Of a stretch of 64,000 nucleotides of DNA, positions 1-64,000 are shown piece by piece. The DNA is taken from contig CAZJPN010000092.1 of assembly GCA_964547905.1 (NCBI GenBank), forward strand, positions 3,911-67,910, written 5' to 3'. The stretch is from an uncultured Pseudomonadota bacterium (lineage in GTDB: Bacteria; JAMCPX01). Under the pieces are notes generated by a model. It ran no database searches and was not told the DNA's origin. It was given only the letters and a program-made list of their open reading frames with translations. Within the stretch, counting starts at the first letter, position 1. The number at the start of each line of letters is the position of its first letter. The translations under genes were made by a program, and so were the position numbers.

Positions 1-1999
1 AGCATTGCTTTCGGTAATATCTCTGATGTTTTCATGGCGTACAAGCTCAAAGCAGATAACGCATATCGGTGCTTACACAAGAGGACCGGTATGGGATACC
101 AATGGTAATGGCATATATTATACCTCTTACAGTGGCAAAAGTCAGATGGGTATTTTCTATGCAGGATTAAACAATGGCAAAAATAAATGGGTTGTCAGGA
201 GGAACAATGGATATACAGGCTCTCTTTGCAAGGGCAGCTTTTTCTTTTCTCAAAATGAATTTTATAAAAATTTTTATTTATACAATGATCTCTATGAGCT
301 CAATACCAAAACCGGCGGTCTAAAAAGGCTTACATACGGGTTACACGTGCACGGCCCCGATGTATCACCGGACTGTGCAAAGGTGGTTTTTGTCTCAAAT
401 ACAGCAACTACATCAGACCTGATGACATATTATTTGACAGACCCAGGCTTTATAACGACCATTGCAAGCATAAAAGGGACAGGACAATTCCTTGATCCGA
501 GATGGTCATGGGATGGCAGGCATATCGCAGTTACCGTTAAAAACAACAACGGAGAATCAGGCATAAAAATTATGGATGGTGAGGGCCGGAGTTTTACTAC
601 CGTAATATTCAACGATCATCTGAATTTGTTTCCCTCATGGTCCAGAGACGACCGGTATGTGCTTTTTTCTTCAGATATGACAGGCATAGCTAACCTGTAC
701 GCATATTCAATAACAGAAGGGGCTTTGTATCAGGTTACAAATGTTATAGGTGGTGCTTATGAATCTCAGGTGTCCCATGACAATAAAAATATAGCTTTAA
801 CTGAGTACGACGGCTCTGGGTTCAATATTTACACGATGCCGTTTTCGCCGGCTACGTTCAGGAAGGTGAACCCGGCGAGGGAATTCACTGTTGAGCAGAT
901 CAATCCGTACAAGCACCTTGAGATAAAAGAAACAAGATACTCTCCGTTTTCAACACTTTTACCAACATGGTGGCTACCGACAATTTCATTGGCAAGCGAT
1001 GCCTATTCTCTTGGTGTTTATACTGCAGGCTCTGATTTGCTCGATCATAATAATTATACGGTTCAAGTCGGTTATACAGCATACCCTTATTTACAATGGA
1101 GACCTGGATTTTCAGCCACATACGATAATACATCCTATCCGCCTGATATAGGTATTGCCGGATCGATAATACCCTCTATTGCAGCAACGTACAGGGATCC
1201 AGCCTCGGGTATCTATCATTCATACATACAACAGGACAGCAACATAGCGCTGAGTGTAACATACCCTATAAATCATGTGCGTTATAGACAGTCGGCAGGT
1301 ATCGGATATAATTATACGTATAAAGAATCGCTGACACAGCTTCCTGCTTATGTTACAAATCTTCCTTTTACCGGTGTGTTAAGCGGGGTTACGGCAAACT
1401 ACTCCATTGATACGACGTCTTTTTTTAACACATCCATAAGCAGTGAAGACGGTGTATATTTCAACACGTACTTTGAAAAGGATCTTTCATTCCTCGGCAG
1501 TGACAGGGACCTCTCTCAATCATACTCAACAATAAAAGGATACCTACCGGGCTTTGGTGTCAACCATGTTATCTATGTAAAAGGTATATATGGATTTGTG
1601 GCAGGTGCATCAAAAAATGATTCCATGTTTTCTATCGGAGGCGTCCAGCCGTTTTATGGAAATCCCGATTATACGAGTGTACCGGTAAGAGGCTATCCAG
1701 CAGGCACACTGACCGGTACACAGGCATACTCGGCAACCCTGGAGTACCGGTATCCCGCGGGCATCATAGACAGGGGTATAAGTACCCTGCCGTTTTATCT
1801 CGATAAGATATCTCTGTTCCCATTTGTTGATAGTGCAGGCAATACACATAAGTCTGTTACCTCGACGGGCATAGAATTGAATTTAGATACATATATCGGT
1901 TATCTTTTCCCGTTTCGGTTTACAATAGGATATGCTTATGCGTACAATATATATCCGGCATCATCATTTTATTTCCTTTTAGGAGAAACGATTCAGTGA
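1..1999 (+). CDS. TolB/PD40 beta-propeller plus C-terminal Omp85/BamA-like barrel protein (probably 5'-truncated by the window edge)
   Basis: PD40-like repeats (GPDVSPDCAKVVF, DPRWSWDGRHIA, FPSWSRDDRYVLFSSD) precede beta-strand-rich sequence containing the Omp85 loop-6 motif VPVRGY...LEYRYP. Confidence 0.75.
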   Translation, partial: ALLSVISLMFSWRTSSKQITHIGAYTRGPVWDTNGNGIYYTSYSGKSQMGIFYAGLNNGKNKWVVRRNNGYTGSLCKGSFFFSQNEFYKNFYLYNDLYELNTKTGGLKRLTYGLHVHGPDVSPDCAKVVFVSNTATTSDLMTYYLTDPGFITTIASIKGTGQFLDPRWSWDGRHIAVTVKNNNGESGIKIMDGEGRSFTTVIFNDHLNLFPSWSRDDRYVLFSSDMTGIANLYAYSITEGALYQVTNVIGGAYESQVSHDNKNIALTEYDGSGFNIYTMPFSPATFRKVNPAREFTVEQINPYKHLEIKETRYSPFSTLLPTWWLPTISLASDAYSLGVYTAGSDLLDHNNYTVQVGYTAYPYLQWRPGFSATYDNTSYPPDIGIAGSIIPSIAATYRDPASGIYHSYIQQDSNIALSVTYPINHVRYRQSAGIGYNYTYKESLTQLPAYVTNLPFTGVLSGVTANYSIDTTSFFNTSISSEDGVYFNTYFEKDLSFLGSDRDLSQSYSTIKGYLPGFGVNHVIYVKGIYGFVAGASKNDSMFSIGGVQPFYGNPDYTSVPVRGYPAGTLTGTQAYSATLEYRYPAGIIDRGISTLPFYLDKISLFPFVDSAGNTHKSVTSTGIELNLDTYIGYLFPFRFTIGYAYAYNIYPASSFYFLLGETIQ

Positions 2000-3330
2000 G
2001 AAATATTTATACGACGGTGGCAAGGCTTGCAGCGCCTGTTATGATAGGCATGCTGACCCAGACATTCATAAACCTGTTTGACGTCGCAATGGTCGGCAGG
2101 CTCGGTGCGGATGCAAAGACAGCACTCGCAGCGCTCGGGGTCGGCATCATAACACTCTGGGTGTTCGGCGGTGCACTGAATGCAATATCGGTCGGCATAC
2201 TCAGCCTTGTTACGCGAAGGTTTGGAGAAAAAGAATACCAGAAGGCTGGTGAAGTCCTGTTCGTCGGTATTGCCATGGCCATTGTTCTCGGGACCATGAT
2301 GGGTGTCCTCGGGTATGTAATATCAAAGCCGCTGTTCTCAATGCTTACCCACAATAAGATTGTTGCGATCGAGGGAGCAAAGTTCATAAGGTTTAGGTTT
2401 ATAGGACTGCTCCCGTTCCTTATTATCATCGTATACAAGGCATTTTTCGATGCACTGGGCAAGACCTGGGTGTTTATGTATGTGGAGATCATCATGAACA
2501 TCGTCAACGTGGTCCTGTCCTACGGCTTGATCCTTGGGCACCTGGGGTTCCCGAGGCTTGGGGTCGAAGGCGCCGGCATATCTGCAACAGTCAGTTCATT
2601 CGTTGGTGCAGTGGGCATCATCATCTATAGCTTTGAGCGCAGATACCGGGCGTTTGGTATATACAAAGTCTGCAAAGTTAACCTCAGGCTTATAAAAGAA
2701 ATCATAAGGATAAGCTACCCGGCAGCTATTGCCGCGGTGCTTACGACATTAGGGTTTGAGGCATTCATTGTCATATCCGGCAAGATCAACGTTGTAACAC
2801 AGGCAGCAACAACCATACTGACGCAGCTTGCTTCGCTGACATTTTTGCCCCTTCTTGGGTTCGGTACTGCTGCGGCAACCATGGTTGGACAGAGTCTCGG
2901 GGCAGGCAGCCCGGATCAAGCGGAAAAATACGCCTACAGCTCGATAAAACTTGGCACTATTATAACAACTGTTTTGGCTTTGGTGTTCCTATTTTTTTCT
3001 CAGCACGTTATAGGGTTGTTTACCGATACAAACGCCGTTATAACTGAAGGTTCAAAGGCATTGATCATATTCAGCCTTGCAATGGTTTTTGAAGCCATCG
3101 GCATTATAGCCAGTCAGTCGTTATTCGGGGCAGGATATACAAAGTATGTCATGGTTGTTGACGTATCTTTGCACTGGTTGATATTCGTACCTCTTTCTTA
3201 CGTGCTCGGAGTAGTTGCAGGATTAAATATTGTTGGATTATGGTTATCAGTGGACATATACGTATTCTTGCTGAGCCTGTTTATGCTTATAGGGCTAAAA
3301 ATGGGCAAGTGGAAGCTGGTGAAGATATAG
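1996..3330 (+). CDS. MATE family efflux transporter
   Basis: 444 aa, about 12 hydrophobic segments, with DVAMVGRLG, LGVEGAGISAT and VGQSLGAG motifs. Confidence 0.9.
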   Translation: MRNIYTTVARLAAPVMIGMLTQTFINLFDVAMVGRLGADAKTALAALGVGIITLWVFGGALNAISVGILSLVTRRFGEKEYQKAGEVLFVGIAMAIVLGTMMGVLGYVISKPLFSMLTHNKIVAIEGAKFIRFRFIGLLPFLIIIVYKAFFDALGKTWVFMYVEIIMNIVNVVLSYGLILGHLGFPRLGVEGAGISATVSSFVGAVGIIIYSFERRYRAFGIYKVCKVNLRLIKEIIRISYPAAIAAVLTTLGFEAFIVISGKINVVTQAATTILTQLASLTFLPLLGFGTAAATMVGQSLGAGSPDQAEKYAYSSIKLGTIITTVLALVFLFFSQHVIGLFTDTNAVITEGSKALIIFSLAMVFEAIGIIASQSLFGAGYTKYVMVVDVSLHWLIFVPLSYVLGVVAGLNIVGLWLSVDIYVFLLSLFMLIGLKMGKWKLVKI

Positions 3331-3338
3331 CACCGGGG

Positions 3339-3367
3339 TTGTCATTTTATGTTCGTGTGATTAGAAT
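3339..3367 (+). promoter_or_regulatory. sigma70-type promoter of nadA
   Basis: TTGTCA (3339-3344), a 17-nt spacer, then TAGAAT (3362-3367), ending 9 nt before the ATG; no Shine-Dalgarno. Confidence 0.6.
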
Positions 3368-3376
3368 ATTCGTACG

Positions 3377-4303
3377 ATGGAAAAAAAAGAACTTCAGAAT
3401 AGAATACGGAGACTGGTAAAAGAGAAGAATGCAATACTTCTGGCACACAACTATCAGAGGGCCGAGATACAGGAGATCGCGGATCTTACCGGTGATTCAT
3501 ATGAGTTGAGCGTTAAGGCATCGAAAACAGACGCGGATATTATTGTATTCTGCGGAGTACGATTCATGGCAGAAAGCGCCAAGATACTCTCGCCTGAAAA
3601 GACAGTGCTTTTGCCCAATGTCAATGCCGGCTGTCCCATGGCCGATATGATTACCGTACAGCAGTTGGAAGGGCTCAAATCACAGTACCCGGAAGCTGCT
3701 GTCGTAAGCTATGTAAACACAAATGCGGATGTTAAGGCACTGTCGGATGTGTGCTGTACATCGTCGAATGCGGTAAATATCGTTAAGGCTGTTAATGCAA
3801 AAGGGGTACTTTTTATACCGGACAAAAATCTCGGCAGTTATGTGAAAAAGTTCGTGGACAAGGACATGATCATCTGGAACGGCTATTGTCCCACGCACCA
3901 TCATATTTATCCTGAAGAGATAACACTGTTAAAAGAAAAATATCCCGATGCACCGTTTGTATGCCATCCCGAATGCAGACCCGAGGTTGTTGAACTCGCA
4001 GATAAGGTCGCGTCTACGTCAGGGATCTTGAAATTTGCAAGAGAAGACTCTCACAAACAGTTTATCATAGGTACTGAAGAAGGCATCATGTATCAACTCA
4101 GGAAAAACAATCCTGAAAAGGAATTCATCCTTGCTTCGCATGGATTCATATGCCCGAATATGAAAAGAACAAGGCTCGAGGATATCGTGCTCGCACTCGA
4201 GAAGAACCAATATGAAATCAAGCTGTCACCCGCAATCATAGAAAAGGCAAGACTCCCGCTCGAAAGAATGATCGAAATGAGTGCGGCTTCAGCACTCAAA
4301 TGA
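3377..4303 (+). CDS. nadA: Quinolinate synthase A
   Basis: LAHNYQ, IVFCGVRFMAE, GCPMA, GYCPTH, HPEC and CPNMK motifs. Confidence 0.97.
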   Translation: MEKKELQNRIRRLVKEKNAILLAHNYQRAEIQEIADLTGDSYELSVKASKTDADIIVFCGVRFMAESAKILSPEKTVLLPNVNAGCPMADMITVQQLEGLKSQYPEAAVVSYVNTNADVKALSDVCCTSSNAVNIVKAVNAKGVLFIPDKNLGSYVKKFVDKDMIIWNGYCPTHHHIYPEEITLLKEKYPDAPFVCHPECRPEVVELADKVASTSGILKFAREDSHKQFIIGTEEGIMYQLRKNNPEKEFILASHGFICPNMKRTRLEDIVLALEKNQYEIKLSPAIIEKARLPLERMIEMSAASALK

Positions 4304-4305
4304 CT

Positions 4306-4328
4306 TTTCCCTTATAGGGAAAGCTTTT
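4306..4328 (+). terminator. Putative intrinsic terminator after nadA
   Basis: Hairpin tttccct-tat-agggaaa followed by a short T run. Confidence 0.45.
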
Positions 4329-4502
4329 GATAAGTTATTTTACTCTAAATTTGTAATTGTTTTTGCAAGATGATATGTTACTCAAGAACAAGAACATTTC
4401 TGTTTTTAAAAATGGTATAAAATTTGCTCGTATTTATCTATAGCTATTTCAAAAAAGAGGTGGTTAAAATGCCGGCATTTAAACAATTGTTTGGTTATAA
4501 AC

Positions 4503-4794
4503 TTGGTATCATAGTTTATATATGGCTCCAAAACAACTATTACCACAAGACAGGGCTGGTATGTTCAAGGGACATGCTTTTTGCTCCCCAAAAAACTTCA
4601 GGGTGTCCTGAAGTATGACACATACGACCCTGATGTAAACATACCGGATAATCCATCTACCGTGTACACCATAGGGCTGAATTGGTTTTTTTACAACCTT
4701 GACAAGGATACAGGTTGACTACGAGATAAAAGATGTGGATAGAGCAACCAGAAATAGCAATCTCCTCGCAGCTCAAGTTCAGGTTGGATTCTGA
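4503..4794 (+). pseudogene. Remnant (C-terminal part) of an outer-membrane porin gene, OprO/OprP-like
   Basis: Manual translation: S*FIYGSKTTITTRQGWYVQGTCFLLPKKLQGVLKYDTYDPDVNIPDNPSTVYTIGLNWFF, a +1 frameshift in a T run near 4690, then TTLTRIQVDYEIKDVDRATRNSNLLAAQVQVGF*. The terminal Phe is the beta-barrel signature. Confidence 0.65.
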
Positions 4795-4858
4795 TTATGC
4801 CGCCTTCTTTTCGACATAAATTCCAAATGCATTTTTCTGGTTAATTATTGTTTCAATC

Positions 4859-4887
4859 TTTAAATTTGTTGATAAAAAATTTATAAT
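4859..4887 (+). promoter_or_regulatory. Possible sigma70 promoter for the FGE-sulfatase gene
   Basis: TTTAAA-N17-TATAAT, but in an AT-rich context where chance matches are likely. Confidence 0.35.
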
Positions 4888-4972
4888 GGAGTAGCACCAA
4901 CTATCAGAAAGGGTAGGTTTAACACAGCTCTTATATACATATAAAGAACAATCAAAAGGGCATATTACGCCT

Positions 4973-5830
4973 ATGGTAAGAGGCGTTCGTATGTTTTTTA
5001 TAATTGTAGTGCTCTCTATAGGGTGTTGGTATTGCTATAATGAAAAGAGAGTCGTGGCAAATATATTCACAAAGCAGGGCGGGGATACGGCATTACTTAT
5101 AGGCGGACTGCCTCCTCATATCAAACCCCCGCTTGGCATGGTTTATATCCCTGCTGGTTGGTTCTGGATGGGCTGTGCACCGAAAGATAATCAGTGTGAT
5201 AATGACGAAAAGCCATATCACCGTATATACCTTTCTGCATACTACATAGACAAAAATGATGTAACAGCGGATGATTATGCCAAATGTGTCAATGCCGGGG
5301 CATGCACAGTATCCGACACAAGAGGCAATTGCAATTACGGGGCACCAGGCAGAGAGAATAATCCGATAAACTGCGTTACCTGGGATCAAGCCAATACATA
5401 TTGTCAGTGGGTAGGTAAGAGATTACCAACAGAAGCAGAATGGGAAAAGGCTGCAAGAGGTACACATGGACGGATATATCCATGGGGTAATGCGTGGGAT
5501 TGTAAAAAGAGTTGTAATTCAGTAAAGCCCTGCAAACATGAAAGTACATGCCCGGTAGGTTCTTACCCAAAATATGCCTCTCCGTATGGGGTAATGGACA
5601 TGACCGGTAATGTGGCTAACTGGACAAATGATTGGTATGATGAGTATTACTATGAGAAATCGCCTTCTAAAAATCCCCAAGGACCTGATAGTGGTAAGGA
5701 ATTTGTCGTTCATAGTGGATCATGGAGTGTTTGCGTTACTCATAATTTGCGAACCTCGGATCGTAACGGGATCATTCCATTAAGAAGCAGCAGGGGGATC
5801 GGATTCCGCTGCGCACGGAGTGTTTTTTAG
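4973..5830 (+). CDS. Formylglycine-generating-enzyme (FGE-sulfatase/SUMF1) domain protein with N-terminal anchor
   Basis: MVYIPAGWFWMG, RLPTEAEWEKAARG, YPWG, DMTGNV and IGFRCA motifs. Confidence 0.9.
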   Translation: MVRGVRMFFIIVVLSIGCWYCYNEKRVVANIFTKQGGDTALLIGGLPPHIKPPLGMVYIPAGWFWMGCAPKDNQCDNDEKPYHRIYLSAYYIDKNDVTADDYAKCVNAGACTVSDTRGNCNYGAPGRENNPINCVTWDQANTYCQWVGKRLPTEAEWEKAARGTHGRIYPWGNAWDCKKSCNSVKPCKHESTCPVGSYPKYASPYGVMDMTGNVANWTNDWYDEYYYEKSPSKNPQGPDSGKEFVVHSGSWSVCVTHNLRTSDRNGIIPLRSSRGIGFRCARSVF

Positions 5831-6453
5831 CTTTTTGTCCAGGTGCGTATAAATTCACGAGCTGTATTTTCAGGGTCATGGGTATCCAGGATAGCTGAAA
5901 TTACGGCAGCCCCGTGTATGTTGTATCTCTTTAATTCGTTCAGGTTATTTATTGTAATGCCCCCTATAGCATAGACGGGAATTCTTGAAACCTTGGCTAT
6001 TTTTGCAAGCATATCAAATCCTATATAGGTACTGTCTTGTTTTGTTGATGTTGGGAAAACAGCGCCTGCACCCACATAGTCAGCGCCATTGATTTGTGCT
6101 GTTATTGCCTCTGCTTCATTTCTGACAGATAACCCTATGATCTTATCCCCGAGATATTTTTTTACGATCTTAACAGGCATATCATCCTGTCCAACATGAA
6201 CGCCATCTGAATCAACGGCAAGTGCAATATCTATTCTATCATTTACAATAAGCAGGGCATTGTATTGTCTGCATAATTGTTTGATCTTCAGTGCCTCATC
6301 ATACATTGTCCTTGTTTGTGCATCTTTTTCCCGATACTGTATGATCTTGATGCCTGCCTTTAACAGATACAGTGCCGACTGTTCGTGAGATGTCCCAAAA
6401 TCACGCGAGGTGATACCATAGATACCGTATGGAAGCTCAGGTTTTACCGACAC
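5827..6453 (-). CDS. thiE: Thiamine-phosphate synthase
   Basis: IQYREK, IVNDRIDIALA, GVHVGQDD, FPTSTK and AIGGI motifs. Confidence 0.95.
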   Translation of the reverse strand: MSVKPELPYGIYGITSRDFGTSHEQSALYLLKAGIKIIQYREKDAQTRTMYDEALKIKQLCRQYNALLIVNDRIDIALAVDSDGVHVGQDDMPVKIVKKYLGDKIIGLSVRNEAEAITAQINGADYVGAGAVFPTSTKQDSTYIGFDMLAKIAKVSRIPVYAIGGITINNLNELKRYNIHGAAVISAILDTHDPENTAREFIRTWTKS

Positions 6454-6468
6454 AGATTAACTCCATTC

Positions 6469-6496
6469 TGTCATTCCCATGAAAAGGGGAATCCAG
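6469..6496. repeat. REP-like element, GTCATTCCC...GGGAATCCAG family (single arm)
   Basis: tgtcattcccatgaaaaggggaatccag matches the arms at 9022-9115 and the partial copy at 35321. Confidence 0.7.
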
Positions 6497-6520
6497 GAAC
6501 AGGCCTGACGGCATGCATGA

Positions 6521-7309
6521 TTATTTAATCTCGACATCCGCAAGCTTATATATTTCTTCATTCAAACTATAGATCTCATCGATGAGTGCAACCATAAAAC
6601 TGCCCGGGAGCTTTGTGCGTGCTGCTGCCTTTTCACCGGCTATTTCAAAAGATGTCAGTCCTTCGATAGCCGCAGCAAAGGAATCATTATTAACCGCCAT
6701 AAAGCTTGCAATAACGGATCCCAGCATGCAGCCCGCGCCTGTAATACGTGAAAACATATCCGTACCGTTCTTTACCTTGGCGGATTGCCTGCCGTTTGAA
6801 ATATAATCTTCACGCCCTGTAATAACAGCGGTTAACCCGTACTCTTTTGCAAGTGCTTCAGCGGTTTCCAGACCGGCAGAGGTTGTGGAATCGACACCTT
6901 TTACTTTAACCTTTTCTCCGGCAAGAGACTGCATCTCACCTGCATTCCCCTTGATGACATCTACCTTTACTTCATTTAATATTTTTTTCGCTGTTTCCGT
7001 TCTGTACCTCGTTGCCCCGGCACCGACAGGATCGAGCAATACGGGTACATGTTTCTTGTTTGCCATTTTTCCGGCAGCAAGCATTGATTCAATCCAATGA
7101 TCGCTTAACGTGCCGATGTTTATATAAAGAACATTTGCAATCGAAGCCATATCTTCAACCTCCGGTCTTGCATGTGCCATAATGGGCGAGGCGCCGAGAG
7201 AGAGCGTTATATTTGCGCTCACATTCATAACGACATAGTTTGTGATGTGATGCACAAGCGGTTTAGCATTTCTGATCTTTAATAAATCAGTATAATAGTT
7301 TATAGTCAT
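6521..7309 (-). CDS. thiM: Hydroxyethylthiazole kinase
   Basis: PLVHHITNYV, GASPIMA, LLDPVGAGAT, IKGNAGE and ITGAGCML motifs. Confidence 0.95.
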   Translation of the reverse strand: MTINYYTDLLKIRNAKPLVHHITNYVVMNVSANITLSLGASPIMAHARPEVEDMASIANVLYINIGTLSDHWIESMLAAGKMANKKHVPVLLDPVGAGATRYRTETAKKILNEVKVDVIKGNAGEMQSLAGEKVKVKGVDSTTSAGLETAEALAKEYGLTAVITGREDYISNGRQSAKVKNGTDMFSRITGAGCMLGSVIASFMAVNNDSFAAAIEGLTSFEIAGEKAAARTKLPGSFMVALIDEIYSLNEEIYKLADVEIK

Positions 7310-7318
7310 TTGATATCC

Positions 7319-7741
7319 TCACTTCTTCTGCTGCAGTGCCTGATCGAGTACTGCGACACTCAGGCTTGCGCATTTCACCCTTGCAGGGTACTTCTTCACA
7401 TCAGAAAGAGCCTCGAGATCACCTAATAACTCCGAGTTGTAATTTTTTCCTGCAAGCATATTTTTGTACTCCTCCATTATCTTTCTTGTTTCTTCGATTG
7501 TCTTTCCTTTGATTGCCTCTGTTAACAGAGAAGCTGCTGATTGACTGATAGAACAGCCGTTCCCTGTAAACATGATGTCCTTTACTCTGTTGCCGTCAAA
7601 TTTGAGCTCCATTGCTATTTCATCGCCGCATAAAGGATTAGAGCCGTCCGACTTTGCATCAGGATGCTCGATATGACCGTGATTTTTTGGGTGCTGGTAG
7701 TGTTCTATGATAATTTCTTTGAATAATTCTTCAAGCGACAT
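7319..7741 (-). CDS. sufU: SufU/IscU-like sulfur acceptor
   Basis: NPLCGDEI, GCSISQS and PARVKCA motifs, with the SufU-type insert; overlaps sufS. Confidence 0.92.
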   Translation of the reverse strand: MSLEELFKEIIIEHYQHPKNHGHIEHPDAKSDGSNPLCGDEIAMELKFDGNRVKDIMFTGNGCSISQSAASLLTEAIKGKTIEETRKIMEEYKNMLAGKNYNSELLGDLEALSDVKKYPARVKCASLSVAVLDQALQQKK

Positions 7742-8966
7742 GACCGAATATCTCCTTTGTTTTCTTTAACGCCGTTACGAGTAAATCTATCTCTTGCTTT
7801 GTGTTATAGAAATAAAAGCTTGCCCTTGCCATTGCCGATACGCCGCAATCTATCATGAGCGGCTGGGCACAGTGGTGTCCCGCCCGTATTGCTATGCCTT
7901 CGTTATCGAGTATCGTGCCGATATCATGCGAATGAACGTCTTTGATATTGAATGCCATGATCCCCCCCTTTTTTGCTGAATCGAGTGGGCCATAAAGGAA
8001 AATATCCGGTACTGTCTTCATCTTTTCAAGTGCGTACGTTGTCAGCTCTCTTTCGTAAGATTCAATGGTATCCATTCCTACATTCTCAAGATACTCTATC
8101 GCTGCCTTTAAGCCTATTGCACCCTCATAATTTGGTGTACCCGCCTCAAACTTCCAAGGCAGTTCGTTGTACGTCACACTATCAAGCGTAACCCTCAGGA
8201 TCATCTCGCCGCCACTTAAAAAGGGCTCCATTGATTGGAGGTATGATTCTTTTGCGTACAGTACCCCGATACCCGTGGGACCAAGCATCTTGTGTCCTGA
8301 AATGGCGAAGAAATCGCAATCAATATCCCTGACATCGATCTTCATGTGGGGTGCACTCTGTGCACCGTCGACAACAACAGTGGCACCATGTTTGTGTGCC
8401 AGTGAGGTTATCTCTTTCACCGGATTTATGGTACCAAAAACGTTCGACATGTGGACGATACCGACAAGCCTGGTTTTGTCCGACAGCATGGATTTAAAGG
8501 TATCCATATCAAGCTCTCCGTCCATCTTCGAGGGTACGATCTTGATAATAGCACCTTTTCTGTGTGCGAGTCTGAACCATGGCACATAGTTACTGTGATG
8601 CTCCATAATGCTCACGATGATCTCATCGCCGGCCTTTATATTTGCTTCTCCCCATGTATAGGCTATAAGGTTTAATGCCTCTGTTGCGTTGCGGGTAAAG
8701 ACGATCTCCTTCGCGCTATTCGCATTGATGAACCTTCGCACGGCCTCTCTCGAATCTTCATAAGCCTGTGTCGATTCTTCTGCAAGCAGGTATACGCCTC
8801 TGTGAACATTCGCATTATAATGCTTGTAAAGATCCGATATGGCATCTATTACGACAGAAGGCTTTTGCGTGGTTGCAGCATTGTCAAGGTAGACGAGCTG
8901 CTTGTCCCTTACCATACGGGATAAAACCGGAAAATCTTTTCTTATTCGTTCAATATCCATGTACAT
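7731..8966 (-). CDS. sufS: Cysteine desulfurase, SufS subfamily
   Basis: YLDNAATTQKP, SGHKMLGPTG and the class II RAGHHCAQP motif. Confidence 0.96.
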   Translation of the reverse strand: MYMDIERIRKDFPVLSRMVRDKQLVYLDNAATTQKPSVVIDAISDLYKHYNANVHRGVYLLAEESTQAYEDSREAVRRFINANSAKEIVFTRNATEALNLIAYTWGEANIKAGDEIIVSIMEHHSNYVPWFRLAHRKGAIIKIVPSKMDGELDMDTFKSMLSDKTRLVGIVHMSNVFGTINPVKEITSLAHKHGATVVVDGAQSAPHMKIDVRDIDCDFFAISGHKMLGPTGIGVLYAKESYLQSMEPFLSGGEMILRVTLDSVTYNELPWKFEAGTPNYEGAIGLKAAIEYLENVGMDTIESYERELTTYALEKMKTVPDIFLYGPLDSAKKGGIMAFNIKDVHSHDIGTILDNEGIAIRAGHHCAQPLMIDCGVSAMARASFYFYNTKQEIDLLVTALKKTKEIFGHVA

Positions 8967-8989
8967 GCTCCATTTTTAATCTCATAATT

Positions 8990-9174
8990 CCCTGTCGCTT
9001 GCTACAGGGTTACTTCTTGCCTGTCATTCCCGTCCCGCGGAACGCGGGATAATTTCCAACGGGAATCCAGAAAAGCAAGGCAAAAAAACTGGATTCCTGC
9101 TTTTGCAGGAATGACGACGAACAAATGTATTATCCTCTCTCTCCTACCTCGCAGCTTGCTGCGAGGTAGTTCAT
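8990..9174. mobile_element. Composite non-autonomous repeat element (REPIN/MITE-like)
   Basis: Outer hairpins ccctgtcgcttgctacaggg (8990-9009) and ctacctcgcagcttgctgcgaggtag (9144-9169) enclose an inverted pair tgtcattcccg...gggaatccag (9022-9070) / ctggattcctgcttttgcaggaatgac (9089-9115). Confidence 0.65.
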
Positions 9175-9365
9175 CAAGTTATTTTATATAAAGCATTTTG
9201 GTTTGTAAATCAACAGTCAACATATTTCACTCACACCTATCCTCCCCCCGTCAAGGGGGACTTTTAGTCAACACAGTCAACGTGCCTTGTTACAAATTTA
9301 GGTTGTCCCGATGTCTGGAATGATGGTGTTCGAGTACTTATATTTTGTGAAAAGGAGCAATAACA

Positions 9366-10376
9366 ATGGATACGAAAAAGAACCGAGAAATAATTCTGAC
9401 AAGAAGACCCGATGGTATGCCACGGGAAGAAGATTTTAAGCTTATCGAAGCAGAGATGCCCGTGTGCAGGGACGGCATGGTACTTGTCAAGACCTTGTAC
9501 CTTTCTGTTGATCCCTATATGCGTGGCAGGATGAGCGGTGTAAAAACATATATTTCTCCCTTTGAGCTCGACAAGGTCATAACAGGAGGCATTGTCGGAG
9601 AGGTTGTAGAGACTATGTCTCCGGATCTTAAGGCCGGAGATATTGTTACCGGTAACCTTAGCTGGCGCGATTACAATGTAACGGACAGCAGGGAACTCAG
9701 TAAGATCGATCCCAGGATTGCACCCGTATCAACGGCACTTGGCATACTCGGCGTGCCCGGGCTTACCGCATACTTTGGCTTACTTGATATAGGTAAACCA
9801 TCATCAGGAGAAACAGTGGTAGTGTCAGGTGCCGCAGGTGCAGTAGGAACTGCTGTGGGCCAGATTGCAAAAATAAAAGGCTGCAGGGTTGTCGGTATTG
9901 CAGGCTCTGATGTGAAAACCAAATATCTTGTAAATGAGCTTGGATTTGATGTTGCAATAAACTATAAAACCACTCCGGATATAAAAAAAGCGATTAAAGA
10001 TGCCTGCCCAAAGGGAGTTGATATCTATTTCGATAATGTCGGAGGAGAGATTTCGGATGCTGTTATGCCTCTGCTTAATTATAAGGCACGTATTGTGCTG
10101 TGCGGACAGATATCCCGGTACAATATAACTAAGCCGGATGTCGGCCCACGGATTCAAGGATACCTGCTTATAAAGAGTGCCATGATGAAGGGATTCATTG
10201 TCATGGATTATGCAGACAGATACGAAGAAGGCATTGTCCAACTTGCTCAATGGATTTCACAGAAGAAATTAAAATACACAGAGCATGTTATCAATGGACT
10301 CGAAAATGCACCAAAGGCATTTATCGGATTATTCAAAGGTGAAAACCTCGGCAAACAGCTTGTAAAGGTGGGATAG
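9366..10376 (+). CDS. NADP-dependent oxidoreductase (CurA/prostaglandin-reductase-like MDR)
   Basis: YLSVDPYMRGRM, GLTAYFGL, VSGAAGAVG, FDNVGG and GENLGK motifs. Confidence 0.93.
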   Translation: MDTKKNREIILTRRPDGMPREEDFKLIEAEMPVCRDGMVLVKTLYLSVDPYMRGRMSGVKTYISPFELDKVITGGIVGEVVETMSPDLKAGDIVTGNLSWRDYNVTDSRELSKIDPRIAPVSTALGILGVPGLTAYFGLLDIGKPSSGETVVVSGAAGAVGTAVGQIAKIKGCRVVGIAGSDVKTKYLVNELGFDVAINYKTTPDIKKAIKDACPKGVDIYFDNVGGEISDAVMPLLNYKARIVLCGQISRYNITKPDVGPRIQGYLLIKSAMMKGFIVMDYADRYEEGIVQLAQWISQKKLKYTEHVINGLENAPKAFIGLFKGENLGKQLVKVG

Positions 10377-10401
10377 GTTTATTCCCTCAAAGCAATAAGA
10401 G

Positions 10402-10431
10402 GGTAGGGGCTTAAAATTTTAAGCCCCTACC
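10402..10431. repeat. Perfect 30-bp palindrome, GTAG-type REP (may also act as a terminator)
   Basis: ggtaggggcttaaaa|ttttaagcccctacc. Confidence 0.7.
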
Positions 10432-10481
10432 TAACCCAATTTTGGTAACATTCAATACCCACTTTTTTTATCAATAATGGC

Positions 10482-10534
10482 TTGACATTTAATTATATGG
10501 TGGTATGAAGTGGTATAAAGGGGCATAAAAGTGT
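10482..10534 (+). promoter_or_regulatory. dcw promoter with MraZ-binding repeats
   Basis: TTGACA at 10482; GTGG, GTGG, GGGG and GTGT units at 10500, 10510, 10520 and 10531 (about 10-bp period) directly upstream of mraZ. Confidence 0.75.
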
Positions 10535-10545
10535 GACAAAATTGT

Positions 10546-10989
10546 ATGGAGTTTATAGGAAGGTATAGACATAGGATTGATAAAAAGGGCCGTGTAAGTG
10601 TACCGTCGGCATTCAGAAAAATACTGACCGAAGAGTACGACAACAGGGTAATACTGACAAACAATCAGAACTGGCTTGAGGTATATCCATATCAGGTTTT
10701 TAAACTGCGTAAAGAACGAATTAAAGCACTGCCGCCAACTCTGGATGTAGTGGAAGATTATAAACTATTTCACTATGGGGATGCGTTCGAATACGAAATA
10801 GACGGACTCGGAAGACTTTTCATACCTGCATATCTGAGAGAAGAGGCGCACCTCGGGGAAGAGGTTATCATAGCAGGAGGCGACGAGATATTCTCGATAT
10901 GGGATATCACGACCTTTGAACAGGAACATCAGAGAATTAAAAATAACTTCTCGAATATCAAAAAAGGCATTGCTCAATTGGGAGTATAA
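10546..10989 (+). CDS. mraZ: Transcriptional regulator MraZ
   Basis: Two AbrB-like repeats (IDKKGRVSVP, IDGLGRLFIP); first gene of the dcw cluster. Confidence 0.95.
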   Translation: MEFIGRYRHRIDKKGRVSVPSAFRKILTEEYDNRVILTNNQNWLEVYPYQVFKLRKERIKALPPTLDVVEDYKLFHYGDAFEYEIDGLGRLFIPAYLREEAHLGEEVIIAGGDEIFSIWDITTFEQEHQRIKNNFSNIKKGIAQLGV

Positions 10990-11871
10990 ATGCACATACC
11001 TGTAATGTTGAACAAAGTCATTGAATACATGAATCCTAAAGATAAAGGTATATACCTCGATGCAACAGTCGGTGAGGGTGGACATGCAGGGGCTATACTT
11101 GAAGCGTCCGCCCCGGAAGGTTATGTCGTTTGCTCGGATGCGGATGACAACATGTTGAATAAAGCAAAAGATAATCTTGAGGCTTTTAGAACAAGGATAA
11201 AACTTTTGCATGCCAATTATAGGGATATTGAAAATATTGCAAAAGAAACAGGTATCGAAAAATTCGACGGCATTATAGTTGATCTCGGTTTTAATACCGC
11301 CCAGATAAATGATGCTGCACGAGGTTTTAGCTTTTCGAGCGAAGGGCCACTTGATATGCGGTATGATACATCATCCGGTATTACGGCTTATGATGTTGTA
11401 AACAAGTTTGATCAGGAAAGGCTTGCAAGAATTATAAAAGAGTACGGTGAGGAAAGGCAGTATAAAAAAATTGCAAAGGCTATAATTGCTGCAAGGAAAA
11501 AATCCCGCATAAAAAATACTACGGAACTTGCATCTTTGATATCGAAGACCGTCATCGGCCGTCGCGGTATACATCCAGCCACGAAAACTTTTCAGGCTAT
11601 AAGAATTTTTGTAAACGATGAACTGGAAAATTTAAAAACATTTCTTCAAAAGGCAGCGGATTTTCTTGATATCGGCGGTGTGTTGATCATCATCTCATTT
11701 CATTCTCTCGAAGATCGGGTGGTAAAACATGCATTCAGGCAGCTTTCCATTCTTGCAAAACCTGTATTCAAAACACTTACACGTAAACCTGCGATACCCG
11801 ATGAAGAGGAATTACGACACAACTATAGGGCAAGAAGTGCAAGGTTAAGGGCCATAAAGCGAATAGCTTAG
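10990..11871 (+). CDS. rsmH: 16S rRNA m4C1402 methyltransferase
   Basis: HIPVM, DATVGEGGHA, GPLDMR, HPATKTFQAIRI and SFHSLEDR motifs. Confidence 0.97.
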   Translation: MHIPVMLNKVIEYMNPKDKGIYLDATVGEGGHAGAILEASAPEGYVVCSDADDNMLNKAKDNLEAFRTRIKLLHANYRDIENIAKETGIEKFDGIIVDLGFNTAQINDAARGFSFSSEGPLDMRYDTSSGITAYDVVNKFDQERLARIIKEYGEERQYKKIAKAIIAARKKSRIKNTTELASLISKTVIGRRGIHPATKTFQAIRIFVNDELENLKTFLQKAADFLDIGGVLIIISFHSLEDRVVKHAFRQLSILAKPVFKTLTRKPAIPDEEELRHNYRARSARLRAIKRIA

Positions 11872-11884
11872 GAGGCAATATTAG

Positions 11885-12205
11885 ATGAAAGCTTATGTGG
11901 ATAACAGGGCAATGGATTATCAGACAGTACCGGCAATAAGTATATCTCCATTCAAAATACTCTTAACGCTCGCGGTGATCCTTTTCTTTATACTGATCTT
12001 GATATGGAGCCGGATCAACTTTATAGCGGCAAGTTACAGGATGTCCAACCTGACTTTACAAACACAAAAATTAAACCAGCAGATCGATCAATACGACCTT
12101 GAAATAGCCACACTGAAAAGCAGAAACAGGATTGAAAATATAGCGAGGACGAGGTTGAACATGGGCTATCCCGACAGCAGACAATTAATTTCAATAGACA
12201 GGTAG
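11885..12205 (+). CDS. ftsL: Cell division protein FtsL
   Basis: Single TM helix plus coiled coil and RIENIARTRLNM; lies between rsmH and ftsI. Confidence 0.88.
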   Translation: MKAYVDNRAMDYQTVPAISISPFKILLTLAVILFFILILIWSRINFIAASYRMSNLTLQTQKLNQQIDQYDLEIATLKSRNRIENIARTRLNMGYPDSRQLISIDR

Positions 12206-12206
12206 G

Positions 12207-14276
12207 ATGGACTCGGTAAAGCGTATAAATGAACAACATCTTGTAAGACTATTCATAATATATCTGTGTGTAATAGCAGGTTTTGCACTGGTGCTGTCGA
12301 AGGCATTTTATCTTGACGTAGTAAAAGGAAGAAGATACGCAGAGCTTGCAAGAAGACAGTATTCAAGAGAGGTCACACTTCTTCCGGCAAGAGGGTTGAT
12401 CATGGACAGGGACGGCAGGATACTTGCACAGAGCGTATTGGTTGATTCATTTTATGCGGATCCTTCAAAAATCAAAAACAAAAGCAGAACGGCGATCATT
12501 ACAGGGAGCGTACTGAAGCTTAACCCTGATACCGTTTTAAAAAAATTAGAATCGGATAGGCAGTTTGTATGGATAAAAAGACTGGTAGATCCGGATACAG
12601 CAAGAAAACTCATGCAGTATCATTTAAAAGGTGTATACTCTTTGAAAGAGTACAGAAGATTCTATCCGGATCTTAAACTTGCAAGCAGTGTACTGGGGTT
12701 TGTAGGCGTAGATTCAAACGGGCTTTCGGGCATAGAGCTGTCTATGAACAGGTATTTAAGCGGCATCCCGTTCTCGGCGGTCATAGACGTGGACGGACGC
12801 AACAGCCCCATTTATACGGGTAACTTGCTCAACGATGCTTCACCGAGTGGAGACAGCGTTGTTACAACAATAGATCTCAATATCCAATTTATACTACAGG
12901 AAGCTTTAAAGCAAGCCGTGTCGGAGCAGGAGGCAAAAAAAGGTATAGGTATAATCATGAATCCTGAAACGGGCGAGGTACTTGCTATGGCGAACATACC
13001 AGACTTCAACCCAAACGTATACATGGATTATCCAATGTTTGCGTTCAAGGACACGGCAGTGGAAAACACCTATGAGCCAGGCTCTATATTCAAGCCATTT
13101 GTAATTTCATCTGCCCTTGATGCGGGTGTGATATCGCCGGATCAAAAGATATTCTGCGAGGATGGCCAATACAAGGTTTACAACATTGTTATAAGGGACG
13201 CAGAAGGCGATTTTAACATGCTCAGCATTGGAGATATACTCAAATACAGCAGTAACATAGGTGCCGCAAAAATAGGGGAAAAATTGGGTAGCACTACACT
13301 GTACGATTACCTAAGACGTTTTGGTTTTGGCAGCCAGACCGGTATAGAATTGCCTGGAGAATCACCAGGCATATTGAATCCCGTTGCCAAATGGTCGGGT
13401 GTTTCAATCGATACAATACCGTTTGGCCAGGGTGTATCCACAACCCCCATTCAACTTGTTACCGCAATGTCGGCCATAGCCAATGGAGGTTTGCTCGTTG
13501 CTCCTCAGATCATAAAAGAGATAAGAAAACCCGATGGGCGGATTGAAACATTTCAACCCGTTATCAGAAGAAGGGTTATATCCGAGCATACAGCACAGAT
13601 CATGACGGATATGATGATAGGCGTTGTTAATGACGGAGGTACCGGAGTCAAAGCCGAGATGAAAGGTTATACCGTGGCAGGGAAAACAGGAACAGCACAG
13701 ATCCCTGATCCTTCGACAGGGGCTTATTATAAAAATAGATTCGTAGCATCCTTTCTCGGATTTGTGCCTGCACACAATCCAAAGATAGTTATGCTTATCA
13801 TGTTTGTTGATCCTCAGAAAAATATTTACGGAGGATCAATCGCTGCCCCGGTTTTTAAAGAGGTAGCGGAAAAGGTGCTGCCGTATCTCGGCGTTCCTTC
13901 GAAATTGAATATAATGGCAATGCCTTCGGATGAGCCTTCCTCTATGGATATCGAACAGGCACAGTTCAGCGGCATAACACAAACGGGTTTTATTCCGGAT
14001 TTCAAGGGTGAAACAATGAGAGTCGTATTAAAGCAGGCACGGCAGGCAGGCATAAAAGATCTTGTTCTGAAAGGTTCGGGCTATGCAGCGGATCAGAGTC
14101 CCCAACCATATACACCTTACTCCAGGGGACCGGTTAAGGTATTGTTTTCCATAAAAACAGGCGTACAAAGCGATCGCTTTTTGCAATCAAACAAACCTTA
14201 TGCTTCCCCTATAAAAAAGACTGTGTACGAAGGTAAACATGGTAGCTCCCATCACATAGGGACAATAAAGGGTTGA
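12207..14276 (+). CDS. ftsI: Division transpeptidase PBP3 with C-terminal PASTA domain
   Basis: RGLIMDRDG, EPGSIFK (SxxK), SSNIG and GKTGTAQ motifs; PASTA-like IPDFKG. Confidence 0.95.
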   Translation: MDSVKRINEQHLVRLFIIYLCVIAGFALVLSKAFYLDVVKGRRYAELARRQYSREVTLLPARGLIMDRDGRILAQSVLVDSFYADPSKIKNKSRTAIITGSVLKLNPDTVLKKLESDRQFVWIKRLVDPDTARKLMQYHLKGVYSLKEYRRFYPDLKLASSVLGFVGVDSNGLSGIELSMNRYLSGIPFSAVIDVDGRNSPIYTGNLLNDASPSGDSVVTTIDLNIQFILQEALKQAVSEQEAKKGIGIIMNPETGEVLAMANIPDFNPNVYMDYPMFAFKDTAVENTYEPGSIFKPFVISSALDAGVISPDQKIFCEDGQYKVYNIVIRDAEGDFNMLSIGDILKYSSNIGAAKIGEKLGSTTLYDYLRRFGFGSQTGIELPGESPGILNPVAKWSGVSIDTIPFGQGVSTTPIQLVTAMSAIANGGLLVAPQIIKEIRKPDGRIETFQPVIRRRVISEHTAQIMTDMMIGVVNDGGTGVKAEMKGYTVAGKTGTAQIPDPSTGAYYKNRFVASFLGFVPAHNPKIVMLIMFVDPQKNIYGGSIAAPVFKEVAEKVLPYLGVPSKLNIMAMPSDEPSSMDIEQAQFSGITQTGFIPDFKGETMRVVLKQARQAGIKDLVLKGSGYAADQSPQPYTPYSRGPVKVLFSIKTGVQSDRFLQSNKPYASPIKKTVYEGKHGSSHHIGTIKG

Positions 14277-15790
14277 AAATGGATTTAAAAAAACTTTTAA
14301 AAAGTATATATTTTTTATCACTTCATGGAGATGCTGTCGGAGATATTAAAGGCATTGCGTATGATTCAAGGAAGGTACAAAGCGATTATTTGTTTGTTGC
14401 AATACCCGGGGAAAAAGAAGACGGTATAAAGTACGAAAACGAAGCTGTCAATAATGGGGCAGTTGCAATTGTTGCAAAAGCATACAATCCTTCAATAAAA
14501 GGAGTTTTGCAGATCATCGTGGAAGATCCTCGCATAGCACTGTCATTGTTATCGAGGGAATTTTACAATAATCCGGGTACAAGGCTGTTCGTTGTTGGAA
14601 TAACCGGCACAAACGGTAAAACAACAACCGCATATCTTTTAGAATCCATACTCAATTCGGCACAAAAATGTCCCATAGTAATAGGCACGATAAATTACAG
14701 ATTTATGAATAAGAAAGTAAAGGCTGTCAATACAACACCCGAATCTCTGGACATCAATATGATGATGAGTGATTATCTATTGGAGGGAGCGACCGATGTA
14801 ATCATGGAAGTATCCTCACATGCAATCTCACAGGGCAGAGTGAACGGTATCGACTTTGACGTGGCGATCTTTACAAATCTTACACAGGACCATCTTGATT
14901 ATCACAAAACTATGGAGAACTACTTTTTCGTAAAATCAATGTTGTTCGAGAAATTACTTGTTGCGAGCCGCAAGAGCAAAAAATTTGCCATATTGAACAG
15001 TGATGATCCGTGGGTAAGCAAGTTAAAGATAAAAAGGGGCATACATATCCTGAGATTTGGGAATTCAAAGCAGGCTGATATAAAGCTTATAGAATCCAGG
15101 ACATCACTCGACGGCATAACCATGAAACTTTCAACCCCTATAGGTATAATAGATCTGGAGTCCCCTCTTGTTGGTTACTACAATATTTATAATATAATGG
15201 CCGCGGTTGCCACTGCTATTGTTTCAAACATATCAATCGATCATATAAAGCATGGTATTGCATCCATGCACAATGTGCCTGGAAGGGTAGAAAGAATTGT
15301 AAATCCTAAGGATGTTTATGTGTTTGTGGATTATGCACATAGTCCTGATGCACTGGGAAAGGTTCTGACAGCATTAAACGAGTTGAAAAAGAAAAGAGTT
15401 ATATGTGTGTTCGGATGCGGTGGAGACAGAGATAAAGGGAAAAGGCCGATCATGGGTGAGATCGCCACAAGGCTTTCCGATATAACTATTATAACATCCG
15501 ATAACCCGCGCTCCGAACAACCGGAAACGATTATATCGGACATAGAAAGAGGCATAAAGAATGCACCGAAGGTCGAATCAATAGATTCAGGCAGCCGTTA
15601 CGATTCAAAGGTTTATATCGTTATTCCGGACAGGAAACAGGCCATCAGAAGGGCACTGGAGATATCGAATGAAGGTGATGTTCTGCTTATAGCCGGAAAG
15701 GGGCATGAAGACTATCAGATATTTAAAGATAAGACTATTCACTTTAGCGATAGAGAAAACGTACATGATTATTTTGGAATGCAAAATTGA
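14273..15790 (+). CDS. murE: UDP-MurNAc-Ala-Glu--meso-DAP ligase
   Basis: GTNGKTT, MEVSSH, DYAHSPD, DNPR (DAP-specific) and GKGHE motifs. Confidence 0.96.
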   Translation: MKMDLKKLLKSIYFLSLHGDAVGDIKGIAYDSRKVQSDYLFVAIPGEKEDGIKYENEAVNNGAVAIVAKAYNPSIKGVLQIIVEDPRIALSLLSREFYNNPGTRLFVVGITGTNGKTTTAYLLESILNSAQKCPIVIGTINYRFMNKKVKAVNTTPESLDINMMMSDYLLEGATDVIMEVSSHAISQGRVNGIDFDVAIFTNLTQDHLDYHKTMENYFFVKSMLFEKLLVASRKSKKFAILNSDDPWVSKLKIKRGIHILRFGNSKQADIKLIESRTSLDGITMKLSTPIGIIDLESPLVGYYNIYNIMAAVATAIVSNISIDHIKHGIASMHNVPGRVERIVNPKDVYVFVDYAHSPDALGKVLTALNELKKKRVICVFGCGGDRDKGKRPIMGEIATRLSDITIITSDNPRSEQPETIISDIERGIKNAPKVESIDSGSRYDSKVYIVIPDRKQAIRRALEISNEGDVLLIAGKGHEDYQIFKDKTIHFSDRENVHDYFGMQN

Positions 15791-17193
15791 AAATAGATAT
15801 GCATGATATACAGAAGTTAAAAAATATAAAAGTATTCAATGCCGGCACAAACTGGTGTGCTTATGGTGTATCTACGGATACAAGGAAGCCCATAAACGGC
15901 ATGTTGTTCTTTGCGATTAAAGGAGAGCGCTATGATGGCCATACCTTTGTTAATGATGCAATTCAACAGGGAACTGCCGGTGTTGTTATAAATAAAAGTC
16001 ACGAGTATCTGATGGATGGATTAGAGAACAAGACGGTTGTTCTTTTAGTAAATAATACGATTGAATCTCTTGGAGAGTTGGCGCATATTATAAGGGAAAG
16101 GTACAAGCCAACGGTCATAACAATAACGGGTAGCAACGGTAAGACAACCACAAAGGAAATGCTGTATGAGCTTTTATCGAGTTCATATAATACCGGAAGG
16201 ACTCAGGGTAATCTTAACAATCTTATAGGTTTGCCTTTGTCTATACTCAACATGGAACAGGATGCCCGGATATGGGTGCTTGAACTTGGGACGAGCAGGT
16301 ATGGAGAACTGGCAAGCCTCGCTGAAATAGCTTCCCCGGATATAGGCGTACTGACGAACATAGGCAGGGCACACCTTGAGTTTTTTAAAGATCTTGAAGG
16401 AGTTGCAAAGGCCAAATCGGAGATGTTTTCAGTCATGACGACGGATGGAACTGCCGTGATGAATGCGGACGATCCCTTTGTAATGAGTATAGCCGATCAT
16501 TTCAAGGGCATGGTCCTCACAGCTGGTTTTGCATCGGATGCACAGTTGCGTATACTTTCTTACAATCTTACAGACAAGGGCATGGATTTCAAAATTACGT
16601 GCGAAGGTAAAGAACACAGCTTGAGCATGCGGATATCAGGCAAACACTATTTATACGATATGGCCCTTTCAATACTATGTGCCAGACACTTGAACGTAGA
16701 ATGGGATAACATAAGGGCAGCGTGTGAACGGTTTACGGTGTTCAAAGGAAGAGGCAATAGAATGTCGTATAAAAATGACATAACCGTTATTGATGACACG
16801 TACAATGCCAATCCGGATTCGATGCGCAGCGGATTCCTGTCGGCTATAGAAAGGTACGGGGCAGAAAGAATCGTAGCTGTTATAGGAGACATGCTCGAGC
16901 TTGGAGAGCAGACAGCCCAGCAGCATTTTTCTTTGGGGGAGTTTCTCGCTGAAAAGGGCATAAGCAAATTTATACTGATAGGCAGGTTCTCCGACAATAC
17001 GTTCGAAGGCATACGCTCATCCGGGAAAAAACAGGTTTATGCAAAACAAGCCGGTGATATACAGTCCGCTGTCCAGCAACTTGTAGGTCTATCGAAAAAC
17101 AACGTTGTGATTTACATCAAAGGCTCCAGGAGTATGAAACTGGAACAGATAATATCGGGGTATGATAATATTATGAGGAACAGAGATGCTTGA
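15787..17193 (+). CDS. murF: UDP-MurNAc-tripeptide--D-Ala-D-Ala ligase
   Basis: GSNGKTTTKE, DTYNANPDS, GDMLELG and KGSR motifs. Confidence 0.95.
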   Translation: MKIDMHDIQKLKNIKVFNAGTNWCAYGVSTDTRKPINGMLFFAIKGERYDGHTFVNDAIQQGTAGVVINKSHEYLMDGLENKTVVLLVNNTIESLGELAHIIRERYKPTVITITGSNGKTTTKEMLYELLSSSYNTGRTQGNLNNLIGLPLSILNMEQDARIWVLELGTSRYGELASLAEIASPDIGVLTNIGRAHLEFFKDLEGVAKAKSEMFSVMTTDGTAVMNADDPFVMSIADHFKGMVLTAGFASDAQLRILSYNLTDKGMDFKITCEGKEHSLSMRISGKHYLYDMALSILCARHLNVEWDNIRAACERFTVFKGRGNRMSYKNDITVIDDTYNANPDSMRSGFLSAIERYGAERIVAVIGDMLELGEQTAQQHFSLGEFLAEKGISKFILIGRFSDNTFEGIRSSGKKQVYAKQAGDIQSAVQQLVGLSKNNVVIYIKGSRSMKLEQIISGYDNIMRNRDA

Positions 17194-18262
17194 ATATTTT
17201 TTATATCCACTGGCAAAGCAGTTTATAATATTTCATGTTTTAAAGTATATAACATTCAGGACATTGAGTGCGATGATCACAGCATTGATCATAAGCATGA
17301 TATTCGGCAACCCCTTTATAAAATTAATGACGAGAATAGGCATGGGACAGGTCGTACGATCCGACGGCCCCCAAAACCACATCAGCAAGAAAGGAACACC
17401 GACAATGGGCGGGCTTCTCATGATAGTATCCATTATTATTTCGACCATACTGTGGATGGATATTGCCAATGTGTATGTATGGGTACTCATGTTCGCCCTG
17501 CTGGGTTTTGGAGCTATCGGCTTTATAGATGATTACAAAAAACTTAAAAATAGAAATTCAAAAGGGTTGAGAGGAAGCTATAAATTAGTTCTTGAAACAA
17601 TACTTACCATTGTGATTATATATTTGCTTTTGAGGTTTGATGACATCAACTATACATTGACGTTTCCATTCTTCAAAAGATTTGTCGTTAATTTGGGCTG
17701 GCTGTACTTTCTGTTTTTCCTGTTTATTGTCATAGGAACCTCGAACGCGGTTAATCTTACGGATGGGCAGGATGGACTTGCAATTGTCCCGGTTATGACC
17801 TGCTTCGGCGTGTATGCTGTGTTCGCTTATGTGCTGGGCAACGTAAAGTTCTCCGAATACCTGATGTTTGCCCCTATTTCTGGAACAGGAGAAATAGCAA
17901 CATTTGCAGGGGCTGTTATCGGCGCTGCAATGGGATTTTTATGGTTCAACACATATCCTGCCGAGATATTTATGGGTGATGTGGGTTCTCTCGGGCTCGG
18001 AGGCGTGCTTGGTGTTGTGGCTATCATACTAAAGCAGGAGATGCTGCTTGCTATCATCGGTGGCGTTTTCGTGATTGAAGCCCTTTCCGTGATAACTCAG
18101 GTGAGTTCGTTCAAATTGATCGGCAGGCGTGTATTTGCAATGGCACCGATACACCACCATTTTGAATTGAAGGGATGGGTTGAACCGAAAATAACCGTAA
18201 GGTTCTGGATCATATCCATTTTGCTCGCGTTGCTTGGGCTGGCAACGCTTAAATTGAGGTGA
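17186..18262 (+). CDS. mraY: Phospho-N-acetylmuramoyl-pentapeptide transferase
   Basis: KKGTPTMGG, NAVNLTDGQDGLA, FMGDVGS and APIHHHFE motifs. Confidence 0.97.
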   Translation: MLEYFLYPLAKQFIIFHVLKYITFRTLSAMITALIISMIFGNPFIKLMTRIGMGQVVRSDGPQNHISKKGTPTMGGLLMIVSIIISTILWMDIANVYVWVLMFALLGFGAIGFIDDYKKLKNRNSKGLRGSYKLVLETILTIVIIYLLLRFDDINYTLTFPFFKRFVVNLGWLYFLFFLFIVIGTSNAVNLTDGQDGLAIVPVMTCFGVYAVFAYVLGNVKFSEYLMFAPISGTGEIATFAGAVIGAAMGFLWFNTYPAEIFMGDVGSLGLGGVLGVVAIILKQEMLLAIIGGVFVIEALSVITQVSSFKLIGRRVFAMAPIHHHFELKGWVEPKITVRFWIISILLALLGLATLKLR

Positions 18263-18265
18263 TGG

Positions 18266-19630
18266 ATGGAATTAAAAGGTAAAAAGATAGCGGTTATAGG
18301 CATGGGCAATACAGGCCTTGCCACTGCCAGCTTTATCTTGAAGAAACAAGGCAAGGTGACATGCTACGACCAAAAACCGGTTTCTGAAATAAGAGGCATC
18401 AACGGTATAAAATCCGATATAACCATTATTGACAGCTGGAACGGTAGTGCATTGGATGACTATGAGCTTGTTATCGTCAGTCCGGGTGTTCCTATGGCAT
18501 TGAGAGGCATACAATCGGTAAAGGGTAAAGGCGCGGAGGTAATAAGCGAGATCGAGTTTGCATCCAGATTCACCGACAAAAGAATCATAGGCATTACCGG
18601 TACCAATGGTAAAACTACCACCGTCACCCTGCTCGGCCAGATACTTAACAATGCAGGCAAAAAGGCCGGAGTAGGCGGTAATATCGGCATGCCGTTTATT
18701 CAGCTTGTTGAGCATGACAGCGAATACGGAATGTATCTGCTTGAGCTGTCAAGCTACCAGCTCGAGGGTATTGTCAGCTTCAAGCCATGGATAGCAGGAT
18801 TACTCAATATCACGGACGATCACCTCGACAGATATAAAGACATAAATGACTACGCAGATGCGAAATTCAGGATATTCATGAATCAATCCATAGATGATTA
18901 TGCGGTTATAAATGCAGAAGACAAATATACGGTAAAAGGTAAGAGAAATATAAAATCAAGGCCCTACTGTTTTACCACGAGCAAAAGGACAAGAAGGGGT
19001 GCTTATCATAAAAATGGAGAGATAATCTATGTCGATGGATCCGGATACGAAACTACATTTAAACTGAATAATTCCGCTCTCATCGGTATGCATAATGTTC
19101 AGAATACAATGGCATGCATTATTGTATCGAAACTTCTTGATATACCGGATAGCACTATACGGGAAACAATAAACAGTTTCAAAGGGCTTCCCCATAGGAT
19201 TCAGTTCCTGGCGGATGTCAACGGCATAAAATACTATGACGATTCAAAGGCCACAAATGTCGACGCAGTGGTTGTTGCGTTGAAAACCATCTCTTCTCCG
19301 GTGATACTTATCATGGGAGGAAGAGATAAGGAAGGCGACTACAGTCCGCTGTCACCACTTGTAAAGGAAAAGGTAAAGCTGCTTGTCGTCATGGGTGAAG
19401 CGAAAGAACGCATCGCAAAAGCATTTCGGGATATTGTCAAAATAGTGCCTGTTGATTCCATGGAATCTGCCGTGGAAGCGGCTGTTCATTATGCCGAACG
19501 CGGCGACACTGTACTTCTATCGCCTGCCTGTTCAAGCTTTGATATGTTCCTTGATTACAAACAAAGGGGAGAGATGTTTAAATCAGCGGTTATGAATATA
19601 AACAGGAGCACTGCACATGAAGGACTATGA
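18266..19630 (+). CDS. murD: UDP-MurNAc-Ala--D-Glu ligase
   Basis: SPGVP, GTNGKTT, ELSSYQL, DDSKATN and LLSPACSSFD motifs. Confidence 0.96.
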   Translation: MELKGKKIAVIGMGNTGLATASFILKKQGKVTCYDQKPVSEIRGINGIKSDITIIDSWNGSALDDYELVIVSPGVPMALRGIQSVKGKGAEVISEIEFASRFTDKRIIGITGTNGKTTTVTLLGQILNNAGKKAGVGGNIGMPFIQLVEHDSEYGMYLLELSSYQLEGIVSFKPWIAGLLNITDDHLDRYKDINDYADAKFRIFMNQSIDDYAVINAEDKYTVKGKRNIKSRPYCFTTSKRTRRGAYHKNGEIIYVDGSGYETTFKLNNSALIGMHNVQNTMACIIVSKLLDIPDSTIRETINSFKGLPHRIQFLADVNGIKYYDDSKATNVDAVVVALKTISSPVILIMGGRDKEGDYSPLSPLVKEKVKLLVVMGEAKERIAKAFRDIVKIVPVDSMESAVEAAVHYAERGDTVLLSPACSSFDMFLDYKQRGEMFKSAVMNINRSTAHEGL

Positions 19631-20735
19631 CCGCGGAATAATTATTGCTACCCTGATGTTGTGCCTTTTCGGCGTCATTATGGTGTTCAGTGCAAGTTCA
19701 ATATATGCGCTGAAGGCGTACGGCACAAAGTACTACTTTGTAGAGCGGCAGCTTGTTTACCTGATTTTAGGCTTATTGGCAGGTGGGGTTGCGGCCGTTA
19801 TAAATATCGACATTGTAAGGAAATACGCGAATCTTTTGTACTGGCTTATCATACTTTTGCTTATACTTGTTTTTGTTCCTCATATTGGTGTTGTTGTGAG
19901 CGGCTCACACAGGTGGTTAAGGCTTGGCGGATTTACAATACAGCCTTCGGAGTTCGCAAAACCTGTATTGATATTGCTTATAGCACATATACTCGAAGAA
20001 AAAGGACAGAGGTTGAACAATTCTCCGCCTGTGCTGCTTCCTTTGCTCTATACGGCGGTGGTCTTATTGCTGATCATTAAGGAACCCGATTTCGGCAGTG
20101 TGGTAATCATAACGACAGTGGTATTTGCCATTCTTTTCCTGTCCGGTGTGGATATTATGTCGCTGGCTTTGGCCTTTGTTCCTGTCATACCCGTTGCTGT
20201 ATTGCTTGTAGTGCATTCCACATACAGGCTTAATCGCATAAAAGCATTCCTTGATCCATGGCAGCATGCACAAACCGGCGGGTTTCAGATTGTTCAGTCG
20301 ACCCTTGCTTATGGAGCAGGGGGCATAACCGGTGTTGGACTCGGGAATAGCTTTGAAAAGCTATTCTATCTGCCGGAGGCACATACAGATTTTATCTTTT
20401 CGGTCGTTGCAGAAGAGCTTGGTTTTATAGGAGTAGCCGCAGTGATCGGGGTATTCATTTTTCTTATTACCAAGGCGTTTTCCATAGCAGCCCGTTCCGA
20501 GAGTATTTTTACCAAAACAACGGTTTATGGATTGACTTTATTCATAGCTCTCCAGGTAATTATAAACATAGCGGTTACGTTGGGGTTGTTGCCTACGAAG
20601 GGGCTTACCATGCCGTTTATAAGCTACGGAGGCAGTTCATTGACAGCAGAGCTTATCTCAATAGGCATAATATTAAATTTATCAAGAAGGGTTAACGATG
20701 GAAGCGACGAGGCTGATAATAGCAGGTGGGGGTAG
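19617..20735 (+). CDS. ftsW: SEDS glycosyltransferase FtsW
   Basis: IQPSEFAK, EPDFG, LPEAHTDFI and PFISYGGSS motifs. Confidence 0.95.
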   Translation: MKDYDRGIIIATLMLCLFGVIMVFSASSIYALKAYGTKYYFVERQLVYLILGLLAGGVAAVINIDIVRKYANLLYWLIILLLILVFVPHIGVVVSGSHRWLRLGGFTIQPSEFAKPVLILLIAHILEEKGQRLNNSPPVLLPLLYTAVVLLLIIKEPDFGSVVIITTVVFAILFLSGVDIMSLALAFVPVIPVAVLLVVHSTYRLNRIKAFLDPWQHAQTGGFQIVQSTLAYGAGGITGVGLGNSFEKLFYLPEAHTDFIFSVVAEELGFIGVAAVIGVFIFLITKAFSIAARSESIFTKTTVYGLTLFIALQVIINIAVTLGLLPTKGLTMPFISYGGSSLTAELISIGIILNLSRRVNDGSDEADNSRWG

Positions 20736-21798
20736 CGGTGGACACTTTTTCCCTGCACAGGCAATTATGGATGAAATTATAAGGAGAAGAAAGGATATCG
20801 AATATATGTATGTTGGTGCCGATTCTGGCATAGAAAGCAGAAAGTGGACGCTTCCTGCGGATAACCGCAGGCTTCTTACTGTTAAGGGCTTCAAGAACAA
20901 AACAGCAGGAGAAAAACTATCGTCCGCCTTTTTGCTGGTGGGTTCCATGGTAGAATCAAGAAACATAATAAAGGATTTCATGCCTGATGCAGTGCTCGGT
21001 GTAGGCGGATATGCTTCATTCCCGATCATTATGACGGCAATAATGATGCATATCCCTTCTGCAATACATGAACAAAACTCTGTTCCAGGGCTTGCAAACA
21101 AACTCCTTTCACGATTTGTAAAGAAGGTTTTTATATCCTTCGAAACGTCAAGAAAGTACTTTCCTTCCGGCAATACCCGGATGACAGGCCTGCCTATACG
21201 ATACGTCATGCGTAAACAAAGGACATACGCTGCAGCGGTAAAAACGATCCTTATACTGGGCGGAAGTCAGGGTGCACATCAAATAAACGAAATGATGGTT
21301 AAAGGGCTTGACGGCATTGTTGATATAAAAGACAGGGTCAGGTTCATACACCAGACAGGGGCGGCGGATCGTACTTATGTCAAAAGTGCATACGATAAGT
21401 ATGGATTCAAAGCGGATGTGTTCGATTTTATAGATGATATGGCCTCGGTATTCGAGAAAGCGGATATTGCTGTGTCAAGGGCAGGTGCATCTACGCTTTT
21501 CGAACTTGCAGCTTACGGTGTACCGTCAATCCTCATACCCTATCCGTTCGCTGCGTCGGATCACCAGACTTTGAATGCACAGGAGATTTCTTCCCATGGA
21601 GGCGCTGTTGTAATACCGGCTGTAGCTACAGAACCGAATCTACTTGTAGAGGATATACACGAACTGATCTCTGATGAAGGAAGGATTGAAAAAATGTCAG
21701 GGGCAATGATGAAATGGGCAAAACCTTATGCAGCATCAAACATAGTGGATGAAATGATAACGTTATCCAGAAAGGCAAAAGCATGCACAAGAGGATAA
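20698..21798 (+). CDS. murG: Lipid I GlcNAc transferase
   Basis: GGGSGGH, HEQN, GGSQGA and SRAGAST motifs. Confidence 0.96.
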   Translation: MEATRLIIAGGGSGGHFFPAQAIMDEIIRRRKDIEYMYVGADSGIESRKWTLPADNRRLLTVKGFKNKTAGEKLSSAFLLVGSMVESRNIIKDFMPDAVLGVGGYASFPIIMTAIMMHIPSAIHEQNSVPGLANKLLSRFVKKVFISFETSRKYFPSGNTRMTGLPIRYVMRKQRTYAAAVKTILILGGSQGAHQINEMMVKGLDGIVDIKDRVRFIHQTGAADRTYVKSAYDKYGFKADVFDFIDDMASVFEKADIAVSRAGASTLFELAAYGVPSILIPYPFAASDHQTLNAQEISSHGGAVVIPAVATEPNLLVEDIHELISDEGRIEKMSGAMMKWAKPYAASNIVDEMITLSRKAKACTRG

Positions 21799-23159
21799 GG
21801 CGTATACATTTTGTTGGCATAGGCGGAGCCGGCATGAGCGGGATAGCTGAATTACTGCTGAATATAGGATACGAGGTAAGCGGTTCGGACATCAAGCCTT
21901 CGAAGGTAACGGATAGACTACAGACGCTTGGTGCAACAGTTATGATCGGTCATAAAGCAGTTCATGCAAAGGACGCGCATGTCGTCGTGTTTTCATCAGC
22001 GGTAAAAGACGACAACCCGGAGCTCGTTTATGCAAGGGAACACAACATACCTGCAATACCAAGGGCTGAGATGCTTGCGGAACTTATGAGAGTTAAGTAT
22101 GCGGTTGCAATCGCAGGAAGCCATGGAAAGACAACGACAACATCGCTTGTTTCCATAGTGCTTGCTGCAGGCGGGCTTGACCCTACAAGTATAGTCGGCG
22201 GTAAGGTCAATATATTCGGTTCCAATGCCAAACTCGGACAGAGCGAGTACCTTGTTGCCGAAGCTGATGAAAGCGATGGCAGCTTCTTGAAGCTTACACC
22301 GACGATAGCTATTGTAACGAACATAGATCCCGAACACCTTGATTACTATAAGACGTTTGAGAGGGAAAAGGATGCCTATGTGGAATTTATCAACAAGGTG
22401 CCTTTCTATGGTCTCGCGATCCTATGCCTCGATGAAGAAAATGTAGCATCCATTATGCCGAGGCTAAAGGTTAGAAGGATGACATACGGCTTGTCTGCAC
22501 AGGCAGATGTTCAGGGATATAATGTCGTGCAAAGAGGCGGGGAGTGTGATTTCTCTGTTAACGTAAAGGGTAGGCAGTATGGTTCATTCACAATCCACAT
22601 GCCGGGTATACATAACGTCTACAATGCCCTCGCGAGCATTGCTGCCGGCCTTGAGCTTGAACTCGAGCCCGAGAAAATAAAAGAAGGTATAGGGAAATTC
22701 AATGGAGTAGAAAGGCGGTTTCAGATAAAGGCGAATATAAACGATATAATAGTAGTGGATGATTACGGTCATCATCCAAAAGAGATAAAGGCCACGCTTG
22801 CAGGGGCGAAAAACGGATGGAAGAGGAGGCTTATCGTGGTTTTCCAGCCGCACAGGTACACGCGGACGATGCTGTTGTTCAATGATTTTCTTACGGCATT
22901 TTATCAGGCAGATGTCCTCATTATTACGGACATATATGCCGCCGGAGAAGAGCCTCTAGAAGGTGTGGACGCCTACAAGCTCTACAGCGGTATGAGGGAC
23001 ATGGGTTACAAGGATGTCAGATACATACGGGATAAGGATAAGATTGTGGATGAATTGGAACATACGGTTGTGCCGGGCGATATGGTTATTACGCAGGGTG
23101 CGGGGGATATATTTACGGTCGGGGATGCGTTCATAAAGAGGTTAAAGAAGAATGGCTGA
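21783..23159 (+). CDS. murC: UDP-MurNAc--L-Ala ligase
   Basis: GIGGAGMSG, GSHGKTTT, EADESD, DDYGHHP and FQPHRY motifs. Confidence 0.97.
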   Translation: MHKRIRRIHFVGIGGAGMSGIAELLLNIGYEVSGSDIKPSKVTDRLQTLGATVMIGHKAVHAKDAHVVVFSSAVKDDNPELVYAREHNIPAIPRAEMLAELMRVKYAVAIAGSHGKTTTTSLVSIVLAAGGLDPTSIVGGKVNIFGSNAKLGQSEYLVAEADESDGSFLKLTPTIAIVTNIDPEHLDYYKTFEREKDAYVEFINKVPFYGLAILCLDEENVASIMPRLKVRRMTYGLSAQADVQGYNVVQRGGECDFSVNVKGRQYGSFTIHMPGIHNVYNALASIAAGLELELEPEKIKEGIGKFNGVERRFQIKANINDIIVVDDYGHHPKEIKATLAGAKNGWKRRLIVVFQPHRYTRTMLLFNDFLTAFYQADVLIITDIYAAGEEPLEGVDAYKLYSGMRDMGYKDVRYIRDKDKIVDELEHTVVPGDMVITQGAGDIFTVGDAFIKRLKKNG

Positions 23160-24069
23160 TTTCAGCGAATTAAAATCGATTATAAAAGGTAATGTCATGG
23201 TTGATGTACCGATGAAGGAGTACACAAGCATGCAGGTCGGGGGCATCTGTGCGTGCATGGTTACGCCTGAAAATTTAGACGATATATTTAAATTTATAGA
23301 TTGGTCAAAGCGCAACGAAGAGCGGTATTTCGTGATCGGTGCAGGGACGAACCTTATCGTAAGAGACGGAGGCATGAAAAATCCCGTAATAAGGATTAAA
23401 AATACACTTGATTCTCTCGATGTTGCGTATGAGGATGGGTCTTCTTTGAAAATTGCGGTAGGGGCAGGAAAGCCTCTTGCGGAGCTTGTTAAGTACTGTG
23501 CTGAAAGAGGCTTGTCCGGTATCGAACCGCTCGCAGGCATACCCGGAACAATCGGCGGTGCGATATTCATGAATGCGGGTACAGATTATGGCAGTATATC
23601 GGATGTTGTAGAGACAGTTACTTTTTTGGAAAGGACAGGCAGAACAAGGACACTGAGTAAGAAAGCCATGGGGTTTGGCTACAGAACATGCAGAGAACTT
23701 TCTTCGAGCAGCATTGTTGTATCCGCTGTTTTAAACTTGCAGAAGTCGGACAAGAATAAGGTAAGTAAAAAAGTAGAATCCGTTCTCAAAGAAAAGACAC
23801 AGTCACAGCCTCTCAATTATCCAAGCAGTGGTTCGATATTTAAGAATCCTCCAAAGATAAAGGCTTGGAAGCTGCTTGATGAGGCAGGCATGCGTGGTGT
23901 GAGGGTAAGGGGGGCGAAGTATTCGGAACTGCACACAAATTTCATTATCAATACGGGTAATGCAAATGCAGAAGATGTGCTTGCGCTTATCGATGCCGGT
24001 ATCGAGAAAGTAAAGGAAAAAGCCAAGATAAAACTTGAGTTGGAAGTCGTTATTATAGGTGAACAATGA
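23152..24069 (+). CDS. murB: UDP-N-acetylenolpyruvoylglucosamine reductase
   Basis: IGAGTNL, GIPGTIGGA, GSIFKNP and LELEV motifs. Confidence 0.95.
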   Translation: MADFSELKSIIKGNVMVDVPMKEYTSMQVGGICACMVTPENLDDIFKFIDWSKRNEERYFVIGAGTNLIVRDGGMKNPVIRIKNTLDSLDVAYEDGSSLKIAVGAGKPLAELVKYCAERGLSGIEPLAGIPGTIGGAIFMNAGTDYGSISDVVETVTFLERTGRTRTLSKKAMGFGYRTCRELSSSSIVVSAVLNLQKSDKNKVSKKVESVLKEKTQSQPLNYPSSGSIFKNPPKIKAWKLLDEAGMRGVRVRGAKYSELHTNFIINTGNANAEDVLALIDAGIEKVKEKAKIKLELEVVIIGEQ

Positions 24070-25016
24070 AAGGTACTATTACAAAAAATATGAAGATAGG
24101 AGTTTTGCTCGGGGGGCTGTCCGCCGAAAAGAATATCTCGAGGCTAACAGGTGAAGCGGTTTTTAAAGCCTTGATCGGACTCGGGTATAATGCGGTTAAG
24201 GTAGAGGTGGACCGGACACTGCCTTTTAAACTGAAAGAAATGAATGTAGAAATAGCATTTAATGCACTTCACGGAAAGTTTGGAGAGGACGGCGTTGTTC
24301 AGGGACTTCTCGAATTGATGGGCATACCATATACAGGCTCCGGTACTACGGCCAGTGCAATAGCAATGGACAAAATCTTTACAAAGCATCTTCTTACCAG
24401 TGCAGGCATACTTACGCCGCAATACCTTGTTGTGAACACGCCGATAGAGTATTCACAACTGATAAAAGAGGGTGGTATGAACCTGCCGTACATCATAAAA
24501 CCATCCTGTGAAGGTTCAAGCATTGGTATAAGCAAGGTATCGATATCTGAGGAACTGCCCGTGGCATTCGCAGAGGCATTCAAGCATGATGACCGCGTGC
24601 TCGTCGAAAAGTTTATAGAGGGCAGGGATATTACCGTGGCGATTTATGATGATAAAGTGCTTGGATCAATGGAGATCGGGATACAGAGCGGTTCTGAGAG
24701 GAAGTTCCTGGATTATGAAGTCAAATATACAGAGGGAATGGAGGTATTCAATATTCCTCCATCGCTTCCGGACAGTGCGGTGAAGGCTATAGAGGAAGCC
24801 GCTTTGAATGCACATGTACTGCTTGGATGCAGCTTTTATTCGAGAATAGATTTCAAGGTTGCATCAGCAGGCCGGCCGTATTTACTCGAAGTCAATACGC
24901 TTCCTGGACTTACCTCATTGAGTTACGTGCCGAAGATAGCGGAGAGCAAAGGCATTAATTATGAAAGCCTTATAAACGGCATACTGCAATCCGCATCATT
25001 AAAAGGAAAGATTTGA
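24066..25016 (+). CDS. ddl: D-alanine--D-alanine ligase
   Basis: LHGKFGEDG, EGSSIG, DYEVKY and LEVNTLPGLT motifs. Confidence 0.96.
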   Translation: MKGTITKNMKIGVLLGGLSAEKNISRLTGEAVFKALIGLGYNAVKVEVDRTLPFKLKEMNVEIAFNALHGKFGEDGVVQGLLELMGIPYTGSGTTASAIAMDKIFTKHLLTSAGILTPQYLVVNTPIEYSQLIKEGGMNLPYIIKPSCEGSSIGISKVSISEELPVAFAEAFKHDDRVLVEKFIEGRDITVAIYDDKVLGSMEIGIQSGSERKFLDYEVKYTEGMEVFNIPPSLPDSAVKAIEEAALNAHVLLGCSFYSRIDFKVASAGRPYLLEVNTLPGLTSLSYVPKIAESKGINYESLINGILQSASLKGKI

Positions 25017-25939
25017 TGAAAGAATTTATGGATTTGGATTTCAAAGCACGACATAAAAACGCAGCCAGCATGCATTTTAAGAGGCGTGCCAGGATACGTT
25101 CATACCTGAGGTATTCGGGTTATATTGTTATTGCCGCGGTTATATGTTTCGGCGGATATGTGCTTTATAATAAAGCCGTGGGCTTTATAAGCACATCCAA
25201 AATATTTGCTTTGAAACAGGTAAGTATCAAAGGATACGAGCACGTTCCGCCGATGGAGATCATAAAGGCCTCTGGCTTGAGTATGGGGGAGAATATCTTT
25301 TCTGTTCCGCTGAAGACCGTAAGAAAAAACATCATGTCCATACCATGGATAAACGGTGTGTCTATAAGAAAATCACCGCCGCACAGAATAGATATTACGG
25401 TTACGGAGCGAAGGGCGTACTGTATGATCCTCCTGAGCAGTCTTTATTATGTTGATGATAATGGTATCATATTTAAGCGATTAACCGCAGCGGATTCGAC
25501 GAATTATCCCGTTATTACGGGTTTTACTTTCAACGATGCCGATTTTGTGGATGTACCGATGCAACCAGTCCTTGACGCTATATCCTTTATAAAAGAACTT
25601 GATCAGAATTCAATTGTTGTAGGAAAAGACATCTCAGAGCTTCATGTTGATGACAACGGATATACTTTGATCACGACGGACGGACTGTTGATCAAGTTCG
25701 GCAGGAATGATCTCGTTTCGAGGATAGATAAATTGAACGATTTGATCCGCTATTTTGGAGACAGGATGCAAATATTTTCTTCTGTTGATCTGCGGTTTTC
25801 CGGTATGGGGGTCCTGCGTTATAAAGCGGGTGTCCTATCAGGCACAGATGAACAGGGGAATGACAGCCATTCTTTGACAGGCAACACAGGTGTTGAGAAT
25901 ACATTAAAGGAGGTGAACAACATTGCCAAAAAAGGATAA
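25013..25939 (+). CDS. ftsQ: Cell division protein FtsQ/DivIB
   Basis: TM helix plus POTRA (IPWI..V.I....P..I.I.V.ER) and VDLRF; lies before ftsA. Confidence 0.9.
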   Translation: MMKEFMDLDFKARHKNAASMHFKRRARIRSYLRYSGYIVIAAVICFGGYVLYNKAVGFISTSKIFALKQVSIKGYEHVPPMEIIKASGLSMGENIFSVPLKTVRKNIMSIPWINGVSIRKSPPHRIDITVTERRAYCMILLSSLYYVDDNGIIFKRLTAADSTNYPVITGFTFNDADFVDVPMQPVLDAISFIKELDQNSIVVGKDISELHVDDNGYTLITTDGLLIKFGRNDLVSRIDKLNDLIRYFGDRMQIFSSVDLRFSGMGVLRYKAGVLSGTDEQGNDSHSLTGNTGVENTLKEVNNIAKKG

Positions 25940-27167
25940 CATGATTGTTGGCCTTGATATAGGTACAACAAAGATATGTGCGATTGTAGGGGAGTTGAAA
26001 GAAGGTACCATAGATATTGTTGGTATAGGGAAGGTATCGCCGTCTCACGGTTTGAGTAAGGGAAACATAATTAATATTGAGGCAACCGTTAAGGCAATAC
26101 GACAGGCTATTGAAGAGGCGGAGCTTATGTCTGATTATGACATATCGAGTATCTATACGGGTATAGCTGGCGATCACATAAAGAGCTTCAATAGTAACGG
26201 GGTGATAGCGATAAAAGACCGGGAAGTGAAAGCAAGCGACATAAAGAGGGTTGTTGATGCTGCAAAGGCAATGCCTATTCCTCAGGATAGGGAGGTTATC
26301 CATGTCATACCGTATGAATTCATAATAGATGATCAGGGGGGTATAAAGGACCCGACGGGGATGTCCGGCGTAAGGCTTGAAGCCAAGGTGCACATAGTAA
26401 CTGCCAATATGTCGTCTTCGATGAACATCATAAAGGCATGCAACAGATCGGGGCTTATAGTTTCCGATATTGCACTTCAGTCCATAGCCTCGAGCGAGGC
26501 CGTGCTTAATCCCGAGGAGAAAGATCTCGGTGTTGTTATTGTAGATATTGGCGGAGGCACGACAGACATAGCGATATTCTACGAGGGAAGTATAAAATAC
26601 ACGAGTGTTATAGGGCTTGGAGGGGAGCATGTCACCAAGGATGTGTCCGTAGGTTTAAGGACGCCGATACACGAGGCTGAGAAGATCAAGATAAAATACG
26701 GCACTGCGCTCCGGACAAATGTGGACAAGGCCGAGATGGTAGAGGTGCCCGGCATAGGCAACAGAAAGCCAAGAACCATATCCCGTTCAACGCTCGCGGA
26801 GATAATAGAACTCAGGGTGGAAGAGATCCTATCACTCGTTGATAAGGAGCTTGTGAAGTCCGGATTCAAAGAGTTTATTTCAGCGGGTGTTGTTTTAACC
26901 GGCGGCAGTTCTTTGCTTGACGGCATAGTCGACCTCGGCGAGCAGATATTTAATCTGCCGGTAAGAATAGGATTCCCGGTGGGTGTTGGAGGTCTTACGG
27001 ATGTAGTGAAGGATCCGTCTTACGCAACGGCGGTTGGATTGGTTATTTATGGAAGCAAGCATATGCAAGTCAGGGCGTACAACGGAAGGGACATAGATCT
27101 TTTGAGAAGTATAAGAGAGTTTTTTTCGAATATAGCTTCAAAATTGTTTGTTAGAAAAGGAGGATAA
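25923..27167 (+). CDS. ftsA: Cell division protein FtsA
   Basis: GLDIGTTK, GMSGVRLE, DIGGGTTD and VLTGG motifs. Confidence 0.97.
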   Translation: MPKKDNMIVGLDIGTTKICAIVGELKEGTIDIVGIGKVSPSHGLSKGNIINIEATVKAIRQAIEEAELMSDYDISSIYTGIAGDHIKSFNSNGVIAIKDREVKASDIKRVVDAAKAMPIPQDREVIHVIPYEFIIDDQGGIKDPTGMSGVRLEAKVHIVTANMSSSMNIIKACNRSGLIVSDIALQSIASSEAVLNPEEKDLGVVIVDIGGGTTDIAIFYEGSIKYTSVIGLGGEHVTKDVSVGLRTPIHEAEKIKIKYGTALRTNVDKAEMVEVPGIGNRKPRTISRSTLAEIIELRVEEILSLVDKELVKSGFKEFISAGVVLTGGSSLLDGIVDLGEQIFNLPVRIGFPVGVGGLTDVVKDPSYATAVGLVIYGSKHMQVRAYNGRDIDLLRSIREFFSNIASKLFVRKGG

Positions 27168-27168
27168 A

Positions 27169-28320
27169 ATGTTTGAGTTGAGTAATGAATATCATCATTC
27201 TGCCAAGATCAAGGTTATCGGTATCGGTGGTGGCGGCGGTAACGCTGTTAATACGATGATAAAGCAGGGAATGAAGGGTGTCGACTTTATTGCGGCAAAT
27301 ACGGATATGCAGGTGCTGACGAGAAATAAAGCGACATACAAAATACAGCTTGGCGCCAAATTAACAAAAGGGCTTGGTGCGGGTGCGAATCCTGATATAG
27401 GGAAAGAAGCGGCTCTTGAGGATGAGTCGAAGATAAAAGATGCCCTTACAGGAGCCGATATGATATTCTTGACCGCCGGCATGGGGGGCGGGACCGGAAC
27501 AGGTGCAAGCCCTGTTATAGCGGAGATAGCCAAGTCTCTCGGTGCGCTTGTAGTTGCTGTAGTAACCAAGCCTTTTGAATTCGAAGGAAAAAAAAGGATC
27601 TCAAAGGCGGAAAAGGGCATCGAAGAGTTGAGCCAGTATGCGGATACATTGATCGTCATACCGAACGACAGATTGTTCAATATCTCGGATAATAAGACGA
27701 CCGTACTCGATGCCTACTTGAAAGTAGATGATGTACTTGTTCATGCCGTCAGAGGTATATCGGACATAATAACAATCCCGGGACTTGTGAATGTGGATTT
27801 TGCCGATGTAAAAACGGTGATGGGTGAGATGGGGATGGCCATGATGGGTACAGGTAAAAGCGGTGGAGAAAAGAGGGCAAAGGATGCCGCTCAGGAAGCC
27901 ATATCAAACCCGCTGCTTGAAGATATCTCCATAAACGGCGCGAAAGGTGTGTTGATCAATATTACGGGTGATGCGTCTCTTACGCTCAATGAGGTTAAAG
28001 AGGCATGCGAGCTTGTTAAGGATCAGGTGGACGAAAACGCAAATGTGATTTACGGTACGGTAATAGACGATGATATGGGTGAGAATCTCAATGTTACGGT
28101 TATTGCTACCGGTTTCGGAGAGAGGAATATAAAGGAAAAATATCCAGGCAAGCTTTCCGTTATCCACAATAACGGGAACAGAGAGATTCCGGCATTTAAG
28201 CGTATGGATAAGAAGATAGATGAGATCGATTCGGTAAAGTCAGTAAAGAAGGTTATGCTGACCGGTTATGATGAAGATGAACTTGACATCCCTACATTCT
28301 TGAGAAAAAAAGCTGATTGA
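27169..28320 (+). CDS. ftsZ: Cell division protein FtsZ
   Basis: GGGTGTG tubulin signature and C-terminal LDIPTFLRK. Start moved to ATG 27169, which follows AGGAGG. Confidence 0.98.
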   Translation: MFELSNEYHHSAKIKVIGIGGGGGNAVNTMIKQGMKGVDFIAANTDMQVLTRNKATYKIQLGAKLTKGLGAGANPDIGKEAALEDESKIKDALTGADMIFLTAGMGGGTGTGASPVIAEIAKSLGALVVAVVTKPFEFEGKKRISKAEKGIEELSQYADTLIVIPNDRLFNISDNKTTVLDAYLKVDDVLVHAVRGISDIITIPGLVNVDFADVKTVMGEMGMAMMGTGKSGGEKRAKDAAQEAISNPLLEDISINGAKGVLINITGDASLTLNEVKEACELVKDQVDENANVIYGTVIDDDMGENLNVTVIATGFGERNIKEKYPGKLSVIHNNGNREIPAFKRMDKKIDEIDSVKSVKKVMLTGYDEDELDIPTFLRKKAD

Positions 28321-28321
28321 C

Positions 28322-29353
28322 ATGAAGTACAGCGATGCCGGTGTCAGCATAGACAAGGGTAATGCCTTTGTTGAAAGAATAAAGCCTGTTGCCCGTGCTA
28401 CCTTTAAAAAGGGAATGCTCTCAGGTATAGGGGGGTTTGCGGGTCTTTTTGAGATAGACATGAAAAGGTACAAGCATCCCGTGATTGTTACATCTACGGA
28501 CGGCGTTGGTACCAAGCTCAAGGTGGCCTTTAAAATGGGTGTTCACAATACGGTTGGCATTGATCTCGTTGCCATGAATGTTAATGATATAGTTGTTAAT
28601 GGCGCGGAGCCCGAAGTATTCCTTGATTATATTGCAACATCAAAAATCCGTATCGATATTGTCATTGATATCGTGAAGGGCATTGTGAACGGATGTAAGC
28701 AGGCAGATTGCGTGCTGATAGGAGGGGAAACCGCGGAACTGCCTGGTTTTTATGCGGACGATGAATATGATCTTGCAGGATTTGTCACCGGTGTTGTCGA
28801 GAAAAATAGGATTATGGATGGATCGGATATAAAACAAGGCGATGTGCTGATAGGCATAGGCTCCAGTGGGCTTCACAGCAACGGGTATTCTCTGGCAAGG
28901 TATGTCCTTCTCGAGAAGAAAAAAATGAAGCTCAATGCTTATATAGACGAGCTCGGATGCACCCTTGGAGAGGAACTTCTGAAGCCGACAATTATCTACG
29001 TGAAAATGATAAAAAAACTGTTTCAACAGAAACTCATAAAAGCTGCTGCTCATATAACAGGAGGCGGGATAATAGATAATCTGCCGAGGGTTTTCCCGAA
29101 GCAGTACAATGCCGTTATCGAAACAAACTCATGGGATGGCCTCCCCATCTTCGATATGATCAAAAAACTTGGCAATGTCGATGATATGGAAATGCTGAGG
29201 ACATTCAACAACGGTATCGGTATGATTGTAATAGTAGATAAGAACAGGGTTGACAAGGCTTTGAGTGTTATACGCTCACAGAGGGGAAAGGCGTATGTAA
29301 CAGGAGAAATGCGCCGCTCCGATACAAAAAAAACAAGGGTAGAATTTGTATAG
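28322..29353 (+). CDS. purM: Phosphoribosylformylglycinamidine cyclo-ligase
   Basis: TDGVGTK, GGETAELPG, GLHSNGYSL and HITGGG motifs. Confidence 0.97.
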   Translation: MKYSDAGVSIDKGNAFVERIKPVARATFKKGMLSGIGGFAGLFEIDMKRYKHPVIVTSTDGVGTKLKVAFKMGVHNTVGIDLVAMNVNDIVVNGAEPEVFLDYIATSKIRIDIVIDIVKGIVNGCKQADCVLIGGETAELPGFYADDEYDLAGFVTGVVEKNRIMDGSDIKQGDVLIGIGSSGLHSNGYSLARYVLLEKKKMKLNAYIDELGCTLGEELLKPTIIYVKMIKKLFQQKLIKAAAHITGGGIIDNLPRVFPKQYNAVIETNSWDGLPIFDMIKKLGNVDDMEMLRTFNNGIGMIVIVDKNRVDKALSVIRSQRGKAYVTGEMRRSDTKKTRVEFV

Positions 29354-29376
29354 AGTGCAGCAGCGTTACTTTTTTG

Positions 29377-29964
29377 TTATTTTGTAAACATCTGTAGTTT
29401 CATTGCAAGCCCCATATCGCCTGTTATCTTAAGCTTCCCGGACATGAATGCAGTAACCGGATTGAGCTGTCCCTTTAACATTGCGCCATACTCGGCAGCC
29501 TTCATACTTATTGTGCTTACCGGTATATCGGAATTGTTGAACTTTAATTTTGCATTGAATGGCGTACCGGACTCTCTTCCGAGGACAAGGTTCAAACTCC
29601 CTTTTACACCAAGTAAAGAATCATATTTACTTCTGCTCAGCATAGAGGGATTAAAGAACATATCCATAACGGCTCCCGCACCTTCTTTACCTGTGATGGA
29701 ATCACGCCAGTCTTTTTCGTTAAGTTCAAAACTTAAATGAGCATCCGGAATAGAGCCTTCTGTTACCTGCAAATCGGAGCCGTTCTTTACAACAACGCTG
29801 TACGTACTTGTGGTGTCTCCGGTAACTTTGAACTGCAGCTTGAAATCGATTCCTTCCATCCCCTGAACCGGGTGACTTTTTAATTCGCTCTGGAATAATT
29901 GTGGAACAATCTCCTCAAAATATTTTTTAACGCTTGCGTCTGCCGGTATTTCGACATTACCCAT
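29377..29964 (-). CDS. Tandem SCP2 (sterol-carrier) domain protein
   Basis: C-terminal LNPVTAFMSGKLKITGDMGLAMKL is the SCP2 signature; the N-terminal half is a second, degenerate SCP2-like unit. Confidence 0.85.
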   Translation of the reverse strand: MGNVEIPADASVKKYFEEIVPQLFQSELKSHPVQGMEGIDFKLQFKVTGDTTSTYSVVVKNGSDLQVTEGSIPDAHLSFELNEKDWRDSITGKEGAGAVMDMFFNPSMLSRSKYDSLLGVKGSLNLVLGRESGTPFNAKLKFNNSDIPVSTISMKAAEYGAMLKGQLNPVTAFMSGKLKITGDMGLAMKLQMFTK

Positions 29965-30009
29965 TTTTCTCCTCCCCTAACTTAATTTTTAAGTGTGTAT
30001 AATTCAAAA

Positions 30010-30025
30010 TTGACAAATATGTCAA
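30010..30025. promoter_or_regulatory. Palindromic operator TTGACA-N4-TGTCAA (copy 1), overlapping the SCP2 promoter
   Basis: ttgacaaatatgtcaa; a second copy lies at 51036-51051. Confidence 0.5.
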
Positions 30026-30089
30026 GTTTTTTGTTTTTCGTCTCTCTGCATGAATGACACAAAACATCTTTGGCACAGTTGAGATGGTT

Positions 30090-32120
30090 TTACTGTTTGC
30101 TTTTATTAAAAGAAGAATTTACAAACATGGATTCGATTACATCTTTATATTTCTGGTTTATTATCCTGCGTTTTAACTTCAGTGTTGGCGTAAGTTCGCC
30201 TGTCTCCACTGTAAAAGGTGTTTCCATAACAGTATAATATTTTATCTGTTCATAACGTGCCAATTTCTCGTTTACCTCATCCACCTGTTTCTTTATAAGT
30301 TCCTTGCTCTTGGGGTGTTCCATGAGCTCCTTTTCATTTGCATATTGAATACCATTGTCCTTCGCAAATATCTTAAGCTCTTTAAAATCCGGGATAATGA
30401 GTGCAGCAATGTACTTTCTTCCATCTCCCACAAGACAGACCTGATCAATATAAGGTTTTGCTATTAAAGACAGCTCAATCGGATGCGGGGCTATATTCTT
30501 GCCTCCGGATGTAACGAATAACTCTTTTTTCCGATCCGTTATGGTTAAAAACCCTTCTTTATCAAACTCTCCTATATCGCCTGTCTTAAACCATCCATCC
30601 TCGGTAAATACCTCTTTTGTTTCTGCGGGCATGTTCCAGTAGCCTTTGAATATCTGCGGTCCCTTCACAAGTATTTCCCCGTCTTCTGCAAGTTTTTCTT
30701 CTGTCCAGAGTACGGGTCTGCCCACAGTACCTGGTTTTATCTGGAGTCTGTGTGCTACCGTGTTATAGGCGAGAGAGAGTTTCAGGGAACGAATAGGGTT
30801 TGTGTATGGCGATTTACCCTTTGCCTGTTGGGTAATCATGAGATCGACTGTCCAATCTACCATTTTCCTTTTAAACCAACCAAGCTTATCGACATCCATA
30901 TCTCTAAATTCAGGCTCATTAAAATTTATAACCGGGGCTGTTTCTGTGAGGCCGTAACCCTCGTTGAGTTGAATACCGAGAGACCTTATAAAAACACAAA
31001 CCTCTTTTGATAATTTGCCTCCGCCGGATACGGCGAGTACCAATCTGTCCAATCCGGCCTGCTGCTTTATCTTATTAAACATAAGGCTATTTGCGATAGA
31101 AAACTTTAATAGATCAAGTTGTGGAAGCCGTGTTCCGGTTGCCATACTGTTGGTAAACTTTTCGCCTTGACGAAGCGACCAGTCAAAGAGTTTCCTATAA
31201 AAGTTATGCTGCCTTGAAAAGACGGAACGTACCATATCATAGGTTTTCTCATAAAACCTCGGGATGCTTACGACAACGTTGGGTCTCAATTCGAGAAGAT
31301 TCTTTTGAATGGTATCAAAACTTTCAGCGAATGCAAGTGTACCACCTAATTTGAGACCGCTTACGAGATAGTCGGATGTTCTGCCATAGACGTGGCAAAG
31401 AGGAAGGTGGACAAGACTGAGCATATGCAGATCGAGGTCGGCTACTCGCCTGAGCAATGTAGAGTTGGAACTCTGTTGCATATTTGCCACCCAGTTTGAC
31501 TGGGTAAGTATTGCCCCTTTTTGTCTTCCCGTGGTACCGGAGGTGTAGATAATGGAGGCAATATCATCCGGCTTTACTGCCTGTATATTTTCTTCTATAG
31601 TTTTTTTATTGCCTTTGTTTTGTCCTATCCTCATCACCTCCGTAAAAGTGTGTACAAATTCAGGTTTCGATCCCTCCCACGGACCCATTGTAATAATAGT
31701 TTTTACATTAGAATCCGTGTCTATTGCTTTCATGGCCATCTCCGCTTTTGGCTGAGTGGATGCGATTACAATTTTTGATCCGCTGTCCTTAAGCATAAAA
31801 GCAAGCTCATCCTTGCTGAGCGTGGGGTACAATGGTACCTCTATAGCACCGCACGCATGAACAGCCTGGTCTGCTATGATCCACCTTGGTCTGCTTTCCG
31901 AAAAAATAGCTGCTCTGTCACCCCTTTTCAGTCCGAGAACAAAAAGTCCTGCTGCAAAATCCATTACTTCATCCTGAGCTTCTTTCCATGTAATAGCACG
32001 CCAGGTGTTAATAGGTTTACCCTCTTTATCGAATTTACCCATGAGAAAGACGTGTTTATCCCCGTATCGTTGAGCTTGATTGTAAAAAATACCGCAAAGG
32101 GTATCATTCTTGTAGGACAT
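30090..32120 (-). CDS. Long-chain fatty-acid--CoA ligase (AMP-binding)
   Basis: IYTSGTTG, GYGLTE, GWFKTGDIG, DRKKELFVTSGGKNIAP and ELTPTLKLKR motifs. Confidence 0.93.
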   Translation of the reverse strand: MSYKNDTLCGIFYNQAQRYGDKHVFLMGKFDKEGKPINTWRAITWKEAQDEVMDFAAGLFVLGLKRGDRAAIFSESRPRWIIADQAVHACGAIEVPLYPTLSKDELAFMLKDSGSKIVIASTQPKAEMAMKAIDTDSNVKTIITMGPWEGSKPEFVHTFTEVMRIGQNKGNKKTIEENIQAVKPDDIASIIYTSGTTGRQKGAILTQSNWVANMQQSSNSTLLRRVADLDLHMLSLVHLPLCHVYGRTSDYLVSGLKLGGTLAFAESFDTIQKNLLELRPNVVVSIPRFYEKTYDMVRSVFSRQHNFYRKLFDWSLRQGEKFTNSMATGTRLPQLDLLKFSIANSLMFNKIKQQAGLDRLVLAVSGGGKLSKEVCVFIRSLGIQLNEGYGLTETAPVINFNEPEFRDMDVDKLGWFKRKMVDWTVDLMITQQAKGKSPYTNPIRSLKLSLAYNTVAHRLQIKPGTVGRPVLWTEEKLAEDGEILVKGPQIFKGYWNMPAETKEVFTEDGWFKTGDIGEFDKEGFLTITDRKKELFVTSGGKNIAPHPIELSLIAKPYIDQVCLVGDGRKYIAALIIPDFKELKIFAKDNGIQYANEKELMEHPKSKELIKKQVDEVNEKLARYEQIKYYTVMETPFTVETGELTPTLKLKRRIINQKYKDVIESMFVNSSFNKSKQ

Positions 32121-32175
32121 ATATCATGCTCCTTTTTTAGATATTGGTTTTTTATATAAGCTTAAACAGTGATAT

Positions 32176-32215
32176 TGTAAATACCCTTTTTAGAACATTT
32201 AAAAACATTTTTGGG
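32176..32215 (-). promoter_or_regulatory. Shared 40-bp promoter/operator motif (copy 1)
   Basis: 34/40 ungapped identity with 46379-46418. On the minus strand: AATGTT-N4-AATGTT direct repeat, then TTTACA-N17-TATATA. Confidence 0.7.
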
Positions 32216-32355
32216 AATGCTTGTACGGCTTAACCGCGGGGAAGATGCATTCCCAGGTTGATAATTTTTTATGCAAAGGTGCTCATAAATATGATATAAG
32301 GAATACCAGTATAAAAACAACTTTTACATAGAAACAATACAGACTGTTATAAATT

Positions 32356-35232
32356 ATGGCTGTTATAGAAGCATTCTCATATAAAGAAGACCTTATTGCC
32401 CATATTGCCGAGAGGCTGATTAAAGAGGCTAAAACCAATATGGACCTTTCGAGGTATGCCGTGGTGTTTCCCGGTAAAAGGCCGGGCATTTACATTACAA
32501 ACTATCTTTCAAACAGGCTAAATCTATCTTTCTTCCCTCCCCGTATATTCACCATAACGGAATTTATGCGTTATCTGACAGGCAAGGATACAGGAGAAAT
32601 AGAATTATTGGATGCGGTATATATGCTGTTTCATATCGTCAGGGGGTTAGACAGGTTGGTAGAAGGACATACGTTTAAGAGCTTTGAAGACTTTGTTTTC
32701 TGGGGTATCGAGATATTCAAGGTAATAGAGGAGTTTGATACAGAACTTGTAGAAGATAAAAGTATTACCTCCGCGAACTTGCCTCATATGCAAGAGGGCT
32801 TTGGAAAGTTGCTCCGTCAATTCTCCAACATAAGATCTGATTTTCATAAAAAACTGGAAAATGCGCATCTTACAACGAGGGGCTTAAACTATTATAAGGC
32901 AGCCCATGATATAAAAGATAAAACACTCAAAGAATTCGATCATATCTATTTTGTTGGACTTATTGCACTTACAAAAGCGGAGGCAGAGGTTATAAAGGCG
33001 TTACTTAACAATAAAAAAGCCTCGTTCTTTACCCAAATAGAAGCAACGGATGAAACCGTTACAACAATCAAACAGAGCCTCGATGCAGAGTTAAATATAA
33101 ACGGCCGGTTGAACACCGAATCACCCAAAATAGTGCTGTGTGAAGCCTCTGATACGCATGAAGAGGTAGAGTCGGTATACAATATATTGAAGAACAATGA
33201 TTTAAACCTGTCAAAAACGGCAATAGTTTTACCTGACGCAGGTACACTTTTGCCGCTTCTATCGAATGTTATGGATTATTTCCCTTATGATTATAACGTA
33301 ACAATGGGCTATCCTCTGAAGAGAACGCCATTTTATGCATTGATAGATGATATTTTTAATGCACAGGAATCAAGGAGGGATGACAGACATTATTATGCAA
33401 AAGATTATTTGAGGGTGCTCAAGCATCCATATGTAAAGGGGATGCATGATCAAACCATACATACCATTGTTCAACAATTGGAAAGGTATATTATAAATAA
33501 AGGTAAGGTGTTCTTTGAGTTAAAAGATATAGAAACCGAAGAACTTTATAATCAGACAATAGAGAGTCTGCAACATATAGAGAACAAATCCATCGATATC
33601 GATATTATAAAATCATATATAAATGAACTGCACGTGTTGTTCTTCAAACCATTTGAGCCCGACAGATTGATTGTTCGCGATTTTGCCGATGCTCTTGATA
33701 AGGTTATCCAGTCGATTCTTAAAAATAGCTCTGCGATACAGTATAAATTTTCACCATCCTTCATAAAAGGATTGATGGATATCATAGATACACTAAGGCA
33801 TGCGGAGTTTAAGGAAGAACAATTTGAAAGGCAAAGGATCTTCTCTATATTGAACAGCTATGCCGAAATGCAGACCATACCTTTCAACGGTATCCCGTTG
33901 AAGGGGTTACAAATACTCGGATTACTTGAAACAAGGGTTTTAAATTTTGACAGGGTGATTCTGCTTGATTGTAATGAAGGGGTTGTGCCGTCGGTATCTA
34001 AATATGAACCCCTTCTTCCGCTTCAGGTACAAAAAACGCTCAAGCTGCCAACATATAGAGAACATGAGCATGTTTTCAGGTATCATTTCAGAAGGCTCAT
34101 CAAAGGTACTCAAGAGGCATATCTTATTTATAGAAAAGGCGATGATGCGGAGAGAAGCAGATTCATAGAAGAAATGATATGGGAGGAGGAAAAGAAAGAA
34201 AAAAGACTCATGGAGTCCGAAAAAGGAAGCGAAGCTGCGCTGAACGAAAAAATAGGATTTGTGAAAAAACAATTCAAGACGGAAATTCATGATCAAAACA
34301 AGATAACCATAGAAAAGAATCACGCCATAATGGAAGTAATCGTTGGTATCATGTCAAGGGGGCTTTCTCCAAGTGCTGTGGACACATATATAGAATGTCC
34401 AGCCCAGTTTTATTATAAGTACATCCTCGGATTAAAAGAGACGGATGAGGTTGGTGAAGAGATCGAAGCAAAGGACATAGGCTCGTTTATTCATAGAGTA
34501 CTCGAGATATTCTATACCGCTCATCTGAACAAGACCTATACCCATCATGAATCCCACGACGCCGTCCTCGAAGGGCTTATCGAGAAGGAATTTAAAACAA
34601 CATTTCACGGAGAAGACAACGGAGAGTTTTTCCTGCTTCAGGAAATCATAAAAAGGCTGCTCAAGGGGTTTATCAGGCAAGACGGGCTGAAGAAGCCGTA
34701 CATTCTTAGTCTTGAAAAAGAACTTTATGCGCCGTTCGATTCCCTTAACGGTGTCCCTGTCCGCTTCCGCGGTAAAATTGACAGGATTGATAAGATAGAT
34801 AATGAGTATCTGATCATTGACTACAAAACGGGCAGCACGGCAAAGATACCGAAGATATCAAAGCTGAAAGAAAGGCTTGAGAATGGCAAAGCCCTTGTTA
34901 CAAGACAGGACATGCAGGAGCTTATCGTATCTTTCCAGTTGCCCATGTATCTTTACCTATGCAATCATAATATGGATAAACTCAGCATCAACAACGCGGG
35001 CTGGGAGCACCTCAATGCATGCCTCTATATGATAAGAAATAAAGACAAGACTTACAAACCTCTGTTTGACTCAAAACATGATCATCTACGAGGAGAGTTG
35101 ATGGAAAAGGTGTTCCTTCCATCATTAAGAAATCTGGCCGATGAAATCCTCGATCCGGCAGTACCTTTCACACGTGATGATTCCGATGAGAACACCTGCA
35201 AATATTGTTCGTTCCTCGCCCTGTGCGGATAA
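32356..35232 (+). CDS. AddB/RexB-like PD-(D/E)XK nuclease with Fe-S staple cysteines
   Basis: GLQILGLLETRVLNF, LSPSA..TYIECP..FY, GKIDRID...IIDYKTG and C-terminal CKYCSFLALC. Confidence 0.85.
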   Translation: MAVIEAFSYKEDLIAHIAERLIKEAKTNMDLSRYAVVFPGKRPGIYITNYLSNRLNLSFFPPRIFTITEFMRYLTGKDTGEIELLDAVYMLFHIVRGLDRLVEGHTFKSFEDFVFWGIEIFKVIEEFDTELVEDKSITSANLPHMQEGFGKLLRQFSNIRSDFHKKLENAHLTTRGLNYYKAAHDIKDKTLKEFDHIYFVGLIALTKAEAEVIKALLNNKKASFFTQIEATDETVTTIKQSLDAELNINGRLNTESPKIVLCEASDTHEEVESVYNILKNNDLNLSKTAIVLPDAGTLLPLLSNVMDYFPYDYNVTMGYPLKRTPFYALIDDIFNAQESRRDDRHYYAKDYLRVLKHPYVKGMHDQTIHTIVQQLERYIINKGKVFFELKDIETEELYNQTIESLQHIENKSIDIDIIKSYINELHVLFFKPFEPDRLIVRDFADALDKVIQSILKNSSAIQYKFSPSFIKGLMDIIDTLRHAEFKEEQFERQRIFSILNSYAEMQTIPFNGIPLKGLQILGLLETRVLNFDRVILLDCNEGVVPSVSKYEPLLPLQVQKTLKLPTYREHEHVFRYHFRRLIKGTQEAYLIYRKGDDAERSRFIEEMIWEEEKKEKRLMESEKGSEAALNEKIGFVKKQFKTEIHDQNKITIEKNHAIMEVIVGIMSRGLSPSAVDTYIECPAQFYYKYILGLKETDEVGEEIEAKDIGSFIHRVLEIFYTAHLNKTYTHHESHDAVLEGLIEKEFKTTFHGEDNGEFFLLQEIIKRLLKGFIRQDGLKKPYILSLEKELYAPFDSLNGVPVRFRGKIDRIDKIDNEYLIIDYKTGSTAKIPKISKLKERLENGKALVTRQDMQELIVSFQLPMYLYLCNHNMDKLSINNAGWEHLNACLYMIRNKDKTYKPLFDSKHDHLRGELMEKVFLPSLRNLADEILDPAVPFTRDDSDENTCKYCSFLALCG

Positions 35233-35399
35233 GGCAGGGCCGTCCATTCTCAAATCATCAATAAGACTGTATAATTCAAACCTGTCCAATATTTGGGCCT
35301 GACCCTTGTCTCCTCTCTTTTGTCATTCCCGCTGGAATTTATCCGGCACTTCTATGAGAAACTCGGGAGGTATGATGCGATCCTATTCAGTGAATATCA

Positions 35400-35504
35400 T
35401 TAAGAATATGCTTCGTCATGAGGGCCAAGGGTAAGGAAAACTATGGTCTTTGAATCTGATTCTTTACAAATCAGCGGTGCACAACCGACAAGGTAAAGTA
35501 TGTT
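35400..35504 (-). pseudogene. Remnant of a RelE/YafQ-superfamily toxin (C-terminus only)
   Basis: Minus-strand translation ...LICKESDSKTIVFLTLGPHDEAYS* directly downstream of the antitoxin; no start codon. Confidence 0.6.
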
Positions 35505-35720
35505 CTATAAATTTTCCATTACCTCTTTGAGAGTCAATAATTTACCACCATGAAGCTGTTTCTTTGCTCGTCGTACAGACTGCATGAGTTCTTTGCTGAA
35601 CATTATTTTCAATGTTTCAGCTATCCTTTCCCAATCTTCAAGACTCAGTACCACAGATTTGGGTTTGCCTTCCGTTGAAGTTATATATTCAATTTTAGGT
35701 AATTTCAGGGTCTTCAACAC
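35505..35720 (-). CDS. Phd/YefM-type antitoxin
   Basis: EGKPKSVVLSLEDWERIAETLKI...LMQSVRRAKKQ pattern; GGAGG Shine-Dalgarno before the GTG start. Confidence 0.75.
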   Translation of the reverse strand: MLKTLKLPKIEYITSTEGKPKSVVLSLEDWERIAETLKIMFSKELMQSVRRAKKQLHGGKLLTLKEVMENL

Positions 35721-36043
35721 AGTTACACCTCCAACAAATCGAATTTACGATACCCGGCAATATATAAAAGTTTCATAATAACATAATATAATTTCTTATG
35801 AAGAAGTCAACAGCACCAATGCTTGATTGCCTTAAAAAAGAAACCTTGGTCAGTGCCCCATTTCTGTGAAAAGCCGTTGACTTTGGACAAAAGATTGCTG
35901 GTTTCTATCAAACCCTAAACAAAAAGTAACTCCGACCCATCCCCCGGATGGGTACCCCGCGCATTTTACAAGCTTCCCTATTGCGGTATTTTTGGTTAAC
36001 CCGGTTGACTTTACATGTCAGTGAACACTATTTTGATACTATC

Positions 36044-38038
36044 ATGACACAGTTCAGATTGGTTTCCGATTATAAACCGAGCGGGGATCAGCCCGATGCG
36101 ATAGCGAGGCTCGTGGACGGCCTGAACAAGGGCTACAAGCATCAGACATTGCTGGGGGTGACCGGATCCGGCAAGACATTTACCATGGCGAATGTAATCC
36201 AGCAGGTACAGCTTCCCACCCTTATCATGGCGCCGAACAAAACACTCGCTGCCCAGCTCTACACGGAAATGCGCGACCTGTTCCCGGACAACGCCGTCGA
36301 ATACTTTGTGAGCTATTATGATTATTATCAGCCCGAGGCGTACAAACCCGAGACCGACACCTACATTGAAAAGGATTCATCCATAAACGACGAGATAGAC
36401 AAGCTCAGGCATTCTGCAACGCACTCTCTTCTGGAGAGGGAAGACGTTATCATTGTTGCGAGCGTTTCCTGCATCTATGGACTGGGTTCGCCCGAGGCGT
36501 ACAAGGGCATGCTTGCCTATGCTGAGACAGGAAGGAAGCTCAACAGGGATGAGTTCATCCACAAGCTCGTCAAGATCCAGTACAACAGGAACAACTATGA
36601 TTTCTACCGGGGGGTATTCAGGGTCATGGGGGATATTGTCGAGGTGTTCCCTGCGTACGAAAACGATACAGGAATCCATGTGGAATTTTTCGGGGACACG
36701 GTCGACACGATATACACATTCGATCCTGTCAGGGGAACAAAGCGGGACATGCTCAGGCGGGTTGTTATCTATCCTGCAAGTCATTATGTAACGGAAGAGC
36801 ATGCGCTCAGCCATGCAGTGGAATCTATAACGCAGGAGCTTGCAGACCGTCTGAAAGAGCTGAGGCAGACGGGCAAACTACTCGAAGTCGAACGCCTGCA
36901 GAGAAGAACGCTCTACGATCTCGAGATGCTGGAGGAGATGGGATACTGTAACGGCATAGAAAACTATTCAAGGCACTTGAGCGGCAGGGCACCCGGAGAA
37001 CCGCCGCCGACCCTGCTTGATTATTTTCCTTCACGGTTCCTCATGCTCGTCGATGAGAGCCATATCACCATTCCCCAGATAGGCGGGATGTACGAAGGTG
37101 ACCGCAGCAGGAAGCGTACCCTTGTCGAGTTCGGGTTCAGGCTGCCCTCGGCACTCGACAACAGGCCGTTAAAGTTTGATGAGTTTGAGAAGAGGGTGGA
37201 CAGGATCATCTACGTCTCAGCAACACCGGCTGACTATGAGATGGTAAAATCCCAGGGTAAGGTGGTTGAACAGATCATCAGGCCGACAGGGCTCATAGAC
37301 CCGGAGATCGTTATCAAGGAGGCAACCAATCAGGTGGATACGCTGCTTGCAGAGATAAGAAGCCGTATCGAAAAAGGCGAAAGGGTGCTGGTTACAACAT
37401 TGACAAAACGCATGGCAGAGGAGCTTACGGAGTATTATGCGGGGCTCGGCATAAAGGTAAAGTACATGCACTCGGACATAGAGACACTCGAGAGAATGGA
37501 CATTATACGGGATCTCAGAATGGGCAAGTTTGATGTTCTGATCGGTATCAACCTCCTCAGGGAAGGACTTGACCTGCCCGAGGTGTCGCTCGTTGCCATA
37601 CTGGACGGAGATAAAGAAGGTTTTTTGAGATCGGCTCGTTCGCTTATCCAGACCATAGGCAGGGCATCGAGAAATGTAAACGGTACGGTCATCATCTTTG
37701 CCGATGTGATGACCAAATCCATACAGCAGGCAATGCAGGAGACAAGCAGAAGGCGCACGAGACAGCTCAGGTATAATGAAGAGCACGGTATTATACCCGA
37801 AACCATAAAAAAGAATATCCAGGAGATACGCACCTCCATCTATGAGCAGGATTATTACACCGTGCCTGTTTCAACTGCAGAGGGCGGGCAGGAATATGTC
37901 AATCCCGATAAAATACCGGACATGCTCAGGGACTTAGAGAAAGATATGAGGAAAGCAGCCAAGGCGCTCGAGTTCGAAAAGGCGGCTGAGATAAGAGACC
38001 GCATCAAAAAGCTTAAAGATGCCTTTTTGCTCGTATAA
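36044..38038 (+). CDS. uvrB: Excinuclease ABC subunit B
   Basis: [35 protein letters not shown] and a C-terminal UVR domain. Start moved to ATG 36044 (MTQFRLVS). Confidence 0.97.
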
Positions 38039-38070
38039 AATTGTATTTTTCCAAGTTAATAGTAGGATAA

Positions 38071-38208
38071 TGTAGAAATTTGCTACACTGTGTTGATTAT
38101 TGCAACATCAGTTTAAAATGCTTGTTTTCCTGTGTCTTATCTCTAACTAATAAATCAATATTATAGCCCGTCATGTATTTATAATACCTCTATGGCATAA
38201 AGTATGCA
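38071..38208 (+). promoter_or_regulatory. sigma54 promoter with tandem enhancer sites and a possible IHF site
   Basis: TGGCATaaagtATGCA (GG-N10-GC, 38193-38208); palindromes TGTAG-N7-CTACA (38071-38087) and TGTTG-N7-CAACA (38091-38107); AATCAA-N4-ATA near 38152. Confidence 0.75.
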
Positions 38209-38238
38209 GTATACAAATGATAGGGAAAGGAGGTTAAA

Positions 38239-38982
38239 ATGGAAAGCAACAAAAGATGTCCATTCTTGAAGATTCAGGTATGCGGTTATTGTTCTCTATT
38301 TCCGCTCAAAAAGATGATACCTGTTGATCAGATGAAGACAGCAAGCCTGTGTTTATCCGGTGATTACCAGCAGTGCAGCCAATATGAAGATGTTGCTGAA
38401 AAAGAACGAAACAAGCCGCCTGTATATACTCCTGAAATTGCGGAACAAGATGTAAAAGGCTTTATGATCAGAAAGAATTGTTTTTATCATTACGGGCACA
38501 CCTGGGTAAAAAAGGAGGGTGAGAACACGGTAAAGATCGGTATAGACAGCTTTGCGAGCAAGTTACTCAGCAACATACAGAACATACAACCGGTATCTGA
38601 CACGAACATCCTGAACAGCGGCAAGGCATTTATGAAGGTTCAATGCGGCGGTAAAACGGGTTTGCTCATGAGTCCTATAGACGGCGGCATATTAAATGTA
38701 AACGAATCTGTTCAACACGATGCGGGTATTGTAAATAGAGAGCCTTATGACAACGGATGGCTTCTGTCTGCGCGTATTAAAAATGACGGCTTGAAATGGC
38801 TGTTGAATGAGGAGTTGGCAGGAAAATGGATGGAGATAGAAGCGGAAAGACTTCACAGTATTATCAGACAGGATATCGGCATGACAATTACCGATGGCGG
38901 TATCATAATTGAAAGCCTTGCCGCTGTAATAGATGAAGCGGAATGGAAAGCACTCATACGGGCATTCCTGCTCAATGAGTAA
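38239..38982 (+). CDS. GcvH-like protein with Cys-rich N-terminal domain, lacking the lipoyl motif
   Basis: YHYGHTWVK, IGIDSFA, SPIDG and REPYDNGWL are H-protein-fold motifs; the N-terminus has CPFL..CGYC...C...C. Confidence 0.8.
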   Translation: MESNKRCPFLKIQVCGYCSLFPLKKMIPVDQMKTASLCLSGDYQQCSQYEDVAEKERNKPPVYTPEIAEQDVKGFMIRKNCFYHYGHTWVKKEGENTVKIGIDSFASKLLSNIQNIQPVSDTNILNSGKAFMKVQCGGKTGLLMSPIDGGILNVNESVQHDAGIVNREPYDNGWLLSARIKNDGLKWLLNEELAGKWMEIEAERLHSIIRQDIGMTITDGGIIIESLAAVIDEAEWKALIRAFLLNE

Positions 38983-39009
38983 GTGTTAAAAAGAAAGGAG
39001 GATACTAAA

Positions 39010-39696
39010 ATGGTAGCGATAATGGTTGCAATAACAATTATAGGGTTCGTTGTACTTGACCTTGTAGTTCAGAGCTTAAAGGGTAAAAAGGGTAAAGAGG
39101 AACAACAGGTAAAACTTGATTTCTCCGACTTCAGGGTACCGGTAAGTACATTCTTTTATCCGGGACACACATGGGTCAACATACTTCCCAACGGTGAAGT
39201 GCGTGTTGGTCTCGACGACTTTGTCAGGAAGGTAATCGGCGACATAGAAGGCGTGGGATTTCCGGAACAGGGCAAGAAACTGAAACAGGGAGAAGCAGCC
39301 TTTACAGTAAAGGCAGGCAACAAAACGCTTACATTCCGGTCTCCAATTGATGGAGAGGTAACCAATATAAACAAGCTCATGCTTGCCAATCCTACTGAAG
39401 TTGCAAAGAGTGCATACAACAGCGGCTGGATACTGGCGGTAAAGCCAACAAACCTTTCTGCAAATCTTAAGGTAATGAAGATCGCAGAAGAAGCCGTTGA
39501 ATGGCTCAAGGCGGAGATCAGAAGATTCCGTGAATTTGCGCTTGGTGAAAACCTTCACTACGTAAAGGATGAACTCCAGTATGAAGTCGGGCGCACGAGC
39601 CAGGACGGCGGATGCCTTACGGAAGGTATGTTGAGCCGCATGGATGAGAAGGCTGTAACGTACTTTGAAGAAGAGTTCCTCGGTAAACCCCGTTAG
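39010..39696 (+). CDS. Membrane-anchored GcvH-like protein lacking the lipoyl motif
   Basis: N-terminal TM helix MVAIMVAITIIGFVVLD (start ATG 39010 after AAGGAG); GHTWV, VGLDDF, SPIDGEV and YNSGWI motifs. Confidence 0.8.
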   Translation: MVAIMVAITIIGFVVLDLVVQSLKGKKGKEEQQVKLDFSDFRVPVSTFFYPGHTWVNILPNGEVRVGLDDFVRKVIGDIEGVGFPEQGKKLKQGEAAFTVKAGNKTLTFRSPIDGEVTNINKLMLANPTEVAKSAYNSGWILAVKPTNLSANLKVMKIAEEAVEWLKAEIRRFREFALGENLHYVKDELQYEVGRTSQDGGCLTEGMLSRMDEKAVTYFEEEFLGKPR

Positions 39697-39816
39697 AAGG
39701 ACTTACGGAGAGCGGGGCTTTTTACAGAATAAAAAGGCGTACACAAGGCGGGTTGCATAACACCTTTAACTGGGTGCGGTATTATGATAGAACAAAGATA
39801 AGAAAGGAGCAGATAT

Positions 39817-40599
39817 ATGGCTAAGATGGGTATTCTCATTGATATAACCAAATGTATAGGCTGTGGTGCTTGTGAAAAGGCATGTAAGATGCGAAACGAT
39901 CTGCCTCTTGACCTTGAGAATAACCTCTCTGCAACTGCTTATACTGTGGTTCAGGAAAGGCTGCCGAACACCTATGTAAGAAGGATGTGCATGCACTGCG
40001 AGAATCCCACGTGTGTATCGGTCTGCCCTGTGGGTGCCTTCACAAAGACAGCGGCAGGTCCTGTAATATACGATAAGGATAAATGTATCGGCTGCAGGTA
40101 TTGTATGTATTCATGTCCCTTCAGTGTGCCGAAGTACCAATGGGACAGGGTTGTTCCCTACATACAGAAATGCTATATGTGTGCGGACAGGGTTGCAGAA
40201 GGCTCTGAACCGGCATGTACAGCGGCATGCCCGACAGGTGCAAGCATATTCGGTGACAGAGATAATCTCATCGAAGAAGCGCAGAAAAGGATCAAAGACA
40301 ATCCGCATACCTACGTGGATCACATCTATGGGTTGCAGGAAGTAGGCGGCACCTCGGTGCTGTATATTTCAAGTGTTCCGTTTGAGAAACTTGGCGAACC
40401 GTTTAATATAAACCTGCCGGATAAGCCTCTTCCGATGTATACATGGGCTGCCCTGGAAAAGGTACCTACCATCGTGGTAGTGGGCGGAGTCGTATTGACG
40501 GGAATATGGTGGATAACCAGCCGCAGGGATGAGGTTAAAAAGTTCGAAATTAAACGCAAAGAAAAAAAGAAGCTCACCGACAAAGGAGATAAACCATGA
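39817..40599 (+). CDS. HybA/FdnH-like 4x[4Fe-4S] protein with C-terminal TM helix
   Basis: CIGCGACEKAC, CMHCENPTCVSVCP, CIGCRYCMYSCP and KCYMC...PACTAACP clusters; YGLQEVGGT; C-terminal anchor. Confidence 0.9.
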   Translation: MAKMGILIDITKCIGCGACEKACKMRNDLPLDLENNLSATAYTVVQERLPNTYVRRMCMHCENPTCVSVCPVGAFTKTAAGPVIYDKDKCIGCRYCMYSCPFSVPKYQWDRVVPYIQKCYMCADRVAEGSEPACTAACPTGASIFGDRDNLIEEAQKRIKDNPHTYVDHIYGLQEVGGTSVLYISSVPFEKLGEPFNINLPDKPLPMYTWAALEKVPTIVVVGGVVLTGIWWITSRRDEVKKFEIKRKEKKKLTDKGDKP

Positions 40600-40829
40600 A
40601 CATACTCGGTACACTTTTATCAAAACTATTCAACCAAAATACAGCCGATAAACAAGCCTCTGTTGATATAAAGCAAGGACAATTACAGGTGCTGGCAAAC
40701 AGGTTGAAAAAACATAGTGTTTTAACACCAAAGCTCCTGACCGGTGGAGCCATGGTTGCCGGCTTATGGTGGATAACAAAGAGGAGAGACAAGGTCAAAG
40801 AAGCAGAACGGGATAAAAGTATCAAATAA
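40596..40829 (+). CDS. Small membrane protein paralogous to the HybA-like C-terminal tail
   Basis: AGGAG Shine-Dalgarno and ATGA overlap with the upstream gene; GGAMVAGLWWITKRRDKVKE matches GGVVLTGIWWITSRRDEVKK. Confidence 0.7.
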   Translation: MNILGTLLSKLFNQNTADKQASVDIKQGQLQVLANRLKKHSVLTPKLLTGGAMVAGLWWITKRRDKVKEAERDKSIK

Positions 40830-40846
40830 AGGACTGAGAGGTATTT

Positions 40847-41995
40847 ATGAAACTGCCGAAGATAACATTCTGGAGAATTGTAATTGCCGCAATAACAATA
40901 CTCGGTATCTACTATACCATTATACGATACACAAAAGGCCTTGGCGCTGTAACCAACCTGAGCAATAAATACCCGTGGGGGCTATGGGTAGGATTCGACG
41001 TAGTAACCGGTGTAGGCCTTGCAGCAGGTGCGTTTATCATAGCTCTGACTGTCTACATATTCCGCATCGATGACTATAAACCAATCCTGAGACCTGCTAT
41101 ACTTACCGGCTTTTTGGGGTACTCGCTTGTTGCGGTCGGTCTGCTGTATGACCTCGGCAAGTGGTTTGACGTATGGCACCCCATTATTTTCTGGAACCCC
41201 CATTCCGTGATGTTTGAAGTTGCATGGTGTGTTATGCTGTATCTCACGGTCCTTGGACTTGAGTTCAGTACCGTTGTATTTGAACGATTAAAAATGCACA
41301 GGCTTAATCATTTAATCCATATACTCATTATACCGTTGTCCATATTGGGGGTCATACTTTCAACCCTGCATCAATCATCGCTTGGCTCCTTATTCCTCAT
41401 AGTACCTACAAAATTGTACGCACTGTGGTACTCACCGTATCTTCCCTTGTTCTTCTTTATCTCTGCCGTGTCCGTAGGCCTTGCAATGGTGACCATGGAA
41501 TCCTTTCTCAGCATGAGGTTTCTTGGTAAGGGTATAGAGCTCAACCTGCTCAACGGCCTTGCAAGAGTTAACGTGCTTGTCATGGCCTTTTACCTTACCT
41601 TAAAAATACTGGACCTTGCCGGCAGAGGTGTGCTCGGTGATATTATGTCAACACGATTTGAAAGCATCATGTTTGATATAGAGACGCTCGTACAGGTTGT
41701 AATACCGTTCTTGCTGCTTTTGATCCCTGCTGTAAGGACGAGTGCAAAGGGATTGTTTGTTACTTCACTGTTTATCGTGATAGGGTTCATCATGAACAGG
41801 CTTGATGTCGCAATAACGGGGGTAGAGGCCTCATCCGGAACAACGTATTTCCCGGCCTTTGGTGAGATCATGATCTCTGTATTCCTTGTAACCATGGGAT
41901 TCCTGGCTTTTGCCTTTGCTGCAAAGTACCTCAATGTTTTTGTGCATGTTGAGAAAGAAGAGGAAGGACCGGTTGAGATTATCCATGATGTTTAA
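40847..41995 (+). CDS. NrfD/HybB/PsrC-family quinone-reactive membrane subunit
   Basis: YPWGLW..FDV..GV.LAAG, DLGK, SVMFEVAWC and STLHQSSLG motifs; about 10 TM segments. Confidence 0.9.
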   Translation: MKLPKITFWRIVIAAITILGIYYTIIRYTKGLGAVTNLSNKYPWGLWVGFDVVTGVGLAAGAFIIALTVYIFRIDDYKPILRPAILTGFLGYSLVAVGLLYDLGKWFDVWHPIIFWNPHSVMFEVAWCVMLYLTVLGLEFSTVVFERLKMHRLNHLIHILIIPLSILGVILSTLHQSSLGSLFLIVPTKLYALWYSPYLPLFFFISAVSVGLAMVTMESFLSMRFLGKGIELNLLNGLARVNVLVMAFYLTLKILDLAGRGVLGDIMSTRFESIMFDIETLVQVVIPFLLLLIPAVRTSAKGLFVTSLFIVIGFIMNRLDVAITGVEASSGTTYFPAFGEIMISVFLVTMGFLAFAFAAKYLNVFVHVEKEEEGPVEIIHDV

Positions 41996-42278
41996 TACCC
42001 GTAAGAAATTTAAAGTGAATGGAGTTTGTGGATTGATTGATAATCTGTATAGGGAAGAAAGAGTTTTCTCCTCTGTTCGTGAAACAACGCTCTTGTTGCT
42101 AAAGGAAATTGTTACCATAATATGCAGTATGTATTCTTTGATACTGAAAGAGATGTTGTCCATGCAGAGTACTCTGAAAAAATATCAGGCAGTTCATTGG
42201 TGTTTCACTTCACTTCGTATCAAACTCTTTTTTCCCTGCTGTGCTTTTGGTTTAACTTGTCCGATTGGAGGTTACTCT

Positions 42279-42731
42279 ATGAAACTGTATAATGCGAGAA
42301 GATTGCTCCTGATTGTTGCTGTGCTGTCATTGTCTCTGATATCTTATACATCCTCTGTCATGGCCGCGACTCACACGTATGTGGGCGTTGAGGCGTGCAA
42401 GATGTGCCATGAAAACCAGTACAAGATATGGGAAGCAAGCGCCCATGCCAGGGCTTATGACGCTTTACCTGCAAAGGAAAAGACCAACCCTCAATGTCTG
42501 TCCTGTCATACTACCGGCGGAACAGCCGCCTTCCCCAACGTACAGTGTGAGGCGTGCCACGGACCAGGAAGCGATTATGTAGATATGGACACAATGAAAA
42601 ACTTTAAAAAGGTCTGGGACGCCGGGTTAAACCGTCATGCGGCAGAGACCTGCGTAAACTGCCACAACAAAAACAGCCCTACATTCCGGGGCTTTGACTT
42701 CAAAACATACTGGATGGAGATCATGCACTGA
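42279..42731 (+). CDS. Periplasmic tetraheme c-type cytochrome (c554-like)
   Basis: Signal peptide from ATG 42279 (after GGAGG); four CxxCH motifs (CKMCH, CLSCH, CEACH, CVNCH). Confidence 0.88.
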   Translation: MKLYNARRLLLIVAVLSLSLISYTSSVMAATHTYVGVEACKMCHENQYKIWEASAHARAYDALPAKEKTNPQCLSCHTTGGTAAFPNVQCEACHGPGSDYVDMDTMKNFKKVWDAGLNRHAAETCVNCHNKNSPTFRGFDFKTYWMEIMH

Positions 42732-42747
42732 TGGTGAAACCGTCCGG

Positions 42748-43584
42748 TCAGGAGATGAATTCCACATTCACACCGGGTATCAGTTTCAGGTCCGCGGCCT
42801 GTTTGATAAACTCCTGAATACCTGCCCTGCCTTCTTTGCCCGGCTCCAGGGTATAATCGTTTACGTACATCAGGGCAAACTGCTTCACCCTTTTCATATC
42901 CAGGCCTCTGGAATATTTCGCAGCATAGCCCATAGCCTCATCCTCATGGGCAAAACCATAAGCAATACTGTCTTTTATAGCTTGGTTGATTTTATGTTTC
43001 AGTTCTTCATCAAGAGCACGTTTAACCAAATTTATGCCGAGTGGCAGCGGCAGGCTTGTTTTTTCGAGCCACCATTTCCCGAGATCCACAATGATGTTCA
43101 GCCCGTCATCCGCATAGGTGATCTGTCCCTCATGTATGATAAGGCCGGCATGTATTTCTCCGTTTTTAACTGCAGGCATAATCTTGTCAAAAGGTATAAC
43201 CCTGTATTTGAAATTACCCATATACATCTTCAATGCGAGGAGTGCGGATGTGTACTCTCCCGGTACGGCTATTTCCATATCTGGGTTTAGTTTTTTATCC
43301 TTGCTTACCACGATTGGACCATACCCCTTTCCCATACTTGCTCCACAGGATAGTATCTGATAGTCTTTTGCAATGTACGGGTATGCATGCAGTGAAGCCG
43401 CTGTGATATCGAGCAACGGTTGACCGGTGTTTTCCATAGCACGTTTGTTCAGGGTCTCTATATCCGTCAGTACATGCTCAAATTTTATATCCGGTATATG
43501 CAGCTTATTATGCGTAAGCGCATAAAACATAAATGCATCATCAGCATCAGGACTATGCCCTATGGTCAAAACCTGTTCATTCAT
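42748..43584 (-). CDS. mqnD: 1,4-dihydroxy-6-naphthoate synthase (futalosine menaquinone pathway)
   Basis: GHSPDADDAFMF, DIETLN, GYGP, IIHEGQ, LPLPLG and MYVN motifs; likely start ATG 43584. Confidence 0.9.
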   Translation of the reverse strand: MNEQVLTIGHSPDADDAFMFYALTHNKLHIPDIKFEHVLTDIETLNKRAMENTGQPLLDITAASLHAYPYIAKDYQILSCGASMGKGYGPIVVSKDKKLNPDMEIAVPGEYTSALLALKMYMGNFKYRVIPFDKIMPAVKNGEIHAGLIIHEGQITYADDGLNIIVDLGKWWLEKTSLPLPLGINLVKRALDEELKHKINQAIKDSIAYGFAHEDEAMGYAAKYSRGLDMKRVKQFALMYVNDYTLEPGKEGRAGIQEFIKQAADLKLIPGVNVEFIS

Positions 43585-43641
43585 ACATTCTTTTCCTTTT
43601 TGTAGTTTTTTTTGTCTTGTTAATCGAACATCCAACGTTGG

Positions 43642-43977
43642 CTAAAACACCATGGGCAGGTAACCGTCATTGATAAACTGTCCAATGGGATCGCCGACGT
43701 ATTCCAGCTTGAAGCCGAGGGATGTTAATTCCTTACCGATATTGTGCATGTCTGAAATGGCCTTACAGGCAACAGGACTTCCGTTCATGGAAACAATATC
43801 GGCGATGATGGACTGTAATGCCTGATCCGTTGAAGCCAATTTTTCACTTGGTCCGAACAGGATAAGCTTGAGGTCTTCAAACCTTTTATTTTTTATGCTG
43901 TTCTGTACGAACACGAGTGCCCCGAGTGCCTTTTCCTTATTTTCCGTTGAAACTATCACTAAAACCTTTTGCTTCAT
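43642..43977 (-). CDS. DsrE-family protein
   Basis: 111 aa with LILFGPSE, ACKA and YVG..I...I.DGY motifs. Confidence 0.7.
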   Translation of the reverse strand: MKQKVLVIVSTENKEKALGALVFVQNSIKNKRFEDLKLILFGPSEKLASTDQALQSIIADIVSMNGSPVACKAISDMHNIGKELTSLGFKLEYVGDPIGQFINDGYLPMVF

Positions 43978-44151
43978 ATAGTCTCCTTTTCTTTCAAAAT
44001 ATACCGCTGTGTAAAATCATCTTATAGGATGTAGAATAATGTATAATCCATTGTATAAAAAGGCAAGGGTGCCTGCAACACCGATAGAGCGAAAAAAATG
44101 AATTGTGAAATTATGAGAAAAAAGCGATATTTTGCAAACGCATGTTTCTGG

Positions 44152-46290
44152 TTAATTCAAAACACTTACGGGTACAACCGGCAATACCACACTGGAAGGA
44201 TGCGAAGCACCGTTATAAATCGTGGTCACATTGCCGTTGGCACTTGCCTGATCCGGCTTTGTCCACACACCTTCCACCTGGTTGCTGGAACTGATGGCAA
44301 TCTGTAGTCTGTGCCCGGGACGGATCAATGCCGCAGCCGGGAATACTTCCACACGCACCAGTACTGGCTGATTGGGCACCAGCGGCTGTTTGGATGCAAG
44401 GGTAAAGGGATGCCATGGTTGTATCATCACGCCATCGATATACCGGGACCGGCTGGTATCAACCGCGCGGAATGCGGCCGACTGGATTCCCGTGGTAAGC
44501 GGTGTTGCATTGCCGAAAGCATCGACATCGTCGACACGAACGACGATGGCAGCCTCGGAATTGGTCGCGGACATCCAGATGTCTGCCTCTATGGGCCCGT
44601 TGATATAGAAGTTTGAAGTATATGGTGCCGTCGTGTAAATGAGAGCATGCTGTGATTGTTCAACCGTGGTATCATTACTGTAACATGGCAGTGGGAGCAG
44701 ACCCGCTATACCCAGACTCCACTGTACTTCACTGCTGGAACATCCGCTGCCGTCATGAGGAGTTACGAGGGCGTCAAGCATAGTCCCGCCCATGAGCGTA
44801 TTGATAGAGATAGAATCAGGCGCAGAAGGCTCGGCAATGGTGTGGTCGGCTTCATCAAAAGTCGGTGCAGTTATGTTGAGACTCATGTTGCCGTGCAGGT
44901 ACATACGCAGCGGTTGTGCCAGAGGGTTTGGCCAGTCAGTGGTGCTGGCATAGCGCTCGACACCGTTGAGTCCATAGCCTTCGACATACTGGGTAACATT
45001 GGGCATCGATACTGCCCCGATATTGATCCCCTTCAGGTATTGATCAAACCATTGCAGCATGAGGGTCTCGGCACTTGGTGCTCCGTTCGAGACGGAATTG
45101 TCATGATTGATCAGGGAGTCAAGTATGGCTTCCACATGCCCGCCCGGCAGGATAAGCAGCTTGGTCGTGACATTCCGTTTCAACTGCTCGTACAGCAATG
45201 GTTCATCACGCTGGAACAGGTCGTTGCTTCCACCAATAATAAAGGTAGGTACCGTGATAAATCTCGCATTTTCCAAGGGTGAGCGTACTGCCCAGAAAGA
45301 CCCGTCATCGGTGGCGTAGCCCGTAACGCCATCCAGAGATTGGTTAATAGTCGGCAAATACCAGTCATTGATGGCCTCCACGTGCTGCTGGGTGGCAGCT
45401 GCAATCTGTGAAGCATAATTCAGGTGTGCAAGCTCAGCCGGGATATTGGCAACACTGAGGTTCTGGGTCAGTGAGAGCCAGATGCTGATAAAATTGGCGT
45501 TGAGCAATCCGCCAGGTGCGACCGTTGCGCGGTACGGGTCCCCCATAGGAACTTCAGCAAACGCTGCCTTGATTGCAGGGTTCTGCTGCTCTGCGGTCAG
45601 CAGGGTGGTAATCCCAAGGTAAGAGGTACCGGCAACGCCGATATTGCCATTACACCATGGCTGCTGGGTTATCCAGTTCACAACATCTCCGTAGTCCGCC
45701 TGTTCCTGAACACCCAGAAGGTGTGTGATACCGGAAGACATGCCGGTGCCGCGAACATCCACAGCTACCGTAATGTAACCGCGCTTGATCATGAATTGGT
45801 CTTCGCCGCCGATCAGCAGTGTCGTATCAGCGGGTACTATAGTACCCAACAAATTGCCCAGATCGATGCGGTAAGCCGTCTGTGTCAGGATTACCGGGAA
45901 TTTACCTGCAACCGGTTTACCGTTAGCATTGGCCGGGACCGACACCAGCACTGCCAGTTTATCACCGCTTTTTGTCGTGATGAACTGCAGTGGAAGGGTC
46001 ACTGCACCAGTGTAATCGGGGTTGCGTGAATAGTTCGTCCACGTTGCATTGGCATTGATGGTAATAGGCGGATTGGGCTGACTGACTAACGAGCGCGTGC
46101 CCAAAGTAGTTGTCTGTAATGATGAGGTAGTTGTCGATGCGCCGGACACGCTCTGACTGCCGTTTGACACCTGCTGACCGATTGCGCTGTTTGAACCCGA
46201 ACATCCTGCCATAACCAGTATGGCAAAAATACTCATAATTACAAAACCAAAAGACGTATTATTCTTTTTTCTTTTTTGATTCATAATCAT
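44152..46290 (-). CDS. CocE/NonD-family alpha/beta hydrolase, predicted lipoprotein
   Basis: Lipobox VMAG-C, VDVRGTG.S.G, W...QPW.NG, nucleophile elbow GTSYLG and a PepX_C-like domain (GHRLQIAISS). Confidence 0.88.
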   Translation of the reverse strand: MIMNQKRKKNNTSFGFVIMSIFAILVMAGCSGSNSAIGQQVSNGSQSVSGASTTTSSLQTTTLGTRSLVSQPNPPITINANATWTNYSRNPDYTGAVTLPLQFITTKSGDKLAVLVSVPANANGKPVAGKFPVILTQTAYRIDLGNLLGTIVPADTTLLIGGEDQFMIKRGYITVAVDVRGTGMSSGITHLLGVQEQADYGDVVNWITQQPWCNGNIGVAGTSYLGITTLLTAEQQNPAIKAAFAEVPMGDPYRATVAPGGLLNANFISIWLSLTQNLSVANIPAELAHLNYASQIAAATQQHVEAINDWYLPTINQSLDGVTGYATDDGSFWAVRSPLENARFITVPTFIIGGSNDLFQRDEPLLYEQLKRNVTTKLLILPGGHVEAILDSLINHDNSVSNGAPSAETLMLQWFDQYLKGINIGAVSMPNVTQYVEGYGLNGVERYASTTDWPNPLAQPLRMYLHGNMSLNITAPTFDEADHTIAEPSAPDSISINTLMGGTMLDALVTPHDGSGCSSSEVQWSLGIAGLLPLPCYSNDTTVEQSQHALIYTTAPYTSNFYINGPIEADIWMSATNSEAAIVVRVDDVDAFGNATPLTTGIQSAAFRAVDTSRSRYIDGVMIQPWHPFTLASKQPLVPNQPVLVRVEVFPAAALIRPGHRLQIAISSSNQVEGVWTKPDQASANGNVTTIYNGASHPSSVVLPVVPVSVLN

Positions 46291-46378
46291 TCCCCTATTT
46301 ATTTATATGGATATGTTTTTACAGTTTAGTATGATTCTACTTTGTTTATCCTACTTAATATCCTAAAGCTATGAAGAC

Positions 46379-46418
46379 TGTAAATCCCTCATTTAGAACA
46401 TTCAGAAACATTTTTGGG
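46379..46418 (-). promoter_or_regulatory. Shared 40-bp promoter/operator motif (copy 2)
   Basis: 34/40 identical to 32176-32215; same orientation and similar distance from its start codon. Confidence 0.7.
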
Positions 46419-46513
46419 TAATAGGTGGCAATTAGGGATAGATACCTACTGCTGGATGTATAAATCAGGAAAAGACAAAGAAAGAAGCAATAGGCAATGC
46501 AACGCCCTATGAA

Positions 46514-46693
46514 TTAAATGTAAGTTGAAAGATGATTTTGTGCAGCCAACCTGCCCAGCTCTCTGCAGTAGGAAAGATCCCCACTGCCTATGATCTTATC
46601 AAGAGATCTTAACAAATCAGTATAAAACTTATAGGGATACCATTCGGTAACCAACATATGTTCTTGCATATACTTGCGGATTCTGAGGGAAAG
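46514..46693 (-). pseudogene. Gene fragment resembling DUF2378/TIGR02265-like hypothetical proteins
   Basis: Manual translation LSLRIRKYMQEHMLVTEWYPYKFYTDLLRSLDKIIGSGDLSYCRELGRLAAQNHLSTYI*; the 5' side abuts a hairpin. Family assignment is from memory. Confidence 0.45.
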
Positions 46694-46717
46694 GTGTCAA
46701 TTACCTGACACCTTTCC
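46688..46717. repeat. REP-like hairpin AAGGTGTCA...TGACACCTT (copy 1)
   Basis: ggaaaggtgtca-attacc-tgacacctttcc, a 12-bp perfect stem. Confidence 0.7.
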
Positions 46718-46720
46718 GTA

Positions 46721-47014
46721 CTAACGAGGCGAAGCCGGGGCTTTTTTAACGGGGTTTACCGCGGGGGGTGCATTGACAGTCTTGCTCGTGACCAATGCCG
46801 TCCCTATGCCATGGTCATACACCATCATGCCGCCGTAACGTGCTCCAAATCCGATGATACCCGCTGACAGCGCAAACAGAACCAATCGTACAATCCGGTA
46901 CCTGTTTTTCATGACCAATGTCCACAGCGCAGCGGCAATGGCAATGGAACCGCCGATCCCTTCCAGATCGCCGTGGATATTGATTAGGTGGCTGACGGAT
47001 GCAGGGTGCGGCAC
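46721..47014 (-). pseudogene. 5'-truncated DUF2231-type membrane protein gene
   Basis: His-containing TM segments and GARYGGMMVYDHGIG; the usual N-terminal HP...VHFP part is absent. Confidence 0.55.
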
Positions 47015-47072
47015 ACTATTTATTTATTCAAGGGGACGAATCAAGTTATGTAGAATCTAACCATAGATTGAA

Positions 47073-47106
47073 AAGGTGTCAGGCCTTGACAGGCTGTTGA
47101 CACCTT
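47073..47106. repeat. REP-like hairpin AAGGTGTCA...TGACACCTT (copy 2)
   Basis: aaggtgtca-N16-tgacacctt. Confidence 0.65.
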
Positions 47107-47230
47107 CCCTTACTTTCTATTTTTTATCAGGCATTGTAGTGCCCTCCCGTGTGCCGGGGGAAATGAGAAGAAAGCCGTACCTTTCCATATTATATTGAAC
47201 AAACCATGCTGTATATGCTAATTGCTCTCT

Positions 47231-49321
47231 ATGAAGTCGGAATTACTTATTATACTATGTTTTTCTCTCTTTACGGCACAAAACGTAAGGGCGATTGAGC
47301 TTTCTTCCCTTTTAACACAGAAAGGCATTATAAAGTTCAGTGCAGACAATATTATGTACGACGACAAAACAGGCATCTATGACGCACAGGGACATGTGTA
47401 TATAGAAAAAGGTAATGCTGCTGTGTCTGCACAACACATAATCTTCAATTCAAAAACAGAGGATATCATTGCACAGGGGCATGTACACTGGGCTGTTGGA
47501 AATGAACGGATCGATGCCGATAAACTTGAGATAAACCTATCCAACCAAACAGGTGTTATCCACAACGGTTATATAAATATAGATAACGGCACCTATACGA
47601 TTAAAGGTAAGATTATAAAAAAACTTTCAAATGTGCACTTTATAGTGGAGGAAGGTTCTCTGACAACATGCAAGTGCGATCTGAACAGTCCGGCATGGGA
47701 CATTACTGCAAAACATATCGATGCCACCCTTGGCGGTTATGCAACTCTTAGAGATGCTTTCTTCAAAGTGAAAAACATGCCATTTATATATATACCGGTA
47801 GCAACAATACCGGTGAAAACAAATAGGGCATCGGGTCTTTTAATACCACAGTATACCTATTCAGGATTAAATGGGTTTACCATTAGTATACCCTACTTCT
47901 GGGCAATATCTCAGGATCAGGATGCTACGTTTTATTTTGATGCTATGACTAAAAGAGGTGCCGGTGTAGGAGGACAATACAGGTATGCCTTGAATGAAAA
48001 AGACAGCGGAGAATTTAATGCAAGATATTTCCAAGAATTTGTTTCACCTTACAAGAGAGATAGATTCTTTTTAGGTGCTCATTATTATCAGGACCTTGTA
48101 GGAGGATTTTTCTCTAAGGGACTTTTGAATTATTACAGTGACAGACAATATCTCAACGATTTCGATACGCTTCTGGAACAATCATCCGTAGAATACGTCG
48201 AATCAATGTTTACCCTACAAAAGAATTTTAATGATGCCGACGCTATCGCTTCGTTGATATATCTCGAAGATATGTGGGCACCCAATAACAATGCAACGCT
48301 TCAGCAACTGCCATTCGGATCTTTCAGCTATTTCCCGGTACGTATCTCTTCCGCGCTGCCATTATATGCCGAATTCAATACCACTATTGAAAACTTTATA
48401 CGAAGCGACCCTTCGCTTCCCAGAGGTGAGAGGTACGGTATAATCCCTGGTGTTTATTTACCATTTACTATAGGTCACTACCTTTATTTTAATTCAGAGG
48501 CTCAGTATAGAGCATATTTCTATAATGCCGGAGTATACGGCGTTTATAAACCAGGCAATCTATTATCGTACCACCTGTCTGCAGAGATATCGACAAAACT
48601 GTCAAGAGTCCTGCCAATAAAGATAGGCTCACTAAAAGCCGTTAAACATATAGCATCCCCTTTTGTAAGTATAACATCGGATCATACATTGATAAGCAAT
48701 GAGCTTTATGGTTTCGATGAGGTAGAGAACTCTCCGCTTGAAACGAGAGTCGTGAATTTCGGCATCCGCAATAGTTTTATAGGAAAGACAAAACCTTATG
48801 AAAACATGGTATCATATCCTGTTATAGGGAGATTCGACATATATTCCGGTTATAATCTGATAAATACGGCAAAAACATTGACAGGTACGACTCAACATAT
48901 AAAACCATTTCTTCCTGTGAATCTTGCTCTTGTACTTCAACCGCAGAGTTTTCTTAATACAAATATTAACATGGCCATTGATCCCGCAACAATGAGTCTT
49001 ACCGAGACAACCATAATAGAATCAACCAGAGATACAAGGGGTGACAGTCTATCTTTAAGTTACGCATATTTGCGGAGTATGGTCAACAGTATCAATGCGT
49101 ATCTGAGTTTCGCACTGACACCGCACCTTTCATTTTACGGAAGTGCAAACTACTCTTTTTATAACCGCGCTATGATACAAGACGTTTATGGAATAAAGTT
49201 CGGTACAAACGCCAACTGTTGGAGTATCGATGCATCATACATACAGAGGCCGTTAACGCCAGCCCTCAACACCGTAACCTTTTCCATTACCCTTACAGGA
49301 CTTGGAACTATAGGGAATTAA
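47231..49321 (+). CDS. lptD: LPS-assembly outer-membrane protein LptD
   Basis: OstA-like N-terminus, LTTCKC..PAW, SGLLIP and IPYFWAI...QDAT motifs, CW near the C-terminus; likely start ATG 47231. Confidence 0.88.
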   Translation: MKSELLIILCFSLFTAQNVRAIELSSLLTQKGIIKFSADNIMYDDKTGIYDAQGHVYIEKGNAAVSAQHIIFNSKTEDIIAQGHVHWAVGNERIDADKLEINLSNQTGVIHNGYINIDNGTYTIKGKIIKKLSNVHFIVEEGSLTTCKCDLNSPAWDITAKHIDATLGGYATLRDAFFKVKNMPFIYIPVATIPVKTNRASGLLIPQYTYSGLNGFTISIPYFWAISQDQDATFYFDAMTKRGAGVGGQYRYALNEKDSGEFNARYFQEFVSPYKRDRFFLGAHYYQDLVGGFFSKGLLNYYSDRQYLNDFDTLLEQSSVEYVESMFTLQKNFNDADAIASLIYLEDMWAPNNNATLQQLPFGSFSYFPVRISSALPLYAEFNTTIENFIRSDPSLPRGERYGIIPGVYLPFTIGHYLYFNSEAQYRAYFYNAGVYGVYKPGNLLSYHLSAEISTKLSRVLPIKIGSLKAVKHIASPFVSITSDHTLISNELYGFDEVENSPLETRVVNFGIRNSFIGKTKPYENMVSYPVIGRFDIYSGYNLINTAKTLTGTTQHIKPFLPVNLALVLQPQSFLNTNINMAIDPATMSLTETTIIESTRDTRGDSLSLSYAYLRSMVNSINAYLSFALTPHLSFYGSANYSFYNRAMIQDVYGIKFGTNANCWSIDASYIQRPLTPALNTVTFSITLTGLGTIGN

Positions 49322-49322
49322 C

Positions 49323-50510
49323 ATGATAAAAAGATTAATAAATGCATGGAATACATTGTGGAAATATTTTTTTTATATCGGGTTTTCTTATGGACCCATG
49401 GTTTATACGCTTGCAAGAACCGAGTTTGTCGAAAAGCTGAAGTTGCTTGAAAATAAAGATATAACAGAAGGTATTGCTGTCGGAGAGGTAATGCCGGGTG
49501 CGGTGTTCGTTGATTTTGTATCATACCTTGGATTCTTGATAAAAAAAACAAGGGGTGCGTTCCTTGCCACGATGTTTTTTATAGCACCTTCATTCCTCCT
49601 TATGGTTGTTTTGAGCGTGCTGTACATGAAGTACGGGCAGCTCCCGTTGATCCAGAACATAATGCGTGGGCTTTCGGCTATTATGATAGCACTTATCATA
49701 AAGGTAATGATCGATATATACAAAACAGGTGTTAAAAACCCTCTGTATCTTGTTGTATCTGCACTGGCATTGTTACTCCTGCTGATCAATGTAAACATTG
49801 TACTGATCCTGATCATCGGCATAAGTATAATGATTTCTTATGGTATTTATAAGAAGGAACTGGAATTTAAGTATGTACATGTTAAATGGCCTTCTTCGAC
49901 AGATATATACTCTTTCATAAAAAATAATATATGGGTAGTATGGCTTGGATTTCTGCTTATAGCAGGAAACACTATTCTATATCATATCTCACCGAACATA
50001 GCGCTTATGAACGGTAATCTGTTTAAAATAGGCTTGTTAACATTTGGGAATGGATACACCATGCTTCCGTTTATTTCCAAAGAAGTGGTCAGTAATTATC
50101 ACTGGCTTACACCAAAAGAGTTTTCTGACGGTATTGTAATGGGACAGATAACACCCGGCCCTGTTGTCATTACAGCCACATTCATAGGATATAAAGTAGG
50201 CGGTTTTTTTGGAGCGCTAACAGCTACTGCATCCATATTCATGCCGTCGACCATACTTGTGGCACTTGTTGCCAAACCTTTTATAAAATATCAAGACAAT
50301 AAATGGGCGCTGTCGGCATTGAAGGGTATATTGACATCCTTTATAGGCCTGCTTGCCCTTGTCGTGGCACAGCTGGCAAAGACAAATATAACGGATTACA
50401 AGACAGCCCTTTTCGCTCTTACTTCACTGGTACTTTTTGTTTATACGAAAATAAATCCGGTCATTCTGCTCATCGCTGGTATTATTGTGTCGTTATTCAT
50501 CTTCAAATAA
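49323..50510 (+). CDS. chrA: Chromate-ion transporter (CHR), long-chain
   Basis: Two CHR domains (GEVMPG; FGNGY...GQITPGPV.ITATFIGY). Confidence 0.88.
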   Translation: MIKRLINAWNTLWKYFFYIGFSYGPMVYTLARTEFVEKLKLLENKDITEGIAVGEVMPGAVFVDFVSYLGFLIKKTRGAFLATMFFIAPSFLLMVVLSVLYMKYGQLPLIQNIMRGLSAIMIALIIKVMIDIYKTGVKNPLYLVVSALALLLLLINVNIVLILIIGISIMISYGIYKKELEFKYVHVKWPSSTDIYSFIKNNIWVVWLGFLLIAGNTILYHISPNIALMNGNLFKIGLLTFGNGYTMLPFISKEVVSNYHWLTPKEFSDGIVMGQITPGPVVITATFIGYKVGGFFGALTATASIFMPSTILVALVAKPFIKYQDNKWALSALKGILTSFIGLLALVVAQLAKTNITDYKTALFALTSLVLFVYTKINPVILLIAGIIVSLFIFK

Positions 50511-50531
50511 GCTGAAACATGCATGTATATC

Positions 50532-51005
50532 TTATGGCAGAACGACCTTCAGTGTCTGAAGCATATTTTCCTTGTGCGTGCCGCCCCAGTAGATCTTTTT
50601 GCATGAAGGACATTTTGAGAAGGCATCCTGTGTAGACAGTACAAATGAAGGTACGATGTCTTTTACCTCATCTTTGCTAACGGCAATAAGTTCTCTGTTG
50701 CAGACAATACATCTCGTAAAGAACCTGTTCGGATCAGGAACAATGTTATGTTCTTTGAACAGCTCTTTTAACTGTCCTATAGTGTAGTTATCATGCAGGA
50801 CAATAGCATCTATATCTCCATGCGATTCAAACCATGTATCTCTTGTTATGATGATACGGTTTGTCTGTTCCGATATGTTTATTAAATCTTCCCTTTTGTA
50901 TTTGCTGCTGTAAAGTGCGTCGAATCCTGCAACCCTCAGCCACTTTGCAAGCCTGCCGAGCATCCTGTCCACAATAAAGGTTACTGCGTCCGGGGATATA
51001 TCCAT
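50532..51005 (-). CDS. Mut7-C RNase (PIN-like, DUF82) protein
   Basis: FIVDRMLGRLAKWLRVAGFD, IITRD, RCIVCN and CPSCKKIYWGGTH motifs. Confidence 0.92.
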   Translation of the reverse strand: MDISPDAVTFIVDRMLGRLAKWLRVAGFDALYSSKYKREDLINISEQTNRIIITRDTWFESHGDIDAIVLHDNYTIGQLKELFKEHNIVPDPNRFFTRCIVCNRELIAVSKDEVKDIVPSFVLSTQDAFSKCPSCKKIYWGGTHKENMLQTLKVVLP

Positions 51006-51035
51006 ATACCACTCATGTCTCCTTCTCCTGTCTGT

Positions 51036-51051
51036 TTGACAATCATGTCAA
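51036..51051. promoter_or_regulatory. Palindromic operator TTGACA-N4-TGTCAA (copy 2)
   Basis: ttgacaatcatgtcaa lies between the divergent Mut7-C and MMPL genes; 14/16 identical to copy 1. Confidence 0.5.
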
Positions 51052-51096
51052 CTTTGCTTGCATTATAACGTATTATCATCTATATGCAAAAACATT

Positions 51097-53358
51097 ATGA
51101 AAAAATTGGTTGAGATTGCAATAAAATATCCATGGCGTGTCATTATAGTTATTGCCATGCTTACTGCCATAGCAGGCTACTTTGCAATCGGCGTACCTGT
51201 TCAGGATGACATCATGAAAACGCTCCCTGAACATGACCCCCAGGTAACGCTGTTCAACAATATAGGAAAACGTTTTGGCGGTACGGATTATTTCCTTGTC
51301 GTTATGGAGGGAGACAACCTGTTTACCCGTTCAAGCCTTGAAAAACTGAAAACCATTACCGATAAACTCGAATCGCTTCCCGAACTCAACAGGGTCGAGA
51401 GCCTTACCAATGTCGAAGATATCAAGGCAAGCCATGGAGAGCTTGATATCTCGAAATTTATGGAACACATCCCGGACAATCCACAGGCGCTGGAAACGAT
51501 CAAACAGGATGCACTCTCGGACAAACTGTATCTCGGCAACCTCATTTCACCGAATGGGAAGGCACTTGCCGTACTTTGTCAGATCAAAAAGGACATAAAC
51601 AGTGAATCCCTTGTAAACAGGATCGACAAGATCATCCAGCCTTACAAAGGACCCGAGAATATTTACCTGATAGGTGTGCCTGTTGATAACGATATTATCA
51701 GCAAAGCAATACATTCCGATTTAGGAAAACTGCTGCCTCTTGCGATACTGATCAATATCGTCATAATGTATATACTGTTCCGCAATTTTATCAGTGTTGT
51801 CCTGAGGCTTACCCCTGCACTCATTGCCATAGTCCTGACCGTGGGTGCCATGGGTATAACGCACACCCCGTTCACCATGCTTTCCGTCGGTATGCCCACC
51901 CTCCTTATCGCACTCGGCAGCATCTACAGCATCCACATCATGACACGGTACTACCAGCTGCTCGAACATACAAAGAACAATGAAAAAGCATTAAAAGGTA
52001 TGATAAAGGAACTCGGCATACCAATGCTGTTTATAGGATTGATAACCTCGATGGGCTTTTTCGCCAATGTATCTTCCACAATCGTGCAGGTAAAACAGGC
52101 TGGTATATTTGCAGGTATAGGTATATTATTTTCCATGTTTATATCCGTGACCCTGGTACCAGCCCTGCTAACACTCAGGCATAAGGGGAAAGAGGAGCAG
52201 CGTGCAAGCAAAAAGAGCGGGTTCAACAATTTCCTCGAGAACCTCTCTGTATGGGTGCAGAGGCACAACTCCATAATCCTTGCTATAGGCATAGGACTTG
52301 CAGCTCTCGCGATCTATAGGGTAAAGACCATCAACACGGAAACAGACATTACGAAGTTTTTCAAGGCAGATTCGGTTGTACGGAAGACATCCGCAAAAGC
52401 GGTTAAAAACTTCGGCGGTATATTCGTGCTTCAGATTCTTGTACACGGTGACATAAACTCTCCTGCAGTAATGAATACCATGGCCAAACTTGAGGATGAG
52501 GTGGACACCATCAACGGGGTTCATTATCCATTCAGCATAGCCGACCTGATCGAGAAAATGAATGAGGTCATGCATGATAATAATCCCGCCTATCACACGA
52601 TACCTGCGACAAAGAACGCCATAGCCCAGTACCTGCTCCTGTATTCCATGTCGGATCAAAAAATGCTGGATACGCTCATTACGCCTGATTCGAAAGAGGC
52701 TATCATCCAGGCAAGGATCGGGAAATTTGGCTTTCATGAGATAGAGCAGATCATTAATCAGATCAAACAAAAAATACAACCTCTTGAAACAAAGGACATC
52801 CGTTTTACGCTGTCCGGTTCACCCATGCTTATCTTAACCATCAATAAACATCTTATAGAAAACCAAGAGACAAGCCTTTATATATCGATTATAGCTGTTT
52901 TCCTTTTATTATCTGTTGTATTTCGATCCCTGATAGGCGGATTGATTACACTTATTCCGCTCGTGATAAAGGTCAGCTACAACTACGGTATCATGGAGCT
53001 CTTCCATATACCACTGAACGTTGCCACAGGGCTTATTGCGAGCATGACAATAGGTGTTGGAGTTGATTATATCATACACTTCGTCATGGGATTCAGAGAG
53101 CGACTCAAAGAAGGTTCAAGTCATTCCATCGATTCTGCCATGAAAGAGGCCACGGTCATAACGGGCAGATCCATACTGAACAGCGCAATCGTGCTTGTCG
53201 GGGACTTTTCCGTGCTGACGCTTTCAAGCTTCCTTCCGATGATCTACTTTGGAATACTCTCCGCAAGCATGGTCATATACAGTTCTATCGTTTCCATAAC
53301 CCTGTTTCCCGCCCTGCTGCAGATAGTCCACAAGCACCTGAAGTGGCTGAAGAAGTAG
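51097..53358 (+). CDS. MMPL/RND-family transporter
   Basis: Two repeats of one TM helix, a periplasmic domain and five TM helices; GVGVDYIIH motif; likely start ATG 51097. Confidence 0.88.
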   Translation: MKKLVEIAIKYPWRVIIVIAMLTAIAGYFAIGVPVQDDIMKTLPEHDPQVTLFNNIGKRFGGTDYFLVVMEGDNLFTRSSLEKLKTITDKLESLPELNRVESLTNVEDIKASHGELDISKFMEHIPDNPQALETIKQDALSDKLYLGNLISPNGKALAVLCQIKKDINSESLVNRIDKIIQPYKGPENIYLIGVPVDNDIISKAIHSDLGKLLPLAILINIVIMYILFRNFISVVLRLTPALIAIVLTVGAMGITHTPFTMLSVGMPTLLIALGSIYSIHIMTRYYQLLEHTKNNEKALKGMIKELGIPMLFIGLITSMGFFANVSSTIVQVKQAGIFAGIGILFSMFISVTLVPALLTLRHKGKEEQRASKKSGFNNFLENLSVWVQRHNSIILAIGIGLAALAIYRVKTINTETDITKFFKADSVVRKTSAKAVKNFGGIFVLQILVHGDINSPAVMNTMAKLEDEVDTINGVHYPFSIADLIEKMNEVMHDNNPAYHTIPATKNAIAQYLLLYSMSDQKMLDTLITPDSKEAIIQARIGKFGFHEIEQIINQIKQKIQPLETKDIRFTLSGSPMLILTINKHLIENQETSLYISIIAVFLLLSVVFRSLIGGLITLIPLVIKVSYNYGIMELFHIPLNVATGLIASMTIGVGVDYIIHFVMGFRERLKEGSSHSIDSAMKEATVITGRSILNSAIVLVGDFSVLTLSSFLPMIYFGILSASMVIYSSIVSITLFPALLQIVHKHLKWLKK

Positions 53359-53364
53359 CCCTCG

Positions 53365-54564
53365 CTAACCAAACTCTGATACTGCATACTTTGCAAAGGC
53401 CATTGACGAGGTAAAAGCAGGGGAAACAGCATTCAGTACATGCAGCGAATCGCCATCCTTTATGAGAACAAAATCCATCTCAAGTTTTTTCGTGTGCCAG
53501 TTTATAAGCTGCGGTCTTATACCTACTTTATCGGTGTCCTCGATATCGTTGAATACAAGTGATCTGACGAGCTTTTTTGCTTCGTCAAAAACGAATCTTC
53601 TTCTATATTTCTTTATCTCTTCAATTGCAGAATATCTGAAAACAGGATCTGTTATAAGCATCAGTGCATCATGATAAAGGATAGACAATGTTTCGGTTCC
53701 CAAACCATCAAATATCCTGTAATTTTCCCTGCCAAAGGTAGGAATGGCGGTAGGGCCTATATAAATCCTATTGTCAGCAGTATGTGTAAAGTGAACACCA
53801 AGAAATGGGTTTCTTAAATCAGGTACAGGATATATGTTGCCCCTGACGAGAAAATTCCTTTCCTTGATCAACCTTTTATAAGTACCCTTAAATGGAAGGA
53901 TCTTATACTCTTTTACAATGTCAAACCAGTGGGCGATCCTATCCGCATAAGCACCTGCAGCATTAACGAATTGTTTAAAATGCACTAATCCTTTTGATGT
54001 GCGGATAACATGATCATCAACAAGACTTATAAAAGGTGTATGGTAAAACAATCCAACCTTTTTTGAATCAACAAGTTCTTTCGTAAGGGCGTTTAATATC
54101 TCTACAGGCATCATAACCGCGGTTTCAGGAGAGAATAATGCCTTTTCACATGTTACGGCATAAGGCTCTATTTCCGACAGTTCCTTCTCATCTATAATAA
54201 TTGATTTTGCACCGCTTGCGTCCGCCCTTTTTTTTAGTTCTCCAAGGCTTTTGAGCTCTTCATGATTTTTAGTAACAATAACCTTACCTGTTTCTTTCAA
54301 TGTCAGATTTTTCTCATAGCAGAACTGCTTCATAAGACGATTGCCTTCGATACAAAAGCGAGCCTTCATACTATCCGGCGTATAGTATATACCCGCATGG
54401 AGTACGCCGCTGTTGCGTCCGCTTGCATGGCAACCAACGTTATCCTCTTTCTCAATGATAACTATATCTTCCGCACCACGAGCAAGGAACTCGCGTGCAA
54501 TGGTAATACCTGTTATGCCTGCTCCAGCTATAAGAATCTGACATTCAGTATATTCCGTTTGCAT
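53365..54564 (-). CDS. lhgO: L-2-hydroxyglutarate oxidase family FAD-dependent oxidoreductase
   Basis: GAGITG, HASGRNSGVLHAGIYY, YPVPD..PFLGVH, GIRPQ and NAVSPAFTSS motifs. Confidence 0.88.
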   Translation of the reverse strand: MQTEYTECQILIAGAGITGITIAREFLARGAEDIVIIEKEDNVGCHASGRNSGVLHAGIYYTPDSMKARFCIEGNRLMKQFCYEKNLTLKETGKVIVTKNHEELKSLGELKKRADASGAKSIIIDEKELSEIEPYAVTCEKALFSPETAVMMPVEILNALTKELVDSKKVGLFYHTPFISLVDDHVIRTSKGLVHFKQFVNAAGAYADRIAHWFDIVKEYKILPFKGTYKRLIKERNFLVRGNIYPVPDLRNPFLGVHFTHTADNRIYIGPTAIPTFGRENYRIFDGLGTETLSILYHDALMLITDPVFRYSAIEEIKKYRRRFVFDEAKKLVRSLVFNDIEDTDKVGIRPQLINWHTKKLEMDFVLIKDGDSLHVLNAVSPAFTSSMAFAKYAVSEFG

Positions 54565-54589
54565 TTTTCGGGTTAATCCAGGTTGAAAA

Positions 54590-55426
54590 TCAGAACAATA
54601 TAAATGACGACAATGTCTGTCGTGAAATGGGTAGCCTTTTCATCTCATAGGGCGTTAAGAACAAGTTATTGATATACGCATTCTTATGAAACAGCACTGC
54701 ATCCTTAAACTCCCATCTTTGAACAAGAGAATCTCCGTTGTACAGTTCGGCTACCTCTGGCAGCGTCATGGCTGTCTGTGTATAGGTGTCGGCTTCGATA
54801 TGCACAGTCGCATCATTGTTATCGTCGCCATTTTTAATTTTTGCAGTATTGTTTGCGAGTTTAACGTCTGTCAAATAGTCTTTCACAACAGCCAGTACAT
54901 AATTGTTTTCGTATTTTATTCTGTACATTATTGGAACTGTATCTTCGTTATCTATAAATAATTGATCGTTATCATCGCCGATGATATATGCGGCTCTGTT
55001 GTCCGCAAGTCCATAAGCAACCTTTGTTTGATTTAGCCCGATTTCATTGAATATTCTCTGTGGATTATCCGACAAATATAACCCTACCAAAACTGTAAAG
55101 AGGTTGTTTTGCGAAAATATCTGCATGGGTGTGAGCATTCTTACATTATTTACAAGTATTGATTGGCGCAGCCCGTCGTTTATAATACTGACAACAGCCT
55201 TTGGAAATACATAATCCTGTCTGACATGACCATCTGGCTTTATTATAACCCTACAGGGTACAGGGATATTTATATAATCCTTACCAAGGTTAAAAAACGC
55301 ATTTCCGTTGAGCACGAGTACATCTAAGCTCTTCTGTGACTTCATCAGTTCTGCCATCTTATATGCAGGGATGATAAAGTCCGTAAACAACACAACCGCC
55401 AGTAAGACCAATATTATTCTTTTCAT
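54590..55426 (-). CDS. Hypothetical exported or membrane-anchored protein
   Basis: 278-aa ORF with an N-terminal hydrophobic segment; overlaps the galU stop by 4 nt. Confidence 0.7.
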   Translation of the reverse strand: MKRIILVLLAVVLFTDFIIPAYKMAELMKSQKSLDVLVLNGNAFFNLGKDYINIPVPCRVIIKPDGHVRQDYVFPKAVVSIINDGLRQSILVNNVRMLTPMQIFSQNNLFTVLVGLYLSDNPQRIFNEIGLNQTKVAYGLADNRAAYIIGDDNDQLFIDNEDTVPIMYRIKYENNYVLAVVKDYLTDVKLANNTAKIKNGDDNNDATVHIEADTYTQTAMTLPEVAELYNGDSLVQRWEFKDAVLFHKNAYINNLFLTPYEMKRLPISRQTLSSFILF

Positions 55427-56292
55427 TTGATATACCCTTTCATGTAGTCAAGCAATCTGTCTTTTATTTCTTCCCTTTTCATTGCATAAGCAATATTTGC
55501 GAGTAAAAATCCGAGCTTGTCTCCACCGTCGTACCTGTCTCCTTCAAACTGGTATCCTATCATGCCTTTTTGTTTTAACAGTTCTCTCAACCCGTCTGTA
55601 AGCTGAAGCTCCCCCCCTGTACCGGAAGGTATGCTTTCCAATATGCCGAAGATCTCGGGTGTGAGTATATATCTGCCTATGATTGCAAGATTGGATGGGG
55701 CTTTATCAGGCGCTGGTTTTTCGACAACATCGTCAAGCATATAAATTCTTTTATCCGTTTGTCTTCCCTTTATTATGCCGTATCTGGACGTGTCTTCTCT
55801 TGAAACCTCCTGCACCGCTATGATAGGTTTTTTATACTTTTCATAAACATCTACCATCTGTAAAAGGCACGGCTTTTGAGCATCTAGGATATCATCACCG
55901 AGTATGACTGCGAATGGCTCATCGCCTATAAGGTATTTAGCCTGTAAAACGGCATGACCGAGCCCAAGCGGTTTTTTTTGCCTTATAGATACAATCTTTA
56001 TCATGTCCGACAAACCTTCGATAAGGCCAAGCAGGCCCAGGCCGTTGCTGCCCTTTTTTCTCAGCGCATCTTCAAGTTCGTAGTTGATATCGAAGTGGTC
56101 TTCTATTGCCTCTTTACCATGGTTTACAATGAGGATAACAAGCTCTATGCCTGATGCCTTTGCCTCTTCCACGATATACTGAATCATGGGTTTGTCCACT
56201 ATCGGCAAAAGTTCTTTTGGTACTGCCTTTGTTACAGGCAAAAATCTTGTACCATATCCTGCTGCAGGTATCACTGCTTTTTTGATCTTCAT
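55423..56292 (-). CDS. galU: UTP--glucose-1-phosphate uridylyltransferase
   Basis: KAVIPAAGYGTRFLP.TKA.PKE, LGLGHAV, VEKP and GELQLTD motifs. Confidence 0.96.
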   Translation of the reverse strand: MKIKKAVIPAAGYGTRFLPVTKAVPKELLPIVDKPMIQYIVEEAKASGIELVILIVNHGKEAIEDHFDINYELEDALRKKGSNGLGLLGLIEGLSDMIKIVSIRQKKPLGLGHAVLQAKYLIGDEPFAVILGDDILDAQKPCLLQMVDVYEKYKKPIIAVQEVSREDTSRYGIIKGRQTDKRIYMLDDVVEKPAPDKAPSNLAIIGRYILTPEIFGILESIPSGTGGELQLTDGLRELLKQKGMIGYQFEGDRYDGGDKLGFLLANIAYAMKREEIKDRLLDYMKGYIK

Positions 56293-57077
56293 TGAATGTT
56301 TCCATCCTTTATTAAATGTTCAAGTCCATCTTCTATTAAAAGTTTATCCAACAGGTAATCTGTTTTTACATGTTTTAATGATGCAAATATCGAATCCTTT
56401 ATATGGGGATGCCCCTTTTCAAGCTCTGATATTATTTTCCTTATTTTTTGTCTGTTTGTCAACCGAGGCATCATTGAAACAGGACACTGTGGATCAATCA
56501 AAGGCGCTTCAAGACCCGAGGCATAGGCAAGTGCTGCCTGAGCTTTGACATATATCAAGGGCCTTATAACCATAACCTTATAATTATCAGAAATGCTTAT
56601 TGCAGGCATTGCTTTTATTTGCCCGTTAAAAAAGATGTTCATCAATAGTGTCTCTATAAGATCGTCCATGTTGTGTCCAAGAGCGATCTTATTGCATCCA
56701 ATTTTTGGTGTGAGGCTGTACAGCAGGCCTCTCCTCAGTCTCGAGCATAGAGAGCACAATAGCTTTTTGCCTTTGTTATGTTCGAGCGCAATCCTTAATA
56801 TATGTGTGTGTTCTATCCTGTAATCGTAGCCATGTTGTTTAAGGTATGATTCGACAAGATCGCTTTTCATTCCCGGTGCACCGGTATCTATATGGACTGC
56901 AACGATACCGTATTTGATCGGTGCTTTGTGCCGTAGAATCTCGAGTGTATCCAACAATGTATAACTGTCCTTTCCCCCTGATACTGCAACAAGAATACGG
57001 TCGCCGTTTTTTATAAGATTGAAGTCCCCTATGGCTTTTCCAGCCAGCTTTACAACATTGTTCTTATCGTCTGTCAT
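56289..57077 (-). CDS. ttcA: TtcA-family tRNA thiolase (PP-loop)
   Basis: SGGKDS, CSLCSRLRRG, LGHNMDD and IRPL motifs; likely start ATG 57077. Confidence 0.85.
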   Translation of the reverse strand: MTDDKNNVVKLAGKAIGDFNLIKNGDRILVAVSGGKDSYTLLDTLEILRHKAPIKYGIVAVHIDTGAPGMKSDLVESYLKQHGYDYRIEHTHILRIALEHNKGKKLLCSLCSRLRRGLLYSLTPKIGCNKIALGHNMDDLIETLLMNIFFNGQIKAMPAISISDNYKVMVIRPLIYVKAQAALAYASGLEAPLIDPQCPVSMMPRLTNRQKIRKIISELEKGHPHIKDSIFASLKHVKTDYLLDKLLIEDGLEHLIKDGNIQ

Positions 57078-57144
57078 AATTATGGATATACTATCATCTA
57101 ACCTTGAAAAGTAAACCCCGTTAGAAAGGGCGTGGCTATTGCTA

Positions 57145-58176
57145 CTAAGAAGCAACAGGCAGCGTTACTACAAAACTTGAACCAATGCCGAATTCGCTTA
57201 CTACCTGTAACTGACCGGAATGTGCCTGAATAATCCTCTTTGCTGTAAGCACCTCTATATAAAGTTTTTCCTCATCTTTCATGTGGGAGAAGGTGTGCTT
57301 GTCTGTTACATTTTCAAAGATTGATTCCGCTGTCCCCATACCTGTATTTGCGATTACAAGCATAATATAAGGTTTATCATCCACAATGTCGTCCTTGACT
57401 TCTATGTACAGAATATCCTTTTCGTGTTCTTCTTTTATCGCAAGGCTTAGCAGATTTATCAACCCCTTGGTGAATTTTTCCCTGTCGAGTTTTATTGTAA
57501 AGTTCTCAGCTTTATAAGCGGTGTATAGCATGATACCTTGTTTCTGTGCAAAAGGCTCAATACTTTTTACACACGATTTTATAACCCTTAAAACATCTAC
57601 GTCGTCAAACTCGAGATTGAGAACGCCGGATGTCAACTGATTTATATCAAGCAGTGTTTCGAGTGCGTTCATGAGCATCCTGGTAGAATCTTTTGCCTGC
57701 CGGACATATACGTCTTCGGCTTTGAGTATTTGTTTGTTGTTGAATAGATCGTATAATGTATAGATGGGATCCTTCAATTCGTTTATCATCATGGAGGTGA
57801 GCTCTGATCTCTGTATAAGAAGGTGTTCTTCTACTGTTGTATCAAGCATATTTAAAATAAAACCGGTGTATTTTTCTTCTACCATAATGGGAGATATTCC
57901 GAGTTTCATAAACTTGTTCTTTTCTTCTATGTGTATCCTTACAGGTGTATTCGTTTGTTTTACTTTTTCTATTGACTCGGATATCTTTTCCCAGTTTTCT
58001 TTTGAAAATATTGTGGAAATGGGCGTACCTATCAGCTTGTCTACTTCTTTAGAAAGAAACCGCAGAGCAGAGGGATTGGCATAAACTATGTTGTAAGACG
58101 AATCGGCTATCAAAATCCCGCTGTCAACGAAAGCCAGAAGCGTTTTCATTTTTTTGAATAATTCCGTACCAACCAT
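57145..58176 (-). CDS. PAS-domain histidine-kinase-like protein with degenerate catalytic boxes (pseudokinase)
   Basis: PAS (GILIAD....IVYANP) plus HisKA and HATPase folds; the H-box reads MINELKDP (His to Asn) and the N, G1 and G2 boxes are altered. Confidence 0.8.
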   Translation of the reverse strand: MVGTELFKKMKTLLAFVDSGILIADSSYNIVYANPSALRFLSKEVDKLIGTPISTIFSKENWEKISESIEKVKQTNTPVRIHIEEKNKFMKLGISPIMVEEKYTGFILNMLDTTVEEHLLIQRSELTSMMINELKDPIYTLYDLFNNKQILKAEDVYVRQAKDSTRMLMNALETLLDINQLTSGVLNLEFDDVDVLRVIKSCVKSIEPFAQKQGIMLYTAYKAENFTIKLDREKFTKGLINLLSLAIKEEHEKDILYIEVKDDIVDDKPYIMLVIANTGMGTAESIFENVTDKHTFSHMKDEEKLYIEVLTAKRIIQAHSGQLQVVSEFGIGSSFVVTLPVAS

Positions 58177-58773
58177 TTAAAATCCTATAATCCCAAGTTT
58201 TGTTAACTTATAAAACCTTCTCATAGTCTCAAAACGGTCTATGTTGTTGATCGTCTGAAATATTTCTTCGGCTGTAGAATAGCCGTCAATCATTGACACA
58301 ACATAGCCGTCTGTTTTATCGAGGTTATACTTTATAAGATCCTGTTCATTGATGTTTAACTTAGGGATTTTTTTGAAACTGTACAATTCATTATAATAAA
58401 GTTTAATCAGTTGTGCTTTTACAATGGAGAGATATGCCATGAGCTGTTTATTCGAATGATAAACCTTTTCATAAAGCCTTTCGAGGAATTCATACGCAAG
58501 TTCGTACCTGCGTGATTTTAAAAGTTCTCTTATATAGTTCATATTGACAAATTCAGCACTTTTAAAGTCGGACTTTGGAACTTCTTCTGATGGCGGTGAA
58601 ATCACCGGAGATTCCGTACTGAAGCCCGCTGATTCGATATAATCAATAGCCTGTTGATTGTTTGGATCAAGTTCCACCACCTTTCTCCATATAGTAACTG
58701 CATCCTCGGTCTTGCCATAGCCGTAAAGTGTCAAACCATCCTGTAATAATTTTTCTATCTCTTCCTGGTTCAT
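58177..58773 (-). CDS. TPR protein with C-terminal S-x-IDG (winged-helix-like) domain
   Basis: N-terminal TPR (AVTIWRKVVELDPNNQQA); C-terminal GYVVSMIDGYSTAEEI. Confidence 0.75.
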   Translation of the reverse strand: MNQEEIEKLLQDGLTLYGYGKTEDAVTIWRKVVELDPNNQQAIDYIESAGFSTESPVISPPSEEVPKSDFKSAEFVNMNYIRELLKSRRYELAYEFLERLYEKVYHSNKQLMAYLSIVKAQLIKLYYNELYSFKKIPKLNINEQDLIKYNLDKTDGYVVSMIDGYSTAEEIFQTINNIDRFETMRRFYKLTKLGIIGF

Positions 58774-60347
58774 TGGTCCTTTAGTTCTAATTCAAGAGAG
58801 ATCATGCTTTCTTTCATAGTGGTTATCTCTTCAGCACTTAATCCGCTCTTTGCTTCAAGAGTAACAGTTTGTTCTATCCCGAGGTCAGCGTCCTTCGCCG
58901 TTACCCTGAGAATACCCTCGCTGTTCATGTCGAAACCGACCTCGATATTGGGTTCGCCTTTTTTGGAAAGTCTTACTCCGCTTAGAACGAACTCTCCGAG
59001 AAGTTCGTTATCATTCGCCATCTTTTCGTTGCCTTGATAAACAGCTATTCTTACCGCATCTTGATTATCATAGGTTGTTGTGAACCGACGCGTTTTTGTT
59101 ACAGGTACCGCTGTATTTCTCGGTATGATTTCTGTAAAAACGCCGCCTTTTGTCTGTATACCGAGGGACAGGGCAGTAATGTCGACAAGTATATTTGAGG
59201 GTAGAGGTGATACGATATTATAAGCGTGTATGGCTGCCCCTTCTGCCACTACTTCATCAGGGTTTATACTCCTGTTTGGTTGTTTTTCGAAAAATTCAGC
59301 CACCTTTTTTATAATGAGTGGTGCCCTTGTCTGACCCCCTACAAGTATAACCTCAGCAATGTCACTCTTTTTAAGCCCGGCGTCATCTAATGTATTCTTA
59401 CATATCTGTATGGTCTGTTCAACCAGTTCATGCATAAATCCTTCAAGAACGCTCCTTGTTATTACTGTGTTGTAGTGAATCGACCCCTGTGAAGTCTCTG
59501 TCAGGAATGGCAAAGATATTGTTGTCTCTATTTGAGAAGAAAGTTCTATCTTTGCCCTTTCTACGGCGTCCTTTAATCTCTGCATTGCCATTACATCCTG
59601 TTTTAAATCCGTTCCATTTATTTTCTTAAAATCTTCGAGTATGTAATTAATAATTCTATTATCGATATCCTCTCCGCCGAGGTATGTATTACCTGCTGTA
59701 GACAATACTTCATATACTCCTTCCCCAAGTTCGAGTATCGAGATGTCAAAGGTGCCTCCTCCAAAATCATAGACGGCTATAAGTTCATTCTTTTTCCCCC
59801 TTTTCTGTCCATAAGCCAGAGCGGATGCAGTTGGCTCGTTTATGATCCTTAAGACTTTTAATCCGGCTATCTCAGCGGCATCTATTGTAGCCTGTCTTTG
59901 ATTTTCGTTAAAATAGGCTGGCACTGTAATACATGCACCCTCTATATCATCTTCGAGAAACCCCTGTGCTACATTTTTTGCCTCAAGCAGTATAAAGGCG
60001 CTGATCTCGGGAATACTTATAGATTTTTCCCCGCATATAACCCGTATATCCTGGTGAGGGCCTTCCACAATTTCATAGGGCACTTTCGTCTTTGTAACCT
60101 GTACTTCCTTAGAATCATATCTTCTGCCTATAAGTCTCTTTGCTGCGAAGATTGTATTTTTGGGATTTGTTATTGATTGCCGTTTAGCCCTTACACCGAC
60201 AAGGTTTTTTTCATCACTGGTGATAGCAAAGTAACTCGGTATGAGTCTGTTGCCTGTTGAAGATGGTATAACCAAAGGCTTGCCGTTTAACATGGCAGCA
60301 ACACATGTGTTTGTGGTACCGAGATCGATACCTATTGTTTTACCCAT
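58770..60347 (-). CDS. Hsp70/DnaK paralog lacking most of the alpha-helical lid
   Basis: [21 protein letters not shown] and VGGQTR motifs; 525 aa, ending just after SGLSAEEI. Confidence 0.92.
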
Positions 60348-60349
60348 AA

Positions 60350-61480
60350 TTATTTAATCAAACTCCTCAATTGTTTTATTTCTACCTTAATATCATCCGT
60401 TTTAACACCAAGGGCAATAGTTTGTTCATATTCGAATAAGGAGCTTTTAAGAAGCCCGGCTTTTTTATATATTTTAGCAAGCAAAAGATGATAATCGGGG
60501 TTTTTCGGATCTAGTTCTATGGCCTTTTGGCAGTAATTTTTAGCCTCCTTCATAGGCTGATTAAAGTCATACATTACAGAGGCAAGTTTATAGTATATGG
60601 ATTTTTTTTCGTTGGTAAGTTCTATTGCAGTTTTCAGAAAATTTAATGCATCCTCCGGCTTATTCAATTCGACGCTTATATCCGCCTTTTTTAGCAAGTC
60701 CTCATATCTATTTGCCTTCATATGCCTTTCCGCCTCTTGCACCTTGTTGATATACTCTTTATCATAAGGATTATAGGAGACTGCCAATTTTAGGTTAATA
60801 TAGGCGTTGGAATAGTCATTATCCATGAAGGCCTTTATCCCAAGCTTGTAGTATGTCGATGCTTTTTTGACTCGATCTTTTATCTGATCCGTTATGATGT
60901 GCTTTGTTGATGTTTCAACGGTAGTTTTTTCAAGCTTGAGGGTATCAGTCTTTGATTTAGCAGTTGATGCCTCTGGTTTAGTCTCTATTGTTTTTTTGGT
61001 AGCTTTGTTTTTTAATGTTTCGTAAGCCTGTTGTACTTTTTTATATATATCCTCAAGAAAATGCTTGTCTTCGGGAAGAACGGCTCTTGCGTAATAACTG
61101 TCCGGATGGAACATCTTTGTCTTTTCGAAGTATGCTTCTTTAATCTGCTCCATAGGAGCACTCTCAGAAACACCGAGCATTGAATATGGATCTGCATTCT
61201 CATAAATAGCATAGAGGTCTTTTATTGATTGCTCGGTTTGTTTCTGTTCATTGGATTTAATAGGGGGATGTAAAGAGGAATCACTCTGTTTAAATTCAAC
61301 CACATTGTGATTTCTTAGATTTTCAAGGATCTTATTTACCGAGGTTAATCCAAAACCTGTTACTTTTGCTATTTCTTTTGCCGATGTTCTTCCATCGATG
61401 AGCGATACTACAAACTTCTCTTGCTCTGTTAACCCTGAAACACTACTTACCTGTTTGATAAGTTTTGGCATAGATTCCAT
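60350..61480 (-). CDS. J-domain plus TPR co-chaperone with N-terminal S-x-IDG domain
   Basis: DPYSMLGV...IKEAY...FHPD...AYETL J-domain; C-terminal TPRs (AIELDPKNPDYH); likely start ATG 61480 after AAGGA. Confidence 0.88.
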   Translation of the reverse strand: MESMPKLIKQVSSVSGLTEQEKFVVSLIDGRTSAKEIAKVTGFGLTSVNKILENLRNHNVVEFKQSDSSLHPPIKSNEQKQTEQSIKDLYAIYENADPYSMLGVSESAPMEQIKEAYFEKTKMFHPDSYYARAVLPEDKHFLEDIYKKVQQAYETLKNKATKKTIETKPEASTAKSKTDTLKLEKTTVETSTKHIITDQIKDRVKKASTYYKLGIKAFMDNDYSNAYINLKLAVSYNPYDKEYINKVQEAERHMKANRYEDLLKKADISVELNKPEDALNFLKTAIELTNEKKSIYYKLASVMYDFNQPMKEAKNYCQKAIELDPKNPDYHLLLAKIYKKAGLLKSSLFEYEQTIALGVKTDDIKVEIKQLRSLIK

Positions 61481-61680
61481 ATTCCTTATTTGTAATAATA
61501 TTAATATTTTTGTCAAGCACTAAAACGATCAATGTCTAAAGCCTATATTTATTTGCACAGTCTGTTTTTTTTGCAAAATTATAACATAAATGTACTTACA
61601 CATTACTTACAGATAGGTATTTTTTAAGTTTGTCCTTGTGATTGACAATTAGATTCCATTTATATATAAATATATTGATT

Positions 61681-62622
61681 ATGTTCAAACATAAATTAAT
61701 TTATAAGATTTTTGCTATAATAATGACATTTGTGTTTGTTTCATCCACATGGGCAGCAGATATTGCCATTATAAAAACACGTAATCTTGTGCCATACAAC
61801 GAGGCTATCACGGGTTTTACCGTAAATTGTAGTGCTCTACGTACCAAAGAGTATGACATGGAAGAGAACCAGGCACGCGGGGAAGAGATTGCAGGGCAGA
61901 TAAATGAAAGTAAGCCATCCGTTGTACTCGCTGTAGGCGCCCCTGCTGCCCAAATAGCAAAACTGTATATAGACAAATCAATTCCTGTTGTATTTATAAT
62001 GGTTCAGAGCCCCGAGAAAATAGGTCTTCAAGATATAGCCAATTTGACAGGAATTTCACTCAATATTCCCGTAGAGACGCAGTTGCGTGCATTAAAAGCC
62101 CTGGTTCCTTCTGTAATCAGGGTTGGCGCAATATACAACCCAAGGAATACGGCTCAGGAAATCAATCAGGCAATGAGGATCTCCAATCAACTTGGATTCA
62201 GGCTTATTGCAGCAAAAGTGGATACCCCCAATGACGTTACAAGGGCACTCAGAGCATTTGCTGAAGGTATAGATGCATACTGGATGCTTCCCGATATAAC
62301 AGTCATGCAGGCATTTACAACGATCCTGAACTATACAAACGACAGAAGGATACCGTTTCTTGCTCCATCAAAGATTATGGTAGACAGGGGAGCGCTTGTT
62401 TCGCTTGCTCCTAATTATGCAAATATAGGAAGTCAGGGATGCGGTATCGTTAATCAGATAATCAGCGGGACAAAACCATCTCAAATTCCTATTTCTCCTC
62501 CCACGGGATTGGAACTCACGGTTAATCTTACAGCGGCTAAAACGCTCGGATTGCAGAGCATTGCAACAAATGCAATGACATTTGCAGCATCAGAAGGCTA
62601 CAAGATAAGCATATCACAGTAA
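61681..62622 (+). CDS. ABC-type substrate-binding protein (ABC_sub_bind family)
   Basis: Signal peptide, IPVVF, NLTGIS, GAIYNP, GALVS and VNLTAAKTLGL motifs. TTGACA at 61642 is more likely the -35 element than a TTG start. Confidence 0.85.
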   Translation: MFKHKLIYKIFAIIMTFVFVSSTWAADIAIIKTRNLVPYNEAITGFTVNCSALRTKEYDMEENQARGEEIAGQINESKPSVVLAVGAPAAQIAKLYIDKSIPVVFIMVQSPEKIGLQDIANLTGISLNIPVETQLRALKALVPSVIRVGAIYNPRNTAQEINQAMRISNQLGFRLIAAKVDTPNDVTRALRAFAEGIDAYWMLPDITVMQAFTTILNYTNDRRIPFLAPSKIMVDRGALVSLAPNYANIGSQGCGIVNQIISGTKPSQIPISPPTGLELTVNLTAAKTLGLQSIATNAMTFAASEGYKISISQ

Positions 62623-62641
62623 AACTCAAGAAGGCGGTAAA

Positions 62642-64000
62642 TTGGACAATATAATTAAATTCGGAACATCTGGGTTTAGGGGCATTATTGCAGACTCGTT
62701 TACTTTTAGGACTCTTACTGCAACAGTACATGCTGTAGCAGATTACGTAAAAGCGCATTCAATCAATGCCCAGCCAAGACTTATGGTAGGCTATGATCCC
62801 AGGTTTATGGGAGAGGTTTTTGCAAAAGATGTAGCGGAAAATCTGAATATGCGCGGCGTAGATGTTGTCTTAACAAATAGGGATACCCCAACACCTGTTA
62901 TAGCATTCTATGTTATAGCTCATAAGCTTGATGGGGCTATAAATATTACCGCAAGTCATAATCCGCCCATCTACACGGGTATAAAATTTACACCATCATG
63001 GGGGGGGCCGGCCATGCCCGAAGAGACAAAGCAAATAGAGTCTATGGCGAACCAATACCTTGCTGAGAACAGCTTATTCGGGCAAACACAAAAAAATAAG
63101 GGTAAAACAGAATTTGTAGATCCTATGTCGGAATATATCGATCATCTGAACGACATGATAGATTTTAAAGAGATTGCCAAGGCTAATTTAAAGATAGCAA
63201 TAGATCCCCTGCACGGAGCAGGCCGAGGCTATCTTAAAAGAATATGTGAAACACATGGTATAAAATATGTATCCATACATGAGGCAAGAGATCCATACTT
63301 TGGCGGTGCCGTTCCCGACCCCAATGAAACTAATCTTTTTGAATTGAAAAAGCTTATGGCGGAAGATGAGACCATTGCCCTCGGCATGGCAACCGACGGC
63401 GATGCAGACAGATTCGGTATTTTAGACAGGCACGGCAGGTTTATAATACCTGATTATGTACTCGCGATTCTATCGGAGTATGTGCTTTCAACACGTGATT
63501 TTGAGGGAGGGCTTGGCAGATCAATTGCGACAACACATCTTATTGACAGGATAGCCCGTCAGCACAAAAGAGAGGTTTATGAAACACCCGTAGGTTTTAA
63601 GTACATAGGTAAACTGCTGACAGAGGGAAAGATCGTGTTTGGAGGAGAAGAAAGCGGCGGGCTTTCTATTATAGGGCATATACCGGATAAGGACGGGATT
63701 ATTGCAGGTCTGCTCATGCTTGAGGCAGTTGCAAGAACGAATAAGACGGGCAGTTTCCTTCTGGAAGATATCTATAAAATGGTTGGAACCTTATATGCCG
63801 ACAGAAGGGATATAGAGCTTGATAATGATAGCCATGCGCATGCGAAGGCATTAATGTCAAACCCTTCGATATTGATTGATAAGTTTAAGCCCCTGGAGGT
63901 TGATAGAACAGAAGGGCTAAAATTGCTGTTGGAAGGCGGATCATGGCTTCTCTTGAGATTATCGGGAACCGAGCCTGTAATAAGGATTTATGCAGAAGGA
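62642..64000 (+). CDS. Phosphoglucomutase/phosphomannomutase (3'-truncated by the window edge; absent from the ORF track)
   Basis: Manual translation from TTG 62642: MDNIIKFGTSGFRG...ITASHNP...TDGDADRFG...GGEESGG...RLSGTEP. Confidence 0.93.
   Translation, partial: MDNIIKFGTSGFRGIIADSFTFRTLTATVHAVADYVKAHSINAQPRLMVGYDPRFMGEVFAKDVAENLNMRGVDVVLTNRDTPTPVIAFYVIAHKLDGAINITASHNPPIYTGIKFTPSWGGPAMPEETKQIESMANQYLAENSLFGQTQKNKGKTEFVDPMSEYIDHLNDMIDFKEIAKANLKIAIDPLHGAGRGYLKRICETHGIKYVSIHEARDPYFGGAVPDPNETNLFELKKLMAEDETIALGMATDGDADRFGILDRHGRFIIPDYVLAILSEYVLSTRDFEGGLGRSIATTHLIDRIARQHKREVYETPVGFKYIGKLLTEGKIVFGGEESGGLSIIGHIPDKDGIIAGLLMLEAVARTNKTGSFLLEDIYKMVGTLYADRRDIELDNDSHAHAKALMSNPSILIDKFKPLEVDRTEGLKLLLEGGSWLLLRLSGTEPVIRIYAEG

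Follow-up and report, generated by a model that had tools for sequence, protein, structure and literature searches.

HmcABCDEF and NhcABCD of sulfate reducers combine a periplasm-type 4x[4Fe-4S] protein bearing a C-terminal anchor with a 10-helix subunit of the NrfD family and a multihaem cytochrome c, together with one more, small membrane protein. HybA and HybB of E. coli hydrogenase-2 belong to the same two protein families, and the residues of the HybB quinone site and proton path have been reported (i.e., R82, Y92, D102, S120, E139, H175 and R318; PMC8076601). In Geobacter sulfurreducens, a quinol:cytochrome c oxidoreductase activity was proposed for Cbc4 (CbcS-CbcT-CbcU), whose role is still unknown (bioRxiv 10.1101/2025.04.14.648717); it is described there as joining an integral membrane subunit to a 4x[4Fe-4S] protein and a tetrahaem cytochrome. 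GcvH, LbpA and GcvH-L, on the other hand, are lipoyl carriers encoded beside gcvTP, sHdr or sirtuin/macrodomain genes.

We describe here a locus of an uncultured Pseudomonadota bacterium, located in the window (i.e., the whole stretch of 64,000 nucleotides that was analysed, on contig C92 of this genome), where parts of both kinds are found together. The six plus-strand genes at 38239-42731 are a genuine operon for a membrane electron-transfer module. They encode two GcvH-fold (H-fold) proteins, an Fe-S protein with 16 cysteines, a 77-aa paralogue of its tail, an NrfD subunit and a tetrahaem cytochrome c. The initial annotation had recognised this co-oriented cluster, and we recovered all six genes at the coordinates that it gave. 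Their identical order in relatives and in other phyla indicates that the cluster is not a mere product of chance. No functional characterisation was known to the initial annotation, and our text searches of the literature likewise found no published account of the six-gene set; the available text of the Cbc4 preprint does not contain the word "glycine".

The first gene, G1 (38239..38982, plus strand), encodes a soluble GcvH-fold protein of 247 aa (Pfam GCV_H, 73 bits), and the core of its AlphaFold model (pLDDT 82.3) matches solved H-proteins closely (Foldseek E 5e-12, target TM 0.89, rmsd 1.8 Å). Its N-terminus carries a four-Cys module (C7, C18, C38 and C46) and its C-terminal extension an invariant DGG, W and F, the DGG falling within residues 214-222, a loop that is modelled with low confidence. 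G2 (39010..39696, plus strand; 228 aa; GCV_H, 70.9 bits) has the same fold and the same C-terminal extension, and is 28-31% identical to G1. The ORF list starts it at GTG 38983, an alternative to the more probable ATG 39010, 7 nt upstream of which lies the Shine-Dalgarno sequence AAAGGAGG. G2 begins with a membrane helix followed by KGKKGK and, by the positive-inside rule, its domain would lie on the cytoplasmic side. These proteins share the fold of GcvH, LbpA and GcvH-L, Foldseek giving target TM values of 0.84-0.91 against both solved H-proteins and GcvH-L 5a35. However, unlike these carriers, they are extended at the C-terminus by about 60 conserved aa and at the N-terminus by a membrane anchor or four-Cys module, and their neighbours are Fe-S/NrfD genes and sigma-54 regulators. 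They had been called lipoate-free; indeed, the lipoyl column holds a lysine in none of the 151 family representatives, and in neither G1 nor G2. In other genomes, H-fold domains are fused in various ways: a receiver domain with a G1-type protein (representative P0020), 2Fe-2S and 4Fe-4S domains with one G domain, and an FAD oxidase and CCG domains with three G domains. These fusions point to a cytoplasmic place and to redox or signalling partners for the H-fold proteins.

The Fe-S protein (39817..40599, plus strand; 260 aa) is of the HybA/HmcB/FdnH-like 4x[4Fe-4S] type (Fer4_11 plus others), and its 16 cysteines are invariant among 23 aligned orthologues. Among solved structures it is closest to FdnH (1kqf_B, E 1.8e-34), and its best NCBIfam matches, HmcB and HybA (200.9 bits for the latter), are both under the cut-off. 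The start is fixed by upstream in-frame stops in the window and in 4/4 relatives inspected. No Tat signal precedes the protein in the window, nor in 35 of 41 loci, while a clear twin-arginine signal is present in the other 6; these two forms of the cassette fall into different NrfD clades. The window protein ends in a membrane helix and a basic tail. In all 17 Fe-S proteins inspected, covering both forms, basic residues come directly after a hydrophobic C-terminal helix, an arrangement that suggests a tail in the cytoplasm and a domain outside. The next ORF (40596..40829, plus strand) overlaps the Fe-S stop by 4 nt and encodes a 77-aa, single-helix paralogue of this membrane tail (WWITxRRDxVK), its residues 54-71 matching Fe-S residues 227-244 with 11/18 identities (E 2e-07). 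The 77-aa protein matches no Pfam or NCBIfam family; by tblastn, it was detected in five family loci (L019-L022 and L015) and not in L023-L025.

NrfD (40847..41995, plus strand) is HybB/HmcC-like (PF03916, 66.5 bits; NCBIfam HmcC and, with 281 bits, HybB, both under the cut-off), and its sequence reads as ten helices with both ends inside. The window NrfD retains 7/7 of the functional residues of HybB, which are likewise present in 23-24 of 24 cassette NrfDs. The K+R bias favours even loops, with the same parity in 16/16 sequences of both forms; thus, the NrfD of the signal-less form is not inverted. To our knowledge, NrfD has no redox cofactor, so that there is no simple electron route between proteins at the cytoplasmic face and an Fe-S protein in the periplasm. 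The last gene (42279..42731, plus strand), for which we replaced the ORF-list start 41910 by ATG 42279, encodes a tetrahaem cytochrome c of the periplasm, small (150 aa) and soluble, with four CxxCH motifs, a signal-peptide-like N-terminus and no NapC/NirT match. Among the best 80 of 517 related loci, this gene occurs in 6 of the 7 family loci from named genomes, and the 73 others all lack it; being confined to family loci, the cytochrome is an accessory of this lineage.

Compared with Hmc, HmcB and HmcC are indeed the best NCBIfam matches of the Fe-S protein and NrfD, and the Tat form of the cassette groups with the Hmc-like NrfD of this same genome. However, the scores stay below the equivalog cut-offs (254.6 vs 420 bits for HmcB, 319 vs 550 for HmcC) and the window NrfD falls outside the Hmc-like clade. 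The operon, moreover, lacks a 16- or 9-haem cytochrome, HmcE/F and a Tat signal on the Fe-S protein, and has in addition the pair of GcvH-fold genes and control by sigma-54 and a haem sensor. The likeness to HybA/HybB, which extends to the conserved HybB residues, is limited in the same manner: both proteins are under the equivalog cut-offs, the genome has no NiFe hydrogenase above the cut-off, and the operon lacks a Tat signal and carries H-fold proteins and a cytochrome in addition. Cbc4 is similar by its kinds of parts, but CbcS, as described, is a membrane-anchored cytochrome of the NapC/NirT type, unlike the soluble one of the window.

We found 230 cluster representatives matching at E<=1e-30 and the 517 related loci in named genomes. 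The initial annotation had left in question the co-conservation of the GcvH-like genes with hybA/nrfD; in 42 of the best 80 of these 517 loci, both Fe-S and NrfD genes are present, usually within 0.2-1.7 kb, and several bacterial phyla share the set, an outcome in favour of its proposal. Family members, as well as one distant genome (G035), preserve the gene order. In the other 38 of the best 80, the H-fold gene has no Fe-S/NrfD nearby (26 of them with full 9-kb flanks), showing that the H-fold family is not always tied to the module.

Upstream of G1, a sigma-54 type -24/-12 element (TGGCAT-N5-ATGC; 38193..38207, plus strand) lies 32 nt before the start. Its TGGCA and TATGC are invariant in 8/8 family sequences, the mean column identity of the region being 66%. 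A similar motif precedes the H-fold gene in 15 of the 42 cassette loci, for an expectation of 0.025 per 560-nt stretch calculated from the loci's own motif density. Across the whole window, the loose motif occurs no more often than chance predicts (53 times, for 52 expected); hence, the evidence for sigma-54 is the position and conservation of the element, not the match itself. Further upstream, the palindrome TGTAG-N7-CTACA (38071..38087, plus strand), partly conserved in the alignment of 7 relatives, is a possible binding site for a sigma-54 activator. A trio of genes for a haem-c sensor kinase, an M54 peptidase and a sigma-54 activator accompanies 35 of the 42 Fe-S+NrfD loci, against 3 of the 38 others (best 80), and it stands directly upstream of G1 in the family relatives L021, L025 and L026. 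In this genome the trio is unlinked (C79:57812-61320), and the periplasmic part of its kinase carries CYACH. The sigma-54 and haem-sensor control, the H-fold C-terminal extension, the four-Cys module of G1 and the lack of an Fe-S Tat signal are absent from the initial annotation.

The explanation that we favour, with a probability of about one half, is that this sigma-54-dependent operon encodes a menaquinone-linked module of the HybAB/HmcBC/Cbc4 type with accessory H-fold proteins. NrfD would bind quinone and keep a HybB-type proton path, and the Fe-S protein, anchored by its C-terminal helix, would wire the quinone site to the periplasmic cytochrome, giving quinol:cytochrome c electron transfer or its reverse. 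G2, held by its N-terminal helix, and the soluble G1 would both be on the cytoplasmic side, where they would most likely act as accessories that dock onto or regulate the module, and not as cofactor carriers; they would do so at its cytoplasmic loops and at the basic tails conserved in the Fe-S protein and in the 77-aa paralogue. Expression would probably be switched by the periplasmic haem-c sensor kinase and the sigma-54 activator of C79. Several observations weigh against this reading, namely the missing Fe-S Tat signal, the restriction of the cytochrome to one lineage (best 80 of 517 loci), the repeat inserted before its gene, the H-fold genes with no Fe-S/NrfD nearby, and the absence of a redox cofactor in NrfD. 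The initial annotation had proposed a quinol:cytochrome c module with H-folds repurposed as adaptors or redox sensors. The gene families do resemble a quinone-linked cytochrome module and the lipoyl lysine is lost, so this part stands; the role of the H-fold proteins is one that we infer.

The H-fold proteins could also be signalling parts, reporting the state of Fe-S/NrfD or of the quinone pool to the kinase and activator, or a regulated output on which the M54 peptidase may act. The company of the trio, the receiver-domain fusion P0020 and the invariant DGG in a low-confidence loop are in line with it, as is L062, a 6-kb contig without Fe-S/NrfD where two Cys-rich H-fold genes lie beside M54, activator and PAS kinase genes. 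We nevertheless consider it rather unlikely, since the other fusions involve Fe-S and flavin/CCG redox domains, G2-type proteins have a membrane anchor and share the operon of a membrane module, and the trio is unlinked here. It overlaps the menaquinone-linked module with accessory H-fold proteins more than it excludes it. A little less probable still is a cytoplasmic Fe-S protein in an inward-facing donor:quinone oxidoreductase, with H-fold proteins docking the donors, the G1 four-Cys module perhaps binding a cluster, and the cytochrome as an add-on. This would suit the missing Tat signal, the separate NrfD clades, the ferredoxin-like and FAD-oxidase/CCG fusions, the lineage-restricted cytochrome (best 80 of 517 loci) and the signal-less locus L029, where genes for an HdrD-like protein, EtfB, EtfA and an Fe-S/CCG protein follow. 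Since a rough scan found no carrier able to take the Fe-S protein across the membrane and no Tat signal is present, its periplasmic place, and hence the link to the cytochrome, is not secured. Against an inward orientation stand the C-terminal helix and basic residues of 17/17 Fe-S proteins and the uninverted NrfD; moreover, in solved relatives the Fe-S subunit is on the periplasmic face, and the signal-less FdnH is exported together with a partner.

Signal-less Fe-S subunits such as FdnH and DmsB usually leave the cytoplasm with a Tat-signal catalytic subunit, which, with FdnH as the nearest solved relative, could make of Fe-S/NrfD the detached anchor of a known hydrogenase, formate dehydrogenase or molybdoenzyme encoded elsewhere, with H-fold genes as bystanders. 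The initial annotation had raised this case, and its list of enzymes absent from the window holds: molybdopterin, NiFe-like, GcvP, lipoate/biotin ligase and CCG/Hdr-like families are matched on contigs other than C92 only, with a canonical gcvT-gcvH on C73 and lpd-gcvH2 on C64. In this 100% complete genome, we found no periplasmic hydrogenase or molybdoenzyme (including formate dehydrogenase) for the module to anchor. Indeed, the single molybdopterin-family match lies beside a NuoD-like gene on C40, the NiFe-like matches on C18, all under the cut-off, belong to a membrane-bound group-4-like cluster, and the two other NrfD genes belong to complete DsrMKJOP and Hmc-like clusters, each with its own Tat-signal Fe-S proteins. 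The H-fold genes are also co-conserved with the Fe-S/NrfD pair across phyla, and a detached anchor is already disfavoured to the point of being very improbable. We see as slim a chance that H-fold proteins still carry a swinging arm, with lipoate on a shifted lysine or another modification (e.g., on a cysteine), and shuttle reducing equivalents or sulfur. G1 and G2 do have a lysine one position past the canonical lipoyl site, G1-type proteins often show a cysteine two positions before it (38 of the 151 representatives), and one representative fuses the H-fold to CCG domains; LbpA, as described, shows that H-like proteins can serve Hdr-like enzymes (PMC6067878). But the column after the site holds arginine in 50 and lysine in 47 of the 151, so the shifted lysine is not conserved either, and neither residue is a family feature. 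In addition, the NCBIfam scores are far under the GcvH, 'not_gcvH' and 'GcvH_rel_desulf' cut-offs, and no dedicated ligase is nearby, the sole BPL/LplA/LipB-family gene being on C32.

Finally, nrfD and the cytochrome gene are separated in the window by an inserted copy of a dispersed repeat of about 180 nt (approximate ends 42050..42235, no strand assigned), which has 30 further blastn matches at 72-90% identity elsewhere in this genome, spread over 22 other contigs; in relatives, the gap between these two genes is just 28-37 nt.

The operon consists of six genes on the + strand within 38239-42731, separated by short or overlapping junctions in the ORF listing of the window. This listing and Pfam annotation confirmed the co-oriented cluster drawn by the initial annotation, all six genes being present. 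The first two encode the H-fold proteins G1 (38239-38982, 247 aa) and G2 (39010-39696, 228 aa), which match Pfam GCV_H (PF01597) with 73 and 70.9 bits, respectively, for a cut-off of 22.2. For G2, the ATG at 39010 is a likelier start than the listed GTG at 38983 because a Shine-Dalgarno sequence, AAAGGAGG, lies 7 nt ahead of it. They are followed by a gene for an Fe-S protein (39817-40599, 260 aa), whose top NCBIfam matches are the HmcB, HybA and FDH-beta models, and by a 77-aa ORF (40596-40829), which overlaps the stop codon of the Fe-S gene and repeats the helix and basic tail of its product (11/18 identical, E 2e-07). Then come an HmcC/HybB-like NrfD subunit (40847-41995; PF03916, 66.5 bits for a cut-off of 25.8) and a cytochrome c starting at ATG 42279 (150 aa, four CxxCH, signal-peptide-like N-terminus), which matches the Cytochrome_C554, Paired_CXXCH_1, c7 and c3 families of Pfam.

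G1 and G2 share the GCV_H fold with GcvH and the lipoyl carriers, but the lipoyl-lysine is absent from both. The core of the G1 AlphaFold model (pLDDT 82.3) matches solved H-proteins (Foldseek E 5e-12, target TM 0.89, rmsd 1.8 A), and in an alignment with the two lysine-bearing GcvH of the same genome, the lipoyl column (VESVK) holds Gly in G1 and Asn in G2. None of 151 family cluster representatives has Lys at this column (G 47, D 27, N 16, E 14, S 13); the following column holds Arg in 50 and Lys in 47 of them, so that a lysine displaced by one position is not conserved either. The proteins had been described as lipoate-free from the start, and this is borne out. Moreover, G1 and G2 score far under the NCBIfam cut-offs of GcvH and of two named GcvH-like families: 55.9 and 56.1 vs 115.85 for TIGR00527, 71.5 and 70.6 vs 117 for NF002270, 31.4 and 43 vs 144 for TIGR03077, and 33.6 and 27 vs 150 for NF045810. 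Only 13 close relatives came out of a word-index homologue search, and these carry the annotation glycine cleavage H-protein. The lysine-bearing GcvH are encoded elsewhere in the genome (gcvT-gcvH on contig C73, lpd-gcvH2 on C64), and family searches placed GcvP on C73, CCG proteins on C46 and the ligase family on C32. The absence of gcvP/T/L, lipoate ligase and sHdr genes noticed around the cluster holds for the whole of its contig, C92. Thus, unlike GcvH, LbpA and GcvH-L, G1 and G2 are not encoded with gcvT/gcvP, sHdr genes or a lipoate ligase. The open-access papers that use the term "GcvH-like" deal, by their listings, with lipoylated GcvH-L or LbpA.

Two further regions set these proteins apart. 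All family members carry a C-terminal extension of ~60 residues with invariant D219-G220-G221, W236 and F243 (G1 numbering), the DGG of G1 lying in a low-confidence stretch of the AlphaFold model. The N-terminus also differs from that of GcvH, being a membrane helix in G2 and a four-Cys module in G1. In this module, C7, C18, C38 and C46 are invariant within CPFL-x7-C-x3-P-x2-KKMIP-x9-C-x7-C, and other representatives have it singly or as two in tandem. It belongs to no Pfam or NCBIfam family. Folded alone (62 aa, 10-row alignment), it gave a poor model (pLDDT 68.4, pTM 0.31), with which a wide structural search returned one row (Z 2.0), and an ESM Atlas search with G1 residues 1-62 found no usable match. 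In two other genomes (L029:8983-9168 and G007:C67:2725-2901), the module seems to be a standalone small ORF, or lies in another frame, directly ahead of a membrane-anchored H-fold gene; these standalone occurrences suggest that it is an independent domain. The H-fold itself occurs in larger proteins, i.e., three lysine-less copies with an FAD oxidase, a 4Fe-4S and two CCG domains (P0069, 1391 aa), one copy with 2Fe-2S and 4Fe-4S domains (P0077 and P0108, ~430 aa), and a G1-type protein joined to a receiver domain (P0020, 363 aa). These receiver, ferredoxin-like and flavin/CCG fusions suggest that the H-fold serves for docking or regulation rather than for catalysis.

The membrane subunit retains the residues expected of a quinone-reactive NrfD. 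In E. coli HybB, a review assigns D109 and S129 to the quinone site, R89, Y99, E148 and H184 to the proton path, and R329 to the middle of the membrane (PMC8076601, available in part). Aligned with HybB, the window NrfD keeps all seven (R82, Y92, D102, S120, E139, H175 and R318), as do 23-24 of 24 NrfDs from cassettes (i.e., sets of H-fold, Fe-S and NrfD genes), and the membrane module, judged from these residues, looks functional. Ten helices can be read from its sequence, and in 16/16 sequences the even loops are richer in K+R, which fits a topology with both ends inside. Convergent to the operon, on the - strand, lie a menaquinone-biosynthesis gene (42748-43635; Pfam VitK2_biosynth, 236.9 bits) and a gene for a 111-aa protein without a clear family assignment (43642-43977). 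The former adjoins the operon in genomes G002 and G006 and in 4/7 family loci from named genomes, the latter accompanying it in only some of these loci; in a further locus (L020), it lies ~4 kb downstream. This neighbouring gene hints that menaquinone is the quinone used.

The association of H-fold genes with Fe-S and NrfD genes is conserved far beyond the window. Within the family, a G1 orthologue is full-length in 8/11 other genomes; of the remaining three, one carries it in two pieces at separate contig ends, one lacks it, and one has only the N-terminal module and a G2-like gene. Four family genomes share the order G1-G2-FeS-(77 aa)-NrfD-(cytochrome), and the distant genome G035 shows the order G1-G2-FeS-NrfD-G3, G3 being a further H-fold gene. 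A profile search of 1.84 billion representatives yielded at least 230 that match at E<=1e-30 with the extension covered, and 517 related loci were found in named genomes. The best 80 of these 517 are mostly from Acidobacteriota, the others coming from Verrucomicrobiia, Rokubacteria, Nitrospinae, Deferrimicrobia, Thermodesulfobacteriota, Binatia and one Chitinophagales genome; the 517 loci span Acidobacteriota, Verrucomicrobiota, Nitrospinota, Rokubacteria, Deferrimicrobia, Thermodesulfobacteriota and a Bacteroidota genome. Both a HybA-like and an HybB-like gene are present in the fetched flanks of 42 of the best 80, and the co-conservation on which the initial annotation depended is therefore real. 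As far as searched, the module is widespread and undescribed.

The 38 loci without both genes comprise 26 with full 9-kb flanks and 12 cut short. In those 26 (L038, L041, L058 and 23 more), Fe-S/NrfD and regulator genes are absent over the 9 kb around the H-fold gene, and lone membrane-anchored H-fold paralogues were seen in acidobacterial and verrucomicrobial genomes. Pfam annotation of four of the 38 showed three lone membrane-anchored paralogues in unrelated surroundings (photolyase, TilS, ABC transporter) and, on a Desulfobacteraceae contig, two Cys-rich H-fold genes with an M54 peptidase, a sigma-54 activator and a PAS kinase. In one signal-less cassette (L029:12915-18103), the NrfD gene is followed by genes for an HdrD-like CCG protein, EtfB, EtfA and a 709-aa Fe-S/CCG protein, a possible link to a cytoplasmic electron-transfer flavoprotein.

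The cassette also comes with dedicated regulators. Pfam annotation of four distant loci, together with ORF reading of two more, revealed a recurring set in which genes for a HAMP histidine kinase, a Peptidase_M54 and a sigma-54 response regulator precede H-fold, Fe-S, NrfD and H-fold genes. With the trio of the window's own genome as query, all three regulators were found in 35/42 of the loci with Fe-S and NrfD genes vs 3/38 of the others. The trio is directly upstream of G1 in three family relatives (L021, L025 and L026); in the window, UvrB occupies this place, and the genome's own trio is on another contig (C79:57812-61320), directly followed by a TatC-like gene (the four genes lying within 57812-62097). 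The C79 kinase has two membrane helices framing a domain with CYACH and CSSASCH, and is therefore probably a periplasmic haem-c sensor; the C79 M54 peptidase carries HELGH. Upstream of G1, on the + strand, a sigma-54 type element, TGGCAT-N5-ATGC (38193-38207), fits in its spacing and GG/GC positions and is invariant in 8/8 family sequences within a poorly conserved region. A similar motif precedes the H-fold gene in 15/42 cassette loci, for 0.025 expected per 560-nt stretch. The loose motif is not enriched across the window.

The initial annotation had allowed for the detached anchor of a known hydrogenase or formate dehydrogenase. Three NrfD genes are found in the genome, one in a DsrMKJOP cluster with DsrC nearby and another in an Hmc-like cluster with HmcE/F-like genes, the Fe-S partners in both clusters carrying twin-arginine signals. 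This genome is 100% complete by marker genes, and searching it gave no partner enzyme. Its only molybdopterin-family match adjoins a NuoD-like gene; no NiFeSe_Hases match lies above cut-off, and the weak NiFe matches are in NuoD-like and group-4-like membrane clusters, those on C18 being group-4-like. A complete genome without a periplasmic partner enzyme argues against a detached anchor of a hydrogenase or molybdoenzyme. A rough Tat scan of the genome, with a pattern that missed the Hmc-like Fe-S protein on C46, showed no recognised catalytic carrier; it listed DsrO, two small C61 proteins and a 337-aa C7 protein whose N-terminus (MKRRRF...) is a possible twin-arginine signal. The Hmc-like cluster (C46:56119-62384) contains NarI-like and HdrD-like genes and genes for a 584-aa protein, the Tat-signal Fe-S protein and NrfD, and has no adjoining H-fold gene.

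Among solved structures, the Fe-S protein of the operon is closest to FdnH. Its 16 Cys, unchanged in 23 orthologues, would suffice for four [4Fe-4S] clusters. It has no Tat signal: only 12 residues precede the first Cys motif, in-frame stops lie upstream of the start, and the same signal-less start was seen in 4/4 relatives inspected. A clear RRxFLK signal is present in 6/41 readable loci (L027, L028 and L030-L033) and in none of the other 35, the pattern having flagged 8 loci, two of which (L029 and L053) were judged false by eye. In the NrfD tree, the Tat form groups with the Hmc-like NrfD of the window's genome (99/100 support), and the signal-less lineages (the window's family, Acidobacteria and two single loci) fall on separate branches, with an unresolved backbone for these lineages and HybB, and with DsrP and HybB on long branches. 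The C46 Hmc-like NrfD falls inside the clade of the Tat form. The protein is either exported with a partner or stays inside. For an outside Fe-S domain argue the C-terminal ends, since 17/17 Fe-S proteins inspected, of both forms, finish in a hydrophobic helix directly followed by basic residues, and also the orientation of NrfD; an inversion of NrfD in the signal-less form was rejected, the K+R parity being the same in 16/16 sequences. For an inside location speak the signal-less cassette of L029, which continues into HdrD-like, EtfB, EtfA and Fe-S/CCG genes, and the fusions of the H-fold with ferredoxin-like and FAD-oxidase/CCG domains. A complex prediction for NrfD, the Fe-S protein and G2 (alignments, G2 as partner), run without controls, scored 0.04 vs a mark of 0.32 and speaks neither for nor against an interaction. 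The quinol:cytochrome c interpretation first proposed is partly supported.

We favour a sigma-54-induced, quinone-linked module in which electrons would pass between menaquinone and the periplasmic cytochrome c. The N-terminal helix of G2, which is followed by KGKKGK in keeping with the positive-inside rule, would anchor this protein on the cytoplasmic side, and G1 would be soluble in the cytoplasm; the WWITxRRxEV tails of the Fe-S protein and of the 77-aa copy are, speculatively, candidate contact sites. At a probability of about 15%, the lysine-less H-fold with its DGG-W extension would represent a novel type of cytoplasmic subunit in NrfD-type quinone modules; the signal-less four-cluster Fe-S protein would lie inside, making an inward-facing NrfCD-type module, G1 and G2 would dock cytoplasmic donors or gate the proton path, a haem-sensing sigma-54 switch would control the whole, and the M54 peptidase may contribute a processing step. 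To our knowledge, an inward-facing orientation has not been described for the NrfCD-type family.

Many anaerobic respirations, i.e., in sulfur, nitrite, arsenate, metal and hydrogen metabolism, connect to the quinone pool through NrfD-type modules, whose energy conservation is an active question. To such modules the present one adds two parts, cofactor-less H-protein folds and a dedicated haem-sensor/sigma-54/peptidase control, both absent from the complexes listed in the available part of the review used for HybB. If the H-fold proteins are subunits or regulators, they give the fold a third role, besides those in lipoyl carriers and structural barrel-sandwich domains, and offer a way into the question of how quinone-linked electron flow is adjusted in cells. 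Moreover, the missing Tat signal turns the sidedness of the module into a sharp, testable question.

Of the systems described so far, the operon comes closest to the Hmc/Nhc complexes of sulfate reducers, the HybA/HybB pair of E. coli hydrogenase 2 and Cbc4 of Geobacter. The window proteins fall under the equivalog scores of HybA/HybB (NF008134, 200.9 vs 263; NF008133, 281.3 vs 450) and of HmcB/HmcC (NF045715, 254.6 vs 420; NF045714, 319.2 vs 550). Unlike the HybA/HybB system, the window Fe-S protein has no twin-arginine signal and the genome no [NiFe] hydrogenase above cut-off; unlike Hmc/Nhc, the operon encodes no 16- or 9-haem cytochrome, its sole cytochrome having four CxxCH in 150 aa. Cbc4 is described, in the part of the preprint available, as a tetrahaem cytochrome with a four-cluster Fe-S protein and a membrane subunit (bioRxiv 10.1101/2025.04.14.648717). 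Compared by description, the window cytochrome is not of the NapC/NirT type (no Cytochrom_NNT at E<=0.01), and its N-terminus looks like a cleavable signal peptide, in contrast to the membrane-anchored cytochrome of Cbc4. In the accessible portions of the texts searched, H-fold proteins are not reported with any of these systems. The available portions of open-access texts and preprints held no relevant description of the H-fold and NrfD/HybA pairing, which subscription journals or supplementary tables may hold, and the accessible part of a genome paper on an acid-mine lineage mentions no NrfD, Hmc, HybA or glycine cleavage.

The 283-nt gap between the nrfD and cytochrome genes (41996-42278), which measures 28-37 nt in relatives, contains at about 42050-42235 a dispersed, MITE- or REP-like repeat of ~180 nt with 30 further blastn matches on 22 other contigs of the same genome (72-90% identity). 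Over 37900-43000, the single Rfam match, PinT, stays below threshold (25.2 vs 60 bits) and was attributed to chance. In a promoter/terminator scan, counts were not above those of shuffles, with no terminator-like site on the + strand inside the operon. The operon stretch was found in three DNA runs of one study, no RNA run being listed with it. Further along the window, a gene for a 712-aa S15/CocE-NonD-type hydrolase (44152-46290, - strand) lies in a stretch with a higher G+C content, 0.519 vs about 0.42-0.45 around it.

Follow-up and report, generated by a model that had tools for sequence, protein, structure and literature searches.

The window, the whole 64,000-nt stretch of DNA analysed, carries at 57145-61480 four open reading frames on the minus strand, and reading the sequence places them exactly where the first-pass annotation had put them. 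They encode, in this order, a J-protein, an Hsp70, a small adaptor and a pseudokinase. The tight coupling claimed for them was borne out, as the J gene and the Hsp70 gene are 2 nt apart, the Hsp70 and adaptor genes share a 4-nt ATGA overlap (a spacer of -4) and 0 nt separate the adaptor and pseudokinase genes. By the ORF list and Pfam the unit is also, as stated there, without grpE, hrcA or a full dnaJ. The genes and their flanking features are as follows.

61481-61641, no strand assigned: AT-rich intergenic region between the J gene and a divergent ABC substrate-binding gene, presumed promoter region of the unit
60350-61480, minus strand: class-C J-domain protein of 376 aa, with a winged-helix-like N-terminus, an HPD-bearing J-domain and, at the C-terminus, a TPR array
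58770-60347, minus strand: Hsp70 of 525 aa, with complete NBD, linker and SBD-beta, stopping at the lid start
58177-58773, minus strand: adaptor/co-chaperone of 198 aa, its start overlapping the Hsp70 stop by 4 nt
57145-58176, minus strand: cytoplasmic PAS-DHp-CA protein of 343 aa, pseudokinase, its start abutting the adaptor stop
57115-57131, minus strand: weak terminator-like hairpin with a 5-bp stem and a T-rich tail, lying after the pseudokinase stop and before the ttcA start

The J gene start is the ATG at 61480 behind AAGGA, which gives 376 aa; the longest ORF, from a TTG at 61516, gives 388 aa. A consensus scan returned 22 promoter-like sites across the region against 17.8 ± 4.7 by chance, which is no enrichment, and the minus-strand site at 61648-61619, with a score of 9/12, is not above chance. 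Rfam matched no family in the AT-rich region at 61481-61641. At the other end, a promoter-like element before ttcA had been proposed as a sign that the unit ends at the pseudokinase, but the scan lists none in the 65-nt gap preceding the ttcA ATG. Nor does the region hold an excess of terminator-like sites (2 found, 4.3 expected), so the hairpin at 57115-57131 is a mere hint. Two short contigs of one metatranscriptome library map to the region, such libraries being able to contain DNA as well.

The Hsp70 matches the Pfam HSP70 profile (PF00012) with an E-value of 6.1e-185 over profile positions 2-514 of 599, and covers positions 1-509 of 625 of the NCBIfam DnaK model. As the profile match ends at 514/599, the alpha-helical lid is absent. 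The protein ends 20-25 residues past SBD-beta in a conserved tail, ...LELELKDQ. Among module Hsp70s the tails read LELELK[DE]Q, LYEIDLKDE or ELYEVQLK[EDG], and none is EEVD; the tail that TPR clamps of the Hop or CHIP type bind is thus missing. The motifs for ATP binding and hydrolysis, DLGTTN, AKRLIGR, NEPTA and DFGGGTFD, all occur in the protein and do not vary among 27 module Hsp70s, and the NBD carries no deletion relative to the genome's own DnaKs. In a tree the module Hsp70s group in a clade of their own, outside the genome's two DnaKs (SH-aLRT 99). The canonical DnaK models place the protein just above the cut-off of NF001413 (664.7, cut-off 648) and below that of TIGR02350 (648.3, cut-off 822.55). 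The two specialised bacterial Hsp70s were considered and rejected. For HscA, the scores fall short of the cut-offs (TIGR01991, 490.1 against 708.55; NF003520, 490.6 against 620), and the GrpE-signature loop, the deletion of which is an HscA hallmark in the available text of PMC8215388, is as long here as in the genome's own DnaKs. For HscC, the same text gives as hallmarks the deletion of NBD residues 76-101 and the tail-anchored partners DjlB/DjlC (PMC8215388), whereas residues 20-110 of the module Hsp70 align gap-free with the genome's own DnaKs and its J-protein has TPRs and no membrane anchor.

The J-protein and the adaptor can be resolved into the following domains.

61286-61471, minus strand: winged-helix-like N-terminal part of the J-protein (residues ~4-65), a homologue of the adaptor C-terminal domain
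60992-61192, minus strand: J-domain (PF00226), residues 97-163 of the 376-aa protein and 109-175 in the 388-aa ORF
58180-58374, minus strand: adaptor winged helix, residues 134-198, predicted Hsp70-binding surface

In Pfam the J-protein matches DnaJ (E 1.5e-10) and several TPR families (TPR_11, E 1.6e-10). It belongs to class C, having a J-domain with HPD and no DnaJ_C or DnaJ_CXXCXGXG match, and H125, P126 and D127 are invariant in 17/17 orthologues and paralogues. Its N-terminus aligns with the adaptor C-terminus in hhalign (probability 98.2, E 6.3e-14, 70 columns), and it also shows a BLASTP motif match and a weak Pfam match to TrmB. Judged by these comparisons, one and the same winged-helix-like domain forms the N-terminus of the J-protein and the C-terminus of the adaptor, a relationship that is new here.

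The adaptor consists of an N-terminal TPR-like hairpin, a disordered linker (residues 55-74), a helical TPR-like part and a putative C-terminal winged helix (AF2 model, pLDDT 80.5). Pfam gives TPR only below threshold (TPR_2, 19.3 bits, cut-off 27) and weak matches to TrmB and Crp-type HTH; GrpE is unmatched in Pfam and NCBIfam, and Foldseek with the adaptor returned nothing at E <= 0.001. The winged helix holds the most conserved motif of the family, L151, G156, S160, D163 and G164. With VIA-align, residues 134-198 match 8fw5_B (Z 8.0, rmsd 2.4, 64 aligned), 8vpo_A (Z 7.5, rmsd 2.0, 64 aligned) and 4mqv_C (Z 6.7, rmsd 1.5, 49 aligned), Z in this range being common; the matches include peptide- and protein-binding domains, namely RiPP recognition elements, RPA32C and GATOR1. 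With a median net charge of -4 (n = 47) the domain is acidic, which favours a protein-binding rather than a DNA-binding role.

Complex prediction of Hsp70 with the adaptor gave an ipSAE of 0.74 (runs 0.75, 0.74 and 0.74), the best of three controls reaching 0.00; at least 97% of contacts agree between the runs, and the partner pLDDT is at least 76. When the tool was calibrated, 116 of 157 solved complexes came up to the pass mark, as did 2 of 215 mismatched pairs; these counts are only roughly valid here since custom alignments were used. The predicted interface joins Hsp70 residues 30-61 and 251-293 to adaptor residues 143-180 and takes in the family-invariant L151, G156, S160 and D163. By this prediction, which is new here, the adaptor winged helix would clamp Hsp70 across lobes IB/IIB, where GrpE acts. 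The modelled clamp would be compatible with a nucleotide cleft either opened or locked, the model giving no direction. From the predicted binding site, we infer that the adaptor may act like an exchange factor. The genome's housekeeping DnaKs share most of the Hsp70 interface residues, which leaves the adaptor's specificity for the module Hsp70 unexplained. On the complex prediction the protein, TPR adaptor in the first-pass annotation, is better called an Hsp70 NBD-binding co-chaperone.

The last gene product matches PAS_9 (E 8.9e-10) and HATPase_c (31.2 bits, cut-off 26.4) in Pfam. In its AF2 model (pLDDT 73.1) residues 20-112 form a PAS domain, 114-146 and 155-182 two long helices, and 191-340 an alpha/beta domain; the ATP-lid region at 279-299 is disordered. 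The best Foldseek matches are WalK, YF1, VicK, ThkA and HK853 (E 3.6e-23 to about 1e-12); DivL (4q20) is also among the Foldseek matches, and a sequence search gives RetS (6dk7). When aligned with HK853 and seven true kinases of the same genome, the H-box His is replaced by Asn132, the N-box Asn by Leu245, the G1 Asp by Asn277 and the G2 box by EEKLYIEV. These dead motifs are identical in 10/10 family orthologues, and the HisKA profile found 19 kinases in the genome without the pseudokinase among them. On these alignments the protein is a histidine-kinase look-alike, predicted to be catalytically dead, which has kept the PAS-DHp-CA fold and lost the phospho-acceptor and ATP-Mg residues. The pseudokinases of this phylum and of Myxococcota are homologous along their whole length (hhalign probability 98.2, E 3.7e-14, 312 columns).

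The four genes stand in this order in 8/8 complete loci of family relatives; a ninth family contig begins inside the Hsp70 gene and is not counted among the complete loci. The downstream flank varies, with no ttcA or galU match in the nine family loci; in four of these the sequence downstream exceeds 5 kb. Among 68 short-adaptor loci of Myxococcota, the Hsp70 gene immediately precedes the adaptor in 61/61 testable cases, the J gene lies upstream in 55/55 and a PAS dead kinase directly downstream in 65/65. At long-adaptor, lid-bearing loci of the same phylum a pseudokinase is adjacent in 0/12, a lid/kinase correlation that stems from two or three independent lineages only. The gene order is therefore conserved in this small phylum and in Myxococcota and is not a chance neighbourhood. 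As the first-pass annotation had required of its proposal, the TPR gene and the dead kinase accompany the Hsp70/J pair elsewhere (8/8 family and 65/65 Myxococcota loci), and the Hsp70 is not the only dnaK of its genome, which has four Hsp70 genes, including two other full-length DnaKs, and one GrpE. The latter adjoins the housekeeping dnaK in a grpE-dnaK-dnaJ operon on contig C7. Our literature searches found no published account of the four-gene set, and the first-pass annotation knew of none.

A paralogous lid-less cassette of three genes lies beside argG-mreBCD in the same genome; it has no kinase gene, and kinase-free copies occur in seven relatives. Given that the pseudokinase is missing from this cassette and from 12/12 long-adaptor loci, the core works without the kinase. 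The earlier proposal of a dedicated Hsp70 system thus stands as far as a conserved unit distinct from the housekeeping chaperones is concerned, but the conserved core comprises only three genes, the kinase not being one of them. In Myxococcota the module sits between argB-argF and argG, with ArgB upstream in 51/53 loci and ArgG next in 31/58, and argG lies directly 3' of the paralogous cassette in its own genome and in 7/7 relatives. Arginine-biosynthesis genes surround the module in both phyla, an observation new here, and the linkage could be inherited synteny; the four-gene locus of this window no longer has arg genes adjoining it.

Taken together, we consider it fairly likely, with a probability of roughly 0.6, that the four genes form a self-contained, specialised Hsp70 machine. 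In such a machine, the adaptor would be a dedicated factor of the nucleotide cycle, promoting exchange in place of GrpE or acting as a brake in the way of Hip. The winged helix of the J-protein may dock on the same NBD site, alternating or competing with the adaptor, and while it is docked the J-domain would fire ATP hydrolysis. The TPR parts of both proteins may hold a client or the conserved Hsp70 tail. The PAS pseudokinase, presumably as a dimer, would serve as an accessory non-catalytic sensor or scaffold through which a ligand signal reaches the chaperone cycle; alternatively, it may be a dedicated client remodelled by the chaperone. The arginine-biosynthesis cluster would be the ancestral genomic setting of the module.

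A possible but rather doubtful alternative makes the pseudokinase the point of the system: the Hsp70, guided by J-protein and adaptor, would remodel or hold its dimer, which would titrate a true kinase or response regulator in the manner of DivL and RetS, the 'chaperone switch' of the first-pass annotation. The matches to these two proteins point this way, as do the abutting start, a conservation second only to that of Hsp70 (66-90% identity in the family, 56-79% for the adaptor) and the strict association with the short-adaptor, lid-less form in Myxococcota. However, that association draws on few independent lineages, the lid-less paralogous cassette does without a kinase gene in its own genome and seven relatives, no second pseudokinase copy was found in the genome, and the unit holds no response regulator or partner kinase. 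The winged helices and the arginine genes raise another reading, which we regard as unlikely, namely a chaperone-controlled transcription factor in which the adaptor and J-protein winged helices bind DNA and the Hsp70 cycle sets their activity, as DnaK does for sigma-32. The neighbouring arginine genes would be its targets in a lineage without ArgR, consistent with the arg setting in both phyla, with the weak TrmB and Crp-type HTH matches and with Arg_repressor_C being unmatched in a genome 100% complete by markers. Yet the adaptor winged helix is acidic, it is best conserved on the face predicted to touch Hsp70, its structural matches of middling Z (6.7-8.0) include peptide and protein binders, and the cassette of this window has left the arg genes.

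Very improbable, in our view, is an ordinary back-up chaperone, i.e. a redundant DnaK paralogue for general folding with loosely related neighbours. The narrow pass of NF001413 and the DnaK-like NBD and SBD-beta, free of HscA/HscC-type deletions, would agree with it, and several deletions of non-canonical Hsp70s in M. xanthus share mild sporulation and oxidative-stress defects in the available portion of PMC8265645. Against it stand the loss of the lid with a conserved tail across two phyla, the strict linkage of the co-chaperone genes, the separate clade, the TIGR02350 score and the housekeeping operon elsewhere in the genome.

The specialised machine that we favour resembles HscA/HscB and HscC/DjlB-DjlC in that a non-housekeeping Hsp70 gene adjoins its own class-C J gene, in a unit without grpE and with a presumed narrow task, as far as those systems are covered in the text available from PMC8215388. 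It differs in that the module Hsp70 branches with DnaK-like sequences, lacks their NBD deletions and has no lid, which HscA and HscC keep. The known J partners carry an HscB C-domain or a membrane anchor where the module J-protein has a winged helix and TPRs, and the module adds an obligatory third partner and a pseudokinase. The non-canonical Hsp70 loci of M. xanthus are likewise myxobacterial paralogues, neither heat-induced nor essential according to part of PMC8265645. MXAN_3016 is described there as having no C-terminal tail, and strains deleted for it sporulate less and are less resistant to oxidative stress (PMC8265645). Co-precipitation links the J-protein MXAN_3015 to the essential DnaK (PMC11019930, available in part). 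Orthology of MXAN_3015-3017 with the module, compared by published description, is a lead only. The StkA gene is followed by the SCP2-like StkB and then StkC in the portion available from PMC4319316. As no TPR/winged-helix gene follows it, the StkA locus is a different unit.

In the ribosome-associated complex (Ssz1/Zuotin, HSPA14/MPP11), a C-terminally shortened Hsp70 is fixed to one specialised J-protein. This complex is eukaryotic and ribosome-bound, and Ssz1 is not known to be a cycling ATPase. The module Hsp70, in contrast, has intact ATPase motifs, and no sequence relationship beyond the Hsp70 family is known. The predicted adaptor contact resembles that of GrpE in lying at the entrance to the nucleotide cleft, on lobes IB (30-61) and IIB (251-293). 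BAG-domain proteins and Hip also bind Hsp70 NBD lobes IB/IIB. The folds are unrelated, with a winged helix in the adaptor, a beta-domain in GrpE, a three-helix bundle in BAG and TPR in Hip. According to the text available from PMC8215388, GrpE itself enters the cleft and makes subdomain IIB tilt. DivL and RetS, finally, share with the pseudokinase a PAS/DHp/CA architecture under selection without kinase chemistry; unlike them, the module protein is cytoplasmic and small (343 aa), lacks receiver domains, has Asn for the His and has lost N, G1 and G2 altogether, and it is encoded inside a chaperone operon.

The module is encoded on the minus strand of the window (57145-61480) by four genes, given here in their order:

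J gene (winged helix, J-domain, TPR): minus strand, 376 aa (388 aa from an upstream TTG), from ORF reading
Hsp70 gene (lid-less): minus strand, 525 aa, from ORF reading and PF00012
Adaptor gene (TPR, winged helix): minus strand, 198 aa, from ORF reading
Pseudokinase gene (PAS): minus strand, 343 aa, from ORF reading

The ORFs and their spacing (2 nt, then a 4-nt ATGA overlap, then 0 nt) agree with the first-pass annotation, which had described four tightly coupled genes with gaps of 2, -4 and 0 nt. Its assignment of the products as J-TPR protein, lid-less DnaK, TPR adaptor and PAS pseudokinase is likewise borne out by Pfam and NCBIfam matches and motif alignments. Gene 1 matches Pfam DnaJ (E 1.5e-10) with the HPD present, and has a C-terminal TPR array (TPR_11, E 1.6e-10). 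Gene 2 is an Hsp70 (PF00012, E 6.1e-185) with ATPase motifs and linker present; the PF00012 alignment stops at position 514 of 599 and that to the NCBIfam DnaK model at 509 of 625. Because the protein ends ~20-25 residues past the substrate-binding part (SBD-beta), it has no lid (SBD-alpha). Gene 3, the adaptor, is matched by Pfam TPR models alone, all below cut-off. In gene 4, Pfam recognises PAS and, weakly, HATPase_c (31.2 bits). The promoter-like element that the annotation had placed before ttcA is absent from the consensus-scan listing, and a weak terminator-like hairpin is found there instead; neither promoters nor terminators exceeded chance expectation in the scan. An Rfam scan of window 52000-64000 returned zero families.

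The first-pass annotation had named as a refutation of its reading that this be the only dnaK of the genome. The genome (2.5 Mb, ~40% G+C, 94 contigs) has four Hsp70 genes in total, the other three lying on contigs C7, C59 and C89, the last within a paralogous cassette:

C7: DnaK, 609 aa, flanked by the genome's only grpE and a dnaJ
C59: DnaK, 662 aa
C89: lid-less Hsp70 paralogue, 527 aa
C89:93061-96232 (locus L030:9062-12233), outside the window: paralogous cassette of J/TPR protein (333 aa), Hsp70 (527 aa) and adaptor (197 aa), pseudokinase absent

Upstream of the paralogous cassette are two DUF507 genes, and downstream are argG, mreB, mreC, a 166-aa ORF, a PBP2-type transpeptidase gene, rodA and gcvP; the 166-aa ORF is called MreD from its position and has no Pfam match. 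The order J2, Hsp70_2, adaptor2, ArgG, MreB, MreC, MreD is conserved in 7/7 relatives. Six of these seven also have the DUF507 pair upstream, and PBP2, RodA and GcvP2 follow in 6/7, the seventh contig stopping past MreD. The adaptor paralogue is immediately preceded by Hsp70 in 11/11 loci.

Neighbourhood conservation, which the first-pass annotation had proposed as a check, was followed across the 13 genomes of the window's phylum in the collection and beyond. The adaptor is present in 12/13, usually in two copies, the lone miss being 80% complete. All four module genes keep their order and tight spacing in eight family relatives, and the contig of a ninth starts within the Hsp70 gene. The ABC-binding and phosphomutase genes upstream of the module recur in three family relatives; the downstream ttcA and galU were found in none of the relatives, including four loci with >5 kb of downstream DNA. 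A word-indexed protein search with the adaptor gave 22 close orthologues, and for longer adaptor forms 4 uninformative TPR proteins. When a profile built from both adaptor paralogues was run against 1.84 billion representatives, 5268 matches passed E <= 0.001 and 1231 of them passed E <= 1e-10, counts that are inflated by large TPR proteins. True relatives are ~190-220 aa, and longer ones share the N-terminal TPR and the C-terminal domain with an expanded linker. In the ESM Atlas, the clusters were unnamed or TPR, mostly from Myxococcota, with PatA_N/TPR proteins at 0.86.

Scanning genomes with a 9-row adaptor alignment yielded 80 loci, nearly all in Myxococcota MAGs, which were split post hoc by adaptor and Hsp70 length into 68 short-adaptor and 12 long-adaptor loci. 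In the short-adaptor loci, Hsp70 is mostly 523-534 aa, with ORF calls up to 573 aa, one 959-aa overcall and two ORFs cut at contig ends. It lies immediately upstream of the adaptor in 61/61 testable loci; the J gene is upstream in 55/55, and a PAS protein of ~316-330 aa follows the adaptor immediately in 65/65. The long-adaptor loci, several of them from Polyangiaceae, encode Hsp70s of 607-682 aa, a length that indicates a lid; the J gene is found in 10/10 and the PAS protein in 0/12. In the phylum holding the Myxococcota loci, at least 131 of the 301 genomes sampled have an adaptor match at E <= 1e-15 among their best 10 candidates. Judged by the adaptor, the module is widespread in both phyla.

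The relationships among the Hsp70s were analyzed with a quick maximum-likelihood tree of 36 sequences rooted on the genome's own two DnaKs. The module Hsp70s form a single clade (SH-aLRT 99) with three groups, namely Myxococcota lid-less (100), Myxococcota lid-bearing (100) and the window's phylum (97), the branching order among which was not recovered. Inside the window's phylum, the window and C89 groups are sisters (96), indicating that the second cassette is a duplication inside the lineage; the stem of the window's group is long (0.61). Every lid-less module Hsp70 has a conserved short C-terminal tail. Its motif is ELYEVQLK[EDG] in Myxococcota; the C89 group ends in LYEIDLKDE and the window group in LELELK[DE]Q (window 58770-58800). 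By analogy with EEVD, this tail could be a docking peptide for TPR domains.

To place the adaptor structurally, we used its AF2 model (pLDDT 80.5), in which a TPR-like hairpin at the N-terminus is followed by a disordered linker (55-74), then a helical part and finally a compact domain at the C-terminus. Foldseek against the PDB gave generic TPR rows only, none at E <= 0.001. With VIA-align, residues 134-198 matched the winged helices of GATOR1 (8fw5_B, Z 8.0) and RPA32C (Z 6.7) and the RiPP-recognition elements of TigE, MibB, MccB and TbtB (Z 6.7-7.5), all within a range (Z 6.7-8.0) that the tool's own note rates as middling. The invariant residues of the adaptor family within this winged-helix (WH) domain are L151, G156, S160, D163 and G164. 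Residues 1-70 of the J-protein are homologous to the domain (hhalign probability 98.2, E 6.3e-14), and therefore two of the four module proteins share it. In the adaptor family the domain is acidic (median net charge -4, n=47), which speaks against DNA binding.

A partner inside the module is suggested by complex prediction, for which Hsp70 and adaptor were supplied with one alignment each. The pair reached an ipSAE of 0.74 (runs 0.75, 0.74 and 0.74), and the best of three controls scored 0.00; contact agreement between runs was at least 97% and partner pLDDT at least 76. The pass mark of the tool was met by 116/157 solved complexes and 2/215 mismatched pairs, counts that apply only approximately here because our own alignments were used as input. 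In the predicted interface, adaptor residues 143-180, on the conserved WH face, contact Hsp70 residues 30-61 in lobe IB and 251-293 in lobe IIB of the nucleotide-binding domain, i.e. the mouth of the nucleotide cleft. In DnaK, GrpE binding and nucleotide release are governed by the 28-33 loop and by residues ~55-59 and ~257-267. Excerpts of PMC8215388 describe GrpE as inserting at the mouth of the cleft and tilting subdomain IIB. The prediction thus supports binding of the adaptor WH domain to the Hsp70 cleft and would fit either an exchange factor or a brake. The majority of the interface residues on Hsp70 are also conserved in housekeeping DnaKs, so cross-talk is possible; in M. xanthus, the J-protein MXAN_3015, from a candidate orthologous locus (MXAN_3015-3017), co-precipitates with the essential DnaK, as reported in excerpts of PMC11019930.

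The fourth gene product was aligned with HK853 and seven true kinases of its own genome. Asn132 replaces the phospho-His, Leu245 the N-box Asn and Asn277 the G1 Asp, and the G2 box is gone. The HisKA profile detected 19 kinases in the genome, the pseudokinase not among them, and a search of the genome for a second copy of it found none. In the AF2 model (pLDDT 73.1), the PAS domain is followed by two helices forming a DHp-like hairpin and by an alpha/beta domain resembling CA, whose ATP-lid region is disordered. PAS kinases such as WalK, YF1, VicK, ThkA and HK853 are its top structural matches, among which the pseudokinase DivL also appears. The PAS domain has D25, N34, F57 and I97 invariant (numbering of alignment A8). 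Profile searches found an orthologue in 11/13 genomes of the window's phylum. With the combined pseudokinase profile, the remaining two gave generic kinase matches only; one (G010) is 84% complete, and in the other (G001), the sole genome of the phylum's other family, the cassette contig stops at the adaptor. The degenerate motifs are identical in 10/10 orthologues, and identity across the family is 66-90% for the pseudokinase, 53-71% for the J-protein and 56-79% for the adaptor. Among 20 sampled Myxococcota fourth genes, Pfam finds PAS in 19 and HATPase_c in none, the twentieth being probably a mis-called ORF. They are homologous to the window pseudokinase over the full length (hhalign probability 98.2, E 3.7e-14, 312 columns), which makes the dead kinase an old component common to both phyla.

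The module recurs beside arginine-biosynthesis genes. In short-adaptor Myxococcota the order is GAF protein, argB, argF, the four module genes and argG (loci L042-L107 and L113-L114; e.g. L061:61-8892), with ArgB upstream in 51/53 loci and ArgF in 44/53; ArgG comes next in 31/58, and a BNR lipoprotein or GGDEF cyclase instead in 23/58. One Myxococcota subclade has a BNR/Asp-box lipoprotein and a GAF-GGDEF cyclase in place of argG. In five long-adaptor loci an ArgB match is found downstream of the adaptor at ~4-5 kb, and in one (L121) argG follows the adaptor immediately. In the window's phylum it is the paralogous cassette that argG follows, both in the window's own genome and in 7/7 relatives, argB and argF of this genome being on contig C43, apart from argG; the window's own cassette is no longer in an arginine-gene setting. 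The C-terminal domain of ArgR (PF02863) had no match in this genome, which is rated 100% complete. The linkage may be either functional or inherited.

In one mine-drainage metatranscriptome library, two short contigs match the module region at 99% identity or more. One lies within the Hsp70 gene; the other (window 60242-60452) spans the J/Hsp70 junction and has an opposite-strand joint (60383/60452) that is possibly an assembly artefact. Most of the stretch has no contig from run X1, and runs X2 and X3 had none on it at all, an absence that carries no information on expression. Since such a library can include DNA and the contigs do not prove a single transcript, they are a weak hint that the module is transcribed.

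Other parts of the window were also noted. A full, ordinary-looking dcw cluster (mraW, ftsI, murE, murF, mraY, murD, ftsW, murG, murC, murB, ddl, ftsQ, ftsA, ftsZ) occupies 10990-28320 on the plus strand. Genes at 38239-42731 encode a tandem pair of N-terminally extended glycine-cleavage-H-like proteins and, after them, a 4Fe-4S protein, an NrfD-type membrane protein and a multihaem cytochrome c; together they resemble a membrane redox complex. Between galU and a DAO-type oxidoreductase gene lies a gene (54590-55426, minus strand) for a 278-aa protein that has a hydrophobic segment at its N-terminus and no Pfam or NCBIfam match.

In summary, the module is a real and conserved Hsp70 system of the dedicated kind, built on a core of three genes to which the pseudokinase is an old accessory, and its mechanism is partly predicted. 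Taking the evidence jointly, we speculate that the ~65-residue WH domain common to J-protein and adaptor may be an Hsp70 nucleotide-cleft binder of a class not recognised before, and could work in bacteria as an exchange factor or brake unrelated to GrpE. The domain, the lid-less Hsp70 and the PAS pseudokinase would then jointly make up a chaperone switch gated by a ligand, which would have arisen within the arginine-biosynthesis cluster and would control a step linked to the status of arginine or nitrogen. We give this combined reading a probability of roughly 0.3. Its lasting position beside arginine genes points to a concrete phenotype, and the module is a natural test case for the contribution of the lid, for control of nucleotide exchange without GrpE and for the coupling of a catalytically dead sensor kinase to a chaperone.

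The first-pass annotation knew of no description of the four-gene set, and full-text literature searches likewise gave none, either of the set or of a winged-helix Hsp70 co-chaperone. 'DnaJ-TPR' is given as an architecture, apart from the gene context of the module, in the excerpts of PMC10410713. Among the Hsp70 paralogues of M. xanthus, deletion of MXAN_3016 reduces sporulation and oxidative resistance (excerpts of PMC8265645). The M. xanthus StkA locus was considered as the same system and rejected: the downstream genes encode the SCP2-like StkB and StkC (excerpts of PMC4319316), which makes it a different unit. Prokaryotic Hsp70s are divided into three types, DnaK, HscA and HscC, in the excerpts of PMC8215388. 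The module would be a fourth dedicated prokaryotic Hsp70 system beside these, distinguished by a naturally lid-less Hsp70 and by a co-chaperone domain whose predicted position is the GrpE site.
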